Shown here one piece after another: positions 1-64,000 of a stretch of DNA of 64,000 nt (positions within the stretch are counted from its first letter, which is position 1; each line of letters begins with the position of its first letter). The translations under genes were made by a program, and so were the position numbers. Location of the stretch: positions 8,726 to 72,725 of the forward strand of contig JAFZSK010000083.1 of assembly GCA_017620915.1 (NCBI GenBank), read 5' to 3'. Source of the stretch: Clostridia bacterium (lineage in GTDB: Bacteria; Bacillota; Clostridia; UBA1212; UBA1255). The notes under the pieces were generated by a model. The model saw only the letters and a list, made by a program, of their open reading frames with translations, had not been told where the DNA came from and did not search any database.

Positions 1-152
1 AGGTCCTGCACTACTGCGAAGACCTGTACCTGTTCGCGGTCGGAACGCCGATACATCCGGTGCTGCTCATCGCGGCGGCAATGGCGCTCACGGTATTTTT
101 CTCATACGCCTACATGGTATGGAGCAAAGGGAGGCGCGGTATTAAAAAATGA
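1..152 (+). CDS. 3' end of an upstream gene (partial, C-terminal hydrophobic segment); stop TGA overlaps next gene start (ATGA)
   Basis: Frame 3 is open from the window edge to TGA at 150-152. It translates to a hydrophobic membrane-like tail (…VLLIAAAMALTVFFSYAYMVWSKGRRGIKK). The 4-nt ATGA overlap with the next gene indicates translational coupling. Confidence 0.45.
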   Translation, partial: VLHYCEDLYLFAVGTPIHPVLLIAAAMALTVFFSYAYMVWSKGRRGIKK

Positions 153-1513
153 ACTTGACAGATAGATTCCTTGACAGTATTTTGAAACTCGCGGACGCGC
201 CGCTGTCCCCCGGATCGGTGCGCCAGGTCGAACGGTGTATCCTCGACTATATCTGCGTCACCTTCGCGGGCAGAAAAATGCTCGGCGACCGGCTGGCGGC
301 GATCGAGCAGGGCGCGCCGGAGGGCAACTGCGAAGTGCTCGGCACGGATAAAAAGTTATCTGTGTATCCCGCGGCGTTTCTGAACGGCTTCGCGGCGCAT
401 TTCGCGGAACTGGACGACGGCAACCGCACCGGTGCCCCCCACCTCGAAGCAGTTATTATATCGGCAATGCTGGCCGTTGCCCAAAGCACCGAAATATCCT
501 TCGAACGCTTTATAAAGGGAATAATCGTCGGTTACGAAGCCACGACCAGGCTTTCGTCCGCAATGCAGCCCGGACACAAACAAAAGGGTTTTCACGCTAC
601 CGGTACATGCGGCACGATCGGCGTCGCGCTGGCAGCCGGATACGCGCTGGGATATACCCGCACGCAGCTGAAAAGCACGCTTTCCGCGGCGGCAGCGGCT
701 TCGGCGGGTCTGCTGCATATGCTGGACGATGATTCGGAATTAAAGCCGTATAACGTTGCGGGTGCGATAACGCGCGGGCTGGAAGCCGCGTTTTTCGGCA
801 GGTGCGGGCTAACGGGACCGGACGATGTGCTGAGCGGCAAACGCGGTTTTTTGTCGGTGTTTACGGATGAGACCGATCTGTTCAAACTGATGGGTGCCTT
901 TTCGATGCCGGCGATATATTTGCGTTATGTAAAGCCGTATGCGTCGTGCCGGCATTCCCATCCGGCGGTCGAGTGCGCGCTTACGATCTGCGGCGAGCAC
1001 GATATCGACCCGGCGGCAATACAAAAAATCGAAATACAAACGTACAAGCAGGGCATATACGGCCACGATCAGACCGATATAACCAGTGTCAACGCGGCCC
1101 GTATGAGCACGCCGTACAGCGTTGCCGCCGCCACCGTGCTGGGTTCGTGCGGGATCGAAGCGTTCACGAAAAAAACGATCGCGCGGAAAGATATCATTGA
1201 CCTCGTTCAAAAGGTCAGCATCGCGGAAAACGCCCGGATGACCGAAAAATGCCCCGAAGAGCGCGGCGCCGCGGTGACCTTTATCATGCACGACGGCAGT
1301 TCCTACACCGCGGAAGTGGGCAATCCGCTGGGCGAACCCGAACACCCGCTCAGCGACGAAGTGCTGGAGGCAAAATTCCATTCCCTGATGACCTACGCCC
1401 GCGTGTACAAGCGGGATCAGGATAGAATCAATAACGCGGTCCGGGCGCTGGACCGCAACTATGACGACCTAATCAACGGACGCTTTTTTAAGCTGGATCT
1501 AAGAAAACGATGA
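149..1513 (+). CDS. MmgE/PrpD family protein (2-methylcitrate dehydratase / cis-aconitate decarboxylase superfamily)
   Basis: 454-aa ORF with MmgE/PrpD-like N- and C-terminal domains by sequence resemblance. High-GC codon usage matches the neighbours. Confidence 0.8.
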   Translation: MNLTDRFLDSILKLADAPLSPGSVRQVERCILDYICVTFAGRKMLGDRLAAIEQGAPEGNCEVLGTDKKLSVYPAAFLNGFAAHFAELDDGNRTGAPHLEAVIISAMLAVAQSTEISFERFIKGIIVGYEATTRLSSAMQPGHKQKGFHATGTCGTIGVALAAGYALGYTRTQLKSTLSAAAAASAGLLHMLDDDSELKPYNVAGAITRGLEAAFFGRCGLTGPDDVLSGKRGFLSVFTDETDLFKLMGAFSMPAIYLRYVKPYASCRHSHPAVECALTICGEHDIDPAAIQKIEIQTYKQGIYGHDQTDITSVNAARMSTPYSVAAATVLGSCGIEAFTKKTIARKDIIDLVQKVSIAENARMTEKCPEERGAAVTFIMHDGSSYTAEVGNPLGEPEHPLSDEVLEAKFHSLMTYARVYKRDQDRINNAVRALDRNYDDLINGRFFKLDLRKR

Positions 1514-1526
1514 CAGGAGAATTGCT

Positions 1527-2429
1527 ATGAACAGTATGGACAAAACAAGGGAATTCTTACGTTCCATAGGACAACCCGGCGGCGACGCGTACGATCTGCC
1601 CGATTCGCGGAAACGGTTCGCGGACGGCGGACAATACCGGTTTGAGGTCCCCGGCATCCAGGGCCCCAAGGTCATGAAGGCGCTCCTGGAGGCAATTGAC
1701 AGCTACGGCCTGTACCTGCACCGCGTGACGCAGACGCAGGGAATCATGCGGTTGACGGACGACGAGATCGGCAAAATGGTCGACCTGGCCCATAAATACG
1801 AGACCGATCTGATCCTTGCCATCGGACCGCGCGCCACCACCGACACTTCCGCTTCCGTGCACACCGACGAAGGCGTGCGGATGGGCTACCGGTTAAGAGG
1901 ACAGGAGCAGATCGTCCGCGCCATAGAAGAAGTAAAGCGGGCGGCAAGACTCGGCTGCCGCGGCTTCCTGGTATACGACGAAGGCTGCCTTTGGGTGCTC
2001 AACGAAATGCGCAAAGCCGGCGAGATCCCCGCGGATTGTCATTTCAAAGTATCAGCGCACGCGGGTCACGGCAATCCCTGCTCCGCGAAACTGCTCGAGA
2101 TGATCGGCGCGGATTCCATCAATCCGGTGCGCGATATCCAGTTGCAGATGCTGGCGGCAATGCGGCAGGCGGTAGATTGCCCCATCGACATTCATACCGA
2201 AAACCCGGCGTCGACCGGTGGCTTCATCCGCCACTACGAAGTGCCCGAAATGATCCGCGTCGCGGCACCGATCTACCTGAAGACCGGCGGTTCCGTGGCG
2301 CAGACGCACTCCTGGGACAGCACGGAAGACGATGCACGGAAACGCGCAAAACAGTGTGCACTTGTAAAACGCATGATCGACGAATACTATCCCGAAGCGA
2401 TCTGGAGTCCTCGTGGAAGTTTGATTTAA
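1527..2429 (+). CDS. hypothetical enzyme, family not recognised (possibly TIM-barrel-like)
   Basis: 300-aa ORF 14 nt after the PrpD stop, preceded by RBS CAGGAGA. It is co-directional with the PrpD/Ldh_2/CitE-like genes. No diagnostic motif recognised. Confidence 0.55.
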   Translation: MNSMDKTREFLRSIGQPGGDAYDLPDSRKRFADGGQYRFEVPGIQGPKVMKALLEAIDSYGLYLHRVTQTQGIMRLTDDEIGKMVDLAHKYETDLILAIGPRATTDTSASVHTDEGVRMGYRLRGQEQIVRAIEEVKRAARLGCRGFLVYDEGCLWVLNEMRKAGEIPADCHFKVSAHAGHGNPCSAKLLEMIGADSINPVRDIQLQMLAAMRQAVDCPIDIHTENPASTGGFIRHYEVPEMIRVAAPIYLKTGGSVAQTHSWDSTEDDARKRAKQCALVKRMIDEYYPEAIWSPRGSLI

Positions 2430-2445
2430 TTAAGGGGGCCAGGGA

Positions 2446-3483
2446 ATGCAGGTCACTTTAGCAAGCATAAAAAACGTTGCCGATGAAGCGCTTAATAAAA
2501 TGGGAGTGGACAACGAAAGCAGAAAAGTTATCGTTGACACGATCATTTTTGCTAACCAGAGGGGAGTGGCGACCCACGGAATCGGAAGACTTCCGCTATA
2601 TATTAAAAAAATACAGTCGGGTCACCTGAATCCTCAGAACCTGGCGGAAACAGTCCTGGATTCGGCGGGGATAGCGGTGCTGGACGCGCACAACTGCTTT
2701 GGTCAGGTGGCGGCGTACACAGGAATGAAGCTCGCGATCCGGAAGGCGAAAGAATACGGCACCGCCGTAGTCGGTGTAAGGAACAGCAATAATTTCGGTA
2801 CGGCGGGATACTTTGGGGATATGGCGGCAAGGCAGGGCATGGTCGCCATGATCTACGCCAACGCAGCGCCCGCTATTGCTCCCACAGGCGGAACGAAAAC
2901 CATTTTCGGCACCAATCCCATTTGCTATGCGTTTCCCGGCGGAGAAGGAGAAGACCCGATCCTGCTGGACATGGCCACGACGGTGGTCGCACGGGGGAAG
3001 ATCAGATTGGCAGCGAAAAACGGAGAGAAGATCCCTCTGGACTGGGCGATCGGGCCGGACGGCGTACCCACCGACGATCCCGAAGAGGCGCTGAAAGGAT
3101 CGCTGCTTCCCATTGCGGGCTATAAAGGCTACGGTCTATCCATGTTTGTGGATCTGCTTGCCGGATTGCTGACCGGTTCCGCTCACGGAGGAGACGTGAA
3201 AAACCTGAGCAAGCTGGATGAGGATTCCGAAAACGGCCACCTGTTTGTCGTGATCGACGCCGGGCGTTTTTTAGAGCCGGAGCAATTGAAAAATGAAGTC
3301 GCACAGTTCTGCGAAAAAGTGAAACAATGCGGTCCGGCTGGTATGATTTACATGCCCGGTGAAAAAGAATATAATTTCAGGCGGGCACATCAAAACGCCG
3401 TAGAAATCAGTCAGGCGCAGTTTGACGAGATCAACGAAGCAGCCGCCTCTATCGGCGTAAATGCACGCCTTGAATTAGAATAA
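2446..3483 (+). CDS. Ldh_2 family malate/L-lactate/sulfolactate-type dehydrogenase
   Basis: 345 aa. The N-terminal region and the HGIGRLP…GTNPI…ARGKI…GYKG motifs are typical of the type-2 malate/L-lactate dehydrogenase family (ComC/YbiC-like). Confidence 0.8.
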   Translation: MQVTLASIKNVADEALNKMGVDNESRKVIVDTIIFANQRGVATHGIGRLPLYIKKIQSGHLNPQNLAETVLDSAGIAVLDAHNCFGQVAAYTGMKLAIRKAKEYGTAVVGVRNSNNFGTAGYFGDMAARQGMVAMIYANAAPAIAPTGGTKTIFGTNPICYAFPGGEGEDPILLDMATTVVARGKIRLAAKNGEKIPLDWAIGPDGVPTDDPEEALKGSLLPIAGYKGYGLSMFVDLLAGLLTGSAHGGDVKNLSKLDEDSENGHLFVVIDAGRFLEPEQLKNEVAQFCEKVKQCGPAGMIYMPGEKEYNFRRAHQNAVEISQAQFDEINEAAASIGVNARLELE

Positions 3484-3523
3484 AAAACAAGAGGAATACA
3501 ACGTCAAAAAGAAGGAAAGAATC

Positions 3524-4666
3524 ATGCGACACCATTTGTATAATCCGAATTTTAAATTTGTTAAAGATCCGGTGGAGTTCAACAAATACACCGACCGGAA
3601 CGTTCTTCAATATTGCCTCGGCGCCACAATGTATATGCCCGGGCACCGTGATTTTACCGAAGCGATCCTTACGCATAAATATCCCGGATTGACGGCGATG
3701 GTAATGTGCTTTGAAGACGCCTGCAAGCTGGAAGACGTGCCGCGGGCCGAGCAGAACAGCATCCACACGCTGGACGTGCTTTCCGAAAAACTGGAAAACG
3801 GGGAGATCACATATGCGGATCTGCCGCTGCTGATCTTCCGGGTGCGGAATATTGACCAGTTTAAACATTTTTCTTCCATGCTGAAGCCGGAGCATATGAA
3901 AGTGCTCGCGGGCTTCAATTTCCCCAAATTCAACGCGGAAAACGGCGAAGCGTATTTTGCCCACCTGAAAGAGCTAAACGAAAAATTCGGCGAGATCATA
4001 TACGGCATGCCCATAATCGAAGACCGCACGGTCGCGTTTAAAGAGACCCGGATGGCGGAGCTGCTGGGTATCAAGAAGATCCTCGACAACTATAAAGAAC
4101 TGGTGCTGAACGTCCGCGTCGGCGCCACGGACTTTTCGTCCTGCTTCGGCGCGCGGCGTGACGTGGAATACACGATCTATGATATCATGACCGTGAGCGA
4201 TATCCTGCTGGATATTTTGAATATATTCTCGCGCGACGGCGATTACGTCGTCTCCGGACCGGTCTGGGAATACTTCAAAGTGAAGAAAGAAATGCGGTTC
4301 TCCGATCTTCCGAAGATCAATATTCAGGAGTCGCTGATGAAGCGCGAGCCGCTGGTGAGCCCCGAAGTGGACGGCCTGATGCGCGAACTGATCCTGGACA
4401 AGGCCAACGGCTTCATCGGCAAAACGATCATCCACCCCAGCCATATCAATTTCGTCAACGGCATCCTCGCGGTGACGCGGGAGGAATATGAGGACGCGGT
4501 GCAGGTGCTGGCAACGTCCGGCGGCGTGATCAAGAGCGGCAACGCCAACAAGATGAACGAGATCGGTCCGCACCGTCTGTGGGCGGAAAAGCTGGTCGCT
4601 CGGGCGGAAGCGTACGGCGTCATTGAGAGCAAACAAAGCTATCTGGAACTCTTCGGTACCAACTGA
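3524..4666 (+). CDS. HpcH/HpaI aldolase / citrate lyase beta (CitE)-like family protein
   Basis: 380 aa. YMPG…IEDR…VGATDFSSCFG…IHPSHI resembles the CitE/malyl-CoA lyase fold motifs. RBS GGAAAG lies upstream. Confidence 0.65.
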   Translation: MRHHLYNPNFKFVKDPVEFNKYTDRNVLQYCLGATMYMPGHRDFTEAILTHKYPGLTAMVMCFEDACKLEDVPRAEQNSIHTLDVLSEKLENGEITYADLPLLIFRVRNIDQFKHFSSMLKPEHMKVLAGFNFPKFNAENGEAYFAHLKELNEKFGEIIYGMPIIEDRTVAFKETRMAELLGIKKILDNYKELVLNVRVGATDFSSCFGARRDVEYTIYDIMTVSDILLDILNIFSRDGDYVVSGPVWEYFKVKKEMRFSDLPKINIQESLMKREPLVSPEVDGLMRELILDKANGFIGKTIIHPSHINFVNGILAVTREEYEDAVQVLATSGGVIKSGNANKMNEIGPHRLWAEKLVARAEAYGVIESKQSYLELFGTN

Positions 4667-4723
4667 GGAGGCAGGGCACGATGGAACAAATGGTATGCAT
4701 TTAAGAAACAGGTGATAATAATT

Positions 4724-5869
4724 ATGCAATTAGAATTCACTCGCGACCCGGGCAAAATGATCGAATTCGCGAAAGCAATAGTTGCAGAGAAAAGTAAATA
4801 CTATACTCCGCAAACGCTTGAGAGCATAAAAGACCAGGTCAGAATGCGCGCGGGCAAGTGCGGCGAGCAGGAAATCGATGATAAAATGTATATAACCATT
4901 TATTATTACTGGTTTTACGGCTGTGCCGTGGACGAATATTTTTATTATCGATTTTACGAAAAAACGTATGATGAAATCAAATCGTACATTACAAAAAGAG
5001 AGAAGGTCCATTATACAAACTGGCTGAACCGGATCGAAGACGCGCATTTTCTTCAGAACAAATTTGAAACGTATCAATTGTTCAAAGAAGATTTTAAGCG
5101 CGAAATGATCTACTGCGACAGCGAGGAAAACTATGGCGAGTTTTTAAGTTTTGTCAGACGGCACCCGGTTTTTGTGGTAAAAGCGCTGCAGCTGGGCGGA
5201 GGACAAGGCGTTTTTAAAGATAGTGTTATCGGGTTGACAGAGGACGAAATACTGAACAAATATCGTGAATTTCTTGCCCAGAACGACATACTTAACAGTC
5301 AACACAATTCATGGGGCGGAAAAAGCGCATTCGTAGTGGAAGAACTGATAGACGCCGGAGAAGAAATCGCAAAACTGCACCCGCAATCAGTCAATGTTGT
5401 CCGCATGCCGACCTTTAATTTGAACGGAACTATAATGGTTTTTCAACCGTGGATAAAGATCGGCCGCGGAGACAGTTTTATTGACAACGGGCATGCAGAC
5501 GGCCTGATGGCGGGAATAGATCCGGAAACAGGCATAATTGATACTCCCGGCTATTCAGAGTTTCCGGAGTCTTTTGAATACCATCCCGACACAGGTATCA
5601 AAATACCCGGATTTGCCATTCCGAACTGGAATGAGCTTGTTGAAACAGTGAAGAGACTGTCTGCCGTTTTGCCTACCATAAAATACATTTCGTGGGATAT
5701 GGCCTGGACAAAAAAAGGCTGGGCGATCATGGAAGGCAATTTTAGGGGTGCTTTTATGTGGCAATTCTTCAGACAAAAAGGCATGAAAAAAGAAATTGAA
5801 GAACTTATCGACTGGAAGCTTCCGGATGGATTCTGGTGGCAGATCAATATTTCCAGAGAGGACAATTAA
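4724..5869 (+). CDS. ATP-grasp domain protein (TupA-like / sugar-transfer-associated ATP-grasp type), paralog 1
   Basis: Shares a conserved block with the next ORF (YYWFYGC…EYF, …FVVKALQLGGGQGV, HPWIKIGRG, GWAIMEGNFRGAFMWQFF). RBS AGGTGA is 8 nt before ATG 4724; the track start at 4712 lacks an RBS. Confidence 0.6.
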   Translation: MQLEFTRDPGKMIEFAKAIVAEKSKYYTPQTLESIKDQVRMRAGKCGEQEIDDKMYITIYYYWFYGCAVDEYFYYRFYEKTYDEIKSYITKREKVHYTNWLNRIEDAHFLQNKFETYQLFKEDFKREMIYCDSEENYGEFLSFVRRHPVFVVKALQLGGGQGVFKDSVIGLTEDEILNKYREFLAQNDILNSQHNSWGGKSAFVVEELIDAGEEIAKLHPQSVNVVRMPTFNLNGTIMVFQPWIKIGRGDSFIDNGHADGLMAGIDPETGIIDTPGYSEFPESFEYHPDTGIKIPGFAIPNWNELVETVKRLSAVLPTIKYISWDMAWTKKGWAIMEGNFRGAFMWQFFRQKGMKKEIEELIDWKLPDGFWWQINISREDN

Positions 5870-5883
5870 AGGAGGCTATAATA

Positions 5884-7065
5884 ATGTTTAAGGACTGGCT
5901 GAAAATCACTGAAGATCCGGCAGAAATCAAAGAGATGGCGAAACGAATCGTATCAGAGGCAACGATATACACCGGAGGTATTATTAAAAAATTCTATACG
6001 CCCTTGATGATAAGCAAACTGGATGCCTCGATAATGGAGTACGCCCCGGCAACGACTGAGCAGGAAAAAGAAGAACTGCGGCTGCGGTTTATTTACGACT
6101 ACTGGGTTTATGGGTGCACGGTGGAGGAGGAATTCTATCTGCATCTGAAAGATAAAAACGATGCCGAAAAAAGAGAGTATCTGATCGGTCAGATGCGCAG
6201 TATTTATGCACGGCATTTAAATCAGAACGCAGGTCCGGAATGGGTCGAGAAAATGCAGGATAAATACCGGCTGTATCAGTTGCTTCGTCCGTATTATAAA
6301 CGTGATGTGATCGAGATCCGGAGCATGGACGATTTTGATATTTTTGCGGATTTCGTCAGAAAGCATAAAGAATTTGTAGTAAAGCCCTCGAACTTCTGCT
6401 TTGGTATCGGCGTTCACAAAGTATCTATGGATGATTACGGAAATGACTGTAAAAACGCGATGCAGTCAATTCTCAGCGAAGGCGACGCCATTCATGAGAA
6501 GCATCCTACTCGAATGTCGAAAATGGTACTTGAAGAGATCATTCCCCAGGACGAAGCACTCTCTGTACTCCATCCGCATTCTGTAAATGCCATTCGTGCT
6601 ACTGCCGTCAGAGGAAAAGACGGGAGAATTCACATCTATCATCCGTGGATCAAGGTCGGACTGGGCGGTGCTTTTGTGGCTTCGGCGGCGCTAACGGGCT
6701 TTGACGCAGAGATCGATCCCGATACCGGTATCGTAATTACAGACGGGTATCAGGAAAACGGCAGTGTATACAAAGTGCATCCGGATTCCGGCATCCAGAT
6801 CAAGGGTTTCCAAATCCCCAAGTGGGATGAACTGATTCAGTTCGTAAACGAAATAATGGACGCACTGCCCGAATACGGATATGTGGGTTGGGATCTGGTC
6901 CTTACCCCCGATGGCTGGTGCGTTATGGAAGGCAATCATACCGGCCAATTCGTATTTCAGATGATTAACGGAAGAGGCTATAAGAAAGATTTTGAAGATC
7001 TGATAGGCTGGAAATACGATAAGGATTTCTGGTGGCAGGACAACGGGAAATTTATGCACAATTGA
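5884..7065 (+). CDS. ATP-grasp domain protein, paralog 2
   Basis: Paralogous to 4724-5869 (YDYWVYGC…, FVVKPSNFCFGIGV, HPWIKVGLGG, GWCVMEGNHTGQFVFQ). Strong RBS AAGGAGG is 9 nt before ATG 5884. Confidence 0.6.
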   Translation: MFKDWLKITEDPAEIKEMAKRIVSEATIYTGGIIKKFYTPLMISKLDASIMEYAPATTEQEKEELRLRFIYDYWVYGCTVEEEFYLHLKDKNDAEKREYLIGQMRSIYARHLNQNAGPEWVEKMQDKYRLYQLLRPYYKRDVIEIRSMDDFDIFADFVRKHKEFVVKPSNFCFGIGVHKVSMDDYGNDCKNAMQSILSEGDAIHEKHPTRMSKMVLEEIIPQDEALSVLHPHSVNAIRATAVRGKDGRIHIYHPWIKVGLGGAFVASAALTGFDAEIDPDTGIVITDGYQENGSVYKVHPDSGIQIKGFQIPKWDELIQFVNEIMDALPEYGYVGWDLVLTPDGWCVMEGNHTGQFVFQMINGRGYKKDFEDLIGWKYDKDFWWQDNGKFMHN

Positions 7066-7132
7066 TTCACCGCGGGCGGCGATGGGCGGCAATAAAATGC
7101 GAAGACGATGAATAAAAAGGAAAAACGGTAGT

Positions 7133-8551
7133 ATGGAAAACAGATTCAAAAGAGTAATGTCCGCTACGGATATACTGGTTGTCGCGTTCGGCGCCATGAT
7201 CGGGTGGGGCTGGGTCGTATCATCTGGACGCTGGATACAGAATGCCGGCGTGATCGGAACGGTCATCGGCTTTATCATCGGCGGTGTCATGATCTATTTC
7301 GTGGGTATGACATATGCCGAATTGACGCCGGCAATGCCAAAAGTCGGCGGGGAGCACCTGTTCAGCTACAAAGCGTTCGGCCCCACGGGTTCATTTGTCT
7401 GCACCTGGGCGCTGATCCTGAGCTATATCGGCGTAGTCTGCTTCGAGGCGGTGTCGCTTCCGGCTATAATCCAGTACATTTTTCCGTCGTTTGCACAGAT
7501 TAAACTGTATACGATCGCCGGCTCGGATGTGTATCTGACCGGGGTCATTCTTGCTTCACTGAGTACGATCGGGATCATTATTATCAACGTACTGGGGATC
7601 AAGGCGGCGGCGATCTTTCAGACTGTATTGACAGTTACGATCGCGGTGGTAGGCGTTATTCTGGTAGTGGCGTCCGTGATCAACGGCGACCCTGCGAATC
7701 TGGACGGCCAGGTCATTATCGGCAGTGGATTCGGGTCAATTAAAAATATCCTTTCGGTGGCGGTCGTGGCACCGTTTTTCCTGTTCGGATTTGACGTCAT
7801 TCCGCAAGTGGCGGAAGAAATTAACATCCCGCTGAAGAAAATTGCCCGGGTCCTGCTGCTTTCTATTATATGCGCGGTCGTATTTTACGGCCTGGTGGTT
7901 TTTGCTGTCGGTTACGCGCTCAACAAGAACGATATTGCAGATGCGCTCGGCGGTTCGGGGCTGGTCACGGCGACCGCGATGGAAAAAGTGTTCAACAGTT
8001 CAATAATGGCTAAAGTGCTGATAATTGGAGGACTGTGCGGCGTTGTCACCAGCTGGAACTCTTTCCTGATCGGCGGCAGCCGGGCAATATTCTCAATGGC
8101 GGAATCCAAGATGATACCGGGCAATTTTTCCAAACTGCTTCCGAAAAAAAAGACGCCGGTCAACGCGCTGCTCCTCATCGGTGTGCTTTCCCTGGCGGCC
8201 CCGTTTTTCGGCCGTACTATGCTGGTCTGGATCTCAGACGCCGCCAGTTTCGCGTGCTGCCTGGCGTACTGCATGGTGTCGTTGTCCTTCCTGATCCTGC
8301 GCAGGAAAGAGCCGGATCTGCGCCGGCCGTATAAAGTAAAGCACTATCGATTTGTCGGCATAATGGCAACAGTATTGTCCGGTCTGATGGTAGTGTTATA
8401 TTTGATCCCGGGCTCCGGATGCACGCTGACTATGCAGGAATGGATCATCGTCGGCGGCTGGACCGTGCTCGGCGTGATTTTTTACATAGCGTGCAAAAAG
8501 CATTACGGGGACAAGTTCGGGAAGATCGAACTGCCGGCTGAGCGGGACTGA
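7133..8551 (+). CDS. APC superfamily amino-acid permease
   Basis: 472 aa with about 12 predicted TM helices. The N-terminal region and overall hydrophobicity pattern match amino acid/polyamine/organocation transporters. Confidence 0.8.
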   Translation: MENRFKRVMSATDILVVAFGAMIGWGWVVSSGRWIQNAGVIGTVIGFIIGGVMIYFVGMTYAELTPAMPKVGGEHLFSYKAFGPTGSFVCTWALILSYIGVVCFEAVSLPAIIQYIFPSFAQIKLYTIAGSDVYLTGVILASLSTIGIIIINVLGIKAAAIFQTVLTVTIAVVGVILVVASVINGDPANLDGQVIIGSGFGSIKNILSVAVVAPFFLFGFDVIPQVAEEINIPLKKIARVLLLSIICAVVFYGLVVFAVGYALNKNDIADALGGSGLVTATAMEKVFNSSIMAKVLIIGGLCGVVTSWNSFLIGGSRAIFSMAESKMIPGNFSKLLPKKKTPVNALLLIGVLSLAAPFFGRTMLVWISDAASFACCLAYCMVSLSFLILRRKEPDLRRPYKVKHYRFVGIMATVLSGLMVVLYLIPGSGCTLTMQEWIIVGGWTVLGVIFYIACKKHYGDKFGKIELPAERD

Positions 8552-8592
8552 ACACCGACCGCGAGGCCATAAAAGAAAGGTAGTTGGTCTTT

Positions 8593-9615
8593 ATGGAACA
8601 GAAATGTGTTGTCAGCGTGATCATTCCGGTATATAACGTTGCGCCGTACCTGGCCGAGGCGCTGGACAGCGTTATCAACCAGAGCTATGAGGAACTGGAA
8701 ATAATCGTAATTGACGACGGTTCGACCGACGGTTCCTGCGAGATATGCGACAAATATGCCGAACAGGACAATCGCATCCGCCTGATCCATCAGGTGAATC
8801 AGGGGGTTGCCGCAGCGCGCAACACAGCGTTGGACAATGTTACGGGAGACGTTATTGCCTTTCTGGATTCGGATGATGCATACGACCCGGACTATGTCAA
8901 GATCATGCTGGCGGCAATGAATGACAGCGGCACCGATGTGGTGATATGCAAGTATTCGAAGCATTTTACTACAGAGAAGATGAGCTGTGACAATATAGAG
9001 GAAATAGGCCAGCTGATAAACGGAGGCACCTATGACCGGATCTATGCCATGCGCGCGCTGGCCTCGAACAAAATTCACGCATATTTATGGAATAAATTGT
9101 TTCGTGCCAGACTCTGGGCAGAAATACGGTTCCCGATCGGAATGGTATACGAGGATATTGACGTTATTTTCCGCGTATTCAATTTGTGCGACAAGATACT
9201 GGTGCTGGATCAGCCCCTGTACATGTATCGGAAACGCCACGGCAGCATCACCGAGCAAAAATCAACCGACAGCATAAGCGACTGGCTTGCGATCTGTATA
9301 CGCATCGAGTCTTTTGTCAATGAAAACATACCCGATGTCTATACTTCGGACGACCTGAAAAATATGAAACAGCTCAGGCTGTATAATATGATAAGCTATT
9401 TTTGCAAACATGTATTGCAGAAAACCGCGGACTCGAAAGCGTTTATGAAGAGTCTGAGAAAGCAGATCATCGAACTCAAAAAAGAGGTCGGTCTCGGTAA
9501 ATGTTCCGTTCACATGCGGATCAGCTACCGGATCATCCAACTGTGCCCCGGCTTGCTTAAAGTGCTTTCGCCGGTGTACATGGCTTTCAAAAAGACAAAG
9601 TACTTTGGCAGTTGA
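8593..9615 (+). CDS. family 2 glycosyltransferase
   Basis: VSVIIPVYN…IIVIDDGSTDGS…DSDD motifs are classic GT-A/GT2. The start is ambiguous between TTG 8584 and ATG 8593. Confidence 0.8.
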   Translation: MEQKCVVSVIIPVYNVAPYLAEALDSVINQSYEELEIIVIDDGSTDGSCEICDKYAEQDNRIRLIHQVNQGVAAARNTALDNVTGDVIAFLDSDDAYDPDYVKIMLAAMNDSGTDVVICKYSKHFTTEKMSCDNIEEIGQLINGGTYDRIYAMRALASNKIHAYLWNKLFRARLWAEIRFPIGMVYEDIDVIFRVFNLCDKILVLDQPLYMYRKRHGSITEQKSTDSISDWLAICIRIESFVNENIPDVYTSDDLKNMKQLRLYNMISYFCKHVLQKTADSKAFMKSLRKQIIELKKEVGLGKCSVHMRISYRIIQLCPGLLKVLSPVYMAFKKTKYFGS

Positions 9616-9724
9616 AGAGCGGTATGAACATGAACCGGGACATCCGGATCGTTATCGCCACCAGCGTGTTTCCGCCGGATTACTGCACCGGACCGGAAGC
9701 TCCGTTCGCCGGTACGGACGCTCT

Positions 9725-11641
9725 TTATTCTAATTCAAACGCGCCCGTGTACAGCTGGTAGTAGGTGCCGTGCTGGGCGATCAGCTGGTCGTGGCTGCCG
9801 CGCTCGATGATGCGGCCGTGGTCGAGGACCATGATCACGTCGGAGTTCATGACCGTGGAGAGGCGGTGGGCGATCACAAAGACCGTGCGGCCCTCCATCA
9901 GTTTGTCCATACCCCGCTGCACGATGCTTTCGGTGCGGGTGTCGATCGACGACGTGGCCTCGTCCAGGATCATGACCGGCGGGTCGGCAACGGCGGCGCG
10001 CGCTATTGCCAGCAGCTGGCGCTGGCCCTGGGAGAGGTTGGAGCCGCTGCCGGACAGCTGCGTCTGGTAGCCGTCGGGCAGGCGCGTGATGAAGCTGTCG
10101 GCGCCGGACAGTTTGGCGGCGGCAATGCACTCCTCGTCGGTGGCATCCAGGCGGCCGTAGCGGATGTTGTCCATGACCGTGCCGGTGAACAGGCAGGTCT
10201 CCTGGAGCACCAGGCCCAGCGAGCGGCGCAGGTCGGATTTTTTGATTTTGTTGATATTAATGCCGTCGTAGCGGATCTTGCCGTCGGCAATATCGTAGAA
10301 CCGGTTCAGCAGGTTGGTGATCGTGGTCTTGCCCGCGCCGGTAGCGCCTACAAAGGCAACTTTCTGACCGGGCTCAGCGTACAGCGTGATGTCGTGGAGC
10401 ACCGGTTTGTCCTCATCGTACCCGAAGTCAACATTGAACATGCGCACATCGCCCCGCAGCGGTGTATATGTGAGCGTGCCGTCGCCGTGGGGGTGTTTCC
10501 AGGCCCATTGACCGGTCTTGGCGTCGGATTCGGTGACGTTGCCCTCCGCGTCGATGACAGCGTTCACCAGAGTCACATAGCCGTTGTCCGCCTCGGGCTG
10601 CTCGTCGGTGAGCGCGAATACCCGCTGCGCGCCGGCCGCGGCCATCGCCACGAAGTTGATCTGCTGGGAGACCTGGTTGAGGTTGCCCGTGAACTGCTTG
10701 GTCATGTTCAGGAACGGAATAATGATGCTGATGCCCAGCGCCAGGCCCGAAATGCTGAGGTTCGGGACTTTGTTGATCATCAGGATACCGCCTACGATGG
10801 CCACCAGCACGTACAGGATGTTGCCCAGGTTCAGTATGATCGGGCCCAGCATGTTGGCGAACGTATGCGCGCGGTAGCTGTCTTCGTACAGTGCCTGGTT
10901 GACCGCGTCGAAATCGCGGATGCTCTGGTCTTCGTGGTTGAAGACTTTGACCACCTTCTGGCCGTTCATGATCTCCTGGATGTAGCCCTCGGTCTTGCCC
11001 ATGGACTTTTGCTGGCGCACGAAATATTTCGACGAATTGCCGCCCACGGTCCGGGATACCCACAGCATCACCGCCACGCCCAGCAGCACCAGCAGCATCA
11101 GCCACACGCTGTAGTACGCCATTATAAACAGCACGGTCAACACTATCACGCTTGACTGCAGCACGATGGGCAGCGTCTCCGCCACCACCTGCCGTATGGC
11201 GTCAATATCGTTCGTATAATAACTCATTATGTCGCCGTAGCTGTTGCGGTCGAAGTAACGGATGGGCAGGTACTGCATGTTGTCGAACATGCGGCGCCGC
11301 AGCCGGTACAAGATGCCCTGCGTGATATACGCGGACAACTGCCGGTACACCAGTATGCAAATCACGCTTACAGTGTACAACACGATCAGCAGCGTTACCT
11401 GCGGTATTATCACGCTGCGCGCGGCGGCCCAGTCGCGGGTCTCGTAGTATTTGCCGATGGTCTCGATGACGCGCTGCAGGAACAGCGGCGGTATGGAACT
11501 GACGATGGCCGAGAAAATAATAAATATCGTGGTCAGCGTCGAAAGTCCGGGGTAGTATTTGAACAGCAGCTTGATGATGCGGCCCAGGAGACGGAAATCG
11601 ATGCGTCGGGACTTTTTGTCCGAAGATTCGTTTTTACGCAT
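9725..11641 (-). CDS. ABC transporter permease/ATP-binding protein (type I exporter half-transporter)
   Basis: 638 aa with an N-terminal 6-TM domain and a C-terminal NBD carrying Walker A GATGAGKTT, signature LSQGQRQ and Walker B ILDEATSSID. Confidence 0.9.
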   Translation of the reverse strand: MRKNESSDKKSRRIDFRLLGRIIKLLFKYYPGLSTLTTIFIIFSAIVSSIPPLFLQRVIETIGKYYETRDWAAARSVIIPQVTLLIVLYTVSVICILVYRQLSAYITQGILYRLRRRMFDNMQYLPIRYFDRNSYGDIMSYYTNDIDAIRQVVAETLPIVLQSSVIVLTVLFIMAYYSVWLMLLVLLGVAVMLWVSRTVGGNSSKYFVRQQKSMGKTEGYIQEIMNGQKVVKVFNHEDQSIRDFDAVNQALYEDSYRAHTFANMLGPIILNLGNILYVLVAIVGGILMINKVPNLSISGLALGISIIIPFLNMTKQFTGNLNQVSQQINFVAMAAAGAQRVFALTDEQPEADNGYVTLVNAVIDAEGNVTESDAKTGQWAWKHPHGDGTLTYTPLRGDVRMFNVDFGYDEDKPVLHDITLYAEPGQKVAFVGATGAGKTTITNLLNRFYDIADGKIRYDGININKIKKSDLRRSLGLVLQETCLFTGTVMDNIRYGRLDATDEECIAAAKLSGADSFITRLPDGYQTQLSGSGSNLSQGQRQLLAIARAAVADPPVMILDEATSSIDTRTESIVQRGMDKLMEGRTVFVIAHRLSTVMNSDVIMVLDHGRIIERGSHDQLIAQHGTYYQLYTGAFELE

Positions 11642-13412
11642 TGTCCGTCACCTCCTCTCCGGCCGCGTTGTCCGCGGCGTCGCTGTTGCGGGTCTGCTGC
11701 TCGTACGTCTCGCGGTACGCGGGACTGGATGCCATCAGTTCGGCGTGGGTGCCGGCGGCGATTATCCGCCCGTGGTCCAGTATCAAGATCTGGTCCGCGT
11801 CCATCACGGAGGCCACACGCTGCGCGATTATCAGCTTCGTCGTAGACGGGATGTACCGGCGGAAACCGGCGCGGATCAGCGCGTCGGTGCGGGTGTCAAC
11901 GGCGCTGGTAGAGTCGTCCAGGATCAGTATCTTGGGTTTTTTCAGCAGCGCGCGGGCAATGCACAGCCGCTGCCGCTGGCCGCCGGACACGTTGGTGCCG
12001 CCCTGGTCGATCTGCGTGTCGTACCCGTCGGGGAAGGACAATATGAAATCCTCCGCCTGCGCCAGCCGGCACGCTTCGGCGAGCTCTTCGTCGGTAGCGT
12101 CCGGATCGCCCCAGCGCAGGTTTTCTTTAATTGTGCCCGAGAACAGGAGGTTCTTCTGGAGCACCATTGCCACCCCGTCGCGCAGCACGGCGAGGTCGTA
12201 GTCGCGCACGTCGATGCCGCCGACTTTGACGCTGCCCTCCGTCACGTCGTACAATCGCGGAATGAGCTGCACCAGCGACGTTTTACCCGCGCCGGTGACG
12301 CCCAGGATGCCCACGGTGCTGCCGGACGGAATATCGAGGTCAATATCGCTGAGCGTGTCGTTGACCGCCTTCTCGGAGTACTTGAAGCGCACGTTTTCGA
12401 AGCGGATCGAACCGTCGGGAATAGTATTGACCGGCTCGGCGGGATTGGTGAGCGCAGAGTCCTCCCGGAGCACTTCGTCGATGCGGCGCGCGGATTCGGC
12501 GGAGATCGTCAACGTCACGTAAATCATCGAGATCATCATCAGTGAGATCAGGATCTGGAAGCCGTACGTGAGCATCGCGGACAGCTGGCCCACGTCGATG
12601 TAGTGGGTGGTGATGACCAGCTTCGAGCCGAAGGTCAGCACGAACACCATGTTGAAATACAGGCACATCTGCATCAGCGGCCCCAGCAGCGCCACGATGC
12701 GCTCGGCCTTGGTGAAGTCGATGCGGATGTCGTCCGATGCTTTGTCGAATTTTTCCTGCTCGTATTTTTCGCGGGCGAAGCCTTTCACCACGCGCATCGC
12801 CATCACGTTTTCCTCCACCGACTCGTTCAGGCGGTCGTATTTGCGGAACACGCTGCGGAACGCGGGCATTGCCTTCCGCGAGACCATGATCAGGCCGAAT
12901 ACCAGCACGGGCACAACCACCACGAACATCATTGCCAGCGCGCCCGCCATGGTGTATGCCATGGCGATGGCAAACACGAACATCAGCGGACTGCGGATGG
13001 CAATGCGGATCAGCATCATGTACGCCATCTGCACGTTGGCCACGTCGGTGGTCAGGCGCGTCACCAGCGAGGATGAGGAGAAGCGGTCAATATTGGTAAA
13101 CGAATACGTCTGCACGCGCCGGAACAGGTCGCCGCGCAGGTTTTTGGCGAAGCCGGCGGAGGCTTTGGCCGCGGTGAAACCCGCGAGCCCGCCGCAGGAC
13201 AGGGACAATACCGCCAGCACCACGAGGATCAGCCCGTTCTTGCCGATCACGTCCAGTCCGCAGCCGTTCTTTATATCGTTGGTAAGCTGCGCCACGATGA
13301 ACGGGATCAGGCATTCGATCACCACTTCGCCCACCATGAACAGCATAGTCAATATCGACGGTTTTTTATATTCGCGCACTGACTTGCCCAGGCGCTTCAG
13401 CATTTGTATCAT
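11634..13412 (-). CDS. ABC transporter permease/ATP-binding protein (heterodimer partner)
   Basis: 592 aa with TMD plus NBD (GVTGAGKTS, VSGGQRQRLCIA, ILDDSTSAVD). It overlaps the downstream ABC gene by 8 nt, so the two are likely co-translated as a heterodimer. Confidence 0.9.
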   Translation of the reverse strand: MIQMLKRLGKSVREYKKPSILTMLFMVGEVVIECLIPFIVAQLTNDIKNGCGLDVIGKNGLILVVLAVLSLSCGGLAGFTAAKASAGFAKNLRGDLFRRVQTYSFTNIDRFSSSSLVTRLTTDVANVQMAYMMLIRIAIRSPLMFVFAIAMAYTMAGALAMMFVVVVPVLVFGLIMVSRKAMPAFRSVFRKYDRLNESVEENVMAMRVVKGFAREKYEQEKFDKASDDIRIDFTKAERIVALLGPLMQMCLYFNMVFVLTFGSKLVITTHYIDVGQLSAMLTYGFQILISLMMISMIYVTLTISAESARRIDEVLREDSALTNPAEPVNTIPDGSIRFENVRFKYSEKAVNDTLSDIDLDIPSGSTVGILGVTGAGKTSLVQLIPRLYDVTEGSVKVGGIDVRDYDLAVLRDGVAMVLQKNLLFSGTIKENLRWGDPDATDEELAEACRLAQAEDFILSFPDGYDTQIDQGGTNVSGGQRQRLCIARALLKKPKILILDDSTSAVDTRTDALIRAGFRRYIPSTTKLIIAQRVASVMDADQILILDHGRIIAAGTHAELMASSPAYRETYEQQTRNSDAADNAAGEEVTDNA

Positions 13413-13413
13413 A

Positions 13414-14478
13414 TCAGTATTTCCCCAGTTCGTGAATGCGGTCGGAGATCGCTTTGAAGTTCTCGAAACTCACCGAGTTCGGTATCGAGTGGTCGGACGC
13501 GAAGAAGTAGCCGCTGTTTTCCTTCAGCACAGGTATCACGCGCTCGAGTTCCGCCAGGATCGCGTCTTTGTCGGGCCAGAGCACCGCGTTGACGCCGCCC
13601 CGCAGCGCCAGCTTGTCGCCGTACGTCTGCTTGATGCGGATCGGATCCATGCCCGCTTTGACCTCGATGGGGTTGAGGCAGTCAACGCCGATCTCGATCA
13701 GATCCGGAATAAACGGCTCCACGTACCCGCAGGAATGCAGTTCTACGAACATCCCGCGCTCGTGCGCCCAGTCGCACGCTTTCTTCTGGAACGGTTTCAG
13801 CAATTCGCGGTACATATCGAGGGAGAAGAACGTGCTGTTCTTGTAGCCCATGTCGTCCGGCCAGTGGATGCCGTCGAATTTGTAGCCTTTCGCCAGGATC
13901 TTGTCGTACAGCGCCAGGTTCATATCCAGGTAGTGCCCGAACATGTCGGTGATCCATTCCGGATCCTCGTACATGCCGATCAGCACGTTTTCGGTGCCGG
14001 TCGCCCACGAGTGCGTCACGTCGAAGCCGAACCAGAACGCGAGGTCAACGTACTCTCCCGCGGCGCGCGCCTTATTATACCGGTCGTCCAGCCACTCCCA
14101 GTTGATACGGTCGTCGCTGGGCGTCATGCGCGCTTTGGCGATCTCCCAGTGCTCCGGGTCCGAGATAAAGAAGTCCAGAAACTCCGGCGTGGAGTCGAGG
14201 TGCTTGAAGGATTTGAGTGTTGCCCCCCAGTTCGTGGTGTGGATCACGTACCGGTCAGTTTCCTCCAGAACTTTGCTCTCGAAACGGGGCGAGTTGTCGA
14301 TGGAGAACGTGACGCGGCGGTCGAAGCCGAAGTAGTCTTCCCACTCGATCCCGGCGGGCAATCCCTCGTTGTGCCACCGCTCCAGCGTTCCGGCCCACGG
14401 TGTGTCCAGCATGACGATGCGGTCAATTTCCTGATGCTTGAAAGTCCGTATAAACCGTTCCCGGCTCGTGAGTTCCAT
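13414..14478 (-). CDS. uroporphyrinogen decarboxylase (URO-D) family protein (MtaA/CmuA-like methyltransferase fold)
   Basis: Called start MELTSRERFIRTF is preceded by AGGAGGG; the track ORF extends 21 codons further upstream without an RBS. URO-D-like pattern throughout. Confidence 0.7.
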   Translation of the reverse strand: MELTSRERFIRTFKHQEIDRIVMLDTPWAGTLERWHNEGLPAGIEWEDYFGFDRRVTFSIDNSPRFESKVLEETDRYVIHTTNWGATLKSFKHLDSTPEFLDFFISDPEHWEIAKARMTPSDDRINWEWLDDRYNKARAAGEYVDLAFWFGFDVTHSWATGTENVLIGMYEDPEWITDMFGHYLDMNLALYDKILAKGYKFDGIHWPDDMGYKNSTFFSLDMYRELLKPFQKKACDWAHERGMFVELHSCGYVEPFIPDLIEIGVDCLNPIEVKAGMDPIRIKQTYGDKLALRGGVNAVLWPDKDAILAELERVIPVLKENSGYFFASDHSIPNSVSFENFKAISDRIHELGKY

Positions 14479-14695
14479 GGTCAAGATCCCTCCTGCCTTT
14501 TGCGGCAGAGGATATTGTACCACATTTTGGGCAAATGGCAAAGGGCAATTCTAAAAGCAGTCGCTGCGAGTTCTTTTTCGTTTTGGTTGCATCATTCTCA
14601 TTCTTTGAGCCGGATTTGGTATAAAGAAGTTTGTTTCATCGAGTTTAATACCAGTTTTTACTAGCTCTCGCTCATTTTCAAAAACGCATAACCCA

Positions 14696-14935
14696 AATAA
14701 TGGTATAAAATCTTTGAATTAGAATATAATAATCCAGCCTCACGGAACTCCCGTGGTATAAAGACCTTAATTAAAGATATTATATCCTATTCGCACCAGA
14801 TTAAACAGAGCCGACAATCGAGAGAAGGCGCCCAATTTGGTATTAAAATTCAAACAATCGTTACTTTTATCCAAAAAAGGAATAATCAAAACTCATGAAC
14901 TGCCTGAGAAGGCGCCTGGCGTAGTATAAAACCGT
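14696..14935. repeat. array of ~84-bp repeat units (cores at 14701, 14754, 14838 and 14921: GC-rich stem then TGGTAT[A/T]AAA), related to the inverted array at 56690-56882
   Basis: Direct reading: cacggaactcccgTGGTATAAAG; gagaaggcgcccaattTGGTATTAAAA; gagaaggcgcctggcgtaGTATAAAAC. Cores are spaced 84 and 83 bp apart. Confidence 0.7.
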
Positions 14936-15033
14936 ATAAAAGAAGCTGGATTGTCCAAATCAAGGAGATTGATCCCTATTGAATAAGTCGCGTGTTTTGG
15001 GTAAAATTGACAGCAGAAGGGGAGGTTTGACCC

Positions 15034-15630
15034 ATGACCATACTGGTAGATATGGACGATACGATCGAGTGCCTGCTGGCCGCGTGGGTCAAGGTGCTTA
15101 ACGAGCGTTACGGCCGGAGCGTCACTACGGAAGACGTGACCGACTGGGATGTGACAAAGGCATATCCCGGGCTGGCAAAGGAGCAGGTATACGGCGTGCT
15201 GAACGAAGAGGGGTTCTGGGGGCGCGTTGACCCCATGCCCGGCGCGGCCGAAGCGCTCCAAAGATTTATCGCGAATGGGCACGAGGTGTATATTGTCACC
15301 GCCACCGCGTACGAATCCGTGGCCGAAAAAATGCGCGACCTGCTGTTCCGGTGGTTCCCGTTCATTGGCTGGGGCAACGTCATCATTGCCGCCCGCAAGC
15401 AGATGATCCGCGCAGACGTGCTGATCGACGACGCGGTGCACAATATGATCGGCGGACAATACGCCAAGATCCTGGTCGACGCCCCGTACAACCGCGGTTT
15501 CGACGCCGCGGCGGAAGGCATGATCAGGGTATACTCATGGGAAGAGATAGAGAAGGAGATCGACCGCCTCGCGGCAGAAAAGGCGGCAGAGCGTCCGAAA
15601 CGGCGCCGGTCAAGACGGAAGGACAGATAA
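15034..15630 (+). CDS. HAD-superfamily 5'(3')-deoxyribonucleotidase-like (NT5C family) protein
   Basis: Starts MTILVDMDDT (DxD HAD motif I) and resembles NT5C. RBS AGGGGAGG is 8 nt upstream. Basic C-terminal tail. Confidence 0.7.
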   Translation: MTILVDMDDTIECLLAAWVKVLNERYGRSVTTEDVTDWDVTKAYPGLAKEQVYGVLNEEGFWGRVDPMPGAAEALQRFIANGHEVYIVTATAYESVAEKMRDLLFRWFPFIGWGNVIIAARKQMIRADVLIDDAVHNMIGGQYAKILVDAPYNRGFDAAAEGMIRVYSWEEIEKEIDRLAAEKAAERPKRRRSRRKDR

Positions 15631-15631
15631 T

Positions 15632-17353
15632 ATGGACGGCAAACTGAGCAAACTGGACCTGATGCGCATCAAGAAAAAGCGCGAGCTGATCCAAAAAAAG
15701 GACCCCGATAAAGACCGAATTCTTGAAACAACGCAGAACGCGACGCTGCTGGACTACGTGCAGTGGGTAGGCGACATTGGCTTTGAGAAGCTGCCTTTCC
15801 GGGAAGCGGACGCGCTGGTGCTGTGCGTGGTGTCGTATTTCGAGCTCCTGCAATTGTTCGCGGAAGGGCAGAAACGCGCGCGGCTCCGGGATTGTGTCCC
15901 GCTGATCGACGCGGGCCGGGCCCGGCTGATGATCACCGGCGGCGACATGGGCAACACCGAGATCTTTCGCGCGGCCGCGGCCTCCAAACGGTTCGGAGAG
16001 CTGGAGATCACGGATTACGTGGACAAATTGTCCGTCGATCCGCCGCTGCAGTTCGCCGCGATGTGCTTCCATTTCCGGGACGAGTTTTCGTTTATTGCCT
16101 ACCGCGGTACCGACAGTTCCCTCGCGGGCTGGCGGGAGAATTTCATGATATCGTTCACGCGGACAACGGCCCAGAACCTCGCCTCCGAATACGCCTCGCA
16201 GCTGGTGGAACCCGGCCATGTCTGGTATATTGCCGGCCATTCAAAGGGAGGCAATCTCGCACTGATCGCCGCGACGCTTTTGCCCCCGGATCAGATGGAC
16301 TTTGTGAAACGCGTGTTCGTGCTGGACGGTCCCGGCCTGTGCCCCGAAGTGTTCGACGAGCAGATGGTGCATAAGATCGACGATAAGATCACCCGCGTCG
16401 TGCCCGAATTCGACGTGATCGGCAAGCTGTTCGAACCTAAAGTCACCGACACTCGCATCGTCAAAAGCTACCGCGACGGCATCGAGCAGCACTCGCTGGC
16501 GTCGTGGATGGTGAGCCACGGCGGCCTCGCGGAGGTCAAAACCTTCGCCCCCGGCAGCCGCTGGATCAATGACCTGATGGACGAGTGGATCGCCGGCATC
16601 CCGCTGGAGGAGCGCGCGGTGTTCGTAGACGAACTGTTCGACGCTATGGAAGAAGCGGGCATTCAGGATCTCCAGGAGATCTCGCCGGAATACTTCGGCA
16701 ACCTCCTGATCCGCATCGGTTCCAAGAGCGACACCACCAAGAAAGTGCTCAAAAGCCTGCCGCGCAAACTGTTGCTGGACGATACCGAAAAAGAGCCGCT
16801 GAAAACGAAACTGCCGCGCATATTCCGCAATTCGCTGCTGATCACCGCGCTGGTGATGATCGCGCTGGGTGTGGGCGTGCTGTTTGTCTCCGATAAAATA
16901 CTCGAGATCGTGTCGATAGCGCTGGTTGCCATCGTCGCGGCGGTGGAGATATTCGTGATCGTCCGCCGGCTGATAAAATCAAAAGGCCGTATGGACGGGC
17001 TGCGGGAGCGGATATTTATCACGCTGGGCCTGCTGGCGCTGATCCCGGTGGTGCTGATCAAAGAAAAGGCAATGTTCATCTTCGGCAGCGTCATCTTCGG
17101 TGTACTGTTCCTGGTGCTGGGGTACGTTGCCGGCGAGCGCGCGGTCAAGGACAAGCGCATTTTCGTGCGGGTGCTGCACATCGTGGAGTGCGTGCTGTCA
17201 ATTGCCACCGGCGTCATTTTCCTGATCATCCCTTCCAAATGGGTGCATACGCTGGCAATAGTTCTGGGCATCGTGCTGCTGACGCTGGCCGCGGCGCGTA
17301 TCGGCTACCTGATCTGGGCGGCGATCAAAAAGAAGAAGGAAGCAGACTTATAA
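15632..17353 (+). CDS. DUF2974/Mbeg1-like alpha/beta-hydrolase (lipase-like GHSKGG nucleophile elbow) with C-terminal multi-TM region
   Basis: YIAGHSKGGNLALIAA serine-hydrolase motif. The C-terminal ~170 aa are strongly hydrophobic (4-5 TM helices). It starts 1 nt after the HAD gene, so the two are likely an operon. Confidence 0.6.
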   Translation: MDGKLSKLDLMRIKKKRELIQKKDPDKDRILETTQNATLLDYVQWVGDIGFEKLPFREADALVLCVVSYFELLQLFAEGQKRARLRDCVPLIDAGRARLMITGGDMGNTEIFRAAAASKRFGELEITDYVDKLSVDPPLQFAAMCFHFRDEFSFIAYRGTDSSLAGWRENFMISFTRTTAQNLASEYASQLVEPGHVWYIAGHSKGGNLALIAATLLPPDQMDFVKRVFVLDGPGLCPEVFDEQMVHKIDDKITRVVPEFDVIGKLFEPKVTDTRIVKSYRDGIEQHSLASWMVSHGGLAEVKTFAPGSRWINDLMDEWIAGIPLEERAVFVDELFDAMEEAGIQDLQEISPEYFGNLLIRIGSKSDTTKKVLKSLPRKLLLDDTEKEPLKTKLPRIFRNSLLITALVMIALGVGVLFVSDKILEIVSIALVAIVAAVEIFVIVRRLIKSKGRMDGLRERIFITLGLLALIPVVLIKEKAMFIFGSVIFGVLFLVLGYVAGERAVKDKRIFVRVLHIVECVLSIATGVIFLIIPSKWVHTLAIVLGIVLLTLAAARIGYLIWAAIKKKKEADL

Positions 17354-17388
17354 ACATTGCTCATTTTTATAGCAAATTAGCAAAAACG

Positions 17389-17419
17389 TATTGCAACATG
17401 ACATACAATATGCTATAAT
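17389..17419 (+). promoter_or_regulatory. sigma-70-like promoter for the toxin-antitoxin operon (TTGCAA-19-TATAAT)
   Basis: TTGCAA at 17389-94 and TATAAT at 17414-19, upstream of RBS AGGAGG at 17431-36. The spacer is somewhat long. Confidence 0.4.
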
Positions 17420-17444
17420 TAAGCGCCGAAAGGAGGTGCTTATT

Positions 17445-17762
17445 GTGGCAATTAAAAGTTCTAATGTGATTGCAAGAGTTGAGCCGGAAATCAAAGAAGA
17501 GGCAGAAGCCATCCTCGCGAAACTGGGTATTTCTGCATCTAATGGGATTAATATGTTCTATAGACAGATCATTTTATGGAAAGGTCTTCCTTTCCGGCCG
17601 GCGATCCCGGTCAGCAGACCGGTTGCTCTTGAGGAGATGACTCGAGAAGAGTTTGATGAAAAAATGACACGCGGTATTGCTCAGGCTAAAGCCGGCGAAG
17701 GAGTTCCTGCGGATGAATTCTTTGCGGCATTAAAGCAGGAAATCGATCAAACACATGTCTGA
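17445..17762 (+). CDS. type II antitoxin, RelB/DinJ family
   Basis: VAIKSSNVIARVEPEIKEEAEAILAKLGISASNGINMFYRQI resembles DinJ/RelB. GTG start lies 8 nt after AGGAGG. The gene overlaps the toxin gene by 8 nt. Confidence 0.8.
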   Translation: MAIKSSNVIARVEPEIKEEAEAILAKLGISASNGINMFYRQIILWKGLPFRPAIPVSRPVALEEMTREEFDEKMTRGIAQAKAGEGVPADEFFAALKQEIDQTHV

Positions 17763-18108
17763 CGTTTATGATCTGATAATCTTGCCTGAAGCTGCGCAAG
17801 ATATTCGCAAAACTGTATTATATATCGCAAATGAATTGGCCGCTCCGCAGGCAGCGCTTAATTTGCAGAACAAAATAGAAAAAGTAATCAGATCGCTGGC
17901 ATATATGCCGAATAGGATCAGGCTGGTCGAAGAGCAGCCATGGAAGGACGCCGGAATCAGAAGAACAAGAGCGGGGAACTATTATATTTATTTTTTTGTT
18001 GATGAGACAAAAATGACCGTTTATGTCAACGCTGTTATATATTCCGGACGAGATCAAACAAGCCAGATAGCATCTTTCACTTGCAATCCGTGTCCGGATA
18101 CGCTATAA
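17755..18108 (+). CDS. type II toxin, ParE/RelE family
   Basis: 117 aa, resembling ParE/RelE (…LYIANELAAPQAALNLQNKIEKVIRSLAYMPNRIRLVEE…YYIYFFVDETKMTVYVNAVIYSGRD). It is translationally coupled to the antitoxin. Confidence 0.8.
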   Translation: MSDVYDLIILPEAAQDIRKTVLYIANELAAPQAALNLQNKIEKVIRSLAYMPNRIRLVEEQPWKDAGIRRTRAGNYYIYFFVDETKMTVYVNAVIYSGRDQTSQIASFTCNPCPDTL

Positions 18109-18118
18109 TCACTATACA

Positions 18119-18248
18119 CCGGCTCTTAAAAGTACTGTCGGGTCTTACGCAATGGAATTTTGTGAACCCCGTCAGGTCCGGGAGGAAGCAGCGGTAAGCG
18201 AACCCTTTCGTGTGCCGTAAGTCCCCCGGCAGTACTTTCAGGAGCCGG
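18119..18248 (+). ncRNA. ffs: signal recognition particle RNA (4.5S/scRNA, ffs), small type
   Basis: Contains the domain IV consensus GTCAGGTCCGGGAGGAAGCAGC. Terminal helix: ccggctc…gagccgg and agtactg…cagtact. A TATAAT -10 box at 18104-09 precedes it and a TTTT tract follows at 18249-52. The position upstream of dnaX is the conserved Firmicute arrangement. Confidence 0.8.
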
Positions 18249-18278
18249 TTTTGTACATCCAGAAGGGAGCGTGGCAAT

Positions 18279-20141
18279 ATGTCGTACATGGCACTTTACC
18301 GCAAATGGCGTCCCCGGACGTTCGAAGAAGTGGTGGAGCAGGAGAGCGTTGTCACCATTTTGAAGAACGCGGTGACGCAGAACCGTGTTGCCCACGCGTA
18401 CCTGTTCTCGGGGACGAGGGGCACCGGCAAGACCACGCTGGCCAAGATCTTCGCGCGCGCGGTGAACTGCCTGCATCCCGTCGACGGCAACCCCTGCAAC
18501 GAATGCGAGATCTGCCGCGGCATTCTGAACGGCACCATTCTGGACGTATCGGAGATCGACGCCGCGTCAAACAACGGCGTCGACAACATCCGCGCCATCA
18601 TCGAAGACTCCGTGTACGCGTCGTCCGTTGCCCGCTACCGCGTGTATATAATCGACGAAGTGCACATGCTCTCATCCGGCGCCTTCAACGCGCTGCTCAA
18701 AACGCTGGAAGAACCCCCCGAAAACGTAATATTTATATTGGCCACCACCGAGCCGCAGAAGTTGCTGCCCACGATACTGTCGCGTTGTCAGCGCTTCGAG
18801 TTCAAGCGCATCTCCCGCGAAGGCATCGCCGGCCGGCTCCGGCTGATCTGCACCGAGACCGGCATCGAGGCCACCGACGAGGCACTGGCGTTTCTGGCGG
18901 ACAAAGCTGACGGCGCGCTGCGCGACGCCATCAGCCTGCTGGACCAGACGTCGGCGTCAACTCAAGGCAAGATTACCCTGGCCGCCGCCCGCGAAGCTAC
19001 GGGTTCGCTGGACCGCGTATTTCTGTGGGATTTCACCGCGGCGCTGACGAATTCGGACGCCCGCCGGCTGCTGGAACTCAGCCATACTATTTTCAGCGAC
19101 GGCCGCGACCCGTCGGCGTTTATAAAAGAATTGATGACCGTATTGCGCAACATGATGGTGGTCATGACCGTTACGGATCCGTCAGGCCTGATCTACGAAG
19201 ACGCGGAAGGCATCGCGCAGCTCAAACGGCTGGCCGAAGGGCGGCGTCCGGGCGAGATCTCGCTGCTGATCCAGGAGCTGGCGCGGCTGGACAATAACCT
19301 CAAATGGGCCGTTTCGCGGCAGATCGTGTTTGAGGCGGGGGTGCTGTCGATCGCCGACCGCAAATGGAGCCCGGACACCGCGTCGCTGGAGACCCGGCTC
19401 TCCGAGGTGGAAAACCGGGTGGCGGATCTGGTGGAGCACGGGCTCGCCGTGACCGCCGCGGCACCGGTCGCGCGGACAATACCCGCCGCGGAAGTCGCGC
19501 CGGCAATTGCGCCCGCGGAGGTCGAGCCGGAACCGGCGGCGCCGTGGGATGATCCGGCCCCGGCGGCAATTGCCTCCGAACCGACGCCCGAACCGGTACC
19601 GGTGAGCGAGCCCGAAACGCCGCCTGCGGAAGTCCCCGCGCCGGAGACGAATATTGCCCCCGGCGGCGCCGTGCGCAAACTCACGCGGCCGGAATGGGAC
19701 CGCTTTCTGAACGCCATGGAAAAGCGCGGCCAGATGTCGATGCTGACCTGGTACATGGACAGCACCGCGCAGTACGAACTGCCCGGAGACCGGGTGCTGC
19801 TGGCGTTTAAAGACGACATGACTGTGAGTATTTTCAGAAAGTCCACGGACGCCAACCTGAAGACTGCCGGCGAGTGCCTGCAGGAGGTGTTCGGGCGGCC
19901 AATGGAGCAGTTGTTCGCGCTGGAAAAAGACGCGGAGCAGACGATCGACGCCGCGAACAAGGAAGCCGCGAAGAGCGGGGAACAACCTGGAGCGGCGGCA
20001 GCGTTGACCGTGCCTGAATCGGTATTGACCTCGCCCGGACCGGATCCGGCAGATGCTGCCGCGGAACAGAGTTTCCGGAACGGGGCGGAGTATTTTCAGA
20101 AATTGTCCGAAAAAATGAATTTTCCGATAGAGTGGAAATGA
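18279..20141 (+). CDS. dnaX: DNA polymerase III subunit gamma/tau
   Basis: YRKWRPRTFEEVVEQE…AYLFSGTRGTGKTT (Walker A) and the zinc module CxxC…CxxC. Pro/Ala/Glu-rich linker at ~19430-19680. ATG 18279 lies after RBS AGAAGGGAG. Confidence 0.9.
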   Translation: MSYMALYRKWRPRTFEEVVEQESVVTILKNAVTQNRVAHAYLFSGTRGTGKTTLAKIFARAVNCLHPVDGNPCNECEICRGILNGTILDVSEIDAASNNGVDNIRAIIEDSVYASSVARYRVYIIDEVHMLSSGAFNALLKTLEEPPENVIFILATTEPQKLLPTILSRCQRFEFKRISREGIAGRLRLICTETGIEATDEALAFLADKADGALRDAISLLDQTSASTQGKITLAAAREATGSLDRVFLWDFTAALTNSDARRLLELSHTIFSDGRDPSAFIKELMTVLRNMMVVMTVTDPSGLIYEDAEGIAQLKRLAEGRRPGEISLLIQELARLDNNLKWAVSRQIVFEAGVLSIADRKWSPDTASLETRLSEVENRVADLVEHGLAVTAAAPVARTIPAAEVAPAIAPAEVEPEPAAPWDDPAPAAIASEPTPEPVPVSEPETPPAEVPAPETNIAPGGAVRKLTRPEWDRFLNAMEKRGQMSMLTWYMDSTAQYELPGDRVLLAFKDDMTVSIFRKSTDANLKTAGECLQEVFGRPMEQLFALEKDAEQTIDAANKEAAKSGEQPGAAAALTVPESVLTSPGPDPADAAAEQSFRNGAEYFQKLSEKMNFPIEWK

Positions 20142-21961
20142 AGCGGCAGCGCGGCGGCAGCGCCGGAACCAAATCCCAGAATCAAATAGCGGCCGCGGCC
20201 AAAAAATACCGGAAATGGTTCGTGATCGGGCCGGTATTTAAATTGACCGAAGCCGTGTTCGAGCTGTTGATCCCCACGCTGATGGTGTACGTCATTGACC
20301 GCGGCGTGAGCGGGCGCGACGGAGCATACGTGCTGAAAATGATCCCGCTGATGCTGGGGATCGCGGTGCTGGGCTATTTGAGCGCGCTGGTGTGCCAGTA
20401 CGTGGCGTCGTTGTCGTCGCAGGGATTCGGTACGGAGCTGCGCGAGCGGCTGTTCCGGCATTTGCTGTCGATTCCTCAAAAGGAAGCGGACCGCCTCGGC
20501 ACGCCCACGATGGTCAACCGCGTCACCACCGACGTCAACATCCTCCAACAGGCCGTGGCAATGCTCATCCGCCTCGCGATCCGCGCGCCGTTCATCTGCG
20601 TCGGCAGCCTCGTGATGGCCGCGATCCTCAACTTGAAACTCACACTGGTGATATTGTGCGCGCTGCCGTTTCTGATCGCCGCGGTGATCCTCGTTATGCG
20701 CGTCAGCGTGCCGCTGTTCACAAAAGTGCAGCAAAAACTGGACAATATTGCCGTCATTTCCCGCGAAAACATGTCCGGCGCCCGGGTGATCCGCGCGTTT
20801 TCCCGTAAAAACAACGAAAAAGCGCGCTTCGATGCCGAATGCGACGGGTACAACAAGGCGGTGGAGAAGGTCAACCGCGTTTCCACCCTCTTAAACCCCC
20901 TTACGACGCTCATAATGAACCTCGCGGTGCTGGCGGTACTGTGGTTCGGCGGCAAAATGATCGAATCCGGCGTCATGACCGGAGGCAAAATTATCGCGTT
21001 CATAAACTACGTTTCATACATGGTGACCGCGCTTTTGGTGGTCGCCAACCTCGTGACGCTGTTCACCAAAGCCGCCGCGTCGTACAAACGCGTCAACGAG
21101 ATCTTCGCCGTGCCGCCCGCCGACAAGCCCGTTGAACAGGCGGACAGATCCGTGTTCAAAACCGGAGAAGATGAACCTGTGCCGCCCAGCGTGGAATTCC
21201 GCCATGCGACGCTGCGCTACGGCGATGACGAAACGCTGCCCGCCGCGGTGGAGGATGTGAGTCTTACGCTGCGCTCGGGCCAGACGCTGGGCATCGTGGG
21301 CATCACCGGCAGCGGCAAAACGAGCCTGATCAGCCTGCTCACCGGGCTGTACGACTGTACGGCCGGCCAGGTGCTGCTCTACGGGCGGGACGTGCGGCAA
21401 TGGGAGCGCGCGGAACTGCACCGCACGGTGCGGATCGCGGCGCAGCAGAGCACGTTGTTCGCGGGCACGGTGCGGGACAATCTGCGCGCGGGCTGCGCCG
21501 ACCTGGATGACGAGGCGTTGTGGGCGGCGCTGCGCGCGGCCCAGGCGGCCGGATTCGTGGAGGAGAAAGGCGGCCTGGACGCGCGCGTGGAACGCGGCGG
21601 GGTCAATTTCTCCGGCGGCCAGCGCCAGCGGCTCAGTGTTGCCCGGGCGGTGGCGGCCGGACCGCGCGTGCTGATACTTGACGACAGTTTCAGCGCGCTG
21701 GACAACGCGACCGCCGCGGCCATGTTTGACGCGCTCCGCGCGACCTCAGTGGACACGCTGATCATCGTTTCCCAGCGGGTCCGCAGCGTCCGTGGCGCCG
21801 ATATGATACTGGCGCTGGACGACGGCCGCGCCGCCGGACTGGGACCGCACGAGGAACTGCTGCAGCAATCTCCGACGTACGCCGAGATCTGCCGGCTCTC
21901 CGGCGACGAATCGGCGGAGGCGGCGCCCGCCGCCCCGGCGAAAGGCGGTGACGCGTCATGA
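20132..21961 (+). CDS. ABC transporter permease/ATP-binding protein (exporter half-transporter)
   Basis: 609 aa with TMD plus NBD (GITGSGKTS, FSGGQRQRLSVA, ILDDSFSALD). Overlaps the dnaX end by 10 nt. Confidence 0.9.
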   Translation: MEMKRQRGGSAGTKSQNQIAAAAKKYRKWFVIGPVFKLTEAVFELLIPTLMVYVIDRGVSGRDGAYVLKMIPLMLGIAVLGYLSALVCQYVASLSSQGFGTELRERLFRHLLSIPQKEADRLGTPTMVNRVTTDVNILQQAVAMLIRLAIRAPFICVGSLVMAAILNLKLTLVILCALPFLIAAVILVMRVSVPLFTKVQQKLDNIAVISRENMSGARVIRAFSRKNNEKARFDAECDGYNKAVEKVNRVSTLLNPLTTLIMNLAVLAVLWFGGKMIESGVMTGGKIIAFINYVSYMVTALLVVANLVTLFTKAAASYKRVNEIFAVPPADKPVEQADRSVFKTGEDEPVPPSVEFRHATLRYGDDETLPAAVEDVSLTLRSGQTLGIVGITGSGKTSLISLLTGLYDCTAGQVLLYGRDVRQWERAELHRTVRIAAQQSTLFAGTVRDNLRAGCADLDDEALWAALRAAQAAGFVEEKGGLDARVERGGVNFSGGQRQRLSVARAVAAGPRVLILDDSFSALDNATAAAMFDALRATSVDTLIIVSQRVRSVRGADMILALDDGRAAGLGPHEELLQQSPTYAEICRLSGDESAEAAPAAPAKGGDAS

Positions 21962-23688
21962 TCCGCTGGTTCTCCGGGTACCTGAAAAAGTACAAATGGC
22001 CGCTGGCGCTGGCGGTGCTGTTTGCCGCGTTGTCCGGCGCGCTGCTGCTGGTCGGGCCGCTGTTTTTAGGGCGGGCGGTGGACGCGTTGACCGCGGAAAG
22101 CGGGGTAAAGTGGGACGCACTTACCAAAAATCTCATATTCTTAGCCGTTTTTTACGTAAGCGGCGCAGTATTGTCCTGGATATCGCCGGTACTGGCCGGC
22201 AAGATCGCCGCGCGTACGGTCACCGACATCCGCAATACCACATTCCGGCATATTTTAGATCTGCCGCTGCGGTTTTTTGACACCAGGAGCCACGGCGATG
22301 TCATCGCGCGCATCACTACAGATTGCGAAAACATTTACGACGGCCTCGGGCAGAGTTTCGTGCAGCTGTTTTCCGGCGTTGTCACCGTCATCGGCACGCT
22401 GGTCGCCATGTTTGTGATCAGCCCGGTCATTGCCGCCGCGGTGCTGTGCATCACGCCGCTGTCGCTGCTGATCGCGCGGTTCGTCATCATCCGCACGGCC
22501 CGGTTGTTCGCGGCGCAGCAGAAACTGACCGGCGAGCTCGGCGCCCACGTGGAGGAGATGTTCTCGGGCATCCGCACGGTGCATGAATATTCGCTGGAGG
22601 AGGAGGCCGCGGCGGGGTTCGGCGAGATCAACGCGCGGCTGTACAAGACCGGCAAGAGCGCCCAGTTCGGCGGCGCGCTGGTCAATCCGTCCACGCGGCT
22701 GGTCAACAACATTTCATACATCTGCGTCGGTCTCATGGGCGCCGTATTTGCGGTGAACGGCATCCGCGCGGGCGGCTGGACAATGACCGTGGGCGTCATT
22801 GCCACCCTGCTCTCGTACGCCACGCAGTTTGCCAAGCCGATCAACGAGATTGCCGGCGTCACCACGCAGCTGCAGAACGCATTTGCCTCCGCCGCCCGCC
22901 TGAAAGAGCTCCAGGACGAGACGCCCGAATCCGACGACAGCGCGCTGCCGGAGCTGCGGAACGTGGCCGGCGCGGTGGAGATCGAGCACCTGAAGTTCTC
23001 GTATGTGCCCGAAAAGCCGCTGATCACCGACCTGAGCCTTTCCGTGAAGCCCGGCAGCGTGGTGGCGATCGTGGGTCCCACCGGCGGCGGCAAAACGACG
23101 CTGGTCAACCTGCTCCTGCGCTTCTACGACCCGCTCTCCGGCACGATCCGGTTGGACGGCACCGACACGCAGACTGTTACCCGCGACAGCCTCCGCGACG
23201 CGTTTTCGATGGTGCTGCAGGAGACCTGGCTGTTTACCGGCACGATCCGGGACAACATTGCCTACGGCCGCCCGGGTGCCACCGACGCCGAAGTCAAAGC
23301 TGCCGCCAAAGCCGCGTACGCGCACAATTTCATCAAGCGCCTGCCGCAGGGCTACGATACGGTGATCTCGGACGGCGGGGGCAATCTCTCCGGCGGCCAG
23401 CGCCAGCTGCTCACCATCGCGCGGGCAATGCTCTCCGACGCCCCGGTGCTGGTGCTGGACGAGGCGACGAGCTCCGTTGACATCGTGACCGAACAATACG
23501 TGCAGCAGGGCTTCGCGCGGCTGATGAGCGGGCGGACGTCGTTTATCATTGCCCACCGCCTGGCCACGATCCGCCACGCCGACCTGATCCTGGTGGTAGA
23601 TGGCGGCAACATCGTCGAACAGGGCACCCACGCCGAACTTCTGGCGGCGCGCGGCCGCTACTGGGAACTGTACAACGCGGGGATCTGA
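21958..23688 (+). CDS. ABC transporter permease/ATP-binding protein (heterodimer partner)
   Basis: 576 aa (GPTGGGKTT, LSGGQRQLLTIA, VLDEATSSVD). ATGA overlap with the upstream ABC gene. Confidence 0.9.
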   Translation: MIRWFSGYLKKYKWPLALAVLFAALSGALLLVGPLFLGRAVDALTAESGVKWDALTKNLIFLAVFYVSGAVLSWISPVLAGKIAARTVTDIRNTTFRHILDLPLRFFDTRSHGDVIARITTDCENIYDGLGQSFVQLFSGVVTVIGTLVAMFVISPVIAAAVLCITPLSLLIARFVIIRTARLFAAQQKLTGELGAHVEEMFSGIRTVHEYSLEEEAAAGFGEINARLYKTGKSAQFGGALVNPSTRLVNNISYICVGLMGAVFAVNGIRAGGWTMTVGVIATLLSYATQFAKPINEIAGVTTQLQNAFASAARLKELQDETPESDDSALPELRNVAGAVEIEHLKFSYVPEKPLITDLSLSVKPGSVVAIVGPTGGGKTTLVNLLLRFYDPLSGTIRLDGTDTQTVTRDSLRDAFSMVLQETWLFTGTIRDNIAYGRPGATDAEVKAAAKAAYAHNFIKRLPQGYDTVISDGGGNLSGGQRQLLTIARAMLSDAPVLVLDEATSSVDIVTEQYVQQGFARLMSGRTSFIIAHRLATIRHADLILVVDGGNIVEQGTHAELLAARGRYWELYNAGI

Positions 23689-23724
23689 TGAGCACGGAAG
23701 CACGCAACTTTTTCGGCAGAATTC

Positions 23725-24309
23725 TTGTCCTTTACTCTAAGGGGGCAAAGGACCGCTTTGACTGACAGAGATATTATCGAGATGCTCGAAAACCGAAACG
23801 AGGAAGCGCTCCGGCTGCTGCAGGAGAAGTACGGGCCGTACTGTTACGCGATCGCATTCAACGTACTTTCCGACGCGGAAGACGCCAAGGAGATCGTCAA
23901 TGACTCGTTTCTGGACCTCTGGAACAGCATTCCGCCCGCAAAACCGGAGCGGCTCCACGCGTATCTGGGCACTATTGTCCGCCACAACGCCATCAATCTG
24001 TATCATAAACGCCAGACCAATAAAAACCGCGTCATGAGCTCGGCGATTCCGCTCGAGGAGGCAACGGAAAAAACCTACACCGACGAAAACGCCATCAGCC
24101 ACCTGGTGATCGGCGCGGCCATGGACCGGTTTCTGGAGAGCCTGTCGGAGAAAAACCGGCAGGTGTTCGTCGCGCGTTTTTATTATAATTCGTCAATTGA
24201 GGATATTGCCCGTACGCTGGATATGCCCGCCGGCTCGGTGAAGAGCATCATCCACCGCACGAAAAAGGCGCTGAAGGAGTTTCTGGATAAGGAGGGGATC
24301 GACGTATGA
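23725..24309 (+). CDS. ECF-type RNA polymerase sigma-70 factor
   Basis: Region-2-like EIVNDSFLDLWN and region-4 HTH SIEDIARTLDMPAGSVKSIIHRTKKAL. The start is uncertain among TTG 23725, TTG 23758 and ATG 23781. Confidence 0.7.
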   Translation: MSFTLRGQRTALTDRDIIEMLENRNEEALRLLQEKYGPYCYAIAFNVLSDAEDAKEIVNDSFLDLWNSIPPAKPERLHAYLGTIVRHNAINLYHKRQTNKNRVMSSAIPLEEATEKTYTDENAISHLVIGAAMDRFLESLSEKNRQVFVARFYYNSSIEDIARTLDMPAGSVKSIIHRTKKALKEFLDKEGIDV

Positions 24310-25979
24310 AAGATCAACTTATCCAAAAGCTTATGGCAGAGATCTCCGACAAATACGTGGCGGAGTATCGCGCGACGCTGGACCGGAAGGCGGCAGAGCA
24401 AGCGGCTGCTGCGGCAAACGCGGCGGACAATTCCGATGCGGCCGCGGGCGGCAGCGCTGCAGTGCGCAGCTCGGCAAAGCGCGGGGCTTACCGCGGCAGC
24501 AGTCGCGTGCCGGTGATCTGGCGCAGTATCGCGGCGGGTGTTGTCATTTTGGTATTCCTGGCGGGCGGCCTGCTGCTGGGCAAGTATCTGCACAAGAATA
24601 ACAGCCCTGAACCGGCGGCAACGGCGGAGATTACGCAGATGCCGATCGAAACGCCGACGCAGGCGGTCAACGAAACCGCGGACGTCACGGCGACGCCGGC
24701 TGCCACGCCTGCGGGAGCAACTGCCACGCCGAGCGTTACCGCTGCGCCGGACGCCACGTCTGTTTTAACGCCCGAAATTACCGCCACGCCTGCTGCTACG
24801 CCCGTGCCAACCGGGATGCCGGACGTTTCCGGCACAGCGCCTGACGGGACGCCGATAGTTCCCACCGCGTCTGTCGTTACACCGACCGCTATGCCGGACG
24901 CCACGTCTGCCGCCACTCCGGAGGCTCCTACCGCGACGTCGGCAGATACGTCCACTGCCACGCCTGCAGCCACGCCTGCGGTCACTCCGACCGCTACGCC
25001 GACCGGATCCGTGTACGCGACGGCTAAGCTGGAAGCGTGGACTATTGCCGCAAGCGGAGTCGCGGAAGAACCGAGTTTTTCGGACGTTGACGAAACAAGC
25101 CGGATTTTCTTCGTAACGTCGTTAGACCGGGACGTGGGTATCTGCGGATATGCGTACCGGAGCGATTCGCCCCTCAAAGAAGTTTATTATCGCATAGGCA
25201 GCGATCCGACGGAGCACGTCTGCCGGGGACCGCTGTATGCACGGAACGATATTGCCACCGCCGCCGGCTTCGGCACCGAAAACGCGCAGAGCTCCGGCTT
25301 CGGCGGGAACGCGGAGAGCGAGTATATGTTATTGTCCGACCTGCCGGCGTCGAACCGGATCACAACGCTCCACTTTATGGCGCGATTTGAAAACGGCGCC
25401 GAGACGGAGCTTGGCTCGGTGCTGTATATTTGCTGCGACGTGATTGCTGACAACGGACAAATGTATTATGAATGTATCTGGCAGGATTCCGGCGAAAAAG
25501 TCAAAAGCATAAAGGCTCCCGGCCGAACGTTGTATATCTTCAGCGGGCTCGACTATGACAACATCTACAGTACCGTAATTAAGAGCGATATCTCGTCAAA
25601 TCGGGAATATGACTTTCTGGCGTTCTACGACGGCGAGCCTCGTGCGTTTAACGTGGGCAATATCGATCTGAGCCTGTTCAGCTATTGCGAGCTCGATTAC
25701 GTGACGCACGCGGATTTTGACCCGTACGATACGGCGACAATGAGCGAAAGCGCGTTCCTGGCGCTGGGGACAACGGACGCGCTGCCCGGCTGCGGCGCGG
25801 ATGGCCCGCACAGGGAGGGGCTGCTGGCCACGGCGGCCTGCGCTTCGTACGATGCGGACAACGTCCGCACGGCGACGATCTCGCTTGCCGACGTGGATTA
25901 CGACGGCAACGTCTGGCTGTCGGCGTACCTGCGCCCCGGCATGCCGGTCTTCGTGACCGAGATACGGTTTTACTTTTGA
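24306..25979 (+). CDS. putative membrane-anchored anti-sigma factor with Thr/Pro/Ala-rich linker and unknown C-terminal extracytoplasmic domain
   Basis: ATGA overlap with the sigma gene. Single TM (VIWRSIAAGVVILVFLAGGLLLG), about 130 aa of T/P/A low-complexity sequence, then a ~300-aa domain. The role is inferred from genomic context only. Confidence 0.5.
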   Translation: MKDQLIQKLMAEISDKYVAEYRATLDRKAAEQAAAAANAADNSDAAAGGSAAVRSSAKRGAYRGSSRVPVIWRSIAAGVVILVFLAGGLLLGKYLHKNNSPEPAATAEITQMPIETPTQAVNETADVTATPAATPAGATATPSVTAAPDATSVLTPEITATPAATPVPTGMPDVSGTAPDGTPIVPTASVVTPTAMPDATSAATPEAPTATSADTSTATPAATPAVTPTATPTGSVYATAKLEAWTIAASGVAEEPSFSDVDETSRIFFVTSLDRDVGICGYAYRSDSPLKEVYYRIGSDPTEHVCRGPLYARNDIATAAGFGTENAQSSGFGGNAESEYMLLSDLPASNRITTLHFMARFENGAETELGSVLYICCDVIADNGQMYYECIWQDSGEKVKSIKAPGRTLYIFSGLDYDNIYSTVIKSDISSNREYDFLAFYDGEPRAFNVGNIDLSLFSYCELDYVTHADFDPYDTATMSESAFLALGTTDALPGCGADGPHREGLLATAACASYDADNVRTATISLADVDYDGNVWLSAYLRPGMPVFVTEIRFYF

Positions 25980-26058
25980 TCATTTGAGTGATAAAACAAC
26001 ATCGTGATCTATATATTAATTATAATCACAATATTTTTGTTGTTTTTCTATTTCAGCA

Positions 26059-26088
26059 TTGACTTTTTTGCCGTCAAATTGCTAAAAT
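26059..26088 (+). promoter_or_regulatory. sigma-70-like promoter (TTGACT-17-CTAAAAT)
   Basis: AT-rich intergenic stretch upstream of the gene at 26138. Confidence 0.4.
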
Positions 26089-26137
26089 CGCCTAAACGGC
26101 AGGGCCCAAAATATGACCGGCACGGGAGGATTGGCAA

Positions 26138-26560
26138 TTGAAAAAGTTCAGAGGTATCAAAATCGAAAACGATGTTGCGAAGATCCTTTATTTCGATGAA
26201 GAAACCGGCGAGACATCGTTTTTTGAGGAAGATCTAAAACCGTATTACGAATACGGGGACAGAGACCTCGCGCACAACGTCTTTTCTTCCGAGTATTTCT
26301 GGTCAGATGACGAAGAGGAGCTTTGCGACGAGGTCAACGGGGAATTCCTTGAAAACTTCATTTGCGACGCGGTCAGCAACATTCAGGACGAGCTCGGGGA
26401 CAACGGGATCGTTGTTGACCCTTCGGATTTTGACTGCTCGGAGTGGGGAGACGATTATGATCAGGAAGCGCTTGACGAGTTTGACGTCGTAAATCATCTC
26501 TTCAACGACGCGATCAGAAAAGCGCTTGATCTGAACGAGGACTGGGAGAGGAACGATTAA
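26138..26560 (+). CDS. hypothetical hyper-acidic small protein (~30% Asp/Glu)
   Basis: 140 aa. Composition is visible in the translation (…SDDEEELCDEVNGEFLENF…DPSDFDCSEWGDDYDQEALDEFD…). Starts MKKFRGIKIEN. Follows the promoter-like element above. Confidence 0.5.
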   Translation: MKKFRGIKIENDVAKILYFDEETGETSFFEEDLKPYYEYGDRDLAHNVFSSEYFWSDDEEELCDEVNGEFLENFICDAVSNIQDELGDNGIVVDPSDFDCSEWGDDYDQEALDEFDVVNHLFNDAIRKALDLNEDWERND

Positions 26561-26614
26561 ATCAAGCACAGTGAAATTGACTGTGACGAAAGACATCTAT
26601 ATGCGGAGGGAAAC

Positions 26615-28975
26615 ATGAAAAGTTATAACACTAAAATTATTAAAAACGCATTTAAGCGTATGGTTGAAGAACACGGGCCGGAGGTGTTTGACGTTGCCGG
26701 CGAGCCGGAAACGCTTGTCGATTATCTTCCTGATGACGCCAAGTACAATGTGGTCAGGATGGCTTTTCGTATGGGCTGCTATCGCCGGCTGCAGGAATTA
26801 AAAAAACAATACGGCCGGTTCGAACTGGCACAGAATCCGCTGAATACCGAATTAAAGAGTTTCGGAATAACGATCGAAGCCGCTGAAACCGCTGCGGAAG
26901 TAACTGTGATGGCTGCGGAAGCGGCAGGTCTCACTGCAAAATCTGCCGGAGAAGAGCAGATCATGCAGGAAGCAGGTCGTTTCAGATTATCGGAAACCCC
27001 AAAAACTGTGTTTTTCGGCACATACCCTCAGAGTTCAACCGGAGAAAGAGCTCCGATAGAATGGAGAATAATCGGCCGGGAAGGCAATAAAGTATGGCTC
27101 ACAAGCGAATATGCGCTGGATTTCAAGCCTTTTACCACAGCCGTTACCAACAACTGGGCAGTGTGTACCCTCAGGCAATGGCTCAACGATGCATTTATCA
27201 ATAATGCATTCACGAATGAGCAGCAGAACCGGCTTTTAACGATTCAAGAATCGATCAAGAATTGGCGGGAAACCGAAGAAGACCCCGAATATCTAACATT
27301 GGAGTACAAAGTGAGTTTGCCCGGACTTAGCAACATAGATCAGCTGTTTACTACTGATAAGGACAGAATAGCGACTGTTACGGATTACGCCGAAGCGTTG
27401 GCCGATAAAAGCTATGAAAACATAGCGTTAAAAAATCAGATTGCCAAATGGTGGATCGCCAATAACGGCAACATCGAAGACAGTGCATACGTTGTATCTT
27501 TTAACGGTGAAATAGAAGAGTTTCTATGGGGAAATGAATATAGATTTGTACGTCCTTTGGTTTTGGTGGCCCTTGACAACGATGAGATAGAGGAACTGGA
27601 TAAAAAAACGCAGAAAGCAGAGCAAATGCGTAAGGAAGCTGAGCGACTGCGTAAAGAGGCAGCGTTATTGCGTGAACAAAGGGAAGCCGAAGCGAGAAAA
27701 GTATTTATTACAGTAGCCGGAAGAACCGTCACTTTCGGAATATGGAAGTATAAGGCGAATGGCGAAAAAGCAAACATTGAATGGCAGGTATTAAAAACAG
27801 ACGGCAATAAAGCGCTGATCGTAAGCAAACAGGGCCTTGACTGCATCAGGTTCAACCTCAAGAGAAATAAAAAAGTCGCATGGGAAGACAGTTCTTTGCG
27901 GGAATGGCTCAACGACACGTTCTACAACGAAGCGTTTACAGACGAGCAAAAGAAAAGGATCAAGAGTTCAACCGTCCGGTCAGACGGCAACGGGTCGAAG
28001 AAAGTGCCTGAAACAGAGACGACAGACAACGTGTTTGTTTTAAGCGTTTCCGAGGTGAAGGAGTTCTTTAATAAGCAGGAAGAACGGACGTATACTATGA
28101 CAGAATACGTTGAATCAATATTCGCTAAAACAAATAGCACAGAATTCAGATGCTGGCTGCGAACTCCCGGTAAAACCTCTTATTTTGTAGAGACCCTTTA
28201 TGTTGACGGACATATATTCGAAGCATATCAAACCGCTGAAGGAAGTGGTTGTGTAGCAGTGCGTCCGGCGATGTGGATCGAGCTCGACGCGGAAGAAATA
28301 GATAATATAAACCGCTCGATTCGGGAAAATGAAGAAAAAGAAGCAAGAGAAAAGGAAGAGCATGACCGTATGATAGCGGAAGCTAAATCGACCGTAAAAT
28401 TAACGGGCGACACTGTTATATTCGGTGCGTATCCCAAAGGACCGGATAACGTTGAAGCGCCGGTAGAATGGCAGATCCTGAAGCGGGACGGCAACAAAGC
28501 TCTGCTTCTGAGTAAGTTTGCTTTGTTTAAGAAAAAATATCAAAGTAAGGCCGGCGGCGTCACCTGGGATTGCTGCTCGTTGAGAACGTGGCTTAACGGT
28601 TCGTTCATTAAAAATTCGTTCAGCAAAGACGGACGAGCCCGGATCCTGGAAACAGAGGTCTTGCCGGATACTGACAGCAATCCGACAGTGGATGAGAGAA
28701 TAAATGCCGGAGAAAAAACAGTAGACAAGATTTTCCTGTTAAGCTTTTCGGAAGTATGCGAGTTTTTCCCTGAAATAGAAGCTCGCGGATGTTTAAATTT
28801 TAAAGGTAGAGATGTGGGTTGGCTGACAAGGACGCCGGGAGTTCGTCGCTATATTCAATTTGGCAAATTAGTAGAGTTAAAAGAATGCGTTCTGTATTCA
28901 AATGGGGTTGCCGTAGAAGCAAAAGATGAACATGAGATCCGTCCGGCAATGTGGATAACACTTGACGGGAACTGA
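26615..28975 (+). CDS. large protein with three tandem ~200-aa repeats of an uncharacterised domain (W…W…WLN motif) plus a coiled-coil segment
   Basis: The three repeat instances begin TVFFGTYPQ…PIEWRIIGREGNKVWL…LRQWLNDAFINNAFT, TVTFGIWKY…IEWQVLKTDGNKALIV…LREWLNDTFYNEAFT and VIFGAYPKG…VEWQILKRDGNKALLL…LRTWLNGSFIKNSFS. No signal peptide. Confidence 0.6.
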   Translation: MKSYNTKIIKNAFKRMVEEHGPEVFDVAGEPETLVDYLPDDAKYNVVRMAFRMGCYRRLQELKKQYGRFELAQNPLNTELKSFGITIEAAETAAEVTVMAAEAAGLTAKSAGEEQIMQEAGRFRLSETPKTVFFGTYPQSSTGERAPIEWRIIGREGNKVWLTSEYALDFKPFTTAVTNNWAVCTLRQWLNDAFINNAFTNEQQNRLLTIQESIKNWRETEEDPEYLTLEYKVSLPGLSNIDQLFTTDKDRIATVTDYAEALADKSYENIALKNQIAKWWIANNGNIEDSAYVVSFNGEIEEFLWGNEYRFVRPLVLVALDNDEIEELDKKTQKAEQMRKEAERLRKEAALLREQREAEARKVFITVAGRTVTFGIWKYKANGEKANIEWQVLKTDGNKALIVSKQGLDCIRFNLKRNKKVAWEDSSLREWLNDTFYNEAFTDEQKKRIKSSTVRSDGNGSKKVPETETTDNVFVLSVSEVKEFFNKQEERTYTMTEYVESIFAKTNSTEFRCWLRTPGKTSYFVETLYVDGHIFEAYQTAEGSGCVAVRPAMWIELDAEEIDNINRSIRENEEKEAREKEEHDRMIAEAKSTVKLTGDTVIFGAYPKGPDNVEAPVEWQILKRDGNKALLLSKFALFKKKYQSKAGGVTWDCCSLRTWLNGSFIKNSFSKDGRARILETEVLPDTDSNPTVDERINAGEKTVDKIFLLSFSEVCEFFPEIEARGCLNFKGRDVGWLTRTPGVRRYIQFGKLVELKECVLYSNGVAVEAKDEHEIRPAMWITLDGN

Positions 28976-28992
28976 CGCGAGGTAAACGCACA

Positions 28993-30681
28993 ATGTCCGA
29001 AGAATTGTTGAATTTGATCGATGAGCGCTTTGAGATAAGCGACGGCTGGCTTATGGAGTACAGGGGAAACGACAGAGTCTTAGTTGTACCCGAAGGTGTG
29101 ACAGCTATTTCCCGCAATGTCTTCGAATACGCATTTGAAATGGAAGCGATCTATCTCCCGCGCAGTATCCGCAGTATCAGCTGCCCGTTCGATCAGTACA
29201 ACATCAACTTCAAATACAGGCTCAGGGAAGTGCACGTTCCGGATATTGAGACCTGGCTGCGCATCGACTTTGACGATGCTTATTCAAACTTTCTCTCGTT
29301 ACGTCATGAGTGTGATTCCGAAAGCGAGTACATACAGCCGGAACTGTTCATCGGAGAGGCCCCGCTGGTCGACCTTGTCGTTCCCGAAAGCGTCAAAAGC
29401 GTAAAAAAATACTCGTTTTCGAATTGCGGGACGCTCCGTTCGCTGGTGATCGGGAACGGCGTTGAAGAGATCGGCAAAGGCGCGTTCTGCAATTGCGATA
29501 ATCTGGAGACCGTGATCCTGCCGGAAAAGAATTGCCGTCTGGCTCCGTATTTGTCCCTTTTTGACGGCATTTTTTGGGGCTGCGGGAAATTGACCACGGT
29601 GGAACTGCCGGAAGACTTAACCGAAATACCGGAAGACGCGTTCGCGGGATGCAGATCGCTGAGATCAATCAAACTGCCGGAAACGCTCAGATCTATCGGG
29701 CGCAGCGCGCTCCAGTGCGACGCGCTGGAGCGGCTGGAACTTCCCGACAGCCTGGAAAAGATCGGAACGGACGCGTTTGTTTTTGCCACCTGGGGGGTAT
29801 CGGCTGCTGATTACGAAAAATTGTTCAACGTGTACGACAACGCCCACTATCTGGGAAGTGCCCGCGATCCGTATATGGTGCTCGTGAAGGCCAAAAACAA
29901 GGAAATAACCGCATGCACCGTCGCGGCGGGGACAAAATTTATTATGTCGAATGCCTTTAGAGACTGTACTAAGTTGTGCGAGGTATCGATTCCGGATTCG
30001 GTGGCGTCCATTGGCGAGGATGCGTTTTGGGGCTGCAGCAGTTTTGACCAGCCCGTGCTGGACAACATCGGGATCGCCGTGAAGACCGCCGACAATACCG
30101 CGGGGGAAAAAGTATTTGTACTGACCGCGGAAAAGCAGTGGTGCTACCGGACATATGCCGATGCAGACGGCAATATCCGGGAAACGCTGGTGAGCAGTTT
30201 TGACCCCATGTCTGCCGCTAATAATGAATTGATCTGGGGCTTGGTGGCGCGCCTGCAGTCGAGTAATTGTGAAAACGGAACGCACGGGTACGTTCAGTTC
30301 GATCTGCGCGACTATGGCGGCCCGGATAAGTTCGGCCGGAAAAGCATTATCGAACTGTCGGCAATGCTGGAACCGCTGCCGGCGGGCGATGAGCTCCGGC
30401 GTTTCGTTAATGCGTTTTTCCCAAAAGAAGGCGAACTCGCAGCTGACAACGCTTCGGAGCTGGACAGAACTGTCTGCACGGAGATCATGGCGCGTTTTGA
30501 CGGTTATTCGGAGCCGGAACTGGATAAAGCGTCCATTCGCGCGCTGTTAGATAAGGACGTGCTTACGTACGAAGGAATACGGCTGTACAGAGAATTGCTG
30601 AAAAACAGCTGGCGCTGGCGGAAAGCCTCCGATGAAAAGGGAGGAGGGGCTGAAAGTGGACAAGAATTCTTTCCTTTTTGA
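28993..30681 (+). CDS. BspA-type leucine-rich repeat (LRR_5) protein, no signal peptide
   Basis: Repeated …I(P/G)xxAFxxCxxLxx(I/V)xLPxxLxxIG… units typical of Treponema/Bacteroides BspA-like LRRs. Confidence 0.7.
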   Translation: MSEELLNLIDERFEISDGWLMEYRGNDRVLVVPEGVTAISRNVFEYAFEMEAIYLPRSIRSISCPFDQYNINFKYRLREVHVPDIETWLRIDFDDAYSNFLSLRHECDSESEYIQPELFIGEAPLVDLVVPESVKSVKKYSFSNCGTLRSLVIGNGVEEIGKGAFCNCDNLETVILPEKNCRLAPYLSLFDGIFWGCGKLTTVELPEDLTEIPEDAFAGCRSLRSIKLPETLRSIGRSALQCDALERLELPDSLEKIGTDAFVFATWGVSAADYEKLFNVYDNAHYLGSARDPYMVLVKAKNKEITACTVAAGTKFIMSNAFRDCTKLCEVSIPDSVASIGEDAFWGCSSFDQPVLDNIGIAVKTADNTAGEKVFVLTAEKQWCYRTYADADGNIRETLVSSFDPMSAANNELIWGLVARLQSSNCENGTHGYVQFDLRDYGGPDKFGRKSIIELSAMLEPLPAGDELRRFVNAFFPKEGELAADNASELDRTVCTEIMARFDGYSEPELDKASIRALLDKDVLTYEGIRLYRELLKNSWRWRKASDEKGGGAESGQEFFPF

Positions 30682-31168
30682 GATCGTTGACGGCGGGGAT
30701 TTCGGCAGCCTCGTTACTTACTTTTACATTTCAGAAGAAAAAGTGATCAGCTGCTTTCAACGGGACGCTTTTCAGTTCGGCGAATGTAGCGAGGAACTTC
30801 AGATCTGCCGGATTGGCCGAAAACCGGCGCTGTTTGACCGCTGCATCGAATGGCTGCGGAATTATTTGTCCGACGAGGCCCATCTGGTCGAACTCGCGGA
30901 GGGCGAACCATATTCCGCAGCGGTCATTTACTCGTTCTGCGTTGACGATGAAGATATTGAAAACACCATAACGGACAGAGCGGCCATGCGCCTGCCTTTT
31001 CCGCGGCCCAAGCAAAACACGTTTGCGGCCGGCGATATTCCGCTGATCCTGGCATACTTATTGCCCGAAGAACAGCGGCCGTGGCCATTGTCCGACTATT
31101 TGAGCGAACAGGGTATTGCCCCCGTCGAAGTTCCGGAGCGGACGAAGGCGCTGCTGGACCGCGCGTAA
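30656..31168 (+). CDS. hypothetical protein, short paralog of 32179-33336
   Basis: GTG 30656 follows RBS GGGAGGAGGGG; the track start at 30632 would overlap the LRR gene by 50 nt. Shares FLFEI…YFYIS…RYDEKPxLFDRCxEWLxNYLSDxAxL…GDxPLxLAYLLP…AxGxVPERTxALLDRA with the 385-aa ORF. Confidence 0.55.
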   Translation: MDKNSFLFEIVDGGDFGSLVTYFYISEEKVISCFQRDAFQFGECSEELQICRIGRKPALFDRCIEWLRNYLSDEAHLVELAEGEPYSAAVIYSFCVDDEDIENTITDRAAMRLPFPRPKQNTFAAGDIPLILAYLLPEEQRPWPLSDYLSEQGIAPVEVPERTKALLDRA

Positions 31169-31186
31169 ACTGTGCCAGGCACGGTG

Positions 31187-32014
31187 TCAATCTTCTTCGA
31201 AATATGACGCGATCAGGAATCCGCGCGCTTTGCTGTCAATATTGGTTCCGTCGGCGAAATTGACGGTGCCGGCCAATTTTGCTTTCTTGATCAGTTTGAA
31301 AGTGATCTCGGCGCTGTCTCCGGTTTTCTTAAAACCGTCTATCGTGCAAAGCATACATTCCAAGTACGGATCTTCTTCTTCTTCGTCCGGGTCCGCGTCA
31401 AAGTTGTAGATCAGAAGTTCGATTCCGGTATTCAGCAGCTGTTCAGTCGTTCTCATCCAGAAAATGTTGCTGAATTTGCGGGGATAGATCCCGTGCTCGG
31501 ACAGGTTATCGTACAACTCTCTCCAGGTTGCGGTGATAGCGGGCAGCGCCGGGCAAAAATCTATGCGGCCCATTTCTTTCCAGTTGCTTATCTTTGTACT
31601 GTTTTTGCTGAAGTCCCAGAAGAGGATCTTTGACAGACAGGTCTTTGTATCCGGCACGTCATAGTTATAAACTATGAAAGTTGCTATGCTGCCCATCGAA
31701 ATTGCGATCCGGTCACTGCACATCTTGAACATCATATTGTTATAAAGGATGTAATCATTGACGGCGGCGGCGCCGGGAGCAACGTACAGCGCGGCACGCA
31801 GAGCACACGGGAACGAATTTTCGCCGTCCTCATCCAACCATTTGTTTAGAGCGGCATCTTCAATGTCGCATCTTCCGTCTGAAGGATTGCGTTTGATCTC
31901 GAGTATGTCGCCGAATTCGTCAACATACTCGCTTGACATTTCTGCCGCGTCGGGGATCCCGAGGTGTATTACGTCAATTTCTTTGCCCGTTTTAACTACT
32001 GTTGCCTTTCTCAT
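31187..32014 (-). CDS. hypothetical protein
   Basis: 275-aa ORF on the opposite strand, between the two paralogs. RBS AAGGAG precedes the ATG. No recognisable family. Confidence 0.5.
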   Translation of the reverse strand: MRKATVVKTGKEIDVIHLGIPDAAEMSSEYVDEFGDILEIKRNPSDGRCDIEDAALNKWLDEDGENSFPCALRAALYVAPGAAAVNDYILYNNMMFKMCSDRIAISMGSIATFIVYNYDVPDTKTCLSKILFWDFSKNSTKISNWKEMGRIDFCPALPAITATWRELYDNLSEHGIYPRKFSNIFWMRTTEQLLNTGIELLIYNFDADPDEEEEDPYLECMLCTIDGFKKTGDSAEITFKLIKKAKLAGTVNFADGTNIDSKARGFLIASYFEED

Positions 32015-32178
32015 ACCGTACCGACTCCTTATAAATGTGTTATAGGAACAGTCAAATTCCGTCTGTAATTATATGTTAAAAACCCGCGGTTTTTCAAGAA
32101 AATTTTGCAAATTTCGATTTGACTATTGACTGTATTGCTGTAATTATGGGATAATTTCAGCAAGAGGAGATACCACGG

Positions 32179-33336
32179 ATGGATAAGAGAAATCTACTTT
32201 TTGAGATAGAAGACGAACAGAAATATTCGGGCAATCATACGTATTTCTACATTTCCGGCGAAAAGGCGATCAGCTATTCCACGGACTGGGATCTGTGCGG
32301 GCAATGGGAAGCGCTCGAGATCTGCCGGTACGATGAAAAACCGCCGCTGTTTGACCGCTGCGAGGAATGGCTGCTGAATTATTTGTCCGACGACGCGAAC
32401 CTGATCGAACGCGACGACAGCGAACGGATCTCCGCCGGGATCCTTATGGCGATATGCGTTGACGATGACGACCTCGAAGATGTCATTATGGACAGCGAGG
32501 TCATGCACCGGCGATATTTATCGCTGTTTGACGACTGCCAAAACACTTTCGCGACCGGCGATGTCCCGCTGGTCCTGGCGTATTTATTGCCCGGGAAACA
32601 GTGGCCCGAACCGGTGCGCCAGTATCTGCGCGCGCAGGGTATTGACGCCGGCGAAGTTCCGGAGCGTACGCGGGCCCTGCTGGATCGCGCGCAACCCAAC
32701 CCCTCCGTTACGCCGTGCGGGAAGCTGTGCTTCGGTGCGTATCCGGCGGCGCGGGCGGAGGACAATGCACTTTCGCGCAACCCCGATGATTCCGACAGCA
32801 TCGTCAACGGGTTTAAGTCCGCACCGGTGTCGTGGACGGCATTCCCGAACGGGGACGAAGTGGATCTGATCTCCGACTGCATCATCGATATGATGCCGTT
32901 TCCGGACGGACAAGAGCCCGACAGTTATATTAGTGACGTTTACCTGAACCGGAGCGTGCAGAGCCGGCTCTTCAGCGAAGCCGAGAAACAGCTGCTGATC
33001 TCCGCTTCCGACATCGTGCTCGAGCAGCCGCCGAACTATTTCGACAGCGAAGGCAACGTTATCGAGGAACTGTTTTCGCCGGAAGTCTTAAAGGGGTATC
33101 TGACGCAGCCGTCCCGGTCGAATGTTAAGTATTATTTGCGGCAACGATCCATGGTGCCCCCCGTTGCCACCGATTTCGCCGTCGCGGCGGGCACAACGCT
33201 GAAAAACGATCGAATCGCGACAATTTCCGATGCTTTTGTTCTGCCTGCCGATGTGCCGATGTGCGGCATCCGCCCTATGATCCGCATGTCTTCGTCAACA
33301 TTTGCTGAGCTTTCCCGCGCCGGCCATCATCGTTAA
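32179..33336 (+). CDS. hypothetical protein, long paralog (N-terminal ~170 aa homologous to 30656-31168 plus ~210-aa C-terminal extension)
   Basis: Conserved N-terminal block as listed for the short paralog. RBS AAGAGGAG precedes the ATG. Confidence 0.6.
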   Translation: MDKRNLLFEIEDEQKYSGNHTYFYISGEKAISYSTDWDLCGQWEALEICRYDEKPPLFDRCEEWLLNYLSDDANLIERDDSERISAGILMAICVDDDDLEDVIMDSEVMHRRYLSLFDDCQNTFATGDVPLVLAYLLPGKQWPEPVRQYLRAQGIDAGEVPERTRALLDRAQPNPSVTPCGKLCFGAYPAARAEDNALSRNPDDSDSIVNGFKSAPVSWTAFPNGDEVDLISDCIIDMMPFPDGQEPDSYISDVYLNRSVQSRLFSEAEKQLLISASDIVLEQPPNYFDSEGNVIEELFSPEVLKGYLTQPSRSNVKYYLRQRSMVPPVATDFAVAAGTTLKNDRIATISDAFVLPADVPMCGIRPMIRMSSSTFAELSRAGHHR

Positions 33337-33355
33337 TAGGGAGAATCAATATAAA

Positions 33356-34102
33356 ATGGAACAATTAAAATACGAAATTCTAGATAATCTGAATGATTAC
33401 ACGGGTAAAAAAACTACGTATGATTCAATTTTGTGTGATCATCCGTTATTTCACGGAACGACTCTATTTGCGATTGAAGCAAGTGCGGAAGTGGTTTCTG
33501 CTTTCTGCAATCACTGTAAAATCGTTCTTAGGAAAGCAAAGAAATACACCCTTTCTTTAAACAATAGAGAAGCATTTTATGAATCAGCTGAACACTACTG
33601 TCAGAAAAGCAAAATTGCTCCATTCTGGCATTTTATCGAACGTTTTGAAGAGTTGGAAGATTATGGATATCAATACGGTGATTTCTATGTCACAACAAAC
33701 TATCTGCTCGCTCTTGAATACAGTAAGAATGCAGGTGGCGAATTGGGTAACCTTGCTCATAATGCTGAGCTCTTGCTAGAAGACCTTGGGATTGATTTAG
33801 ACCTGCAGGAATCAATATCAGTTTTGAAAAAAAACTACCCTCTTTTTTCAGAAAGCGAGCGGGTCATTCTTATTGCAGACAAGATTCCCTTCGACGATCT
33901 CAAATACGAAAGGGGCTACACTCTCAACAAAGATTATATTGATTATTTATATGAGACGGATTTTAACACGAATCTTTCTTTCCGGTTGTTACATCCGGAA
34001 AAATATCAGCTTAAACTGATACGCAAGCCTCTGTTCAAGGAGGGGATCAGTTGTTTTACAGATATAAAAGATGTGGATAGTTTCTTGAGGACAAGTACAT
34101 AA
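33356..34102 (+). CDS. hypothetical protein (first gene of AT-rich island)
   Basis: GC content drops sharply at ~33340. 248-aa ORF starting MEQLKYEIL (the track start at 33302 overlaps the upstream gene). No family recognised. Confidence 0.5.
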   Translation: MEQLKYEILDNLNDYTGKKTTYDSILCDHPLFHGTTLFAIEASAEVVSAFCNHCKIVLRKAKKYTLSLNNREAFYESAEHYCQKSKIAPFWHFIERFEELEDYGYQYGDFYVTTNYLLALEYSKNAGGELGNLAHNAELLLEDLGIDLDLQESISVLKKNYPLFSESERVILIADKIPFDDLKYERGYTLNKDYIDYLYETDFNTNLSFRLLHPEKYQLKLIRKPLFKEGISCFTDIKDVDSFLRTST

Positions 34103-34160
34103 TACATGGTCGATTAAAGAATAAACATATAAAGAATGTTATTAGAAGGGAAAAGAGTAT

Positions 34161-35534
34161 ATGAGTTTGATTAATAAAATAAAGAATATAGAAAATCCTC
34201 CGCTAAGCAATACTTTGGGTAACTATGGTTCGGGCTCACACAATACGATAGACGAGTTTTTCGATTATTATATAAAACCCAAATTACCCCAGCCTTGTGT
34301 TGTTAGAAAGTGGCATACGCTTTTAATGGACTACACCGATGAAGCCAATTTTAACACATTGAGTTGCTGTTTAAGATATGGTAATAATGGTAGTGCCAAA
34401 CCATCCGTGCACGGGGAAAGTGGTTATTACAAATTAAGACGCGGGTGGTTAACTAAAAATGTAGAGGATGAATTTGAATTTTTTTATGCTGATAACTTTT
34501 TCTCGAGCTTTATTTATAAAATGGCGTTAGATGGTTATTGTCCAAGCATCAAAGAATTCAGAGACGCTTTTTTAACACATTCATTCCCATATGGCTTTGG
34601 TTTCATGGTTGACAAAAAAGTAAATGAATTCAAGGGCGTTGTCGTTGCGACTGCTTCTGAACCCGGGTTTTTAGGGGAATATAAACTATCTCATATTTTT
34701 GATGCCGGAAACAATTTTGAAGTAAACGGAGATGTTTATAGTGGTAAATACGCAGATCAACAATTATCTTTGAAGTATTATGATATTGGCCATTCTAATG
34801 ATTTTTTAAGTAATCCGAACAAAGTTAGAAAAATGACAATATCAAATGATGCAAAAAAAGTAATTGTTGCAAAGTTTTTGAGATTCGCGCATCCGTTTAA
34901 TTATTTTTTGACGCCTTCAAAGAAAAAACACAGTTGTGCTGTTAAGGTTTATAAGAATGATATTGGCGAAGATCCGAGAATGATTAGTTATGTTAAAGCA
35001 TATCTTAAAAAAACTTACCCGACGGAGTACCGTGAGTTTTTAGACAGAATAATGTGGTATCAAGATCCAAACGAACCAAAACCAAATGGATCAGTTTATA
35101 TTGGTATTCATTATGACATCAATAATGTGAACAGAACAGTCACAACTATAAAGAATAAATCGACTGGCAAAAAAGGAAAAGGTCATTCAAACTCGAACAA
35201 TCCAGTCAATTCAAAATCATCAGCGGCAGTTCAAACAAACGGCACATGCAAAATCGGCGAACTGGCCAGGACGGTTTTAAGAGCGATTCTTGAATCCGGA
35301 AAAGCATCAAAAGCAGAAATTAAAGATATGTTGACATTTAATTACAGCAAGGTTACATTTGGTCTGCAGTATCCGCTATTAGTGAAAAGCGGAAGTACAT
35401 TTGATGCCAAACGGTATTATGTAAAGCCTCTTACTATTTACAACAAGGACTATTATCTCTGCTCGCAATGGTTTGAAACCAAGGCAAATAATGACCGGCC
35501 TTTATTGGAGAAATGGATAAAAAATCACCCATAA
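34161..35534 (+). CDS. hypothetical protein (AT-rich island, 457 aa)
   Basis: RBS GAAGGGA precedes the ATG. Lys/Asn/Tyr-rich composition typical of low-GC foreign DNA. No family recognised. Confidence 0.55.
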   Translation: MSLINKIKNIENPPLSNTLGNYGSGSHNTIDEFFDYYIKPKLPQPCVVRKWHTLLMDYTDEANFNTLSCCLRYGNNGSAKPSVHGESGYYKLRRGWLTKNVEDEFEFFYADNFFSSFIYKMALDGYCPSIKEFRDAFLTHSFPYGFGFMVDKKVNEFKGVVVATASEPGFLGEYKLSHIFDAGNNFEVNGDVYSGKYADQQLSLKYYDIGHSNDFLSNPNKVRKMTISNDAKKVIVAKFLRFAHPFNYFLTPSKKKHSCAVKVYKNDIGEDPRMISYVKAYLKKTYPTEYREFLDRIMWYQDPNEPKPNGSVYIGIHYDINNVNRTVTTIKNKSTGKKGKGHSNSNNPVNSKSSAAVQTNGTCKIGELARTVLRAILESGKASKAEIKDMLTFNYSKVTFGLQYPLLVKSGSTFDAKRYYVKPLTIYNKDYYLCSQWFETKANNDRPLLEKWIKNHP

Positions 35535-35563
35535 GGCTGATTTAATAAGACAATGAATTGATA

Positions 35564-35596
35564 CAAGAGCGAGAGTGTTGTGGCTCTCGCTCTTGC
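35564..35596. terminator. bidirectional intrinsic terminator hairpin between convergent genes
   Basis: Perfect 12-bp stem caagagcgagag / ctctcgctcttg with loop tgttgtgg. The flanking sequence is A/T-rich. Confidence 0.65.
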
Positions 35597-35639
35597 GTAT
35601 TTATATGATTATACAGATAATAACAAATGGATGAATCAA

Positions 35640-43509: not shown

Positions 43510-45720
43510 ATGAAAAAAATCGGATTATTATTACTTTGTGTTGTACTCTTTTTGACTTCGTCGTGTGGAACGGCGGGATCAAAAAAGAAAAACGATCTTT
43601 TGAACAAAACAAAATTAGGAAATACGATTCCGGTCCCTCCTGGCAATATTAATATCGAATGTGACTTAGACAACTATTTATCCGTATCCGCCAAAAACAC
43701 GTCATTGGGAGATTACAACAATTATCTAAATGAATGTATTAAACGTGGATATACTGTTGAAGCTGACAATACATCGTCATATTATTCTGCATACAACAGC
43801 CAAGGTAATAAATTGCTTCTTTCGTTTTATGAATCCCTTGAAGAAATGGTTGTTGCAGTATATGCTCCGATGGAAATGGAAACGCTCAGATGGCCCAAAA
43901 GCAAAGTCGGCCAAATGGTTCCTAAACCGGATTCAGAGATTGGTAAAAATGTCAGAGATTCGTCAGATTCCTTCTATTTGTATGTAGGTGACACGGATAT
44001 CGACGAATTAAATAATTACATTGACAAATGTATGGATGCCGGCTTTGTCATCGATTATAATAGAACAAAAGAAAGATTTGTTGGTAAAAACGAAGAAGGA
44101 TATCAATTGACTCTTAGATATGAAGGGTTTGAGATCATTACAGTCAAATTGGATTCGCCCAATAAAAGTGTTCCCACTGATGCTCCGGTAACCGATGAGC
44201 CGTTGATCACAACTCCCGTTGAACAAGAGACGATCGTTCCGGTACCCACATTACAGCCAACGGAGACAAATACAGACCCCAATACAGTAACACCTACCAA
44301 AGAACCGTCAACGACTGTGACAAACCGCCCGACAGCAACTCCGACAAACCAGCCGACTGCAACTCCAACAAACCGCCCGACGGCAACGCCGACCAAACGT
44401 CCAACGGCTACCCCGACAAACCGGCCAACGCCAACGCCGACCAAGCGGCCAACGGCGACACCCACGAACCGGCCTACTGCAACACCTTCCAGTGGCGGGT
44501 TTAATACAAATAATACGATCACAAAAACGGTCAATTATGACGATAAGGGCGTCAAGATTACTTTCAACGAAATACAATACAGCAGCACATACTGTACGTT
44601 TTCGTTCACTATTGAAAACAACAGCGGTAAAGATTTGGAGTTTTACTCCAAGGATCTTAACTCAATCAACGGATATATGTTTAATATAGGCTGGTATTCT
44701 AAAACAGTTACAAATGGGAAAAAGGCTATAGAGAAGAGTACTATATATTACAAGGAACTGATGTCTTACGGGATAAATGAAATTGCGGATATGGCGTTTA
44801 TTTTTAAGGTTACCGATGATGACGATTGGCAAAATTACTTTTATACCTCTCCGATAATCGTTGAAACATCCTCGAAGAAAACACATGATTATTCCGTCGA
44901 TTATTATCAAAAAGCCATGAAAGACAAGACATATGAGAAATATTCCGGTAAAGATATAGGGTATTTCTCTAACAAGGCGGTGTTAGAACGAAATGGAATC
45001 AAACTTTCTTCATACAGTTTAATTAATAGCGGAACATACAAGTATTTATATTTGGAATTCACCAATAATTCCGATGTTCCGGTCACGATAGGCTATCGGG
45101 ATATTGCCATTGATTCTTTGGTTGCAAGTAATGGACTATGGTCAACTGCGACAATTCTGCCGCATAAAACGATGGTTGATGTTATTACCGTTTCAAGTTT
45201 AATAGATGAGGGGTTAATTGATTTGTTGAAAATCAATGAAATATCAACTATAGGAATGTTGCTGGATGTAGATCACGAAGATGAATCGGATTTCTTTGAA
45301 GAAAGGATATCGATTCCGGTTTCAAACAACCCGTCTACGATTGATTTGTCCGGTAAAACAGTATATGACGATAACGGGGTAAAAGTAGTATTCAAAGGTA
45401 TGGCGCTATCCGGTTATAGCAAGAAAGATCTTGATATCTACTTTTTAGTTACTAATAACAGCGGAAGAAAAATTAGAATCGATACAGGCTATAATGATTC
45501 CTCTATAAATGGTTATATGCAGTCGTTGGGATTATGGTCAACGTATGTTGATAACAATCAAACTGTTATTTGGGATGGAAGAGTCTATAGCAGTTCTCTC
45601 GAAGACCTCAATATCAGTAATCCTCTGGAGGAAATAACTGAAATAGAACTTGAAATAGAGTTGACAGATGAGCATTACCATGACATCGACAGCAGGATGG
45701 TAAAAATAAAACTACGTTAA
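43510..45720 (+). CDS. lipoprotein with Pro/Thr-rich tandem-repeat linker and repeated beta-rich domains
   Basis: Lipobox LTSSCG. Seven (TNRPTATP)-type repeats. Confidence 0.6.
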   Translation: MKKIGLLLLCVVLFLTSSCGTAGSKKKNDLLNKTKLGNTIPVPPGNINIECDLDNYLSVSAKNTSLGDYNNYLNECIKRGYTVEADNTSSYYSAYNSQGNKLLLSFYESLEEMVVAVYAPMEMETLRWPKSKVGQMVPKPDSEIGKNVRDSSDSFYLYVGDTDIDELNNYIDKCMDAGFVIDYNRTKERFVGKNEEGYQLTLRYEGFEIITVKLDSPNKSVPTDAPVTDEPLITTPVEQETIVPVPTLQPTETNTDPNTVTPTKEPSTTVTNRPTATPTNQPTATPTNRPTATPTKRPTATPTNRPTPTPTKRPTATPTNRPTATPSSGGFNTNNTITKTVNYDDKGVKITFNEIQYSSTYCTFSFTIENNSGKDLEFYSKDLNSINGYMFNIGWYSKTVTNGKKAIEKSTIYYKELMSYGINEIADMAFIFKVTDDDDWQNYFYTSPIIVETSSKKTHDYSVDYYQKAMKDKTYEKYSGKDIGYFSNKAVLERNGIKLSSYSLINSGTYKYLYLEFTNNSDVPVTIGYRDIAIDSLVASNGLWSTATILPHKTMVDVITVSSLIDEGLIDLLKINEISTIGMLLDVDHEDESDFFEERISIPVSNNPSTIDLSGKTVYDDNGVKVVFKGMALSGYSKKDLDIYFLVTNNSGRKIRIDTGYNDSSINGYMQSLGLWSTYVDNNQTVIWDGRVYSSSLEDLNISNPLEEITEIELEIELTDEHYHDIDSRMVKIKLR
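44321..44488 (+). repeat. seven tandem 24-nt coding repeats (TNRPTATP/TKRPTATP linker)
   Basis: Directly visible: acaaaccgcccgacagcaactccg repeated with minor variation. Confidence 0.8.
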
Positions 45721-45764
45721 ATAATAATTATTACTGTCGATTGTTATAGTTGTTGTTTTTGGAG

Positions 45765-45792
45765 TTGACATTCCCGCTTAAGTGACTATAAT
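45765..45792 (+). promoter_or_regulatory. sigma-70-like promoter TTGACA-16-TATAAT upstream of the antiporter gene
   Basis: ttgaca at 45765-70 and tataat at 45787-92. Confidence 0.45.
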
Positions 45793-45797
45793 ACTCA

Positions 45798-45837
45798 TTC
45801 GTGCCGGTTGCAAAAACTCCGGCACGAATTATTATTG
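45798..45837 (+). terminator. hairpin plus T-rich tract (terminator of the upstream lipoprotein gene, or leader attenuator)
   Basis: 10-bp stem ttcgtgccgg / ccggcacgaa with loop ttgcaaaaact, followed by ttattattg. Confidence 0.5.
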
Positions 45838-45858
45838 ACCGAAAGCTTGTGAATATAT

Positions 45859-47172
45859 ATGACAATGTTGCTTGCGTTGGCCGTCGCACTGCTGGCGGGG
45901 CTGATGATGTCGAGGTTGACGAAAATATGGAATCTGCCCGCGGTGACGGCGTATCTGGTGGCCGGCGTGCTGATCGGACCGTACGTGCTCGGCCGGCTGG
46001 GGATCCAGGGGCTCGGGTTCGTGGATGCCGCCGACGTGGGGAAATACAGCATCATTTCGGACGTGGCGCTGGGCTTTATCGCGCTGGCGATGGGCAACGA
46101 ATTCCGTATTGCCGACATCAAAAAGCTGGGCAAACAGGCTGTCGTAGTGGCGGTGTTTCAGGCGCTCACCGCAACGGTGCTGGTTGACGCCGCGCTGATC
46201 GGGCTGCATTTCCTGATGCCGGAGGCGCTGCCGTTGTCCGTAGCCGTGACGCTGGGCGCTGTCGCAGCCGCAACGGCCCCCGCCGCCACCCTGATGATCG
46301 TCAAACAGTACAAATCCCAGGGCCCCGTGACCCGCATGCTGCTGCCGGTGGTGGCGCTGGATGACGTTGTCGGCCTCATCCTGTTCGCGGTGTCGTTCGG
46401 TATTGCCCGCGCGCTGGAGCACGGCACGGTGGACATGTTCTCCGTGATCGTTGACCCGCTGCTGGAAGTGGTGGCGTCGCTGGCCCTGGGCGCGCTGCTG
46501 GGGGCAATATTCGCCTTCACCGAACGCTTCTTCCACTCCCGCTCCAAGCGTCTGAGCATCTCGGTGTGCTACGTGTTCCTGGCGGTGGCAATGTCGCAGC
46601 TCTCCTTCCGCCTCGGCCCCGTGACGCTGGGTTTTTCGTCACTGCTGGTCTGCATGGCGCTGGGCACCGTGTTCTGCAATCTCTGCGAATGGTCGTCCGA
46701 ACTGATGGACCGCCTGGATCGCTGGACGGGGCCGATAATGGTGCTGTTTTTCGTGTTGTCCGGCGCGGGCATGGAGCTGAACGTGTTTAAATCGTGGCAG
46801 GTGGTGCTGGCGGGTGTGGTGTTCATCCTGGTGCGTTCCGCGGGCAAGATCCTCGGCGCCAATTTCTCCTCCCGCATGATGAAGTGCGAACCCACGGTCC
46901 AGAAATATCTGGGCATCACGCTGCTGCCTCAGGCGGGCGTGGCGCTGGGTATGTCGATGACGGCAATGTCCCTCGGCGCCCCCGGCCTGATCATCCGCAA
47001 CATTTCGCTTTTCGCGGTCCTGATCTACGAACTGGTGGGACCGCTACTCACCAAGATCGCCCTGGACAAAGCCGGCGAGATCACCGACAAGCCCGTGCCG
47101 CCGCGTAAGCAGGCAATGCTCAACAAGAAGGGCATGGCCGCGGGCAACGACGAGGTGGACGAGGCAAAATAA
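45859..47172 (+). CDS. cation:proton antiporter (CPA/NhaP-Kef family)
   Basis: 437 aa with about 12 TM helices. The N-terminus MTMLLALAVALLAGLMMSRLTKIWNLPAVTAYLVAGVLIGPYVLG is typical of Na+/H+ exchanger family proteins. Confidence 0.8.
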   Translation: MTMLLALAVALLAGLMMSRLTKIWNLPAVTAYLVAGVLIGPYVLGRLGIQGLGFVDAADVGKYSIISDVALGFIALAMGNEFRIADIKKLGKQAVVVAVFQALTATVLVDAALIGLHFLMPEALPLSVAVTLGAVAAATAPAATLMIVKQYKSQGPVTRMLLPVVALDDVVGLILFAVSFGIARALEHGTVDMFSVIVDPLLEVVASLALGALLGAIFAFTERFFHSRSKRLSISVCYVFLAVAMSQLSFRLGPVTLGFSSLLVCMALGTVFCNLCEWSSELMDRLDRWTGPIMVLFFVLSGAGMELNVFKSWQVVLAGVVFILVRSAGKILGANFSSRMMKCEPTVQKYLGITLLPQAGVALGMSMTAMSLGAPGLIIRNISLFAVLIYELVGPLLTKIALDKAGEITDKPVPPRKQAMLNKKGMAAGNDEVDEAK

Positions 47173-47400
47173 TACGGCCGTTCGGGCGCGGCCATCCGAT
47201 CAACTCCCCGGCGGACTGCTATTCATCCTGCGCTCTGCCGGGTTTTTGTTTGCGTTGAATCGTCTTGTTTTGTCACGTCAATATGCCTAAATCATACAAG
47301 ATTTGTAAAATTTTCTTAATTTGACATTTCCCAGGAAATATGTTGACGTCATTGTGCTCTTCGGCGGATAATTGACCCGTTTCCGAAGGGAGGGCGAGAT

Positions 47401-47433
47401 ATGGAACTAGGCAAAACCGTAAATTCTAAATAA
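47401..47433 (+). CDS. 10-codon mini-ORF (MELGKTVNSK) with strong RBS, possible leader peptide
   Basis: RBS GAAGGGAGGG is 6 nt upstream. The TAA stop overlaps the first base of hairpin 1 of the downstream array. A TTGACG-18-GATAAT promoter sits at 47343-47372. Confidence 0.3.
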   Translation: MELGKTVNSK

Positions 47434-47610
47434 TAAGACAATATGGCTTGTTTGGGCGATTTTGTCTTATACATGGCGCTGTCTTTCGGGCAATTCTCAC
47501 CGGAAAAATAAGACATTTTTGCTCGTTTGCTTTTTATAGTCTTATTTTCGATGTGTTGTCATGCCAAAAAAGCAGACAATAACGCTCGTTTGAGAATGAT
47601 TGTCTTATAA
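47433..47610 (+). repeat. three tandem palindromic hairpin elements (half-site ATAAGACAAT…ATTGTCTTAT) with ~70-nt periodicity
   Basis: 47433-47470: ataagacaat…ttgtcttat. 47506-47546: aataagaca…agtcttatt. 47572-47609: cagacaat…attgtcttat. The central gctcgtttg motif is conserved. Confidence 0.7.
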
Positions 47611-47654
47611 ACGCCCGGATACGAGCTTTGAAATGAGCGCAAAGGGGAAGTCGT

Positions 47655-48326
47655 ATGGAATATAGAACGTTATTTAATGAAAGAGAAAAAGAACTTAAGA
47701 CGCTAAGAAAAAAGGTTCTTAATCGTCTTAAAAATGTGCCAAAAGGGTATGACGAGAGGGCACTGACAGCAATTGACGCAGAATTGAGAGTGATCGAAAG
47801 CTGCGGGAGGCATTGGAGCGAGTTGCCCGCGGTGGAAGTCGAAAAAGTGTATGAGAGTATTGCCGCCGAACTGCAGGAACTGGTAACACCGTTGACCGAA
47901 ACTGATCAACACTTTGCGAAACGCTGGCAGGAGGCGGAGTTCGAGCCGCTGAAGTATAGAGAAGAGGATAAAATACACGCCACAGAACGAGGTGAACTGG
48001 TAAGGTCAAAGTCTGAAGAGATAATCGCAAATCTGCTCTTTCAGAAAGGGGTGCCGTATAAGTATGAATGCCCGTTGAAAGTGTGCGGGCGAACGGTTTA
48101 TCCGGATTTTACAGTGCTGGATGTGAAAAAACGCCGGGAAGTGTACTGGGATCATTTAGGAGTTGCGGATGACCGCAATTATGCAATCAGAGCGATGTGG
48201 AAACTTCAGGCCTACAGTTTTGCCGGTCTGATCACGCAAAACCGAGTGATCATTACGGCAGAAACGCAGAGTGATCCGCTTGATTACATCGGGATCCGTC
48301 AAATCATCAATGAACTGGCGGCGTAA
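47655..48326 (+). CDS. hypothetical protein (possible restriction-endonuclease-like fold)
   Basis: 223 aa. RBS AAAGGGGAAG precedes the ATG. …VYPDFTVLD…EVYWDHLG loosely resembles a PD-(D/E)xK core; this is weak. Confidence 0.45.
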   Translation: MEYRTLFNEREKELKTLRKKVLNRLKNVPKGYDERALTAIDAELRVIESCGRHWSELPAVEVEKVYESIAAELQELVTPLTETDQHFAKRWQEAEFEPLKYREEDKIHATERGELVRSKSEEIIANLLFQKGVPYKYECPLKVCGRTVYPDFTVLDVKKRREVYWDHLGVADDRNYAIRAMWKLQAYSFAGLITQNRVIITAETQSDPLDYIGIRQIINELAA

Positions 48327-48403
48327 AGCGTCAAATAACTATAAAAACCGGCCGCGACATTGCTGCCACGGCCGTAAAACAGCGAATTGCTGAAAAGTAA
48401 CGT

Positions 48404-48559
48404 TTATTCTTTTTCAAACTCGTCTTTGGAAAGGCCGCAAACGGGGCAGACCCAATCCTCGGGCAAGTCTTCAAAGCGGGTGCCGGGCTGGATGCCGTTG
48501 TCCGGATCGCCCAGTTCGGGATCGTATTCGTAACCGCAGGGGCAGACGTATTTATCCAT
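48404..48559 (-). CDS. rubredoxin
   Basis: [14 protein letters not shown]…WVCPVCGL carries two CxxCG knuckles across 52 aa. The track ORF is extended upstream in-frame without support. Confidence 0.85.
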
Positions 48560-48656
48560 GTTGATCTCCTTAAAAAAGCAGGTGCGCAGGCCGCTGGCCG
48601 TTGACTCCGGCGCTGCACACCGTTGATTCAATTGGCAGTATGAGTCGCTGTCAAAA

Positions 48657-49182
48657 TCAGTTCGCGAAATGCGTGTGCTTGACCTGCCACTGCTTCAGCT
48701 TGATGGAGACCCACAAACTGTAGATGCCGCAGGTGATAAGAGAGAGCAGGGCCCATTTGATCCATTGACCGAAAAGGCTGCCGCCCGTGCCGTCGAATCT
48801 GAGCCGGCGGCCGTTGATCACGGTGTGCTGGGTCTCCCAGCGGTAGATACGGCAGAATGCCCAGGGGGCGTAGATGCTGAGTAATAAGGCAGAGCAGGAA
48901 GTTCACGATCGAGATGCCGATCTGCTGGCCCAGCGTGCCGTCAAAGAAGGATTCGGTGGAATTAACATTGACCGTCGGCGGCGTATTGTACGTATTGTAC
49001 GTGTTGTACGTAGGCTGCGGGTTGGGGTTGTACGCGGGCTGCGGATTGGGATTGTACGCAGGCTGCGGATTGGGGGCGGCTTCTCTGTTGACCGGAGCGG
49101 GTTCGGTGAGACGGGCGCCGCAGTTCATGCAGAATACCGAGTTGTCAGCACTGGAAGCGCCGCAGTTGGGACAAGTTTTCAT
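48657..49182 (-). pseudogene. zinc-ribbon / DUF-type membrane protein gene interrupted by a frameshift at a G5/C5 homopolymer (~48866-48870)
   Basis: N-terminus: MKTCPNCG…CMNCG zinc ribbon plus NPQPAY repeats. After the homopolymer the frame from the start decays into non-protein-like sequence. The frame shifted by one base, which is open upstream only to a TGA at ~48906, reads [53 protein letters not shown]… to a stop at 48657. Confidence 0.5.
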
Positions 49183-49230
49183 ATGTTTTCCTCCTTATTT
49201 TTTTTGGGATTATTCCCCGATCAGAGTTAA

Positions 49231-49776
49231 TTAACCGAAATATCTCTTCAGCAGGCCTTCGAACGCTTTGCCGTGGCGCGCTTCGTCCTTGGCCATTTCG
49301 TGCACGGTGTCGTGGACGGCATCGTAGCCCAGCTGCTTTGCGAGTTTGGCCAGCGCGAGCTTGCCCTCGGTGGCGCCGCACTCGGCGTCAACGCGCATCT
49401 CCAGGTTCTTTTTGGTGCTGGGGGTGACAACTTCGCCCAACAGCTCGGCGAACTTCGCCGCATGCTCGGCTTCTTCGAATGCCGCCTTCTCCCAGTACAG
49501 CCCGATCTCGGGGTACCCTTCGCGGAAGGCAACGCGCGACATCGCCAGATACATGCCGACTTCGCTGCATTCGCCGTTGAAGTTGTTTCTCAGGTCGGCA
49601 ACGACTCTCTCGTCGAGCCCCTTGGCAACGCCAACTTCATGTTCGCACGCCCACACGCGCTCGTCGCTGACGACCTCATTGAATTTCGACGCCGGGGCCT
49701 TGCACTGCGGGCAGCGCTCGGGCGCTTCGTCGCCCTCGTACACGTATCCGCAAACGGAACACACAAACTTTTTCAT
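49231..49776 (-). CDS. rubrerythrin family protein (reverse rubrerythrin: N-terminal rubredoxin-like, C-terminal ferritin-like)
   Basis: [15 protein letters not shown]…CPQCKAP, then four-helix diiron motifs (E…EEAEH…E…EARH). RBS GGAGGT is 6 nt before ATG 49776. Confidence 0.85.
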
Positions 49777-49975
49777 AACACTACCTCCGTATTCAGACAT
49801 ATCCTGCTGCCGCGGTCTGCCTAGACCTTCTGCCTGTTCGTTCCGGCGCGCGGCGCAACGATCGATCAGATGTTGCTATTATACATTTTTGCGGCTATAA
49901 ATTGCAAATAAAATGTTTATCGAATATAATGCAGGCGGTCAACAGCTTCAGAGAAGAATTAAGGGGGCAACGAAG

Positions 49976-51115
49976 GTGAGAAAAGTGTTGTTAACGGCGC
50001 TGTGCGTCAGTATATTGTGCGCCTGCTTTGCGGGACTCGCCGGCTGCAGACGCGGGGGCGGGGATGACAGACCGATCGTGTTGACGGAGGATGGCAATAT
50101 GAATACCAAAGACAATATCAGGACCCCGCTGCGCGCGCCCGGAGCCGAAATGGCCGTGCGGATATCGGAGGCGCCGGGAGAGGATCCGTTCGTTGTCACC
50201 GCGGGCGCCGCGCCGGACCCGTTCGTGTGCTATGATCCCGCGACGGACTATTATTACGGATTGTCCACGCAGAACAGCGCCATAGTGCTGCACCGGAGCA
50301 AACTGCTCGCCGAACTGTTCATCGGGCCTGAGGTGTGTGTGCCGTATTACGCGGGGACGGAGGTGGCCGGTTCGATCTGGGCGCCGGAGATGTATTTCCT
50401 GGACGGGCGCTGGTATATTTACACCAGCGGGCAGCTGACGGTGGAGGACGGCACGAAGCGGCTGTTCGTGCTGGAATCGGAGAGCGCGGATCCGTTCGAG
50501 GGCTTCCATTTCAAGGCATTCCTGGACAATACGGTGTTCGGGATCGACCCGACGGTGTTCGTTGACGACGCCGGCGCGATGTTTATATGTTTTTCGCAGG
50601 TGATGAACGGGGGACAATGGCTCAGTATTGCCCGCCTGACCTCGCCGTGGCAGATGTCAACGCCCGTACCGATCTCAGACCCCGGCGACTACATGTGGGA
50701 ATCGTTGACCGACGGTCCGCTGAACGAAGGCCCGTTCTTCGTGCGCTGCGATAATCGGCTGTTCATAATTTATTCGGCCAACGGCTGCTACAGCGACACG
50801 TACCGCCTCGGTCTGCTGGAATACAAGGGCGGCGACCCGCTCGCAAAGGACAACTGGGAGAAATACCCGGAACCGATCTTCGTGCTGAACAAGGCGGACA
50901 ACGTCTTCGCCCCCGGCCACGCGTCGTTCTTCTACTCGCCGGACCATACGGAGCTCTGGATCGCGTACCATTGTTATTACACGCGCAATTTCGGCGCGAC
51001 CCGCCGCATGCGCGTCTGCCATGTGCAGAAAGTGGATTTTGACGAGAGCGGATTTCCGGTCTTAGGCGTGCCGCTGGGAGCGGACACGTTGATCCCGGTG
51101 CCGGCGGGGGAGTGA
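49976..51115 (+). CDS. glycoside hydrolase family 43 protein (lipoprotein)
   Basis: GTG 49976 lies after RBS AAGGGGGC. Lipobox LAGC. DPFVCYDP…GSIWAPEMYF…GRWYIYTS…GPFF are GH43 five-bladed propeller motifs. Confidence 0.75.
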   Translation: MRKVLLTALCVSILCACFAGLAGCRRGGGDDRPIVLTEDGNMNTKDNIRTPLRAPGAEMAVRISEAPGEDPFVVTAGAAPDPFVCYDPATDYYYGLSTQNSAIVLHRSKLLAELFIGPEVCVPYYAGTEVAGSIWAPEMYFLDGRWYIYTSGQLTVEDGTKRLFVLESESADPFEGFHFKAFLDNTVFGIDPTVFVDDAGAMFICFSQVMNGGQWLSIARLTSPWQMSTPVPISDPGDYMWESLTDGPLNEGPFFVRCDNRLFIIYSANGCYSDTYRLGLLEYKGGDPLAKDNWEKYPEPIFVLNKADNVFAPGHASFFYSPDHTELWIAYHCYYTRNFGATRRMRVCHVQKVDFDESGFPVLGVPLGADTLIPVPAGE

Positions 51116-51118
51116 TTT

Positions 51119-52408
51119 TTACCGAGGTTTGCGCACGCGGACAATTGTCCACGGCTCCACCGGGAACGGCACGCACATGAGCACGGTCATGCAGGCGTGG
51201 GGGGCGCGGTCAATTGACACACCCTCGCCGTCCGTCATTTCCGCGAGCGTATGGCACAATACCGGACCGGCGGGCTGCACGAATTCCAGCGTTTCGCCGA
51301 TGCCGAAATTGCCCCTTTGCGAGATTGTCAATTTATAACTGCCGCGGCCGTCCGGTGCGCAGTTTTCCACGAGCCCCGCGTACACCGAATTCCGGATATA
51401 CGACGATGTGCCGTAGACCTGCTCGCCGCGGCCGCCGTGCAGGAATCCGTCGGAGTAGTCGCGGTGGCTGACGCTGGAGACTTCGTCCAGCAGGCGTGCG
51501 AGGGTCTCAGGATCCAGTTCGCCGCTTTCGCCGGCGGAGAGGCTCTCCCAGACGCGATCGATTGCCTCCCGGTACGCCCGCACCGTCACGCCCACGTAAT
51601 AGTCGCTCTTCATGCGGCCTTCGATCTTGAGGGCGGTCGCCCCCGCGCCGATCACTTCGTGCAGGTACGGCAGCAGACACAGATCTTTTGAGTTGAACAG
51701 GAACGTGCCCTCGCCGGTCTCCTCGATGCCGAAGAGCTGGCCGGGGCGTTTTTCTTCGGTCATCGACGCTGAGAGCGTGTATTGCCACCGGCAGGGCTGC
51801 GCGCATTCGCCCCGGTTGGAACTACGGCCCGTGAGGTAGTCGCTGAGCATGCAGCGGCCGGAGTACGCCATGCACATTGCCCCGTGAACGAACACTTCGA
51901 GGCCGGGGGCATTGTAGCCGTACGCGGCGGTCAGCGCATCGCCGATCTCGCGGATCTCGGAAAGCGTCAGTTCGCGCGCCAGGTTGATGCGCACGGCGCC
52001 CTGCGCGGCCCAGAAAAGGCAGGTGTCCGCGTTGAGGTTGTTGGCCTGGGTGCTCACGTGGAGGGGCAGGCCGGGGACTTCGCGGCGGAGCGCCAGAAAC
52101 GCGCCGAGGTCGGCAACGATCGCCCCGTCGATGCCCATATCCCGCAGCGTTTCGGCGTACCGGCACAGCGGCGCGATCTCCCGCGAACGGGGCAATATAT
52201 TCAGCGTAACGTACACTTTTTTGCCCTGAGCATGGGCGGAGGTCAATAACTCCCGCATCTCCGCGTCGGTGAAATTGCCCGCCGCCGCCCGCAGCCCGAA
52301 GGCCGTGCCGCCGACGTACACCGCGTCCGCGCCGAAGCGCAGCGCTGTGAGGGCTTTCTGGATATTGCCGCCGGGGGCGAGCAGTTCGGGTTTCTTAGCA
52401 GGCAGCAT
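51119..52408 (-). CDS. peptidase U32 family protein (YrrN/YrrO-like)
   Basis: MLPAKKPELLAPGGN…VYVGG… and GAMCMAYSGRCMLS…GECAQPCR are U32 signatures. The track ORF is extended 63 codons upstream with no support. Confidence 0.8.
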   Translation of the reverse strand: MLPAKKPELLAPGGNIQKALTALRFGADAVYVGGTAFGLRAAAGNFTDAEMRELLTSAHAQGKKVYVTLNILPRSREIAPLCRYAETLRDMGIDGAIVADLGAFLALRREVPGLPLHVSTQANNLNADTCLFWAAQGAVRINLARELTLSEIREIGDALTAAYGYNAPGLEVFVHGAMCMAYSGRCMLSDYLTGRSSNRGECAQPCRWQYTLSASMTEEKRPGQLFGIEETGEGTFLFNSKDLCLLPYLHEVIGAGATALKIEGRMKSDYYVGVTVRAYREAIDRVWESLSAGESGELDPETLARLLDEVSSVSHRDYSDGFLHGGRGEQVYGTSSYIRNSVYAGLVENCAPDGRGSYKLTISQRGNFGIGETLEFVQPAGPVLCHTLAEMTDGEGVSIDRAPHACMTVLMCVPFPVEPWTIVRVRKPR

Positions 52409-53051
52409 GAGAAGTATCCTTTCTGACCGCGGCCAGTACGCCGTCGCCGGCGGGCAGCAGCGCGGCATCAAAATCGCCGGACAAATTGACGCGGGAGAGG
52501 AAGGCGCGGAGGTTGGCCACGATCGTGCGGTGCTTGTGCGGAGCCTCGGCCGGTTCGTCAAAGACTTTGCCGTAGAAGAGGCAATTGTCCGCGGCAAGCA
52601 GACCGCCCGCGGGCAGCAGGCGCAGGACGTCGTCCAGCAGGCGTATGTATTGTCCTTTCGCGCTGTCCAGGAAGATCATGTCGTACGGGCCGCTCAGCGC
52701 CGCGAACACTTCCGTCACGTCGCCCAGGATCACACGGATCCGGTCTGACTTTCCGGCGCGGTCAATATTCCGCCTCGCCGCGGCCGCCATGTCCGCATCC
52801 AGCTCTACCGTCTCGATATACGCTTCCGGGGCCGCTTCGGACAACAGCAGCGCCGAATACCCGATCGCCGTTCCCGCCTCTAAAATGCGCGCGGGCCGCT
52901 TCAGCGCAGTGAGCGTGCGCAGCAGCGCGGCGGCGTCCGGGCGGAGGATCGGAACGTTATTGACCGCGGCGAAGTCCCGCAATTCGCGGAGCAGCGGTGA
53001 TTCTTCGGGTATAAATTCACGGATAAACGCGTTTGATTCCGGGCCGCACAT
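52395..53051 (-). CDS. class I SAM-dependent O-methyltransferase (YrrM/TrmR-like, O-MT family 3)
   Basis: …ILEAGTAIGYSALLLSEA… DMIFLDSAK motifs. ATGA overlap with the upstream mltG. Overlaps the U32 gene start by 14 nt. Confidence 0.75.
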   Translation of the reverse strand: MCGPESNAFIREFIPEESPLLRELRDFAAVNNVPILRPDAAALLRTLTALKRPARILEAGTAIGYSALLLSEAAPEAYIETVELDADMAAAARRNIDRAGKSDRIRVILGDVTEVFAALSGPYDMIFLDSAKGQYIRLLDDVLRLLPAGGLLAADNCLFYGKVFDEPAEAPHKHRTIVANLRAFLSRVNLSGDFDAALLPAGDGVLAAVRKDTSHAAC

Positions 53052-54598
53052 CAGTCTTCATCGCCCCAGGTCTCTTCCGGCGGAGTGTAGTTGTCCAGAT
53101 CCTTGATCGCCTGCACATGCTCTTCGTACGTGCGGGAGTAGATATTGCCGCCGCTACCGTCGCGTTTGGCCACAAAGTAGAAATAATCGTGATTCGACGG
53201 GAATACCGCGCCGATCAGCGACATTTCGCCGGGCGAGCAGATCGGTCCGGGCGTGAAGCCGGGGTAAACGTACGTGTTGTACGGGTCGTCAATACCCAGT
53301 TCCTCACTCAGCGGATGGTCAAGTTCCTTGCCCGTCGTCCGTTTGTACGCGTATTTCACCGTGGCGTCTGACTGGAACAGCTGCAGATCTTCGGTGCCGC
53401 GGGTGTAGCGGTTGTAGAACACGCCCGCGATCGGCGCCCGGTCGGAATCCAGCCGCGCCTCTTTCTCCACGATGGAGGCCAGAATGACAACCTGATCCAG
53501 CGTCAGCCCGGTCTTCTCCAGCTGCTCGTAATACGCGGGTTTAAAGATCTCGTTGAACCGGTTGAGCATTTTGTATACGACATCCTCCGGCCGGGCCAGT
53601 ACGTCAAATTCGTACGTATCCGGGAACAGATAGCCGTCGAGGCGGTGGTCGCGGCCCGTGGCGAGATCCGCGTTTTTCAAAAATTCGTACGAAGATACGT
53701 CTACGGTGTCAACGGCTTTCAGGAACTCCGAAGCGGTACACACGTTGTTGTTCTCCAGCCGCACGGCCATCTGCTCCGTGGTGAAGCCTTCGGGGAACGT
53801 GACGCGCACGGTCTCGGGGGTGCCGGACAATATGTACATTATCTCCTCGTACGCCATGCCCTTGGACAATGTGTATGTTCCGGCGTTGTACGTGCCGTCG
53901 TAGCCGTAGAATTTGGACAGGAACCGGTATATCCGCGTGTCTTCGATCAGCCCGGCGTCGTACAGGCGCTGGCTCAGCGACTTGGTGGATTCGCCTTTTT
54001 CCACGCGGAATTTCTGTTCGGTCTTGACGTCGATGATGATGGAATCTTCATCGACTTTGTTGTCGAAGTGGTCAACCACAAACGTATACGTAGCGTACCC
54101 CGCCGCGATGGTGATGCCGATCATCAGTACGATCAGCAATATGACCAGCGCCACTTTCCGGCGGCGCCGCTTCATTTTTTTGTGGAATTTGTACTCTTCC
54201 TGCGTGACTTTGCGCTGCTTGAGCGCGCTCTGCTTTTTGCGCGTGAACAGGCGCCGGCGTTCTTTTTTGACCGGCGTTTGAACGCGGCTGCGGTCCCGGG
54301 CGGCGGTATCGCCGGCATCGGTGTCAACGGCGGCATTGGCGGCAGTCTTGCGTACCGGACGTGCGGCGGCCGTGATGCGGCGGCCCGGATACGTCTCGCC
54401 GAACGCGTCGACGCGGTCAATCTCGGTATCGTCCTCGATCCGGCGCTTTGCTTCCTCTTCCGCACGCCGCTTTGCCTCTTCGGCACTGCGGTCAACGATC
54501 CTGGTCCGGTCCACGAACGGATTGCTCTGGCGGCCCATGCCCGGACGGCGTACCGCGCGGTGACGGTTGCTGTTTTTGTTATTCATATCGTCTGCCAT
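53051..54598 (-). CDS. mltG: endolytic murein transglycosylase MltG (YceG-like)
   Basis: YceG domain motifs (…FPEGFTTEQM…GYLFPDTYEF…). N-terminal basic disordered region plus a single TM. Confidence 0.85.
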   Translation of the reverse strand: MADDMNNKNSNRHRAVRRPGMGRQSNPFVDRTRIVDRSAEEAKRRAEEEAKRRIEDDTEIDRVDAFGETYPGRRITAAARPVRKTAANAAVDTDAGDTAARDRSRVQTPVKKERRRLFTRKKQSALKQRKVTQEEYKFHKKMKRRRRKVALVILLIVLMIGITIAAGYATYTFVVDHFDNKVDEDSIIIDVKTEQKFRVEKGESTKSLSQRLYDAGLIEDTRIYRFLSKFYGYDGTYNAGTYTLSKGMAYEEIMYILSGTPETVRVTFPEGFTTEQMAVRLENNNVCTASEFLKAVDTVDVSSYEFLKNADLATGRDHRLDGYLFPDTYEFDVLARPEDVVYKMLNRFNEIFKPAYYEQLEKTGLTLDQVVILASIVEKEARLDSDRAPIAGVFYNRYTRGTEDLQLFQSDATVKYAYKRTTGKELDHPLSEELGIDDPYNTYVYPGFTPGPICSPGEMSLIGAVFPSNHDYFYFVAKRDGSGGNIYSRTYEEHVQAIKDLDNYTPPEETWGDED

Positions 54599-54650
54599 GC
54601 GGTCTCACCACCTTAAGCCGGGGGACAGACCCCGCGTTCAAAAACAAATA

Positions 54651-56486
54651 TCAGATGCTGTCGCGGCGCGCGCGGTCCTTGGCCCGCAGTTCGGTGTCCA
54701 GGATCTTCTTGCGCAGCCGGATGCTCTTGGGCGTTACTTCCACCAGCTCATCGTCGGAAATGAAATCCAGCGCCTGCTCGAGGCTCAGGATCACGGGCGG
54801 CGTAAGTTTGAGCGCCTCGTCGGAGCCGGAGGCGCGGATGTTGGTCAGGTGCTTTTTCTTGCAGACGTTGATCACCAGGTCATCGCCGCGGGCGCTTTCG
54901 CCCACGATCATGCCTTCGTACACCTTCTCGCCGGGGCCGATGAACAGTGCGCCGCGCTCCTGGGCGTTGAACAGGCCGTAGGGCACTGCCTCGCCCTGTT
55001 CCCAGGCTACCATTGACCCGTGGGAGCGGGAGCTTATATCGCCTTTGTACGGCTCGTAGCCGTCAAAAATGGTGTTCATTATGCCGTTGCCCCGGGTGTC
55101 GGTAAGGAACTCGCCCCGGTAGCCGATCAGGCCGCGGGCGGGGATGCGGAATTCGAGGCGGGTGTAGTTGTCCGCGGTGGGACGCATGTTGACCATTTCG
55201 CCTTTGCGCGTGCCCAGCTTCTCGATGACTGTACCTACGTACTCCTCGGGAACGTCAACGGTGAGATACTCCATAGGCTCGCACAGCTGGCCGTTGATCT
55301 CTTTATATATTACTTTCGGACGCGACACCTGGAACTCGTACCCCTGGCGGCGCATGGTCTCGATCAGTACCGAGAGATGCAGTTCGCCGCGGCCCGAAAC
55401 TTTCAGCGTGTCGGGGGAGTCGGTATCTTCCACGCGCATGCTCACGTTGGTCTCGACCTCTTTGTAGAGGCGGTCGCGGATGTGGCGGGAAGTGACGAAA
55501 GTGCCTTCGCGGCCGGCGAAGGGGCTGTTGTTCACCAGGAAGTTCATGGACAGCGTGGGTTCGTCGATGTTGACGAAGTGGATCGGATCCGCGTTGTCAG
55601 GGTCGCACACCGTGTCGCCGATGTTGAACTCCGTGAGCCCCGCCAGCAGGATGATGTCGCCGGCCAGAGCGTGATCCGTCTCGACCTTCTTGAGGCCGTC
55701 GAATTTGTATATGTACGTGATCTTTGCGGTCTTGCGGAAGCCGGCTTCGTTGCACACCAGCACGGTCTGGCCGGAATGGATGCAGCCCTGCTCGATGCGG
55801 GCAACTGCCGTCCGCCCCACGTACTCGTCCACGCCGATATTGGAGATCAGCATGCGCAGCGGGGCGTCAACGTCCGCGTCCGGCGCCGGAATGTAATTGA
55901 TGATGGCGTCAAACAGCGGCTTGAGGTCTTTTTTCTCGCCGCCGTCGGGTTCGGTGGAGGCGTAGCCGTCGCGGGAGGAGGCGTAAATTACAGGGAAGTC
56001 CAGCAGGCTGTCGTCGGCGCCCAGGTCCATGAACAGCTCCAGCACTTCGTCCAGCACTTCCAGCGGACGCGCGCCGTCGCGGTCGATCTTGTTGATCACT
56101 ACGATGGGCTTGAGTTTCATTGCCAGCGCTTTGGAGAGCACGAAGCGGGTCTGGGGCATTGCCCCTTCAAACGCGTCCACCAGCAGCAGCACGCCGTCGA
56201 CCATGCCCAGCACGCGCTCGACTTCGCCGCCGAAATCCGCGTGACCGGGGGTGTCAACAACGTTTATCGTATATTTTCCGTACTTCAGCGAGGTGTTTTT
56301 GGACAATATCGTGATTCCGCGCTCGCGCTCCAGGTCGTTGGAGTCCATGACGCGCTCCTGCACGGTCTCGTTGGAGCGGAACGTGCCGCTCTGACGCAAA
56401 AGGCCGTCCACGAGCGTGGTCTTGCCGTGGTCAACGTGCGCTATTATCGCGATATTCCTCAAATCTTCTCTCTTTTTGTCGCTCAT
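54651..56486 (-). CDS. typA: translational GTPase TypA/BipA
   Basis: [40 protein letters not shown] and EF-G-like domains. ATG 56486; the track ORF is extended 22 codons upstream. Confidence 0.9.
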
Positions 56487-56689
56487 ACCGTATGGCTTCC
56501 TTGGTCTTATGCAGATTGCGCGCGGGCCGCCGTGCGCGGCATACCCCCGCAACCTATTATATTACACCAATTAGCCGCGGTTGTCAAAGCGGAAGGCACT
56601 GCTCCCGATTTTGCAGCGGGATAGAGCCACGCGACTGACAGCGCCCGGTCGTTTAACATGCGGATTAGGACAAATATCTTTATTTCTTG

Positions 56690-56882
56690 TTCTTTTATAC
56701 CATGCCGGGCGCCGTCTAAGGCAATTTGCAAACCTTGTTTTATTGCCCATTCGGATAAAACTATAATTAAATAAACATTTGATACCAGATTGGGCGCCTT
56801 CTCGCGTTTGCCGGCTCTATCGAATCTTGAGCGATTAGTATTAAATGGGTTTAGATTCATTTGTATATACCACGAGCGTTCC
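56690..56882. repeat. array of three ~84-bp repeat units, collinear with 14738-14935 but in inverted orientation
   Basis: Reverse complements: cggaacgctcgTGGTATATA (~56863-80), gagaaggcgcccaatcTGGTATCAAA (~56781-806) and gacggcgcccggcaTGGTATAAAAG (~56692-716). Spacing is 83 and 88 bp. Confidence 0.7.
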
Positions 56883-57106
56883 GAAAGATAGGATTAATTT
56901 AATCTAGGTGTGTTTTTTTATGCCATTATTTCAATTTCGCGTTTTTAAAAATGAGCGAGAGCGAAGAAAAAATGGTATTAAACTAAGAGAGTTAAGTCAG
57001 TTTATGCCAAATACAGCCCCAAAAGAGAAAATGAGGCCGCAAAAATGGAAAAACGAGCGGATATGCAAAACGGAAGGAACGCTGTCGGTCGCGCGGCTAA
57101 GGTATT

Positions 57107-57844
57107 CTATGAAATCGGGGGCAGAGCCGAGTCTTCAACGTTTTGTTGACTGCGCGAAATGAAGATCAGTTCCGCAACGGCGCCGGCGATGATGGCAATG
57201 AGCGAGAACCATTGACCGTGGGAGAGACCGAACCAGTCTTTGGCCGTTGACCGCAGGAACTCGATGAAGAAGCGGGCAATGCCGTAGCTCAGCAGGAATC
57301 TGCCGTACAGCCGGCCGCTGTTGCCCGGGCGCGACTCGGTCCGGAGCAGCCACACCAGTATCAACGCGTCGCACACGAGCTCGATCAGCTGCGTGGGGAC
57401 CGAGATGTCAAAGTTTTTAAAGAAGAATATGCGGCCGCCGCAGCAGCCGTTGCAGAAGCAGCCGATGCGGATCGTGCCGAGCATGGCGACAACGCACACC
57501 GCCGAATTGTCCAGGCTTTCCGCCGGCGACAATTTGAACGCTTTGCCCACGAGCAGCATCAGCAGCGGCACCAGCAGCGCCGCGCCGAAGAACGAGAAGC
57601 CGCCGATCGTGAGTCCGTGCTTCAGCACATATTTGAAGCATTCAATAACATACAATATTTTGCATCCCAGGAGGCCGGCGATCAGCACCGCAGTAGCGAA
57701 CAGCACTGATTTCGGTTTGCTCAACCGGTACATAGCGCGTCTTTTCGGGAGCAGCATTAAAACTACCATTGCCACATAGCCCAGAAACATGGCAAGGTAG
57801 TACATGGATATTTTTAGTGAACCTATATAGATGTACGGCAGCAT
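57107..57844 (-). CDS. lgt: prolipoprotein diacylglyceryl transferase
   Basis: YGIARFFIEFLR Lgt signature and a multi-TM hydrophobic profile. Confidence 0.8.
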   Translation of the reverse strand: MLPYIYIGSLKISMYYLAMFLGYVAMVVLMLLPKRRAMYRLSKPKSVLFATAVLIAGLLGCKILYVIECFKYVLKHGLTIGGFSFFGAALLVPLLMLLVGKAFKLSPAESLDNSAVCVVAMLGTIRIGCFCNGCCGGRIFFFKNFDISVPTQLIELVCDALILVWLLRTESRPGNSGRLYGRFLLSYGIARFFIEFLRSTAKDWFGLSHGQWFSLIAIIAGAVAELIFISRSQQNVEDSALPPIS

Positions 57845-58021
57845 TGTTCTGAATCCTTTCGGCAGGTCTGTCTCCAGAATAAGACAGGGAGATTATAACT
57901 GTTTTGAGCCGTGAAGGCAACACAAGACGAGGAAATTGACATATCGTTTTCGCGAGAGTATTATTTTATCAGATTTGCGGGATTTCAAACGCAACGCATC
58001 AAAACCACAGGAGGATATAAA

Positions 58022-58441
58022 ATGAAAAAGTTTAAAGTACTGGCGATCATAATGGCCGCATTGGTTCTGGCCGGTATGATTTCGGCTTGCAGCGGCGGCA
58101 AAAGCAGTAAGAAGGAGAAGGAAAGTACAGACCCGGCCGACCAGATTGCCGGTGAATGGGTCGAGATCGATGAAGATGGCGAAGAAGGAGATACATATGT
58201 TTTCGCGCGCAACGGAAAAGGCACCGTCAGCAGTGACGGTATCAGCGGCGACATTACCTGGTCCGTGGAAAACGATGTGTTAACGATGACGCTTTCAATA
58301 TGCGGTATTTCTGAGACAAGTAATTTCAATTACAAAATATCCGGAAATAAAATGACGCTGACCGAGATTCCCGACGAAGATGATGAAGTTGAAGAAGTCA
58401 CTGCCTTAACCTTAAAAAAGGTTAAAGGCCCGGCAGACTAA
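58022..58441 (+). CDS. small lipoprotein
   Basis: RBS CAGGAGGA is followed by MKKFKVLAIIMAALVLAGMISACSG (lipobox). The track ORF starts 37 codons earlier without an RBS. Confidence 0.6.
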   Translation: MKKFKVLAIIMAALVLAGMISACSGGKSSKKEKESTDPADQIAGEWVEIDEDGEEGDTYVFARNGKGTVSSDGISGDITWSVENDVLTMTLSICGISETSNFNYKISGNKMTLTEIPDEDDEVEEVTALTLKKVKGPAD

Positions 58442-58503
58442 TATGATTGATGACGGAATCACAGTTGCAGCATTAAAGCAAAAATGTTGAGCTGACACGA
58501 ACG

Positions 58504-58552
58504 AATAACCGCGGCGACAATGCAAACAGATTGTTGCCGCGGTTATTATTTG
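58504..58552 (+). terminator. intrinsic terminator
   Basis: 18-bp stem aataaccgcggcgacaat / attgttgccgcggttatt with 1 mismatch and loop gcaaacag, followed by atttg. Confidence 0.65.
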
Positions 58553-58642
58553 AGCAGGGACCTTTTAAACCGGGCCGTGAGTGACTTTTGGCGGAAAATG
58601 AGGTACAATATAAATACAGTGATCAATCGGGAGGCGGCAGAT

Positions 58643-59308
58643 ATGAATAGAATAATAATTGTACCAATAGTAATCGCGGTAATGCTGACCGTGTTGACCG
58701 CGTGCGCCGTACGAAAAAACGAAGTAAAACCGGAGCCTGCCAGACCGCAAAAAGAAGCGGTCTCCGCCGAAGATCAGGCGCTCTTGGACCGCTATTATGC
58801 GGAGATGAAGCAAAAGTACCCGGAATTCGGAGCGATTCCGCGGGAAATGCTGGTGGAGAATGTCAATTATGTTGATGGCGTTTTCCGGGGCGTCACATTT
58901 GCGTTTTACCTCGGAGGGTTCCGGACCGGATGCCAGTGTATGTACAGTGTGATGGGTAATATGGACAATGATTACTGGAGTCTGCACGAAAACGCGTTTA
59001 AAAAATATTACAACACTGTCTTCCCGGAGACGACTGCCGCCGAGATACGGAGCAAATTGACCGCGCAGGTACGGGAGTATATCAATGCCAACAAACTGGA
59101 CGGAAGCGGATTGACGGAGGACAGCCTGTATTTATACTGGAAGGACGATGACGGGAAGCTGAGCGTCAATACGGAATTTATTGCCAATGTTACGCCGGAG
59201 ACCACAAGACACTACGGCTGCTGGGATCACGCGCACATCGTTGGAAGAGTGTATGTAGAGTTCGGCAACGAAATAAAATTGACATTCGATGGTGTAGGAG
59301 GCAGCTGA
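58643..59308 (+). CDS. putative lipoprotein
   Basis: RBS GGGAGG is followed by MNRIIIVPIVIAVMLTVLTACA (signal peptide plus lipobox). Confidence 0.55.
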   Translation: MNRIIIVPIVIAVMLTVLTACAVRKNEVKPEPARPQKEAVSAEDQALLDRYYAEMKQKYPEFGAIPREMLVENVNYVDGVFRGVTFAFYLGGFRTGCQCMYSVMGNMDNDYWSLHENAFKKYYNTVFPETTAAEIRSKLTAQVREYINANKLDGSGLTEDSLYLYWKDDDGKLSVNTEFIANVTPETTRHYGCWDHAHIVGRVYVEFGNEIKLTFDGVGGS

Positions 59309-59310
59309 TA

Positions 59311-60573
59311 ATGACCGAACGCGTAGATAAAAGTGTGCCGGTGGCGGCGCCGTATATTGCCCGCTTCGAACAGCTGGGCTTCGGAATGTTCGTGCATTTC
59401 GGCCTATATTCGCTGCTCGGCCGCGGCGAATGGGTGCGCGAGCTCGAACATATACCGGCGGAGGAGTACGAGCCGCTGGCGCGGAAGTTTGCGCCGGCAG
59501 ATATGGGCGAGATCGTGAAAGTCGCGAAGGCGGCGGGGTGCAGGTATGTGACGTTGACCACGAGGCACCATGACGGGTTCTCGCTGTACGACACGCGCGG
59601 GGTCCGGAACGCGGACGGGTTTGACGCCCTTCACACGCCGGCGGGCCGGGATCTCGTGGCAGAGTTCGTCGCGCGCTGCCGGGAAAACGACATTCTGCCG
59701 TTCTTCTACCATACCACGCTGGACTGGCACCGGCCGGAGTTCAATGATGATTTTCCGGCGTATCTCGAGTATCTGCGCGACAGTGTGGAGCAGCTGTGCC
59801 GCAATTACGGCCGGATCGGCGGGTTTTGGTTCGACGGCAACTGGTCGCGGCCCGATGCGGACTGGCAGGAGGCGGAGCTGTACAGATTGATCCGGCGGCT
59901 GCAGCCGGAGGCCATGATCATCAACAACACCGGCCTCGGGGCGCGCGGAGCCGCGGGGCGGGAGGAAATTGACGCCGTCACGTACGAGCGGGGAATGCCG
60001 GGGCCGGTGGACCGCCGCGGACAATCGAAATATGTTGCCGGCGAGATGTGCGAAACACTGTGCGACCACTGGGGCAAGGCGGCGGAAGACGTCAATTTCA
60101 AGTCGGTCCCGCAGCTGATCGGCGAACTGTGCGAATGCCGCAAGGTAGGCGCCAATTTCCTGCTGAACGTAGGTCCGGACGCGGACGGCACGGTGGACAA
60201 TATGCAGCGCGGCACGATGGAATGCATCGGCCGCTGGATGCGCGTGTACGGAAAGGCGGTGTACAACGGCCGGCCGTTCCTCTATTACCCCGACCGCCGC
60301 GAATTCCTGCTGCGCGACGTATATGACCCGCACACGGCATATCTGTTCGCGTTTGATCCGCGCAGTTTTGTCAGCCCCGACCCGGAAAAAGCGGCCGAAA
60401 GCCGGATCGTGCTGGACGATATTCCCGCCGAAGTGCGCTCGCTGCGCTGGCTGGACAACGCCGAAACGCCCCCGTTTGAACAGCGCGGCGCGGTGCTGGA
60501 GCTGACAATGACGCCGTTCCCGTACGGCCGCAGCTACCCGGTGCGCGTGGCGGAAGTGGAGTTTGCGCGATGA
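59311..60573 (+). CDS. alpha-L-fucosidase (GH29)
   Basis: GFGMFVHFGLYS…YVTLTTRHHDGFSLYDT…FYHTTLDWHRPEF is a GH29 catalytic-domain pattern. RBS AGGAGG precedes the ATG. Confidence 0.8.
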   Translation: MTERVDKSVPVAAPYIARFEQLGFGMFVHFGLYSLLGRGEWVRELEHIPAEEYEPLARKFAPADMGEIVKVAKAAGCRYVTLTTRHHDGFSLYDTRGVRNADGFDALHTPAGRDLVAEFVARCRENDILPFFYHTTLDWHRPEFNDDFPAYLEYLRDSVEQLCRNYGRIGGFWFDGNWSRPDADWQEAELYRLIRRLQPEAMIINNTGLGARGAAGREEIDAVTYERGMPGPVDRRGQSKYVAGEMCETLCDHWGKAAEDVNFKSVPQLIGELCECRKVGANFLLNVGPDADGTVDNMQRGTMECIGRWMRVYGKAVYNGRPFLYYPDRREFLLRDVYDPHTAYLFAFDPRSFVSPDPEKAAESRIVLDDIPAEVRSLRWLDNAETPPFEQRGAVLELTMTPFPYGRSYPVRVAEVEFAR

Positions 60574-61367
60574 GCAATATCATTGAGATCACCGACCTGA
60601 ACGACCCGCGGCTGGACGCGTTCGTGCGCCTGACCGGGCATCAGCTGCGCAACAAGCTGGAGCCCGAAGCGGGCGTGTTTATCGTGGAGAGCCCGATCGC
60701 CATTGACGCTGCGCTGAACGCCGGGTGCGCGCCGCTGGCGCTGCTCACCGAATGGAAGTATGTGCACGGGCGGATGGCGGAGCTTATTGACCGCCTGGGC
60801 GAGGTGCCGGTGTACGCCGCACCCCAAGAAGTGCTCACCGGATTGACCGGGTTCGAGCTGACGCGGGGGGCGTTGTGCGCGATGAAGCGGCCGGGAGCGC
60901 GGGACTGGCGCGAATTGTGCCGGAATGCGCGGCGGGTGGCAATACTCGAAAACATCGTTGACACCACCAACCTGGGGGCAATATTCCGCTGCGCCGCCGG
61001 ACTCGGCATCGACGCGGTGTTATTGACGCCGGAATGCTGCGATCCCCTCTGCCGCCGCGCGGTGCGAGTGAGCATGGGTACGGTGCTGATGGTGCCGTTT
61101 GCGCGGATCGACTCGCTCTCCGCGCTGCGCGATGAAGGTTTTAAAACGGTGGCAATGGCGCTCCGCAACGATACGGTAGATATCGACGATCCCGTGCTGA
61201 AGCAAGCTGACAAACTCGCCATTTTGCTGGGCAACGAAGGCAGCGGCCTCTCGGACGCCACGATTCGCAGCTGTGACTATACGGTCCGGATCCCGATGGC
61301 CGCCGGTGTCGATTCCCTGAATGTGGCGGCCGCGGCTGCGATCGCGTTTTTCGCGCTGCGGGCCTGA
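60570..61367 (+). CDS. TrmH/SpoU family RNA 2'-O-methyltransferase
   Basis: SpoU motifs (ENIVDTTNLGAIFRCAAGLG; LLGNEGSGLS; PMAAGVDSLNVAAAAAI). ATGA overlap with the fucosidase gene. Confidence 0.8.
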   Translation: MSNIIEITDLNDPRLDAFVRLTGHQLRNKLEPEAGVFIVESPIAIDAALNAGCAPLALLTEWKYVHGRMAELIDRLGEVPVYAAPQEVLTGLTGFELTRGALCAMKRPGARDWRELCRNARRVAILENIVDTTNLGAIFRCAAGLGIDAVLLTPECCDPLCRRAVRVSMGTVLMVPFARIDSLSALRDEGFKTVAMALRNDTVDIDDPVLKQADKLAILLGNEGSGLSDATIRSCDYTVRIPMAAGVDSLNVAAAAAIAFFALRA

Positions 61368-61401
61368 ACGCCTGAAACATCAAAAATCTGTCAAAAATCT
61401 G

Positions 61402-62436
61402 TCAGAAATCTATCAGATCGCGCAACGATTCACGCGTGTTTCCGTTGAGCCCGGTGACACGTTCCGCCTCCAGCATGGAGCGGATGATGCCTTCTTCCAC
61501 CGTCTCCGTTGCGGCCCGGAACAGCGGGTCCAGCAGCGCGTCGTTCAGCACCACCGGATGCCAGACTGGTTCGTAAGAGATCATGCGGTTTGCGGTAGAG
61601 AAGGCGACGACCACTTCGCCGCTGCCCCCACCGGTGATCCCGCCCGTGCGGGCCAGGCCGCTCTGCGCCCGGCGGGCAATGCGCTGCAGCTGCCGCGTTG
61701 ACACCGGTGCGTCGGTGGCGATCACCATTATGCACGAGCCTTTCGGTTCTGCTGCGTTGTCCCCGGTGAGCTTTCTGCCCACGGGATCTCCGCAGATCAC
61801 GAGATCCGGCAGCGCTCCGAAATTCGTCAAAACCAGCGCTCCCAGCGTATATACCTGCCCGTCCGCCTCGAATACCCGGGACGCGGAGCCGATGCCGCCT
61901 TTGAGCCCGTAACAGGTCATGCCGCGCCCGGCGCCCACCGCGCCCAGCTGAAACTCGCGCGCCGCGGCGTCAATGGCGCGAAACACATGCTCCGGCTTCA
62001 CGTGCAGGCCGCGGATGTCGTTCAGGAAAGAGTCGTTGCATTCGAGGACAACGGGATTGACCGTCCCCTCGTCCCGGCCGATGCCGTCGTTCCGTTCCGC
62101 CATGTATTGTACGCAGGCCGTGAACGCGGTGCCCACGCCGAAGGTGTTGGTCAATATAATTGGCGTCTCGATGCTGCCCAGCTCGTTGATCTGCATGAGC
62201 CCGGTGCTTTTGCCGTAGCCGTTGACCACGTGGCTGGCCGCGGGGCACTTTTCGTGATACAGGTCGCCGCCGTGCGGCAATATGACCGTGACGCCGGTCT
62301 GAACGTCCCCGTCCGCCAGCGTGCAATGTCCCGCGCGCACGCCGGGCACATCGGTGATCAGATTCTTTTCGCCTTTTTGCATGGTACCGAATACGTAATT
62401 TTTCATATTATCCCAACTAATTCGATCATTATTCAC
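61402..62436 (-). CDS. P1-family peptidase (DmpA/S58 L-aminopeptidase-D-esterase-like)
   Basis: GVRAGHCT…GVTVILP…GGIGSAS and the DmpA-like Ntn-hydrolase pattern. The start is ambiguous among three in-frame ATGs at 62436, 62406 and 62382. Confidence 0.75.
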   Translation of the reverse strand: MNNDRISWDNMKNYVFGTMQKGEKNLITDVPGVRAGHCTLADGDVQTGVTVILPHGGDLYHEKCPAASHVVNGYGKSTGLMQINELGSIETPIILTNTFGVGTAFTACVQYMAERNDGIGRDEGTVNPVVLECNDSFLNDIRGLHVKPEHVFRAIDAAAREFQLGAVGAGRGMTCYGLKGGIGSASRVFEADGQVYTLGALVLTNFGALPDLVICGDPVGRKLTGDNAAEPKGSCIMVIATDAPVSTRQLQRIARRAQSGLARTGGITGGGSGEVVVAFSTANRMISYEPVWHPVVLNDALLDPLFRAATETVEEGIIRSMLEAERVTGLNGNTRESLRDLIDF

Positions 62437-62589
62437 ACATACCCGTGCGGAGGAGTATGGCCGCTTTAATTATATCATGTTTTTTCTGAGAATCAATTGA
62501 AGCAGAGCCAGGACGGAATAAGCACAGTATTCAAAAAACGCCGGGCGTGATATAATTGACCTCGTCAGACTGCACGGGAGGTCAACATT

Positions 62590-64000: not shown

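Follow-up and report, generated by a model that had tools for sequence, protein, structure and literature searches.

ATP-grasp ligases encoded in glycan loci form an amide bond that links an amine or amino acid to a carboxylate of the glycan or destined for it; TupA is the amidoligase of the Bacillus halodurans teichuronopeptide, and the C-terminal domain of Cj1438 amidates glucuronate in the HS:2 capsule of Campylobacter jejuni. The glucuronamide of C. jejuni has been noted (PMC11800379). Organic-acid chemistry comparable to that of the locus described here is found in LeuA-LeuCD-LeuB, PrpC-PrpD-Acn-PrpB and FrbC-FrbA-FrbB (FR-900098), in which a Claisen synthase is followed by a dehydratase/hydratase and a dehydrogenase acting on 2-hydroxy-polycarboxylates. 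The phosphonate branches that follow PEP mutase (Ppd, VlpB, FrbC) are also comparable; the VlpB reductase is PGDH-like, and a Paenibacillus larvae cluster with Ppm, malate dehydrogenase, fumarase and ATP-grasp was predicted to form phosphonolactate and then phosphonoacrylate (Li and Horsman, 2022; PMC8942020). Finally, the tellurite-resistance (Ter)-associated operon, with ATP-grasp, phosphoribosyltransferase, StiP and PF15617 lyase genes, likewise unites a PF15617 lyase and an ATP-grasp ligase, an arrangement that was checked on a Leclercia plasmid, beside terZABCD-type genes.

The DNA analyzed here, a 64-kb stretch from a gut or rumen Clostridia bacterium (the window), contains seven tightly spaced genes on the + strand (149–8551), for which the ORFs and the public gene calls of the source contig agree. 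The co-directional unit that an earlier note had drawn around these genes was found to extend by one more gene, to 9615, and its features are as follows.

1–152, + strand: 3' end of a gene for an Acyl_transf_3 membrane acyltransferase (356 aa at full length; positions 7556–8626 of L001, the window's own locus, corresponding to the window up to 152)
149–1513, + strand: MmgE/PrpD-family protein, 454 aa (Pfam)
1527–2429, + strand: X, a 300-aa TIM-barrel protein (divergent U32 superfamily) and hallmark gene of the cassette
2446–3483, + strand: Ldh_2-family NAD(P)-dependent 2-hydroxyacid dehydrogenase, 345 aa (Pfam)
3524–4666, + strand: PF15617 "C-C bond lyase", CitE/malyl-CoA lyase/CLYBL-like, 380 aa (Pfam)
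4724–5869, + strand: ATPgrasp_ST ligase 1, predicted amidoligase, 381 aa (Pfam PF14397; gene call)
5884–7065, + strand: ATPgrasp_ST ligase 2, 393 aa (Pfam PF14397; gene call)
7133–8551, + strand: APC-family amino-acid/amine permease, 472 aa (Pfam)
8593–9615, + strand: family-2 glycosyltransferase (GT2), last co-directional gene (Pfam Glycos_transf_2, 147 bits; gene call)
9701–9720, + strand: terminator-like hairpin with a T-rich tail, between the GT2 stop and convergent ABC-transporter genes (consensus match only)

The ORFs of the two ATP-grasp genes can be opened at 4712 and 5836, but the public gene calls start them at ATG 4724 and ATG 5884, and therefore the two do not overlap. Intergenic gaps are 13–67 nt, with purine-rich RBS-like motifs 5' of the starts, as had been claimed earlier, and the reported ATGA overlap of the first gene with the preceding stop is real, the stop being that of the Acyl_transf_3 gene.

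On the source contig the order is DegT, GT4, a 468-aa membrane protein, MurJ/Wzx, FumC, FumN, Bac_transf, a LAL ATP-grasp, Acyl_transf_3, the seven genes and GT2, so that the locus spans at least DegT to GT2, ~18 kb. FumC and FumN, the genes of a two-subunit Fe-S fumarase-type hydrolyase, lie ~4 kb upstream, outside the window, and belong to the same cassette as the organic-acid genes. This is a surface-polysaccharide locus of the Wzx/Wzy type, and the seven genes make up its distal half. They had previously been read as a route for synthesis or catabolism of an organic-acid-amino-acid conjugate. The combination of organic-acid enzymes, amide-forming ligases and an importer stands, but with DegT, GT4, flippase, Bac_transf, LAL ATP-grasp, acyltransferase and GT2 around these genes the conjugate is most likely attached to the glycan as a substituent instead of being free, and a catabolic role is unlikely. 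It is very doubtful that the product is instead a soluble conjugate (opine-, siderophore- or osmolyte-like), made or degraded independently of the glycan genes, although an importer lies within the unit and some distant homologs of X pair with PrpD in operons of catabolic appearance (GntR regulator, TctCBA tricarboxylate transporter, DHDPS-type aldolase), with others adjoining ABC importers and amidohydrolases. Against this, the cassette of the window's clade is in a glycan locus wherever the flanks are annotated, the unit's first start codon overlaps the stop of a glycan acyltransferase gene and its last gene encodes a glycosyltransferase, it contains no regulator, exporter or catabolic partner, and ATPgrasp_ST is defined in Pfam as a sugar-transfer-associated family.

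With FumC/FumN, the PrpD-like gene, X, Ldh_2 and the PF15617 lyase make up a variant, marked by Ldh_2, of a widespread cassette (X, lyase, fumarase and PrpD-like) that is almost always found in glycan loci, with flippases, polymerases, glycosyltransferases, DegT, Bac_transf and CpsB/LytR/Wzz as its neighbors. Relatives of X are encoded in at least 532 species-representative genomes. Strains in culture that carry the cassette include Hungatella effluvii DSM 24995, Acetatifactor muris DSM 23669, Sarcina sp. DSM 11001 and Lachnospiraceae FE2018. Across 88 loci (L001, seven others and the best 80 of these genomes; as the 80 were ranked by their identity to X, the conservation figures are biased), X was present in 88/88, the lyase in 81, FumC/FumN in 79 and the PrpD-like gene in 74. 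The gene-neighborhood comparison proposed in the earlier note revealed the seven-gene set in two other contigs (L097 and L098), in the order PrpD-X-Ldh_2-lyase-(FumC-FumN)-ATPgrasp_ST-ATPgrasp_ST-APC, with protein identities to the window of 53–57% (PrpD), 89% (X), 73% (Ldh_2), 89–92% (lyase), 43% and 64–66% (ATPgrasp_ST) and 82% (APC). Given this synteny in independent contigs, the arrangement is not due to chance. The ATP-grasp paralogs do occur in capsule-type loci, which the earlier note had imagined as a setting unconnected with the organic-acid enzymes; these enzymes are present alongside and the link holds.

The MmgE/PrpD assignment of the first gene was borne out by Pfam (MmgE_PrpD_N, 163 bits; MmgE_PrpD_C, 130 bits). 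Like PrpD with aconitase, the protein is paired with a separate Fe-S hydrolyase, but unlike methylcitrate-pathway PrpD it fails the NCBIfam PrpD equivalogs, with just 30–37 bits against cut-offs of 458–950. Its top PDB match is IRG1 of B. subtilis (7bra, 123 bits), and its nearest solved relatives are IRG1/cis-aconitate decarboxylase and iminodisuccinate (IDS) epimerase, not PrpD proper; this proximity to decarboxylases and epimerases over dehydratases speaks against the model given below. The third gene is Ldh_2, as had been proposed (Pfam, 374 bits), with L-sulfolactate dehydrogenase as the top NCBIfam match (302 bits, under the cut-off of 500) and sulfolactate DH (2x06, 231 bits) and malate DH (1v9n, 226 bits) as the top PDB matches. 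The lyase is CitE-like, as first labeled, but its family is PF15617 (370 bits); it is clearly placed with the CoA-ester lyases (malyl-CoA lyase/CLYBL-like), and it would act as a Claisen synthase/lyase on an acyl-CoA and a 2-oxoacid or glyoxylate. The lyases of the Ter operon are ~30% identical to the window type, and that operon has its phosphoribosyltransferase and StiP genes but lacks glycan genes, X, a PrpD-like gene and fumarase. The cassette also differs from 2-oxoacid elongation and the methylcitrate pathway in its CitE/CLYBL-type synthase, its hydrolyase of the two-subunit class-I fumarase/tartrate dehydratase type, its Ldh_2 or D-2-hydroxyacid dehydrogenase in place of the isocitrate-dehydrogenase type, and the additional obligatory protein X. 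In one locus (L082) an HMGL-like enzyme is found instead of the lyase; LeuA and FrbC belong to that enzyme family.

X is the most conserved gene of the cassette, with ~90% identity across hosts even though synonymous sites are saturated. Profile searches gave no Pfam, NCBIfam or ComA match, and ComA, suggested earlier for this ORF, was rejected; X is instead a divergent TIM barrel of the U32 "peptidase" superfamily (RlhA, TrhP, UbiU/UbiV and the Mk0906 structure), and it stands apart there by its score below the cut-off (11.4 bits against 22.4) and by the lack of a conserved cysteine. UbiU/V-type hydroxylases carry an Fe-S cluster, and the missing cysteine therefore excludes such a cluster in X, whose conserved residues are mostly Arg, Lys, Asp and Glu.

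Cassette variants differ in their end step, and the interchangeable enzymes would act on a 2-oxoacid. In type A (64–66 loci) this step is a phosphonopyruvate-decarboxylase homolog with an aldo-keto reductase (AKR), and in type B it is a D-2-hydroxyacid dehydrogenase. A rarer form of type B, found in the window and in L082, L097, L098 and L099, has Ldh_2, in the same position, instead of this dehydrogenase or the type-A pair. Type A has no obvious dehydrogenase for oxidation in the alkylmalate style, which counts against the model given below, and the common intermediate may arise differently. Its TPP enzyme exceeds the cut-off of the phosphonopyruvate decarboxylase equivalog (TIGR03297, 408.8 bits, cut-off 312.5), a hint of phosphonate chemistry outside the model. 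Compared with the PepM-linked Ppd that L023 has in the same locus, it shows 42% identity, and in L006 its gene lies directly upstream of X with a gap of 1 nt. These features would suit a phosphonate-type (or isosteric sulfonate-type) decoration without PEP mutase, in which phosphonopyruvate or some other 3-substituted pyruvate comes from X, alone or with partners, and then undergoes decarboxylation with reduction (type A), conversion to phosphonolactate by reduction (type B, the window's Ldh_2), fumarase-type dehydration and Claisen condensation with acetyl-CoA. Such enzyme classes follow PEP mutase in known pathways, and X is surrounded by them: the Ppd equivalog, a PGDH-like type-B reductase like VlpB, an Ldh_2 closest to sulfolactate dehydrogenase (sulfopyruvate being isosteric with phosphonopyruvate), fumarase, an acetyl-CoA condensing enzyme and ATP-grasp ligases, much as in the P. 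larvae prediction (PMC8942020). PEP mutase itself, which defines the phosphonate pathways, is absent from the 64-kb window, L001 and 97/99 loci (1.59 Mb in total), and in the two loci that have it, it belongs to a canonical PepM, Ppd and Fe-ADH set apart from the cassette; it may, however, sit elsewhere in these genomes, beyond the loci searched. This phosphonate reading is nevertheless improbable. X and the lyase show no similarity to the PEP mutase profile (hhalign probabilities of 0.2% and 0.8%), the lyase clearly groups with CoA-ester lyases, 2-hydroxyethylphosphonate would offer no carboxylate to the adjacent ATP-grasp ligase, a phosphonate-activating cytidylyltransferase was not seen in most loci, and the distant X homologs occur in contexts without phosphonate hallmarks (TctABC with PrpD and DHDPS; ProA with ArgD-like and BacD-like genes; amidohydrolases). 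We know of no C-P compound from these organisms.

The two ATP-grasp ligases had been described as TupA-type paralogs. They are paralogs (37% identity), but neither matches TupA in Pfam, and both belong to the sibling, "sugar-transfer associated" family ATPgrasp_ST (PF14397; 140 bits for ligase 1 and 127 bits for ligase 2); the TupA-type assignment was rejected. In contrast also to TupA and Cj1438, these ligases come with a dedicated pathway for an organic acid and with an importer, and not with a uronic acid alone. Ligase 2 has no solved homolog in the PDB at E<=1, and no solved or characterized relative was found for the window's ATPgrasp_ST ligases. Orthologs of ligase 1 occupy the same position in L097 and L098 (43% identity), while those of ligase 2 occur in L053, L097 and L098 (64–68%). 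The permease assignment is supported by AA_permease_2 (134 bits), all Pfam/NCBIfam matches being under equivalog cut-offs; its orthologs adjoin ATPgrasp_ST genes in L018 (72%) and in L097 and L098 (82%), and it would import the amine or amino-acid donor. The ATP-grasp genes differ from their neighbors in composition (GC 0.43–0.46, GC3 0.49–0.52 against GC3 0.68–0.75). This foreign codon composition, also an observation against the model, indicates a later addition, and the GC3 of ligase 1 (0.49) suggests a separate acquisition. Two unrelated units, with the organic-acid genes (149–4666) and the ATPgrasp_ST pair and permease (4724–8551) serving different glycan positions and no common substrate, would fit this composition, as well as the lack of ATPgrasp_ST in half of the type-B loci and the UDP-glucose dehydrogenase genes of some loci, which make uronic acids a possible alternative substrate for amidation. 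Such a division is unlikely, as gene order is kept in L097 and L098 despite the 43% identity of the first ligase, and as both gene types are strongly enriched beside the carboxylate-retaining type B and nearly absent in type A: ATPgrasp_ST in 7/14 against 1/46 loci (loci of at least 15 kb; Fisher p = 6e-5) and permeases in 4/16 against 0/66 (p = 1e-3). The extra ligases therefore appear where the C1 carboxylate is kept. Within 4 kb of the cassette, 13/14 type-B loci and at least 24/44 type-A loci have a LAL/CPSase-type ATP-grasp, the latter figure being an undercount because the third, divergent ATP-grasp of L014 was missed by tblastn.

No obvious textbook pathway accounts for this set, in agreement with the earlier note, and the route proposed here amounts to a scheme, not a pathway, as X has no functional analog. 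We infer its chemical steps, substrates and their order as follows. The cassette would assemble a small anionic acid from central metabolites, with the CLYBL/malyl-CoA-lyase-like enzyme condensing an acyl-CoA with a 2-oxoacid or glyoxylate. The PrpD-like protein and the Fe-S hydrolyase, with X taking some part, would convert the adduct to a 2-oxo-dicarboxylate-type intermediate, which Ldh_2 would reduce to a 2-hydroxy acid; in other variants this would be done by the D-2-hydroxyacid dehydrogenase, or decarboxylation and reduction would give an omega-hydroxy acid. The cassette-adjacent LAL-type ligase may then join one carboxylate to an amino sugar that DegT produces and Bac_transf handles. The carboxylate still free may be amidated or extended by the two ATPgrasp_ST ligases, which would use an amino acid or amine entering through the APC permease. 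It is thus somewhat likely that, in this Clostridia bacterium, an alkylmalate-type route provides an anionic hydroxy-acid with which an ATP-grasp ligase N-acylates an amino sugar of the surface polysaccharide, its spare carboxylate being amidated with imported amino acids.

The unit consists of seven ORFs on the forward strand, followed by an eighth, and the public gene calls for the source contig concur with all of them. The families to which their products could be assigned are listed here, with bit scores given against the respective cut-offs where these apply.

149-1513, forward strand: MmgE/PrpD protein with N-terminal (PF03972, 162.9 bits) and C-terminal (PF19305, 130 bits) domains, cut-off 32.1
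1527-2429, forward strand: protein X, 300 aa, no family
2446-3483, forward strand: Ldh_2 dehydrogenase (PF02615), 373.8 bits against 38.8, profile positions 3-332 of 333
3524-4666, forward strand: C-C_Bond_Lyase (PF15617, CitE/HpcH clan), full-length Pfam match
4724-5869 (ORF 4712-5869), forward strand: ATPgrasp_ST protein (PF14397), 140 bits against 31.4
5884-7065 (ORF 5836-7065), forward strand: second ATPgrasp_ST protein (PF14397), 127.4 bits against 31.4, 37% identical to the first
7133-8551, forward strand: APC permease, passing the AA_permease_2 family cut-off with 134 bits
8593-9615 (ORF 8584-9615), forward strand: GT2 family protein

Genes of the unit are spaced by 13-67 nt. The two ATP-grasp genes start at ATG 4724 and ATG 5884 in the public gene calls, leaving 14 nt between the genes and no overlap. 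The start codon of the first gene overlaps the stop codon of its predecessor (ATGA at 149-152), as an earlier note made from the sequence had described. Purine-rich motifs were seen ahead of the starts. The sole intergenic terminator-like site (9701-9720) follows the GT2 gene, after which come convergent ABC-transporter genes. These are two adjoining ABC_membrane + ABC_tran exporter genes on the reverse strand (9725-13412; 638 and 592 aa), which run towards the end of the glycan locus. The sole Rfam family in the window is a bacterial small SRP RNA (RF00169) at 18136-18234 on the forward strand, its 74.2 bits exceeding the gathering score of 40, and no tRNA genes were found across the 64 kb.

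The MmgE/PrpD and Ldh_2 labels of the earlier note were borne out, the former by both domains above the gathering cut-off and the latter by a full-length match. At the level of function, the PrpD-like protein fails the NCBIfam 2-methylcitrate dehydratase equivalogs TIGR02330, NF006943, and NF042438 (30-37 bits vs 458-950), and its nearest solved relatives are Bacillus subtilis IRG1, iminodisuccinate (IDS) epimerase, and cis-aconitate decarboxylase (CAD). The Ldh_2 protein scores 302.4 bits, below the 500 required, against the L-sulfolactate dehydrogenase ComC equivalog (NF040650), and the nearest structures are Methanocaldococcus jannaschii sulfolactate dehydrogenase (2x06) and, marginally behind it, an archaeal malate dehydrogenase (1v9n). 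The proposed CitE-like lyase belongs to the CitE/HpcH clan as a PF15617 member but fails the CitE and RipC equivalogs (25 and 24 bits vs 443 and 375), matching these NCBIfam models at residues 281-332 only; it has a CitE/malyl-CoA lyase-type fold, and its structure model, built from a shallower alignment, has three low-confidence segments. Neither of the ATP-grasp proteins, formerly read as TupA-type, matches TupA in Pfam at E<=0.01, and that label was dropped; their placement in ATPgrasp_ST agrees with a polysaccharide-locus location on the source contig and in two syntenic loci, L097 and L098. The permease reaches no substrate-level NCBIfam model (2A0306 subfamily, 160 vs 557 bits; BcaP, 138; ethanolamine permease, 136).

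Over the 8.5 kb that precede the window, the contig encodes, in order, a DegT aminotransferase, a GT4 protein, a 468-aa membrane protein, a MurJ/Wzx flippase, FumC, FumN, Bac_transf, a LAL-type ATP-grasp, and Acyl_transf_3, the gene for the last extending into the window. FumC and FumN are the two subunits of a fumarase/tartrate dehydratase-type Fe-S hydrolyase. The source contig thus holds the components of a Wzx/Wzy-type locus (Bac_transf, MurJ/Wzx, the 468-aa membrane protein, GT4, GT2, DegT, and Acyl_transf_3), of which the 468-aa protein, with no family match, is a candidate polymerase. Given this upstream gene set, the seven genes make up the distal portion of a locus for a surface polysaccharide. 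An identical X is encoded on an ENA scaffold of 110 kb and also in GCA_016648615.1, an NCBI assembly of a MAG labelled 'Clostridia bacterium'. Among the locus genes, most have a GC3 of 0.68-0.75, with Ldh_2 and GT2 intermediate at about 0.60, while the ATPgrasp_ST pair (4724-7065) has a GC of 0.43-0.46 and a GC3 of only 0.49-0.52, which suggests that the locus acquired the pair from a donor of lower GC.

Protein X is the hallmark of a conserved cassette to which these genes belong. Homologs were detectable in 5576 cases, the best 120 of which are all 84-93% identical, and clustering at 50% left 951 representatives. Its match to Peptidase_U32 (PF01136) reaches 11.4 bits, below the gathering cut-off of 22.4, and 25 of 31 diverse family members likewise match this profile weakly, so that the likeness is at superfamily level only. 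No conserved Cys, a mark of the U32 signature, was found among the invariant or near-invariant columns of the X family, which are instead S27, D33, E40, R145, D151, K174, S176, R213, R235, and K252. Judged by these residues, the Arg/Lys-rich site would fit a polyanionic substrate. The earlier suggestion of ComA for this gene has to be abandoned, with no Pfam ComA match and no ComA-like fold; X was also rejected more broadly as a ComA, PEP mutase, or xylose-isomerase type, there being no Pfam or NCBIfam match, PDB sequence matches only at E>=0.04, and an hhalign probability of 0.2% to PepM.

The high conservation of X across hosts might have been attributed to recent horizontal transfer. Orthologs in six loci (L004, L014, L032, L052, L061, and L085) share 86-91% amino-acid identity, their third codon positions are 33-59% identical, and the GC3 of the X genes in those hosts spans 0.45 to 0.95. 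With the third codon positions saturated, recent transfer was rejected as the cause and the conservation reflects extreme purifying selection, much stronger than that on the neighbouring cassette genes; median identities to the window are 78% for FumN, 59% for the lyase, and 36% for PrpD among loci that were themselves chosen by identity to X. More distant X homologs (X'), 30-54% identical, occur in varied small-acid contexts:

GntR-X'-TctCBA-PrpD'-DHDPS
ABC importer-X'-two amidohydrolases-creatininase-SDR-AKR
X'-ArgD-like-ProA-ThiM-like kinase-HDIG-BacD-like ligase-TauD
hydantoinase A/B-X'
X'-AsnB-transporter-HpcH-like-TauD
X' in an operon of an Enterobacter plasmid, alongside genes for a phosphotransferase, an oxidoreductase, and an aminotransferase

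The recurring partners of X are PrpD-like proteins, C-C lyases or aldolases, and enzymes acting on 2-oxoacids.

A scan at species level, with one genome per species and the closer X alignment (the diverse alignment has no conserved stretch), showed that at least 532 genomes encode a relative of X. The best 80 of the 532 are mostly rumen and gut Clostridia, together with Erysipelotrichaceae and MAGs of Kiritimatiellae and Victivallales, and cassette carriers span Lachnospiraceae, Oscillospiraceae, Ruminococcus, Christensenellales, and Erysipelotrichaceae. These 80, the window's own locus (L001), and seven others gave 88 loci, which were compared by tblastn with reference proteins; for genes in the high-GC loci, ORF lists and public gene calls were used. 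X was found in 88/88, the PF15617 lyase in 81/88, FumC/FumN in 79/88, and the PrpD-like protein in 74/88. About 66 loci (type A) follow the order PrpD-AKR-TPP enzyme-X-lyase-FumC-FumN. In 16 loci (type B) the AKR and TPP enzyme are missing; these typically place a D-2-hydroxyacid dehydrogenase gene ahead of a PrpD-like gene of another subtype and have the LAL ATP-grasp within the cassette. Wherever annotated, the flanks of the cassette are glycan genes (flippases, Wzy, GTs, DegT, UDP-glucose dehydrogenase, CpsB/LytR/Wzz/CpsD), to which the Sarcina flanks add a NeuC-like epimerase and a CMP-sugar synthetase. Also in Sarcina sp. DSM 11001 (L014, 8258-9868), a gene for a 536-aa AAA_35/AAA-ATPase-like protein lies between the Ppd homolog and X and splits an otherwise tight type-A cassette.

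In the window, which belongs to type B, the dehydrogenase role falls to Ldh_2, a form shared with L082, L097, L098, and L099. The gene-neighbourhood search proposed in the earlier note found the full set elsewhere, since L097 and L098 carry it at protein identities of 43%-92%, in the order DegT-Bac_transf-LAL-Acyl_transf_3-ATP-grasp-PrpD-X-Ldh_2-lyase-FumC-FumN-ATPgrasp_ST-ATPgrasp_ST-APC. The FumN (Fumerase) gene of L097 (11665-12521) is split in the gene calls into ORFs of 143 and 142 aa, the result of a frameshift, of pseudogene formation, or of an assembly error, and the rest of the set is intact. Both loci open with the gene of an uncharacterised nucleotidyltransferase (PF14907, NTP_transf_5; 1-1002 in L097 and 1-1065 in L098), with weaker relatives in L053 and L021; a nucleotidyltransferase of this kind has been reported beside PEP mutase in one family of phosphonate gene clusters (PMC8942020). 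L082, which has both an Ldh_2 and a D-2-hydroxyacid dehydrogenase, encodes an HMGL-like protein (11989-12972) in place of the PF15617 lyase, best matching 4-hydroxy-2-oxovalerate aldolase and homocitrate, citramalate, and isopropylmalate synthases. HMGL-type synthases and aldolases carry out the same kind of C-C chemistry as the lyase, and the protein looks like a non-orthologous replacement of it.

The reaction suggested for the lyase is a Claisen condensation or cleavage that requires an acyl-CoA and has glyoxylate or a 2-oxoacid as the partner. The end step of the cassette is variable, being a decarboxylase plus reductase, a D-2-hydroxyacid dehydrogenase, or Ldh_2, and it is always directed at a 2-oxoacid; we therefore infer that the core makes a 2-oxoacid with a further anionic group. 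DegT and Bac_transf are constant companions of the cassette, and a LAL/CPSase-type ATP-grasp adjoins it in 13/14 type-B and at least 24/44 type-A loci, the latter being an undercount as L014 holds a third, divergent ATP-grasp. Among loci of at least 15 kb, ATPgrasp_ST genes occur in 7/14 of type B vs 1/46 of type A (p = 6e-5), and permeases were found in 4/16 type-B vs 0/66 type-A loci (p = 1e-3). The extra amidoligases and importer therefore appear where the C1 carboxylate is retained. In the model that we propose, one carboxylate of the cassette acid would be ligated onto an amino sugar, and in type B a second carboxylate would be amidated or extended with one or more imported amino acids; we infer every step, from acid synthesis to amidation.

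A different identity for the acid has also to be weighed, namely that X is the entry enzyme of an unrecognised, PEP-mutase-free route to a 3-substituted pyruvate, either phosphonopyruvate or an isosteric analogue. The type-A TPP enzyme passes the phosphonopyruvate decarboxylase equivalog (408.8 bits, cut-off 312.5) and in one locus, L023, is 42% identical to a PepM-linked Ppd within the same locus. The enzyme classes around X also resemble the 'pull' enzymes known to follow PEP mutase, including those of a Paenibacillus larvae cluster predicted to combine Ppm with malate dehydrogenase, fumarase, and ATP-grasp (PMC8942020). By tblastn, the window had no match to PepM and only L023 and L083 matched, leaving the window and the other 97 loci (1.59 Mb total) with no PepM homolog; the query was validated by these two matches, of which Pfam confirms the one in L023. 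In L023 (16040-20489) and L083 (about 17147-17989), a nucleotidyltransferase-PEP mutase fusion (681 aa), an Fe-ADH, and a second Ppd (449 bits) make up a canonical phosphonate set a few kb from a type-A cassette that has its own Ppd homolog. Elsewhere the hallmarks of a canonical phosphonate cluster are incomplete, with coupling-type enzymes present and PepM absent from the window, L001, and 97/99 loci, a count that covers the loci only; PepM may be encoded elsewhere in the carrier genomes. Against such a route, moreover, X and the lyase are dissimilar to PEP mutase (PF13714; hhalign probabilities of 0.2% and 0.8%), 2-hydroxyethylphosphonate would leave the adjoining ATP-grasp nothing to ligate, and the distant X contexts have no phosphonate hallmarks. 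We consider it quite improbable on balance. If it were true, hundreds of gut and rumen species would decorate their surface glycans with an acidic, phosphonate-like group by a path that bypasses PEP mutase, to our knowledge the only broadly known biological entry point for C-P bond formation so far. Separately, an actinomycete locus (L093) with an X homolog and HD and TauD genes was rejected as a phosphonate cluster, NCBIfam assigning ProA, ArgD-like, ThiM-like, and BacD-like proteins there.

The preferred reading, an acidic decoration of a surface polysaccharide, belongs to a known kind of system, the glycan-decoration modules that use ATP-grasp amidoligases (TupA; Campylobacter jejuni Cj1438). 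Searches of the literature for the cassette, PF14397/PF15617, and a PepM-independent C-P route returned nothing describing this system, and the acid pathway, X, and the ATPgrasp_ST and permease extension are undescribed in the literature searched. The Ter-associated operon of enterobacterial plasmids shares the pairing of PF15617 with ATP-grasp, its lyase being about 30% identical. One such operon (L102; Leclercia plasmid NZ_CP152490.1, 33772-38784) has the order ATP-grasp-PRTase-hypothetical-StiP-lyase and adjoins ter genes, and the PF15617 lyase family occurs on 2521 PLSDB plasmids at identities below 60%.

In gut and rumen communities, the non-sugar groups carried by capsules and cell-wall polysaccharides influence phage receptors, immune recognition, and competition for niches, and we know of only a few pathogens in which the biosynthesis of such groups has been worked out. 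The cassette has no characterised member. Its interest lies in its breadth, in the conservation of X, and in the orphan Ppd, a decarboxylase that scores as a bona fide phosphonopyruvate decarboxylase and mostly lacks a neighbouring PEP mutase. Carriers of the cassette include Sarcina sp. DSM 11001 and Lachnospiraceae NE2001 (both type A), Lachnospiraceae FE2018 (type B), Sporofaciens musculi WCA-9-b2, Hungatella effluvii DSM 24995, and Acetatifactor muris DSM 23669. Several carriers are in culture, and solving the product and the role of X would add a glycan-decoration pathway and possibly new enzymology.

Follow-up and report, generated by a model that had tools for sequence, protein, structure and literature searches.

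A phased, AT-rich and non-coding mosaic repeat upstream of genes in an uncultured Clostridia lineage

Two AT-rich intergenic regions in a 64-kb stretch of Clostridia DNA, the whole of which is called the window here, carry matching arrays of short motifs in opposite orientation, and the question they raise is what kind of element such arrays belong to. A preliminary description counted three units in each region and named promoter arrays, a small RNA family, remnants of a MITE-like element and a large inversion between the copies among its possibilities. The observation is real, but the feature is larger than was reported, and the interpretation as a whole is partly supported.

Extent and setting of the two copies

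The two regions, copies A and B, form a true inverted pair that is collinear over about 400 bp, with the motifs in the places where they had been described. Their similarity is far above chance (70% identity across 363 bp, E = 1e-37, by BLASTN; mean column identity of about 77% by MAFFT), which rules out a chance resemblance limited to short cores. Copy A corresponds approximately to positions 77-466 of copy B (BLASTN) and the three unit matches noted earlier hold: 14741 against the reverse complement at 56863 with 2 mismatches, 14822 against that at 56781 with the 1 mismatch claimed, and 14906 against 56718-56693 with about 5 mismatches in 26. The longest exact run common to A and B is 15 bp, so the large inversion that had been envisaged across the intervening 42 kb is unlikely. 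This interval contains core genes (dnaX, ffs, typA and yceG/mltG) as well as ABC transporters and an ECF sigma factor. A composite transposon, Tn7- or Mu-like ends and prophage attachment sites bounding the 42 kb were considered and rejected, given the core-gene interior, the lack of a transposase or integrase and the fact that A and B are homologous over their whole length. In transposon ends with many sites (Tn7, Mu) and in iteron arrays or centromeres of plasmids (sopC of F), several copies of a short protein-binding site lie in the same orientation and at fixed spacing within a few hundred bp; unlike such arrays, A and B are whole-length homologues rather than left and right ends, and are without transposase, Rep or Par genes.

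GC content is 0.42 in copy B and 0.36 in copy A, compared with 0.54 for the window, which holds these 2 copies only. As first described, both arrays are 5' of a gene: copy A is upstream of an operon of NT5C/HAD and Mbeg1-like (DUF2974) genes, and copy B separates the stop codon of lgt from the promoter of typA. No conserved ORF was found among the copies, whose longest open frames differ in strand and frame. At the typA locus the B-type element also rewrites the end of a gene, lgt, through its 5' terminal inverted repeat (Table 1).

Table 1. Positions in the window of copies A and B and of their component features
Feature	Positions	Strand	Sequence	Basis or remark
Copy A, AT-rich interior only, 414 bp	14550-14963	+		BLASTN; boundaries by comparison with element-free relative L055
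A site 1 (box1)	14617-14625	+	TGGTATAAA	
A unit 1 second half-site	14644-14653	+	TTTAATACCA	inverted copy of box1; core begins 28 bp past box1 start (14617 to 14645)
Box in A	14664-14678	+	GCTCTCGCTCATTTT	
A site 2 (box1)	14701-14709	+	TGGTATAAA	
A site 3 (box1)	14754-14762	+	TGGTATAAA	
Box in A	14822-14836	+	GAGAAGGCGCCCAAT	directly 5' of site 4
A site 4 (box1)	14838-14846	+	TGGTATTAA	
Second GGCGCC box in A	14906-14916	+		5' of site 5
A site 5 (box1)	14922-14930	+	TAGTATAAA	
A second half-sites, units 2-5	14727-14737, 14782-14792, 14867-14877, 14951-14961	+	TTATCCTAATC	consensus
Copy B, full-length element, 534 bp	56595-57128	-		five-way alignments; nhmmer match to model positions 1-535; open-frame check
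B 5' terminal inverted repeat	57111-57128	-	GGCTCTGCCCCCGATTTC	supplies last codons and stop codon of lgt
B 5' subterminal inverted repeat	57080-57098	-	AGCCGCGCGACCGACAGCG	19 nt, 89% complementary; two compensatory pairs across copies
B site 1 (box1)	57001-57009	-	TGGCATAAA	
B unit 1 second half-site	56973-56982	-	TTTAATACCA	
Box in B	56948-56962	-	GCTCTCGCTCATTTT	
B site 2 (box1)	56917-56925	-	TGGCATAAA	
B site 3 (box1)	56864-56872	-	TGGTATATA	
Box in B	56789-56803	-	GAGAAGGCGCCCAAT	
B site 4 (box1)	56779-56787	-	TGGTATCAA	
Second GGCGCC box in B	56708-56718	-		
B site 5 (box1)	56694-56702	-	TGGTATAAA	
B second half-sites, units 2-5	56887-56897, 56833-56843, 56748-56758, 56663-56673	-		
B 3' subterminal inverted repeat	56625-56643	-	CGCTGTCAGTCGCGTGGCT	
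B 3' terminal inverted repeat	56595-56612	-	AAAATCGGGAGCAGTGCC	ends 6 bp upstream of typA -35 box

Internal sites and inverted ends

The motifs of the three units first counted are present, but each copy in fact carries five box1 sites on the same strand. The unit spacing was first given as 83-88 bp; the steps are 84-85 bp, with one step of 53 bp per copy. Measured from start to start, the sites are 84/53/84/84 bp apart in A and 84/53/85/85 bp apart in B; this pattern of 84/53/84-85/84-85 bp, approximately 8, 5, 8 and 8 helical turns, is identical in the four copies with a whole interior (A, B and two further members, L051 and L052), and the interior of another member, L053, lacks an 83-bp stretch or about one period. 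With one mismatch allowed, the window contains 27 occurrences of TGGTATAAA, compared with 8.3 +/- 2.9 in shuffles, and 12 of the 27 are in the A and B regions. The box1 arrays are compatible with candidate protein-binding sites placed at integral helical turns.

Each unit is bipartite, i.e. TGGTATAAA(A) is followed after about 19 bp by TTATCCTAATC, and the second half is partly an inverted copy of the first; the conserved boxes GCTCTCGCTCATTTT and GAGAAGGCGCCCAAT fall in the gaps between units. The unit is about 38 bp long and can be written TGGTATAAAA-N18-TTATCCTAATC, the second arm beginning 28-29 bp after the first; its palindromic symmetry is perfect in a sister subfamily (L049-type) and partial in A and B. 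A further array in the window, at 47433-47608, has the 28-bp half-site geometry of the A and B units with arms ATAAGACAAT.

Pairwise identity is 0.88 for box1 and 0.61 for the spacers (Mann-Whitney p = 5e-8), and across copies box1 and the GCTCTCGCTCATTTT box together reach 0.88-1.00. No base of the GCTCTCGCTCATTTT box varies among the four B-type copies in which this stretch survives, L053 keeping its first seven bases only; the sister subfamily and other mosaic repeats contain variants of the box. The GAGAAGGCGCCCAAT box served as the search pattern by which family members were found, and its 100% conservation is therefore partly a matter of ascertainment. In both subfamilies AA/TT periodicity has its maximum at exactly 10.5 bp (z = 6-19 relative to shuffles), a signal that counts as supporting evidence only because some coding stretches of the window are equally high on a normalised measure.

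In the full element of about 535 bp, imperfect GC-rich terminal inverted repeats of about 66 bp, beginning GGCTCTGCCCCCGATTTC, surround an AT-rich interior of about 390 bp. Their score was matched or beaten in 0 of 2000 shuffles for B and 6 of 2000 for L051, and the repeat of L049 is perfect over 20 nt. The 3' end is missing in L052 and the 5' end in L053. Terminal inverted repeats are absent from copy A and were either lost there or never present; degenerate repeats at about 14503 and about 15023 were rejected as the ends of A because these sequences are native flank conserved in the element-free relative L055, with a chance score.

Among the copies with both ends no convincing target-site duplication was found (none at B or L049, a possible 3-bp TCT at L051). 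No clean empty site was seen for these old copies, L055 and L059 differing from the filled alleles by replacement or deletion and not by precise excision. No transposase or recombinase gene is present in the window, nor a Y1-transposase (RAYT-type) gene, and the window and 224 kb of sequence from related loci yielded no autonomous element whose ends match. Phage and plasmid collections gave no BLASTN match, and neither the inverted ends nor the conserved box turned up when viral sequences were scanned; the 29 matches of the 15-mer GAGAAGGCGCCCAAT in viral contigs include none in an element-like context. The start of the element, GGCTCT..., presumably resembles the ends of IS6, ISL3 or IS903.

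Family members and strain variation

Three more collinear B-type members, L051, L052 and L053, lie at unrelated loci on metagenome contigs, the gene downstream being class II aldolase-like for L051 and rhamnosidase-like for L052, so that the B-type family has five loci. The family elements measure 414-537 bp, with a GC content of 0.36-0.42. The L049-type sister subfamily is young, with copies 96-100% identical at four loci (L049, L013/L015, L054 and L056). It is 436 bp long with perfect 20-bp terminal inverted repeats and three 38-bp palindromes, ATAAACAAAA-N18-TTTTGTTTA, and has both boxes and the start of the inverted ends in common with the B-type. The number of internal units is five in A, B, L051 and L052, four in L053 and three in the L049-type. 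An exact scan of GTDB species representatives with CTCGCTCATTTTNAAAAACG returned 9 matches, which is chance level; the sole Oscillospiraceae match, L007, lies in coding-like sequence and the eight others, from unrelated phyla, were taken as chance without inspection.

The host of the repeat is an uncultured Clostridia (Oscillospiraceae-like) lineage, and presence of the repeat varies between closely related gut strains. L055 has the URO-D and NT5C flanks of the window with copy A absent, and the element is likewise absent from P0123, a paralogous NT5C locus. Strains whose TypA is at least 98% identical show four or more allelic states at the typA-upstream site: a B-type element in the window, an inverted L049-type element in L013 and L015, another mosaic repeat in L058 and L061, and nothing in L059, L014 and L060. 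Both A and B lie just upstream of native promoters and, since close relatives are without them, are dispensable for the neighbouring genes. Assembly stops within an element in contigs L013, L015 and L050 and within a related mosaic repeat in L061, which multi-copy DNA would be expected to cause.

Nature of the repeat and competing readings

The best explanation, with a probability of roughly 65%, is that A and B are old, diverged copies of a non-coding AT-rich mosaic repeat family, MITE-, BOX- or BIME-like, in which the phased half-sites are putative protein sites. The MITE-like remnant is the best supported of the alternatives raised in the preliminary description, given the terminal inverted repeats of about 66 bp in B, at least five dispersed loci and presence/absence polymorphism. 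The spread of the family was probably that of a non-autonomous MITE-like element, which a transposase recognising the inverted ends would have mobilised in trans, and later recombination would have shuffled its modules. It is probable that the phased half-sites, in combination with A/T phasing at 10.5 bp, serve a transposase or a host DNA-bending protein as binding sites along one helical face. Counting against this explanation are the failure to find a target-site duplication, a clean empty site, a transposase in the window or an autonomous partner in the loci covered, the loss of ends where the interior persists, the presence of only 2 copies in 64 kb and the chance-level outcome of the GTDB scan.

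Set against published criteria for MITEs (PMC3049150), such as the Correia elements of Neisseria, RUP of S. pneumoniae and Nezha of cyanobacteria, the elements are alike in being about 0.44-0.53 kb, non-coding and AT-rich, in terminal inverted repeats that pair into a long stem (other than in A, and with one end each lacking in L052 and L053), in dispersed intergenic positions near gene starts, in strain presence/absence and in having one subfamily with near-identical copies at several loci. They are unlike MITEs in that no target-site duplication was seen and no partner IS was found here, in being larger than most bacterial MITEs, and in an interior that is a regular phased bipartite array better kept than the ends, with copy A having no ends. 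BOX elements of Streptococcus pneumoniae and S. suis are boxA - boxB(n) - boxC composite repeats (PMC3049150), and the likeness to them is one of architecture only, with no sequence homology: complementary terminal modules enclose tandem internal modules varying in number (5/4/3), and the repeats lie 5' of genes, in clusters and intermingled with other repeat families. Whereas boxB consists of 45-bp near-identical copies, the units here have an 84-bp period (53 once) and are diverged except for two short half-sites, and the host is an uncultured Clostridia lineage. REP/BIME sequences of Enterobacteria and Pseudomonas (PMC2817692, PMC3333891) are extragenic mosaics of imperfect palindromic units of about 35-40 bp and conserved linkers, with regular spacing and modules re-assorted between loci as here, and BIMEs are described there as protein-binding platforms. 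The present units, however, share one orientation instead of alternating, are AT-rich rather than GC-rich and have no 5' GTAG signature; there is no RAYT gene in the window, copy number is apparently low, where REP/BIME families exceed 100 copies per genome, and the array is bracketed by long inverted repeats.

An unlikely though tenable reading is that the AT-rich interior is a host cis-regulatory module, in which the five phased bipartite sites would be candidates for a DNA-binding or DNA-bending protein and the inverted ends a vehicle or irrelevant. The conservation of box1 and GCTCTCGCTCATTTT relative to the spacers, the invariant spacing at integral helical turns in the four whole-interior copies and the A/T phasing all point this way, as does the position of every copy close upstream of a gene start. 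Furthermore, 4 of 10 ends have been lost among the five B-type copies compared with 2 of 25 internal sites; retention of the internal array in all five (less about one period in L053) while ends are lost agrees better with selection on the interior than with simple decay of a transposon, although master-copy lineages retaining cis-sites for mobilisation could give the same conservation pattern. Against a regulatory role, the arrays are missing in close relatives with the same genes and promoters, the downstream genes are unrelated in function (typA, NT5C/Mbeg1-like, aldolase-like and rhamnosidase-like) and no candidate regulator gene is nearby. It is quite improbable that the elements are invertible switches, in which a site-specific recombinase would flip the 534-bp segment and change what faces the downstream gene. 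Inverted repeats of at least 17-20 bp do surround about 0.5 kb of DNA lying directly 5' of genes, related elements are oppositely oriented at the typA locus in different strains and contigs often break at element loci, but the oppositely oriented typA elements come from different subfamilies and so are not the same segment flipped. No single locus was seen in both orientations, all locus A and B assemblies having one; copy A has no inverted repeats, no recombinase gene lies in the window, the element contains no convincing promoter and contig L050 breaks mid-element, not at a repeat.

The resemblance of TGGTATAAA to TGnTATAAT had suggested phased promoters, that is, five RNA-polymerase entry sites of extended -10 type at 84-bp intervals driving the downstream gene, which the sites do face in A, B, L051 and L052; native promoters of the lineage look similar, e.g. 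TGGTATAAT upstream of the L052 gene. This is nonetheless highly improbable. The final -10 T is missing in 22 of 24 sites, two B sites start CAT, and a promoter scan of the elements called no box1 site, found no -35 element and revealed no convincing internal promoter. The consensus scan flagged separate promoters outside the elements, at 14979-15007 and 56587-56559, and these outside promoters of the HAD operon and typA persist in strains without the elements. In the sister subfamily, identical architecture is combined with arms, ATAAACAAAA, that are not promoter-like. Least credible of all is the small RNA family, whether as structured non-coding RNA genes or as five-hairpin cis-acting leader RNAs. 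A hairpin, GGUAUAAAA...UUUUAUCC, can be drawn for every unit, and that of unit 1 is retained in 5 of 5 copies with one compensatory pair, yet Rfam gave chance-level matches only in the two regions at E up to 10 (the sole Rfam match in the window is SRP RNA, at 18136-18234), and shuffled sequence folds as well as the interior of A (z = -0.15). Pairing between the inverted ends accounts for the z of -4.1 for B, covariation as scored by RNAalifold is unfavourable (+7.7), the arms are conserved in sequence rather than covarying, the loops are unconserved and no promoter or terminator bracketing the element was found. The internal sites are most likely neither promoters nor RNA, and the elements fit the description of neither a sigma-70 extended -10 promoter, an inverton nor an Rfam family. 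Two other candidates were dismissed by eye: an oriC/DnaA-box cluster, for which there is one 8/9 match only, TTATCCAAA, and no dnaA context, and sporulation-sigma, sigma-54 or ECF promoters, whose consensus sequences do not fit, the GGAAC ahead of site 3 being preserved in neither L051 nor L052.

At about 530 bp, the mosaic repeat family is a dispersed repeat not described before; as a genome feature it is of an ordinary kind, apart from the unusual regularity of its interior. A more specific proposal, which is doubtful but possible, is that the interior of about 390 bp could be an exapted transposon-borne module: intrinsically curved DNA with five bipartite sites on one face, putatively bound by a DNA-bending protein, placed immediately upstream of -35 boxes at several unrelated promoters and kept by selection as the ends decay. 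If so, the exapted interior would be a bacterial analogue of transposable-element-derived enhancers, and the 28-bp half-site geometry shared by arms TGGTATAAA, ATAAACAAAA and ATAAGACAAT would imply a family of cognate binders diversifying with their sites.

Small mosaic repeats of uncultured gut Clostridia are almost unannotated. They break metagenome assemblies, several contigs ending inside them, and make strains differ in the DNA directly upstream of typA and other core genes; the ends of genes can also be rewritten by them, as in lgt. Recognition of the family prevents such regions from being misread as promoters, sRNAs or transposon boundaries. Furthermore, should the strongly conserved, phased internal sites prove to be bound by a host protein, the family would lend itself to study as a case in which mobile DNA spreads a regulatory or architectural module in bacteria.

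Homology and genomic setting of copies A and B

Collinear homology between regions A and B is unbroken over ~400 bp (14480-15040 on the plus strand aligned with 57120-56560 on the minus strand), with BLASTN aligning 363 bp at 70% identity (E 1e-37), and an inverted-repeat search of the whole window placed its best two inverted pairs in these regions. The paired, inverted, collinear arrays proposed in the preliminary description are thus borne out, with a similarity that is not confined to short cores, and the feature is larger than first described. The window contains 27 matches to the motif TGGTATAAA at no more than one mismatch, whereas shuffles contain 8.3 +/- 2.9. Of the 27 matches, 12 fall within A and B, and each copy carries five same-strand sites, so the original count of three units per region was too low.

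Region A has a divergent URO-D-family gene on one side and, on the other, the plus-strand HAD operon, with genes for an NT5C/HAD nucleotidase and for an Mbeg1-like (DUF2974) protein, followed by a RelB/ParE toxin-antitoxin pair, the SRP RNA and dnaX. Region B is flanked by the lgt stop codon and typA, both genes being on the minus strand. The 42 kb separating A and B contains dnaX, ABC transporters, an ECF sigma factor, surface proteins, rubrerythrin, a U32 peptidase, yceG/mltG and typA and no transposase or integrase genes, indicating chromosome and ruling out A and B as the borders of a mobile element. TypA homologues place the source organism among uncultured Clostridia/Oscillospiraceae metagenome bins.

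Several other features of the window were recorded. An AT-rich island (GC 0.32-0.40 versus 0.54 overall) was probably acquired horizontally; its four long ORFs had no Pfam match, and the three searched in NCBIfam had none there. Two direct repeats, 195 and 156 nt long (73-78% identity, ~1.52 kb apart), connect two ORFs and probably represent a duplicated domain or a segment of paralogous genes, while three tandem 24-bp repeats (GTTGTACG.AGGCTGCGG.TTGGG) inside a zinc-ribbon protein gene may be a variable-number coding repeat. The ECF-type sigma factor gene is followed by a 557-aa ORF that contains degenerate 25-29 bp repeats, has no Pfam match and is probably an anti-sigma factor.

Positions in the window of the two copies, their sites and the associated features
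Feature	Position	Strand	Detail
URO-D-family gene	start 14478	-	
URO-D gene promoter	14541-14514		TTGCCA-16-TACAAT
Copy A	14550-14963	+	
A sites (starts)	14617, 14701, 14754, 14838, 14922	+	spacing 84/53/84/84 bp
HAD operon promoter	14979-15007		TTGAAT-17-TAAAAT
RelB/ParE pair	17391-18108		between Mbeg1-like gene and SRP RNA
SRP RNA	18136-18234		
ECF sigma factor gene and 557-aa ORF	23725-25979		sigma gene 23725-24309
Repeats in 557-aa ORF	24686-24981		
Direct repeats	30801-31168, 32318-32694		in ORFs 30632-31168 and 32179-33336
AT-rich island	32179-36968		
Island ORFs	32179-33336, 33302-34102, 34161-35534	+	
Island ORF	35640-36968	-	
Third array	47433-47608		
223-aa ORF	47655-48326	+	
Zinc-ribbon protein gene	48628-49182	-	
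24-bp tandem repeats	49003-49074		
typA promoter	56587-56559		TTGACA-17-TAATAT
Copy B	56595-57128	-	534 bp
B sites (starts)	57009, 56925, 56872, 56787, 56702	-	spacing 84/53/85/85 bp
B terminal inverted pair	57128-57111 vs 56595-56612		GGCTCTGCCCCCGATTTC
B subterminal inverted pair	57080-57098 vs 56625-56643		
lgt codons from B's 5' inverted repeat	57107-57131	-	last six codons and stop

A dispersed family with a sister subfamily

A metagenome scan with GAGAAGGCGCCCAATNTNNNNNNAAA, the box common to all variants known at that stage, returned six loci, all in one set of NCBI metagenome assemblies. One of them, L050, is the B locus, on a contig that begins within the element, and L051, L052 and L053 are further collinear members, each at another locus, L051 sitting 5' of a class II aldolase-like gene and L052 5' of a rhamnosidase-like gene. 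In a five-way alignment, B, L051 and L052 remain homologous further out on both sides, so that the complete element measures ~535 bp; its terminal inverted repeats are imperfect, and no open frame is conserved among copies. The end-to-end inverted alignment of B (~66 nt) was matched by 0 of 2000 shuffles and the score of that of L051 was reached by 6 of 2000. These B-type copies share only 70-77% identity, which makes the subfamily old.

Copy A consists of the interior. L055, a related contig with an NT5C 93% identical to that of the window, shares the URO-D and NT5C flanks together with their promoters and has ~23 unrelated bp in place of the copy, and from this comparison A matches approximately positions 77-466 of B, i.e. 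the AT-rich interior. No inverted ends were found in A, and candidate degenerate ends turned out to be native flank. The element is also absent from L056, a more distant relative that keeps the HAD promoter. Further along L055 (6424-7668), ParE is cut down to a 40-aa remnant followed by TnpV and DUF6809 genes in place of ffs-dnaX, so the RelB/ParE-SRP RNA junction is likewise variable.

The site upstream of the typA -35 box differs among strains with 98% identical TypA: the window has a B-type element, L013 and L015 a 436-bp element of a second subfamily (L049-type) in the opposite orientation, L058 and L061 another mosaic repeat with CTCGCTCATTTTC, AGAAGGCGCCC and CCTCATTTACCCAAG units, and L059, L014 and L060 no element, the lgt 3' end running into the -35 box. 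In relatives whose TypA is 95% or 90% identical, the intergenic regions are short and other genes lie upstream. The last six codons and stop of lgt in the window (…A L P P I S *) come from the element; in strains without it lgt runs across the -35 box to end …ELIYFDKRG* (L059 2840-2930), and most of lgt is deleted in L014 (1190-1260) and L060.

L049-type elements have a perfect 20-bp terminal inverted repeat (GCTCTACTCCCGAAATCGTA) with a start resembling that of B, both conserved boxes and three near-perfect palindromes (ATAAACAAAA-N18-TTTTGTTTA), and their 96-100% identity across four loci indicates recent spread. Contigs L013, L015 and L050 end within elements and L061 within the related mosaic repeat, a pattern to be expected of repeats. 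At L013 1-100 an L049-type element is cut at the third palindrome and fused to unrelated sequence with a long hairpin (CTGTCAGTCAAGGA…TCCTTGACAGACAG) at the contig end, which may be the end of another repeat or IS. Further dense mosaics of short modules, often adjoining L049-type ends, occur in related strains (L056 5850-6489; L058 1206-1505; L049 1700-1827) and include repeated ~44-bp units CCTCATTTAC(C/T)CA(A/G)G, extra CTCGCTCATTTT and AGAAGGCGCCC boxes and a palindrome GGATAAAAA-N14-ATTTTATCC, pointing to a wider range of repeats in the lineage.

Phasing and conservation of the interior

Each unit is bipartite, with box1, TGGTATAAA(A), followed 28-29 bp on by box2, for which the consensus is TTATCCTAATC. 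The box2 of unit 1, TTTAATACCA, clearly repeats box1 in inverted form, and all three L049-type palindromes keep the same 28-bp offset. Units are spaced by 84, 53 and 84-85 bp in B-type and by 95 and 74 bp in L049-type elements, i.e. 8.0, 5.05, 8.0-8.1, 9.05 and 7.05 turns at 10.5 bp per turn. AA/TT periodicity is sharp at 10.5 bp in every copy (z = 6-19 versus shuffles), without power at other 84-bp harmonics in A. Among 350-bp windows of the 64 kb, normalised periodicity is above the 99th percentile for A and near the 95th for B, but some coding stretches equal them and it is therefore supporting evidence only.

Pairwise identity across the five copies is 0.88 in box1 versus 0.61 in other interior columns (p = 5e-8). 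The box GCTCTCGCTCATTTT is identical in 4/4 copies retaining the stretch, most of it being lost to an internal deletion in L053, and GAGAAGGCGCCCAAT, which served as the search pattern, owes its 100% conservation partly to ascertainment. Inverted ends, where present, are ~0.8 identical by manual count; 4 of 10 ends are missing or degenerate versus 2 of 25 internal sites.

A third array in the window has the same geometry and different arms: in its three palindromes (ATAAGACAAT-N18-ATTGTCTTAT) the arms start at an offset of 28 bp, and the units are spaced by 75 and 63 bp, or ~7 and ~6 helical turns. nhmmer found no homology to the A/B family, and the arms resemble the resolvase half-site TGTCYNNTA. 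It lies directly 5' of a 223-aa ORF with no match in Pfam, NCBIfam or PDB, the C-terminal half of which looks, by eye, like a PD-(D/E)xK nuclease (…YPDFTVLDVKK…WDHLG).

Nature of the element

Promoter arrays, the lead interpretation of the preliminary description, are not supported. A sigma-70 consensus scan flagged 0 TGGTATAAA sites and placed the URO-D, HAD operon and typA promoters outside the arrays, the final -10 T is absent in 22 of 24 sites from five family members, two B sites start with CAT, and the typA and HAD promoters are kept in strains without the elements. The suggested small RNA family fares no better: Rfam gave no match for the A/B regions at gathering thresholds, relaxing E to 10 added nothing credible, the fold of copy A is on a par with those of shuffles (z = -0.15), and the z of -4.1 for full-length B comes solely from pairing of its ends. 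The RNAalifold covariation term for five sequences is unfavourable (+7.7), and arms of internal units keep their sequence without covariation, while loops are not kept. The data give no support to an RNA gene or leader. The proposed 42-kb inversion through A and B is also unlikely, as their longest identical run, 15 bp, is below the normal requirement of RecA-dependent recombination and all assemblies of both loci share the arrangement of the window.

The observed homology, inverted ends, dispersion and polymorphism, the lack of coding or RNA signal and the conserved phased sites fit a non-coding, AT-rich repeat that is dispersed and polymorphic and has terminal inverted repeats. This is MITE-like by the usual criteria (PMC3049150), as the preliminary description had rightly offered as an alternative, although full MITE membership is incomplete because no target-site duplication was seen at the copies inspected and no partner IS in the sequences examined. 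The element would be mobilised in trans by a transposase, and a putative protein may bind the interior on one helical face. The main rival reading casts the interior as a regulatory or architectural module of the host with incidental ends, for which its better preservation and the placement of arrays just 5' of -35 boxes argue; however, close relatives lack the arrays and the downstream genes have unrelated functions.

As a MITE-like repeat, the A/B family is new and the kind of element is already known. Its composite architecture is closest to that of pneumococcal BOX elements, in which complementary end modules surround a variable tandem array (PMC3049150), and its module shuffling is reminiscent of BIMEs (PMC2817692, PMC3333891). 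What sets the family apart is an unusually regular, helically phased and well-conserved interior.

What the first reader, a model, noticed from the sequence alone, without database searches (positions are those of the whole stretch)
47343..47654. Promoter, strong-RBS 10-codon mini-ORF and three tandem palindromic hairpins form the leader of the gene at 47655 (attenuator- or operator-like)
A TTGACG-18-GATAAT promoter (47343-72) is followed by RBS GAAGGGAGGG and the ORF MELGKTVNSK at 47401-33. The TAA stop of that ORF abuts hairpin 1.

Three ~40-nt elements then recur every ~70 nt. Each has inverted half-sites ATAAGACAAT / ATTGTCTTAT, and a gctcgtttg centre is conserved in hairpins 2 and 3 (hairpin 1 has ggcttgtttgg).

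Two readings are possible:
- leader-peptide-coupled transcription attenuation, where a ribosome stalled or terminating at the mini-ORF would occlude hairpin 1;
- triple operator sites for a dimeric regulator.

The downstream 223-aa protein is unknown and possibly nuclease-fold.
Basis: seen in the sequence. Interest (0 to 1): 0.5.

Follow-up and report, generated by a model that had tools for sequence, protein, structure and literature searches.

The report
Phased binding-site array for a nuclease
The three "hairpins" are probably not an RNA switch but a worn-down copy of a helically phased set of repeated DNA sites, which sits in front of thousands of genes for an uncharacterised DNA-cutting enzyme in gut and rumen bacteria and which I could not find described anywhere.

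Summary
A promoter-like site, a 10-codon ORF with a strong RBS, and three like palindromic elements (47433-47470, 47508-47545, 47571-47608) precede the gene at 47655.

The attenuator reading fails:
- there is no terminator;
- the leader RNA folds no better than shuffled sequence;
- the mini-ORF exists only in the closest lineage;
- the array is inverted in a syntenic relative and lies upstream of the promoter in three others.

The gene encodes a TnsA/Vsr-like PD-(D/E)XK nuclease with no Pfam family. The family has 3,539 clusters at 50% identity. In 73 of 120 homologous loci, like arrays of 2-9 units sit just upstream. In the palindromic arrays, each unit is a pair of inverted half-sites about 28 bp apart.

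Spacings between units cluster at 53, 63, 74, 84, 95 and 105 bp. These are whole multiples of 10.5 bp (p~1e-17). AA/TT dinucleotides are often phased at 10.5 bp. Half-site cores track protein clades, and paralogues in one genome carry unrelated arrays.

Best reading: double-stranded DNA docking sites aligned on one helix face, most likely for the encoded nuclease. In the window their position would make them act as an operator or roadblock.

The window copy is degenerate: three sites, inverted, and the protein has lost a 42-residue β-sheet module. What the array does for the cell is unknown.

The parts
47326..47339 (.). Palindrome ATTTCCCAGGAAAT abutting the -35 hexamer. Probably a separate regulatory site.
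   Evidence: Read directly. The motif TTTCCnnGGAAATATGTtGAC is conserved in L001, L002/L003, L087 and L171 and in L173 and L174.
47343..47372 (+). Sigma-70-type promoter: TTGACG, 18-nt spacer, GATAAT.
   Evidence: Matches 10 of 12 consensus positions. Conserved across relatives whose proteins are 55-88% identical.
47401..47433 (+). Mini-ORF MELGKTVNSK with its stop codon, preceded by RBS GAAGGGAGGG. Specific to this lineage and probably incidental.
   Evidence: L001 has a 15-codon ORF at the same place with an unrelated peptide. L171, L002 and L087 have none.
47433..47470 (.). Element 1: half-sites ATAAGACAAT / TTTGTCTTAT around an 18-bp centre.
47508..47545 (.). Element 2: half-sites ATAAGACATT / ATAGTCTTAT with centre GCTCGTTTG. 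It starts 75 bp after element 1 (about 7 helical turns).
   Evidence: The near-identical L173 and L174 carry the perfect left half-site ATAAGACAAT.
47571..47608 (.). Element 3: half-sites AGCAGACAAT / ATTGTCTTAT with centre GCTCGTTTG. It starts 63 bp after element 2 (6 helical turns).
47433..47608 (-). The whole three-element array. Its asymmetric centre motif (CAAACGAGC) reads on the minus strand, so the array is inverted relative to L001 and to the commoner orientation in the family.
   Evidence: The reverse-complement alignment to L001 puts all three elements and the CAAAC.AG centres in register, with spacings of 63/75 against 63/73. The flanks are collinear. AT skew on the gene strand is positive in 43 of 57 family arrays but -0.19 here.
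47642..47647 (+). Shine-Dalgarno sequence AAGGGG of the nuclease gene.
   Evidence: Read directly. The start codon is confirmed by homologues that begin MEYRTLF.
47655..48326 (+). Gene for a 223-aa TnsA/Vsr-like PD-(D/E)XK nuclease. It is a deletion variant of a ~265-aa family.
   Evidence: -: 597 homologues.
- in-frame gap of 42 residues.
- PADLOC PDC-S68, E about 1e-29.
- the protein is MBO5077393.1, a Clostridia bacterium MAG.
47743..47747 (+). Junction of a 126-bp in-frame deletion between AAAGG direct repeats. It removed the three-stranded β-sheet module and the start of the long helix.
   Evidence: Alignment with L173 and L174, which are more than 98% identical over the leader. Models of the full-length and truncated proteins.

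Best explanation
**What it is.** The three palindromic elements are double-stranded DNA protein-binding sites, not RNA hairpins. They are a short, degenerate and inverted copy of a cis-linked array that accompanies genes of a large uncharacterised family of TnsA/Vsr-like PD-(D/E)XK nucleases.

**Anatomy.** Each element has two inverted half-sites of about 10 bp, whose centres lie about 28 bp apart, around an A-rich asymmetric centre. Successive elements are separated by a whole number of DNA helical turns: 75 and 63 bp here, and 53 to 105 bp across the family. A-tracts are often phased as well. All sites therefore face the same side of a curved duplex.

**Inferred mechanism.**
- Dimers of the protein encoded next door dock on the half-sites.
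- They contact one another along that one face and build a cooperative, wrapped nucleoprotein complex.
- This complex holds the nuclease on its own locus.
- In the window and L001 the array lies between promoter and start codon, so the complex would also block transcription (autorepression by roadblock).

**State of the window copy.** The window's protein has lost a 42-residue β-sheet module through a recent in-frame deletion. I suspect, but did not show, that this module contacts DNA. The three sites may therefore be orphaned in this genome.

**Mini-ORF.** It is a lineage-specific by-product. Its stop codons are simply the TAA of the ATAAGAC half-site.

**Shown here:** the anatomy, the family-wide linkage of array to gene, the helical phasing, the lack of RNA-type constraint, and the nuclease fold.

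**Inferred, not shown:** who binds the sites, whether binding is cooperative, and what the array does for the cell.
For: **1. Arrays are family-wide and specifically upstream.**
- 73 of 120 homologous loci have a tandem array or at least 3 like palindromic elements within 700-900 nt upstream.
- Controls: 8 of 136 for the downstream 700 nt and 2 of 106 for the region -1700 to -1000.

**2. Spacings are quantised at 10.5 bp.**
- 53 unique arrays have periods of 44, 52-55, 62-64, 73-74, 84, 94-95 and 104-108. Rayleigh R = 0.83 at 10.5 bp with phase near 0, p~1e-16.
- Leaving out the 62-64 class gives n = 21 and p~6e-7. No permutation out of 2000 reached the observed value after correcting for the period scan.
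- Arrays with unequal spacings and unrelated spacer sequences obey the same rule: L058 74, 54, 64, 74; L046 62, 93, 94; L171 84, 95, 84; L001 63, 73. For these, n = 55, R = 0.84, p~1e-17.
- The window's spacings are 75 and 63.

**3. AA/TT phasing.** The 10.5-bp AA/TT harmonic is significant in 20 of 44 arrays and is the top harmonic in 15.

**4. No RNA-type constraint.**
- Arm mismatches are G:T 133, A:C 170, other 341.
- The window leader has z = -0.99.
- There are no terminators.
- The array is inverted in L001.
- The array is upstream of the promoter in L002/L003, L087 and L171.

**5. Selection acts on the half-sites, and they are clade-specific.**
- Between the window and L001 only the half-sites and the centre motif align; the spacers do not.
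- GATGCTTT, TTACGG and GACA(A/G) cores persist among proteins only 42-76% identical, while periods and spacers differ.
- Paralogues within one genome carry unrelated arrays.

**6. No other conserved neighbouring gene could supply the binder.**

**7. The protein.** It is a confidently modelled helical hairpin with a three-stranded sheet and a PD-(D/E)XK domain (pLDDT 92.9). The best structural match is TnsA. E163, D193 and E245 are invariant; E208 and H209 are conserved in at least 90% of sequences.
Against: - No binding or expression data exist, so the identity of the binder is inferred from linkage alone.
- A crude test of whether half-site similarity follows the β-sheet segment better than the rest of the protein was negative: partial rank correlation -0.04 against +0.135.
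- The array's distance and side relative to the identifiable promoter vary. Autoregulation therefore cannot be the general function, and for most clades no sigma-70 promoter was found at all.
- Arrays are A-rich on the gene strand in 43 of 57 cases. This fits frequent co-transcription and leaves room for an RNA role.
- Some arrays (L049, L057) lack clear inverted arms.
- About 40% of loci show no array by my criteria.
- The arrays are not phylogenetically independent, so the p-values overstate the evidence.
Confidence: 0.55

Rival explanations
1. **Recombination or mobility sites.** The arrays would be the cis sites at which the nuclease cuts or pairs DNA. Possible outcomes are inversion, excision, homing or array turnover, making array plus gene a small selfish mobile module. 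The arrays would play a part like transposon-end or res-type accessory sites, which wrap DNA into a synapse.
For: - The nuclease domain is closest to the transposition protein TnsA and to the homing endonuclease I-Bth0305I.
- The module has 37-49% GC between genes of 60-65% GC.
- It sits in a variable slot: related genomes carry other genes between the Na+/H+ exchanger gene and the rubredoxin gene.
- The family occurs in many genomic contexts and in several copies per genome.
- The array is inverted between the window and L001.
- Some genes are flanked by arrays in inverted (L016, L074) or direct (L095) orientation, and orphan arrays occur nearby.
- Units within an array are 77-95% alike, which fits ongoing turnover.
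Against: - I found no empty site, target-site duplication or defined ends.
- Most loci have an array on one side only.
- No transposase, integrase or other partner gene is conserved nearby.
- Full-length members are absent from the plasmid and viral collections.
- The module keeps the same chromosomal position in diverged relatives, for example downstream of guaA in 16 loci, and the window and L001.
Confidence: 0.2
2. **Type III toxin-antitoxin-like system.** The repeat array would be transcribed and processed into small RNAs that bind and neutralise the nuclease, as ToxI does for ToxN.
For: - A tandem direct-repeat array lies immediately upstream of a nuclease gene, which is the ToxIN layout.
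- Arrays are A-rich on the gene strand in 43 of 57 cases, consistent with co-transcription.
- The window's array lies downstream of a promoter.
- The nuclease domain matches candidate defence proteins PDC-S68 and PDC-S69.
Against: - Unit lengths are quantised in DNA helical turns, which has no meaning for RNA.
- The arms show no G:U tolerance.
- No terminator separates array from gene.
- The array is inverted in L001 and lies upstream of the promoter in L002, L087 and L171.
- The protein has a TnsA-like PD-(D/E)XK fold, not the ToxN/AbiQ fold.
- No Rfam family matches.
- Units of 53-105 nt are longer than the ~34-49 nt I recall for known type III antitoxin repeats.
Confidence: 0.05
3. **Leader-peptide-coupled transcription attenuator.** Translation of the mini-ORF would control formation of hairpin 1 and downstream terminator or antiterminator structures.
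For: The mini-ORF has a strong RBS and its stop abuts element 1. L001 has the RBS and ATGGAAC at the same position.
Against: - No terminator-like site lies on the + strand of the leader.
- The leader's MFE is within one standard deviation of shuffles, z = -0.99.
- The predicted stems have 7-10 bp and enclose about 18 nt with few internal pairs.
- The peptide differs in sequence and length from that of L001, and the ORF is missing from L171, L002 and L087.
- The array is inverted in L001, which would destroy any sequence-specific RNA logic.
Confidence: 0.03
4. **Sites for an unlinked host factor, or generic repetitive extragenic palindromes.** The elements would have a structural role (supercoiling, termination, mRNA stability) and be only incidentally next to this gene.
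For: - The units are palindromic and intergenic.
- In several loci the first unit doubles as the upstream gene's terminator hairpin.
- Phased A-tracts suggest an architectural role.
Against: - The half-site does not recur elsewhere in the 64 kb. One extra exact 10-mer is at chance level, and all three AGAC-N24-GTCT matches are in this region.
- Arrays are enriched just upstream of this gene family compared with control regions.
- Sequences differ between clades and between paralogues in one genome, so no single host factor can read them.
Confidence: 0.05

Closest known systems
Iteron, centromere and operator arrays next to the gene of their binding protein (for example parC/ParR of plasmid R1, pSK41 ParR, P1 RepA iterons)
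   Same: - Repeated binding sites lie in cis to the gene of the presumed binder.
- Sites are set on one face of the helix.
- The DNA is bent or wrapped and binding is expected to be cooperative.
- The array can double as an operator.
- Site sequence is specific to each protein lineage.
   Different: - Units here are 53-105 bp, against 10-22 bp.
- Most arrays here consist of bipartite palindromes about 28 bp across.
- The linked protein is a PD-(D/E)XK nuclease, not a ribbon-helix-helix or winged-helix protein.
- The modules are solitary and chromosomal, with no partition ATPase or replicon.
Tn3/γδ res site upstream of the resolvase gene
   Same: Three subsites, each a pair of inverted half-sites with its own spacing, lie just upstream of the gene of the protein that binds them. 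They serve both recombination and autoregulation.
   Different: - The protein here is not a serine recombinase.
- Family arrays reach 9 units.
- Unit spacing is far larger and is quantised in helical turns.
- No transposon context is present.
REP/BIME elements with their RAYT gene (REPtrons)
   Same: Palindromic repeats have a sequence that co-varies with an adjacent nuclease-type gene. Some genes are flanked by repeats in inverted orientation.
   Different: - REPs are dispersed genome-wide in many copies, whereas these repeats are local and tandem.
- The enzyme here is PD-(D/E)XK, not an HUH Y1 transposase.
- I am not aware that helical phasing has been reported for REPs.
Type III toxin-antitoxin systems (ToxIN, CptIN, TenpIN, AbiQ/antiQ)
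   Same: A tandem repeat array lies directly upstream of a nuclease gene.
   Different: In those systems the repeats act as RNA, are shorter (~34-49 nt as I recall), are followed by a terminator, and neutralise a ToxN-fold endoribonuclease. None of these features holds here.
TnsA (Tn7) and the EDxHD/Vsr-like homing endonuclease I-Bth0305I
   Different: - There is no TnsBCD partner and no intron or intein context.
- The N-terminal helical hairpin with its β-sheet module has no Pfam match.
- Neither enzyme is known to have a cis-linked array of sites.

Membership tests
Leader-peptide transcription attenuator | Intrinsic terminator, with alternative antiterminator pairing, between the leader ORF and the gene | tested here: not met
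   No + strand terminator-like site in 47000-48700. Leader fold z = -0.99.
Leader-peptide transcription attenuator | Conserved leader ORF | tested here: not met
   The peptide is MELGKTVNSK here and MEHIKKHQNIVITER in L001. The ORF is absent in L171, L002 and L087.
Type III toxin-antitoxin (ToxIN-like) | Tandem direct repeats upstream of the toxin gene | tested here: met
   TRF arrays of 2-9 units upstream in 70 of 138 loci. The window has three diverged copies.
Type III toxin-antitoxin (ToxIN-like) | Repeats act as structured RNA, with a terminator between the repeats and the toxin gene | tested here: not met
   - Spacings are quantised at 10.5 bp.
- No wobble bias in the arms.
- No terminators.
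- Orientation and promoter side vary.
Type III toxin-antitoxin (ToxIN-like) | Toxin is a ToxN/AbiQ-type endoribonuclease | tested here: not met
   The fold is PD-(D/E)XK with TnsA as the best match.
Phased arrays of protein-binding DNA sites (operator, iteron or centromere type) | Repeated conserved core sites with unconstrained spacer sequence | tested here: met
   Half-sites and centre motif are conserved between the window and L001 while the spacers cannot be aligned. The same holds in L171 and for the clade cores.
Phased arrays of protein-binding DNA sites (operator, iteron or centromere type) | Sites spaced by whole numbers of helical turns | tested here: met
   R = 0.83-0.84 at 10.5 bp with phase near 0, for tandem and for heterogeneous arrays. 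The window has 75 and 63 bp.
Phased arrays of protein-binding DNA sites (operator, iteron or centromere type) | The cognate binding protein is encoded next to the array | tested here: inconclusive
   - For: linkage, clade tracking, unrelated arrays in paralogues, and no other conserved neighbour.
- Against: the segment-specific covariation test was negative.
Phased arrays of protein-binding DNA sites (operator, iteron or centromere type) | Demonstrated binding and cooperativity | not testable with these tools
   Needs EMSA, footprinting or ChIP.
Phased arrays of protein-binding DNA sites (operator, iteron or centromere type) | For an operator: fixed overlap with, or position next to, the promoter | tested here: inconclusive
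   The array is downstream of the promoter in the window and L001, and 90-330 bp upstream of it in L171 and L002. No promoter was detected in L027, L036 or L043.
REP/BIME with RAYT | Many dispersed copies across the genome | tested here: not met
   Within the 64 kb there are none outside 47433-47608 beyond chance. Whole genomes could not be scanned.
REP/BIME with RAYT | Associated HUH Y1 transposase | tested here: not met
   The protein is a PD-(D/E)XK nuclease, with no Y1_Tnp match in Pfam.
CRISPR array | Near-identical repeats separated by unique spacers, with cas genes nearby | tested here: not met
   In tandem arrays the whole unit repeats, inter-site segments included. The window's repeats are only 63-71% alike. 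No conserved neighbouring genes.
PD-(D/E)XK nuclease superfamily, TnsA/Vsr-like branch (the protein) | Restriction-endonuclease-like α/β core | tested here: met
   - AF2 pLDDT 92.9.
- Foldseek hits to Bax1, the R2 endonuclease and cap-snatching endonucleases.
- PADLOC PDC-S68, E about 1e-29.
PD-(D/E)XK nuclease superfamily, TnsA/Vsr-like branch (the protein) | Conserved acidic catalytic residues and cleavage activity | tested here: inconclusive
   E163 (SKSE), D193 (PDF) and E245 are invariant; E208 and H209 (WEH) are conserved in at least 90% of 108 sequences. The window copy has WDH. There is no canonical ExK lysine. Activity cannot be tested here.

The most novel reading that the evidence does not exclude
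Array plus gene could be a new kind of self-contained module. In this reading a TnsA/Vsr-like nuclease is stored as a stacked oligomer on a curved, helically phased DNA solenoid encoded beside its own gene. The DNA array would be the scaffold or antidote that keeps a toxic nuclease inert until a trigger releases it: phage DNA, replication stress or loss of the locus. That would be a DNA-based counterpart of toxin-antitoxin or defence systems, with thousands of mutually orthogonal protein-site pairs in gut and rumen bacteria.
Probability: 0.25. Interest if true: 0.85.

Novelty: new variant of a known kind. Interest (0 to 1): 0.72.

Why it matters
If the reading is right, a large unannotated protein family comes with a cis-DNA partner that obeys a strikingly clean physical rule: spacing in whole helical turns, with phased A-tracts. 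The family has no Pfam or NCBIfam model and comprises 3,539 clusters at 50% identity.

That would give:
- a natural library of orthogonal pairs of nuclease and DNA site;
- a tractable bacterial model for DNA wrapping and cooperative assembly on phased sites;
- a possible new logic for restraining or deploying a nuclease, whether for defence, addiction or recombination.

It also carries an annotation lesson. Hairpin-rich leaders upstream of these genes are DNA elements, not riboswitch-like RNAs, and gene callers sometimes translate them: the array in L002 was called as a 148-aa ORF.

Tried and rejected
- **Rfam.** A permissive search of the region and a gathering-threshold search of 14 array-bearing loci gave nothing relevant: the best hit was RT-17 at E = 7.3, and otherwise only tRNAs.
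- **Family libraries.** Pfam and NCBIfam gave no family for the whole protein or for the N-terminal 96 residues. PHROGs gave only a weak "endonuclease" hit.
- **PDB by sequence.** Nothing.
- **AlphaFold database.** The Foldseek library was not available.
- **Empty-site search.**
  - Relatives with 84-88% identical Na+/H+ exchanger proteins carry other genes in the slot.
  - Their intergenic DNA cannot be aligned with the window, so the borders of the module could not be defined.
- **Conserved partner gene.** None found; only syntenic housekeeping genes recur.
- **Half-site recognition by the β-sheet module.** A partial-correlation test to attribute recognition to this segment was negative or too noisy. 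The resemblance to AP2/integrase arm-binding domains comes from memory only and was not tested.
- **Promoters in other arrays.** Sigma-70 scans of L027, L036 and L043 found none.
- **CRISPR-like and TIGR-like readings.** Rejected, because inter-site segments repeat with the unit and no Cas-type neighbour genes are conserved near the family's loci.
- **Literature.** Five full-text searches found no description of such arrays. This is not proof of absence.
Full report
**1. The observation**

- The promoter-like site is TTGACG, 18 nt, GATAAT at 47343-47372. It matches 10 of 12 consensus positions.
- A GGGAGGG Shine-Dalgarno sequence precedes the ORF MELGKTVNSK at 47401-47433.
- Three like elements lie at 47433-47470, 47508-47545 and 47571-47608. 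Each has inverted ~10-bp arms around an 18-bp centre.

Three details need correcting.

- The start-to-start spacings are 75 and 63 nt.
- Only two of the six arms are the exact 10-mer. Two others differ from it at one position.
- The first stop codon overlaps the ATAAGAC half-site by one base, and a second in-frame TAA lies inside it.

AGAC-N24-GTCT occurs three times in the 64 kb, all in this region. The chance expectation is 0.45, and 0 of 100 shuffles reached 3.

**2. The gene**

The 223-aa product has no Pfam or NCBIfam family. It has 597 word-indexed homologues, almost all about 264 aa, from Clostridia, Lachnospiraceae, Butyrivibrio, Treponema and Fibrobacter of gut and rumen. A profile search of 1.84 billion cluster representatives finds 3,539 clusters at E<=1e-30.

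An AlphaFold model of the full-length relative P0001 has pLDDT 92.9. It shows:
- an N-terminal helical hairpin (helices 2-25 and 60-97);
- a three-stranded β-sheet (residues 32-58) at the tip of that hairpin;
- a C-terminal α/β domain.

The window's protein is MBO5077393.1, from a Clostridia bacterium MAG. It differs from relatives L173 and L174, which are more than 98% identical over the leader, by a 126-bp in-frame deletion between AAAGG direct repeats. The deletion removes exactly the β-sheet module and the start of the long helix. The remainder is still predicted to fold, with pLDDT 93.

**3. The elements are a family-wide feature**

Upstream of homologues lie tandem arrays.

| Locus | Period (nt) | Copies | Identity |
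|---|---|---|---|
| L027 | 63 | 7.7 | 92% |
| L073 | 62 | 5.1 | 93% |
| L031 | 62 | 4.2 | 92% |
| L002 | 84 | 5.2 | 92% |

Across 164 loci from species genomes and metagenomes:
- 70 of 138 loci with enough upstream DNA have a TRF-detectable array;
- 73 of 120 have an array or at least 3 like palindromic elements within 700-900 nt upstream;
- the controls are 8 of 136 for the downstream 700 nt and 2 of 106 for far-upstream DNA.

In most arrays where inverted arms could be found, the unit contains a pair of inverted half-sites whose centres are about 28 bp apart. Between them is an A-rich, asymmetric centre, often containing TCAAA or CAAAT. A variable, often GC-rich spacer sets the period. No other gene is conserved next to the family, so array plus gene forms a solitary module.

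**4. DNA, not RNA**

*Spacing is quantised.*
- Fifty-three unique arrays have periods of 44, 52-55, 62-64, 73-74, 84, 94-95 and 104-108. These are 4 to 10 times 10.5 bp.
- The Rayleigh R is 0.83 with phase near 0, p~1e-16.
- Without the dominant 62-64 class, n = 21 and p~6e-7.
- A permutation corrected for the period scan gave p<1/2000.

*The rule also holds where spacings differ within one array and the spacer sequences are unrelated.*
- L058 has 74, 54, 64, 74. L046 has 62, 93, 94. L053 has 64, 94, 63. L161 has 74, 84, 74. L171 has 84, 95, 84. L001 has 63, 73.
- For these arrays n = 55, R = 0.84 and p~1e-17.
- The rule is therefore not a by-product of copying one unit.
- The window's 75 and 63 bp fit 7 and 6 turns.

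*Other evidence.*
- AA/TT dinucleotides carry a significant 10.5-bp harmonic in 20 of 44 arrays, and it is the top harmonic in 15. This is the signature of intrinsically curved or wrapped DNA.
- Arm mismatches show no G:U-type tolerance on the gene strand: G:T 133, A:C 170, other 341.
- The window leader folds no better than shuffles on the + strand (z = -0.99).
- There is no terminator in the leader or in other arrays.
- No Rfam family matches.

*Orientation and position vary.*
- In the syntenic locus L001 (protein 88% identical over the aligned columns) the flanks, promoter, RBS and ATGGAAC are collinear with the window.
- The three elements of L001 align only to the window's reverse complement. 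That alignment puts the CAAAC.AG centres in register and reverses the order of spacings: 63/75 against 63/73.
- In L002/L003, L087 and L171 the same conserved promoter motif lies downstream of the array rather than upstream.

A structure that works in either orientation, on either side of the promoter, and is measured in helical turns is a double-stranded DNA element.

**5. Who binds**

This step is inference, resting on four observations.

- Between the window and L001 only the half-sites and the centre motif are conserved.
- Half-site cores persist within protein clades only 42-76% identical, while periods and spacers change:
  - GATGCTTT goes with the G(I/L)IH(V/I)V clade;
  - TTACGG goes with the LRISRSNG clade, at periods 74, 94 and 95;
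  - GACA(A/G) goes with the GKLRIK clade, which includes the window.
- Paralogues in one genome carry unrelated arrays, which excludes a shared host factor.
- No other linked gene exists.

The simplest reading is that the encoded nuclease reads its own array as a dimer. My attempt to attribute recognition to the β-sheet segment failed: the partial correlation was -0.04, against +0.135 for the rest of the protein. The DNA-reading surface therefore remains open.

**6. What the array does**

I commit to the following. Dimers dock on phased sites along one face of curved DNA and assemble cooperatively. This tethers the nuclease to its own locus.

In the window and L001 the array lies between promoter and start codon, so the assembly would also block transcription.

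The general function cannot be promoter control, because the geometry varies between loci. The main rival is that the arrays are cleavage, pairing or recombination sites of a small selfish element. The evidence for that rival is:
- the TnsA and homing-endonuclease fold;
- 37-49% GC against 60-65% in the flanks;
- a variable chromosomal slot;
- the inverted array;
- arrays flanking some genes, and orphan arrays.

No ends or empty site could be defined. Full-length members are absent from the plasmid and viral collections.

**7. The mini-ORF**

It exists only in the window/L001 lineage. The peptide sequence and length are not conserved. L171, L002 and L087 lack it. It may be translated, but I see no evidence for a regulatory role.

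**8. Novelty**

Five full-text literature searches found no description. The nearest known kinds are listed below.

| Known system | What differs here |
|---|---|
| Iteron, centromere and operator arrays | Unit size, bipartite palindromes, a nuclease as partner |
| Tn3 res | Not a serine recombinase |
| REP/RAYT | Repeats are not dispersed; enzyme is not HUH |
| Type III TA | RNA-level features were tested and not met |

I file it as a new variant of phased binding-site arrays. The window holds a decayed example: three diverged sites, an inverted array, and a protein that has lost its β-sheet module.

**Caveats**

- There are no binding, expression or cleavage data.
- The arrays are phylogenetically related, so the p-values are inflated.
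- About 40% of loci show no array by my criteria.
- Some arrays lack inverted arms.

Noticed in passing
window 47743-47747 (junction), gene 47655-48326: A 126-bp in-frame deletion between AAAGG direct repeats removes the β-sheet module (42 aa) present in all ~265-aa homologues, including the near-identical L173 and L174. The truncated protein is still predicted to fold (pLDDT 93).
   Followed up: yes
window 47433-47608 compared with L001 5805-5980: The whole three-element array is inverted between two syntenic relatives while the flanks stay collinear. The outermost half-sites are themselves inverted repeats, so inversion between them is conceivable.
   Followed up: partly
window 47326-47339; L001 5687; L002 5750; L087 811; L171 ~690: The palindrome ATTTCCnnGGAAAT abuts the -35 hexamer and is conserved across proteins only 55-88% identical. 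L171 carries two overlapping copies. It is probably a separate operator for an unknown regulator.
   Followed up: partly
window 47581-47592 (minus strand) and 47631-47640; L171 560-575; L002 array units: A second motif, TCAAAyGAGCG, occurs both in the centre of the palindromes and in the spacers between them in the GKLRIK clade. In L002 the two copies are about 54 and 30 bp apart.
   Followed up: no
L027 ~2150-2190, L026, L072, L065, L031 (just upstream of the arrays): The terminator hairpin of the upstream gene carries the same half-site sequence as the array that follows, for example CGATGCCCC...GGGGCATCG before CCGATGT/ACATCGG units. Either the first unit doubles as a terminator, or the arrays grew from one.
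   Followed up: no
L010 5242-5463, L030 4443-5484, L110 4526-4937; L016 1968-2296 and 3706-4159; L074 968-1344 and 3669-4055; L095 1508-2127 and 3278-3579: Second arrays with the same half-sites lie 1.5-2.5 kb downstream with no family gene beside them. In some loci arrays flank the gene in inverted or direct orientation.
   Followed up: partly
L002 5012-5458: The public gene caller annotated the 84-bp x 5.2 array as a 148-aa protein-coding gene. This is very likely spurious.
   Followed up: no
window 43510-45720, repeat 44319-44483: A 736-aa lipoprotein-like ORF has 35% GC, against about 60% in neighbouring genes. It contains a Pro/Thr-rich 24-nt tandem repeat (PTATPTNR-type linker). It looks like another foreign insertion just upstream of the Na+/H+ exchanger gene.
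   Followed up: no
L166-L169 (relatives of the window's Na+/H+ exchanger locus): A Y1_Tnp (IS200/IS605 or RAYT-type) gene sits directly upstream of the exchanger gene in related genomes. LGT and DUF4190 genes occupy the slot where the window has the nuclease module.
   Followed up: no
L173 ~990-1000: The scaffold of a near-identical relative has a run of N inside element 2. This suggests that assemblers struggle with these repeats, so arrays may be under-represented or collapsed in MAGs.
   Followed up: no
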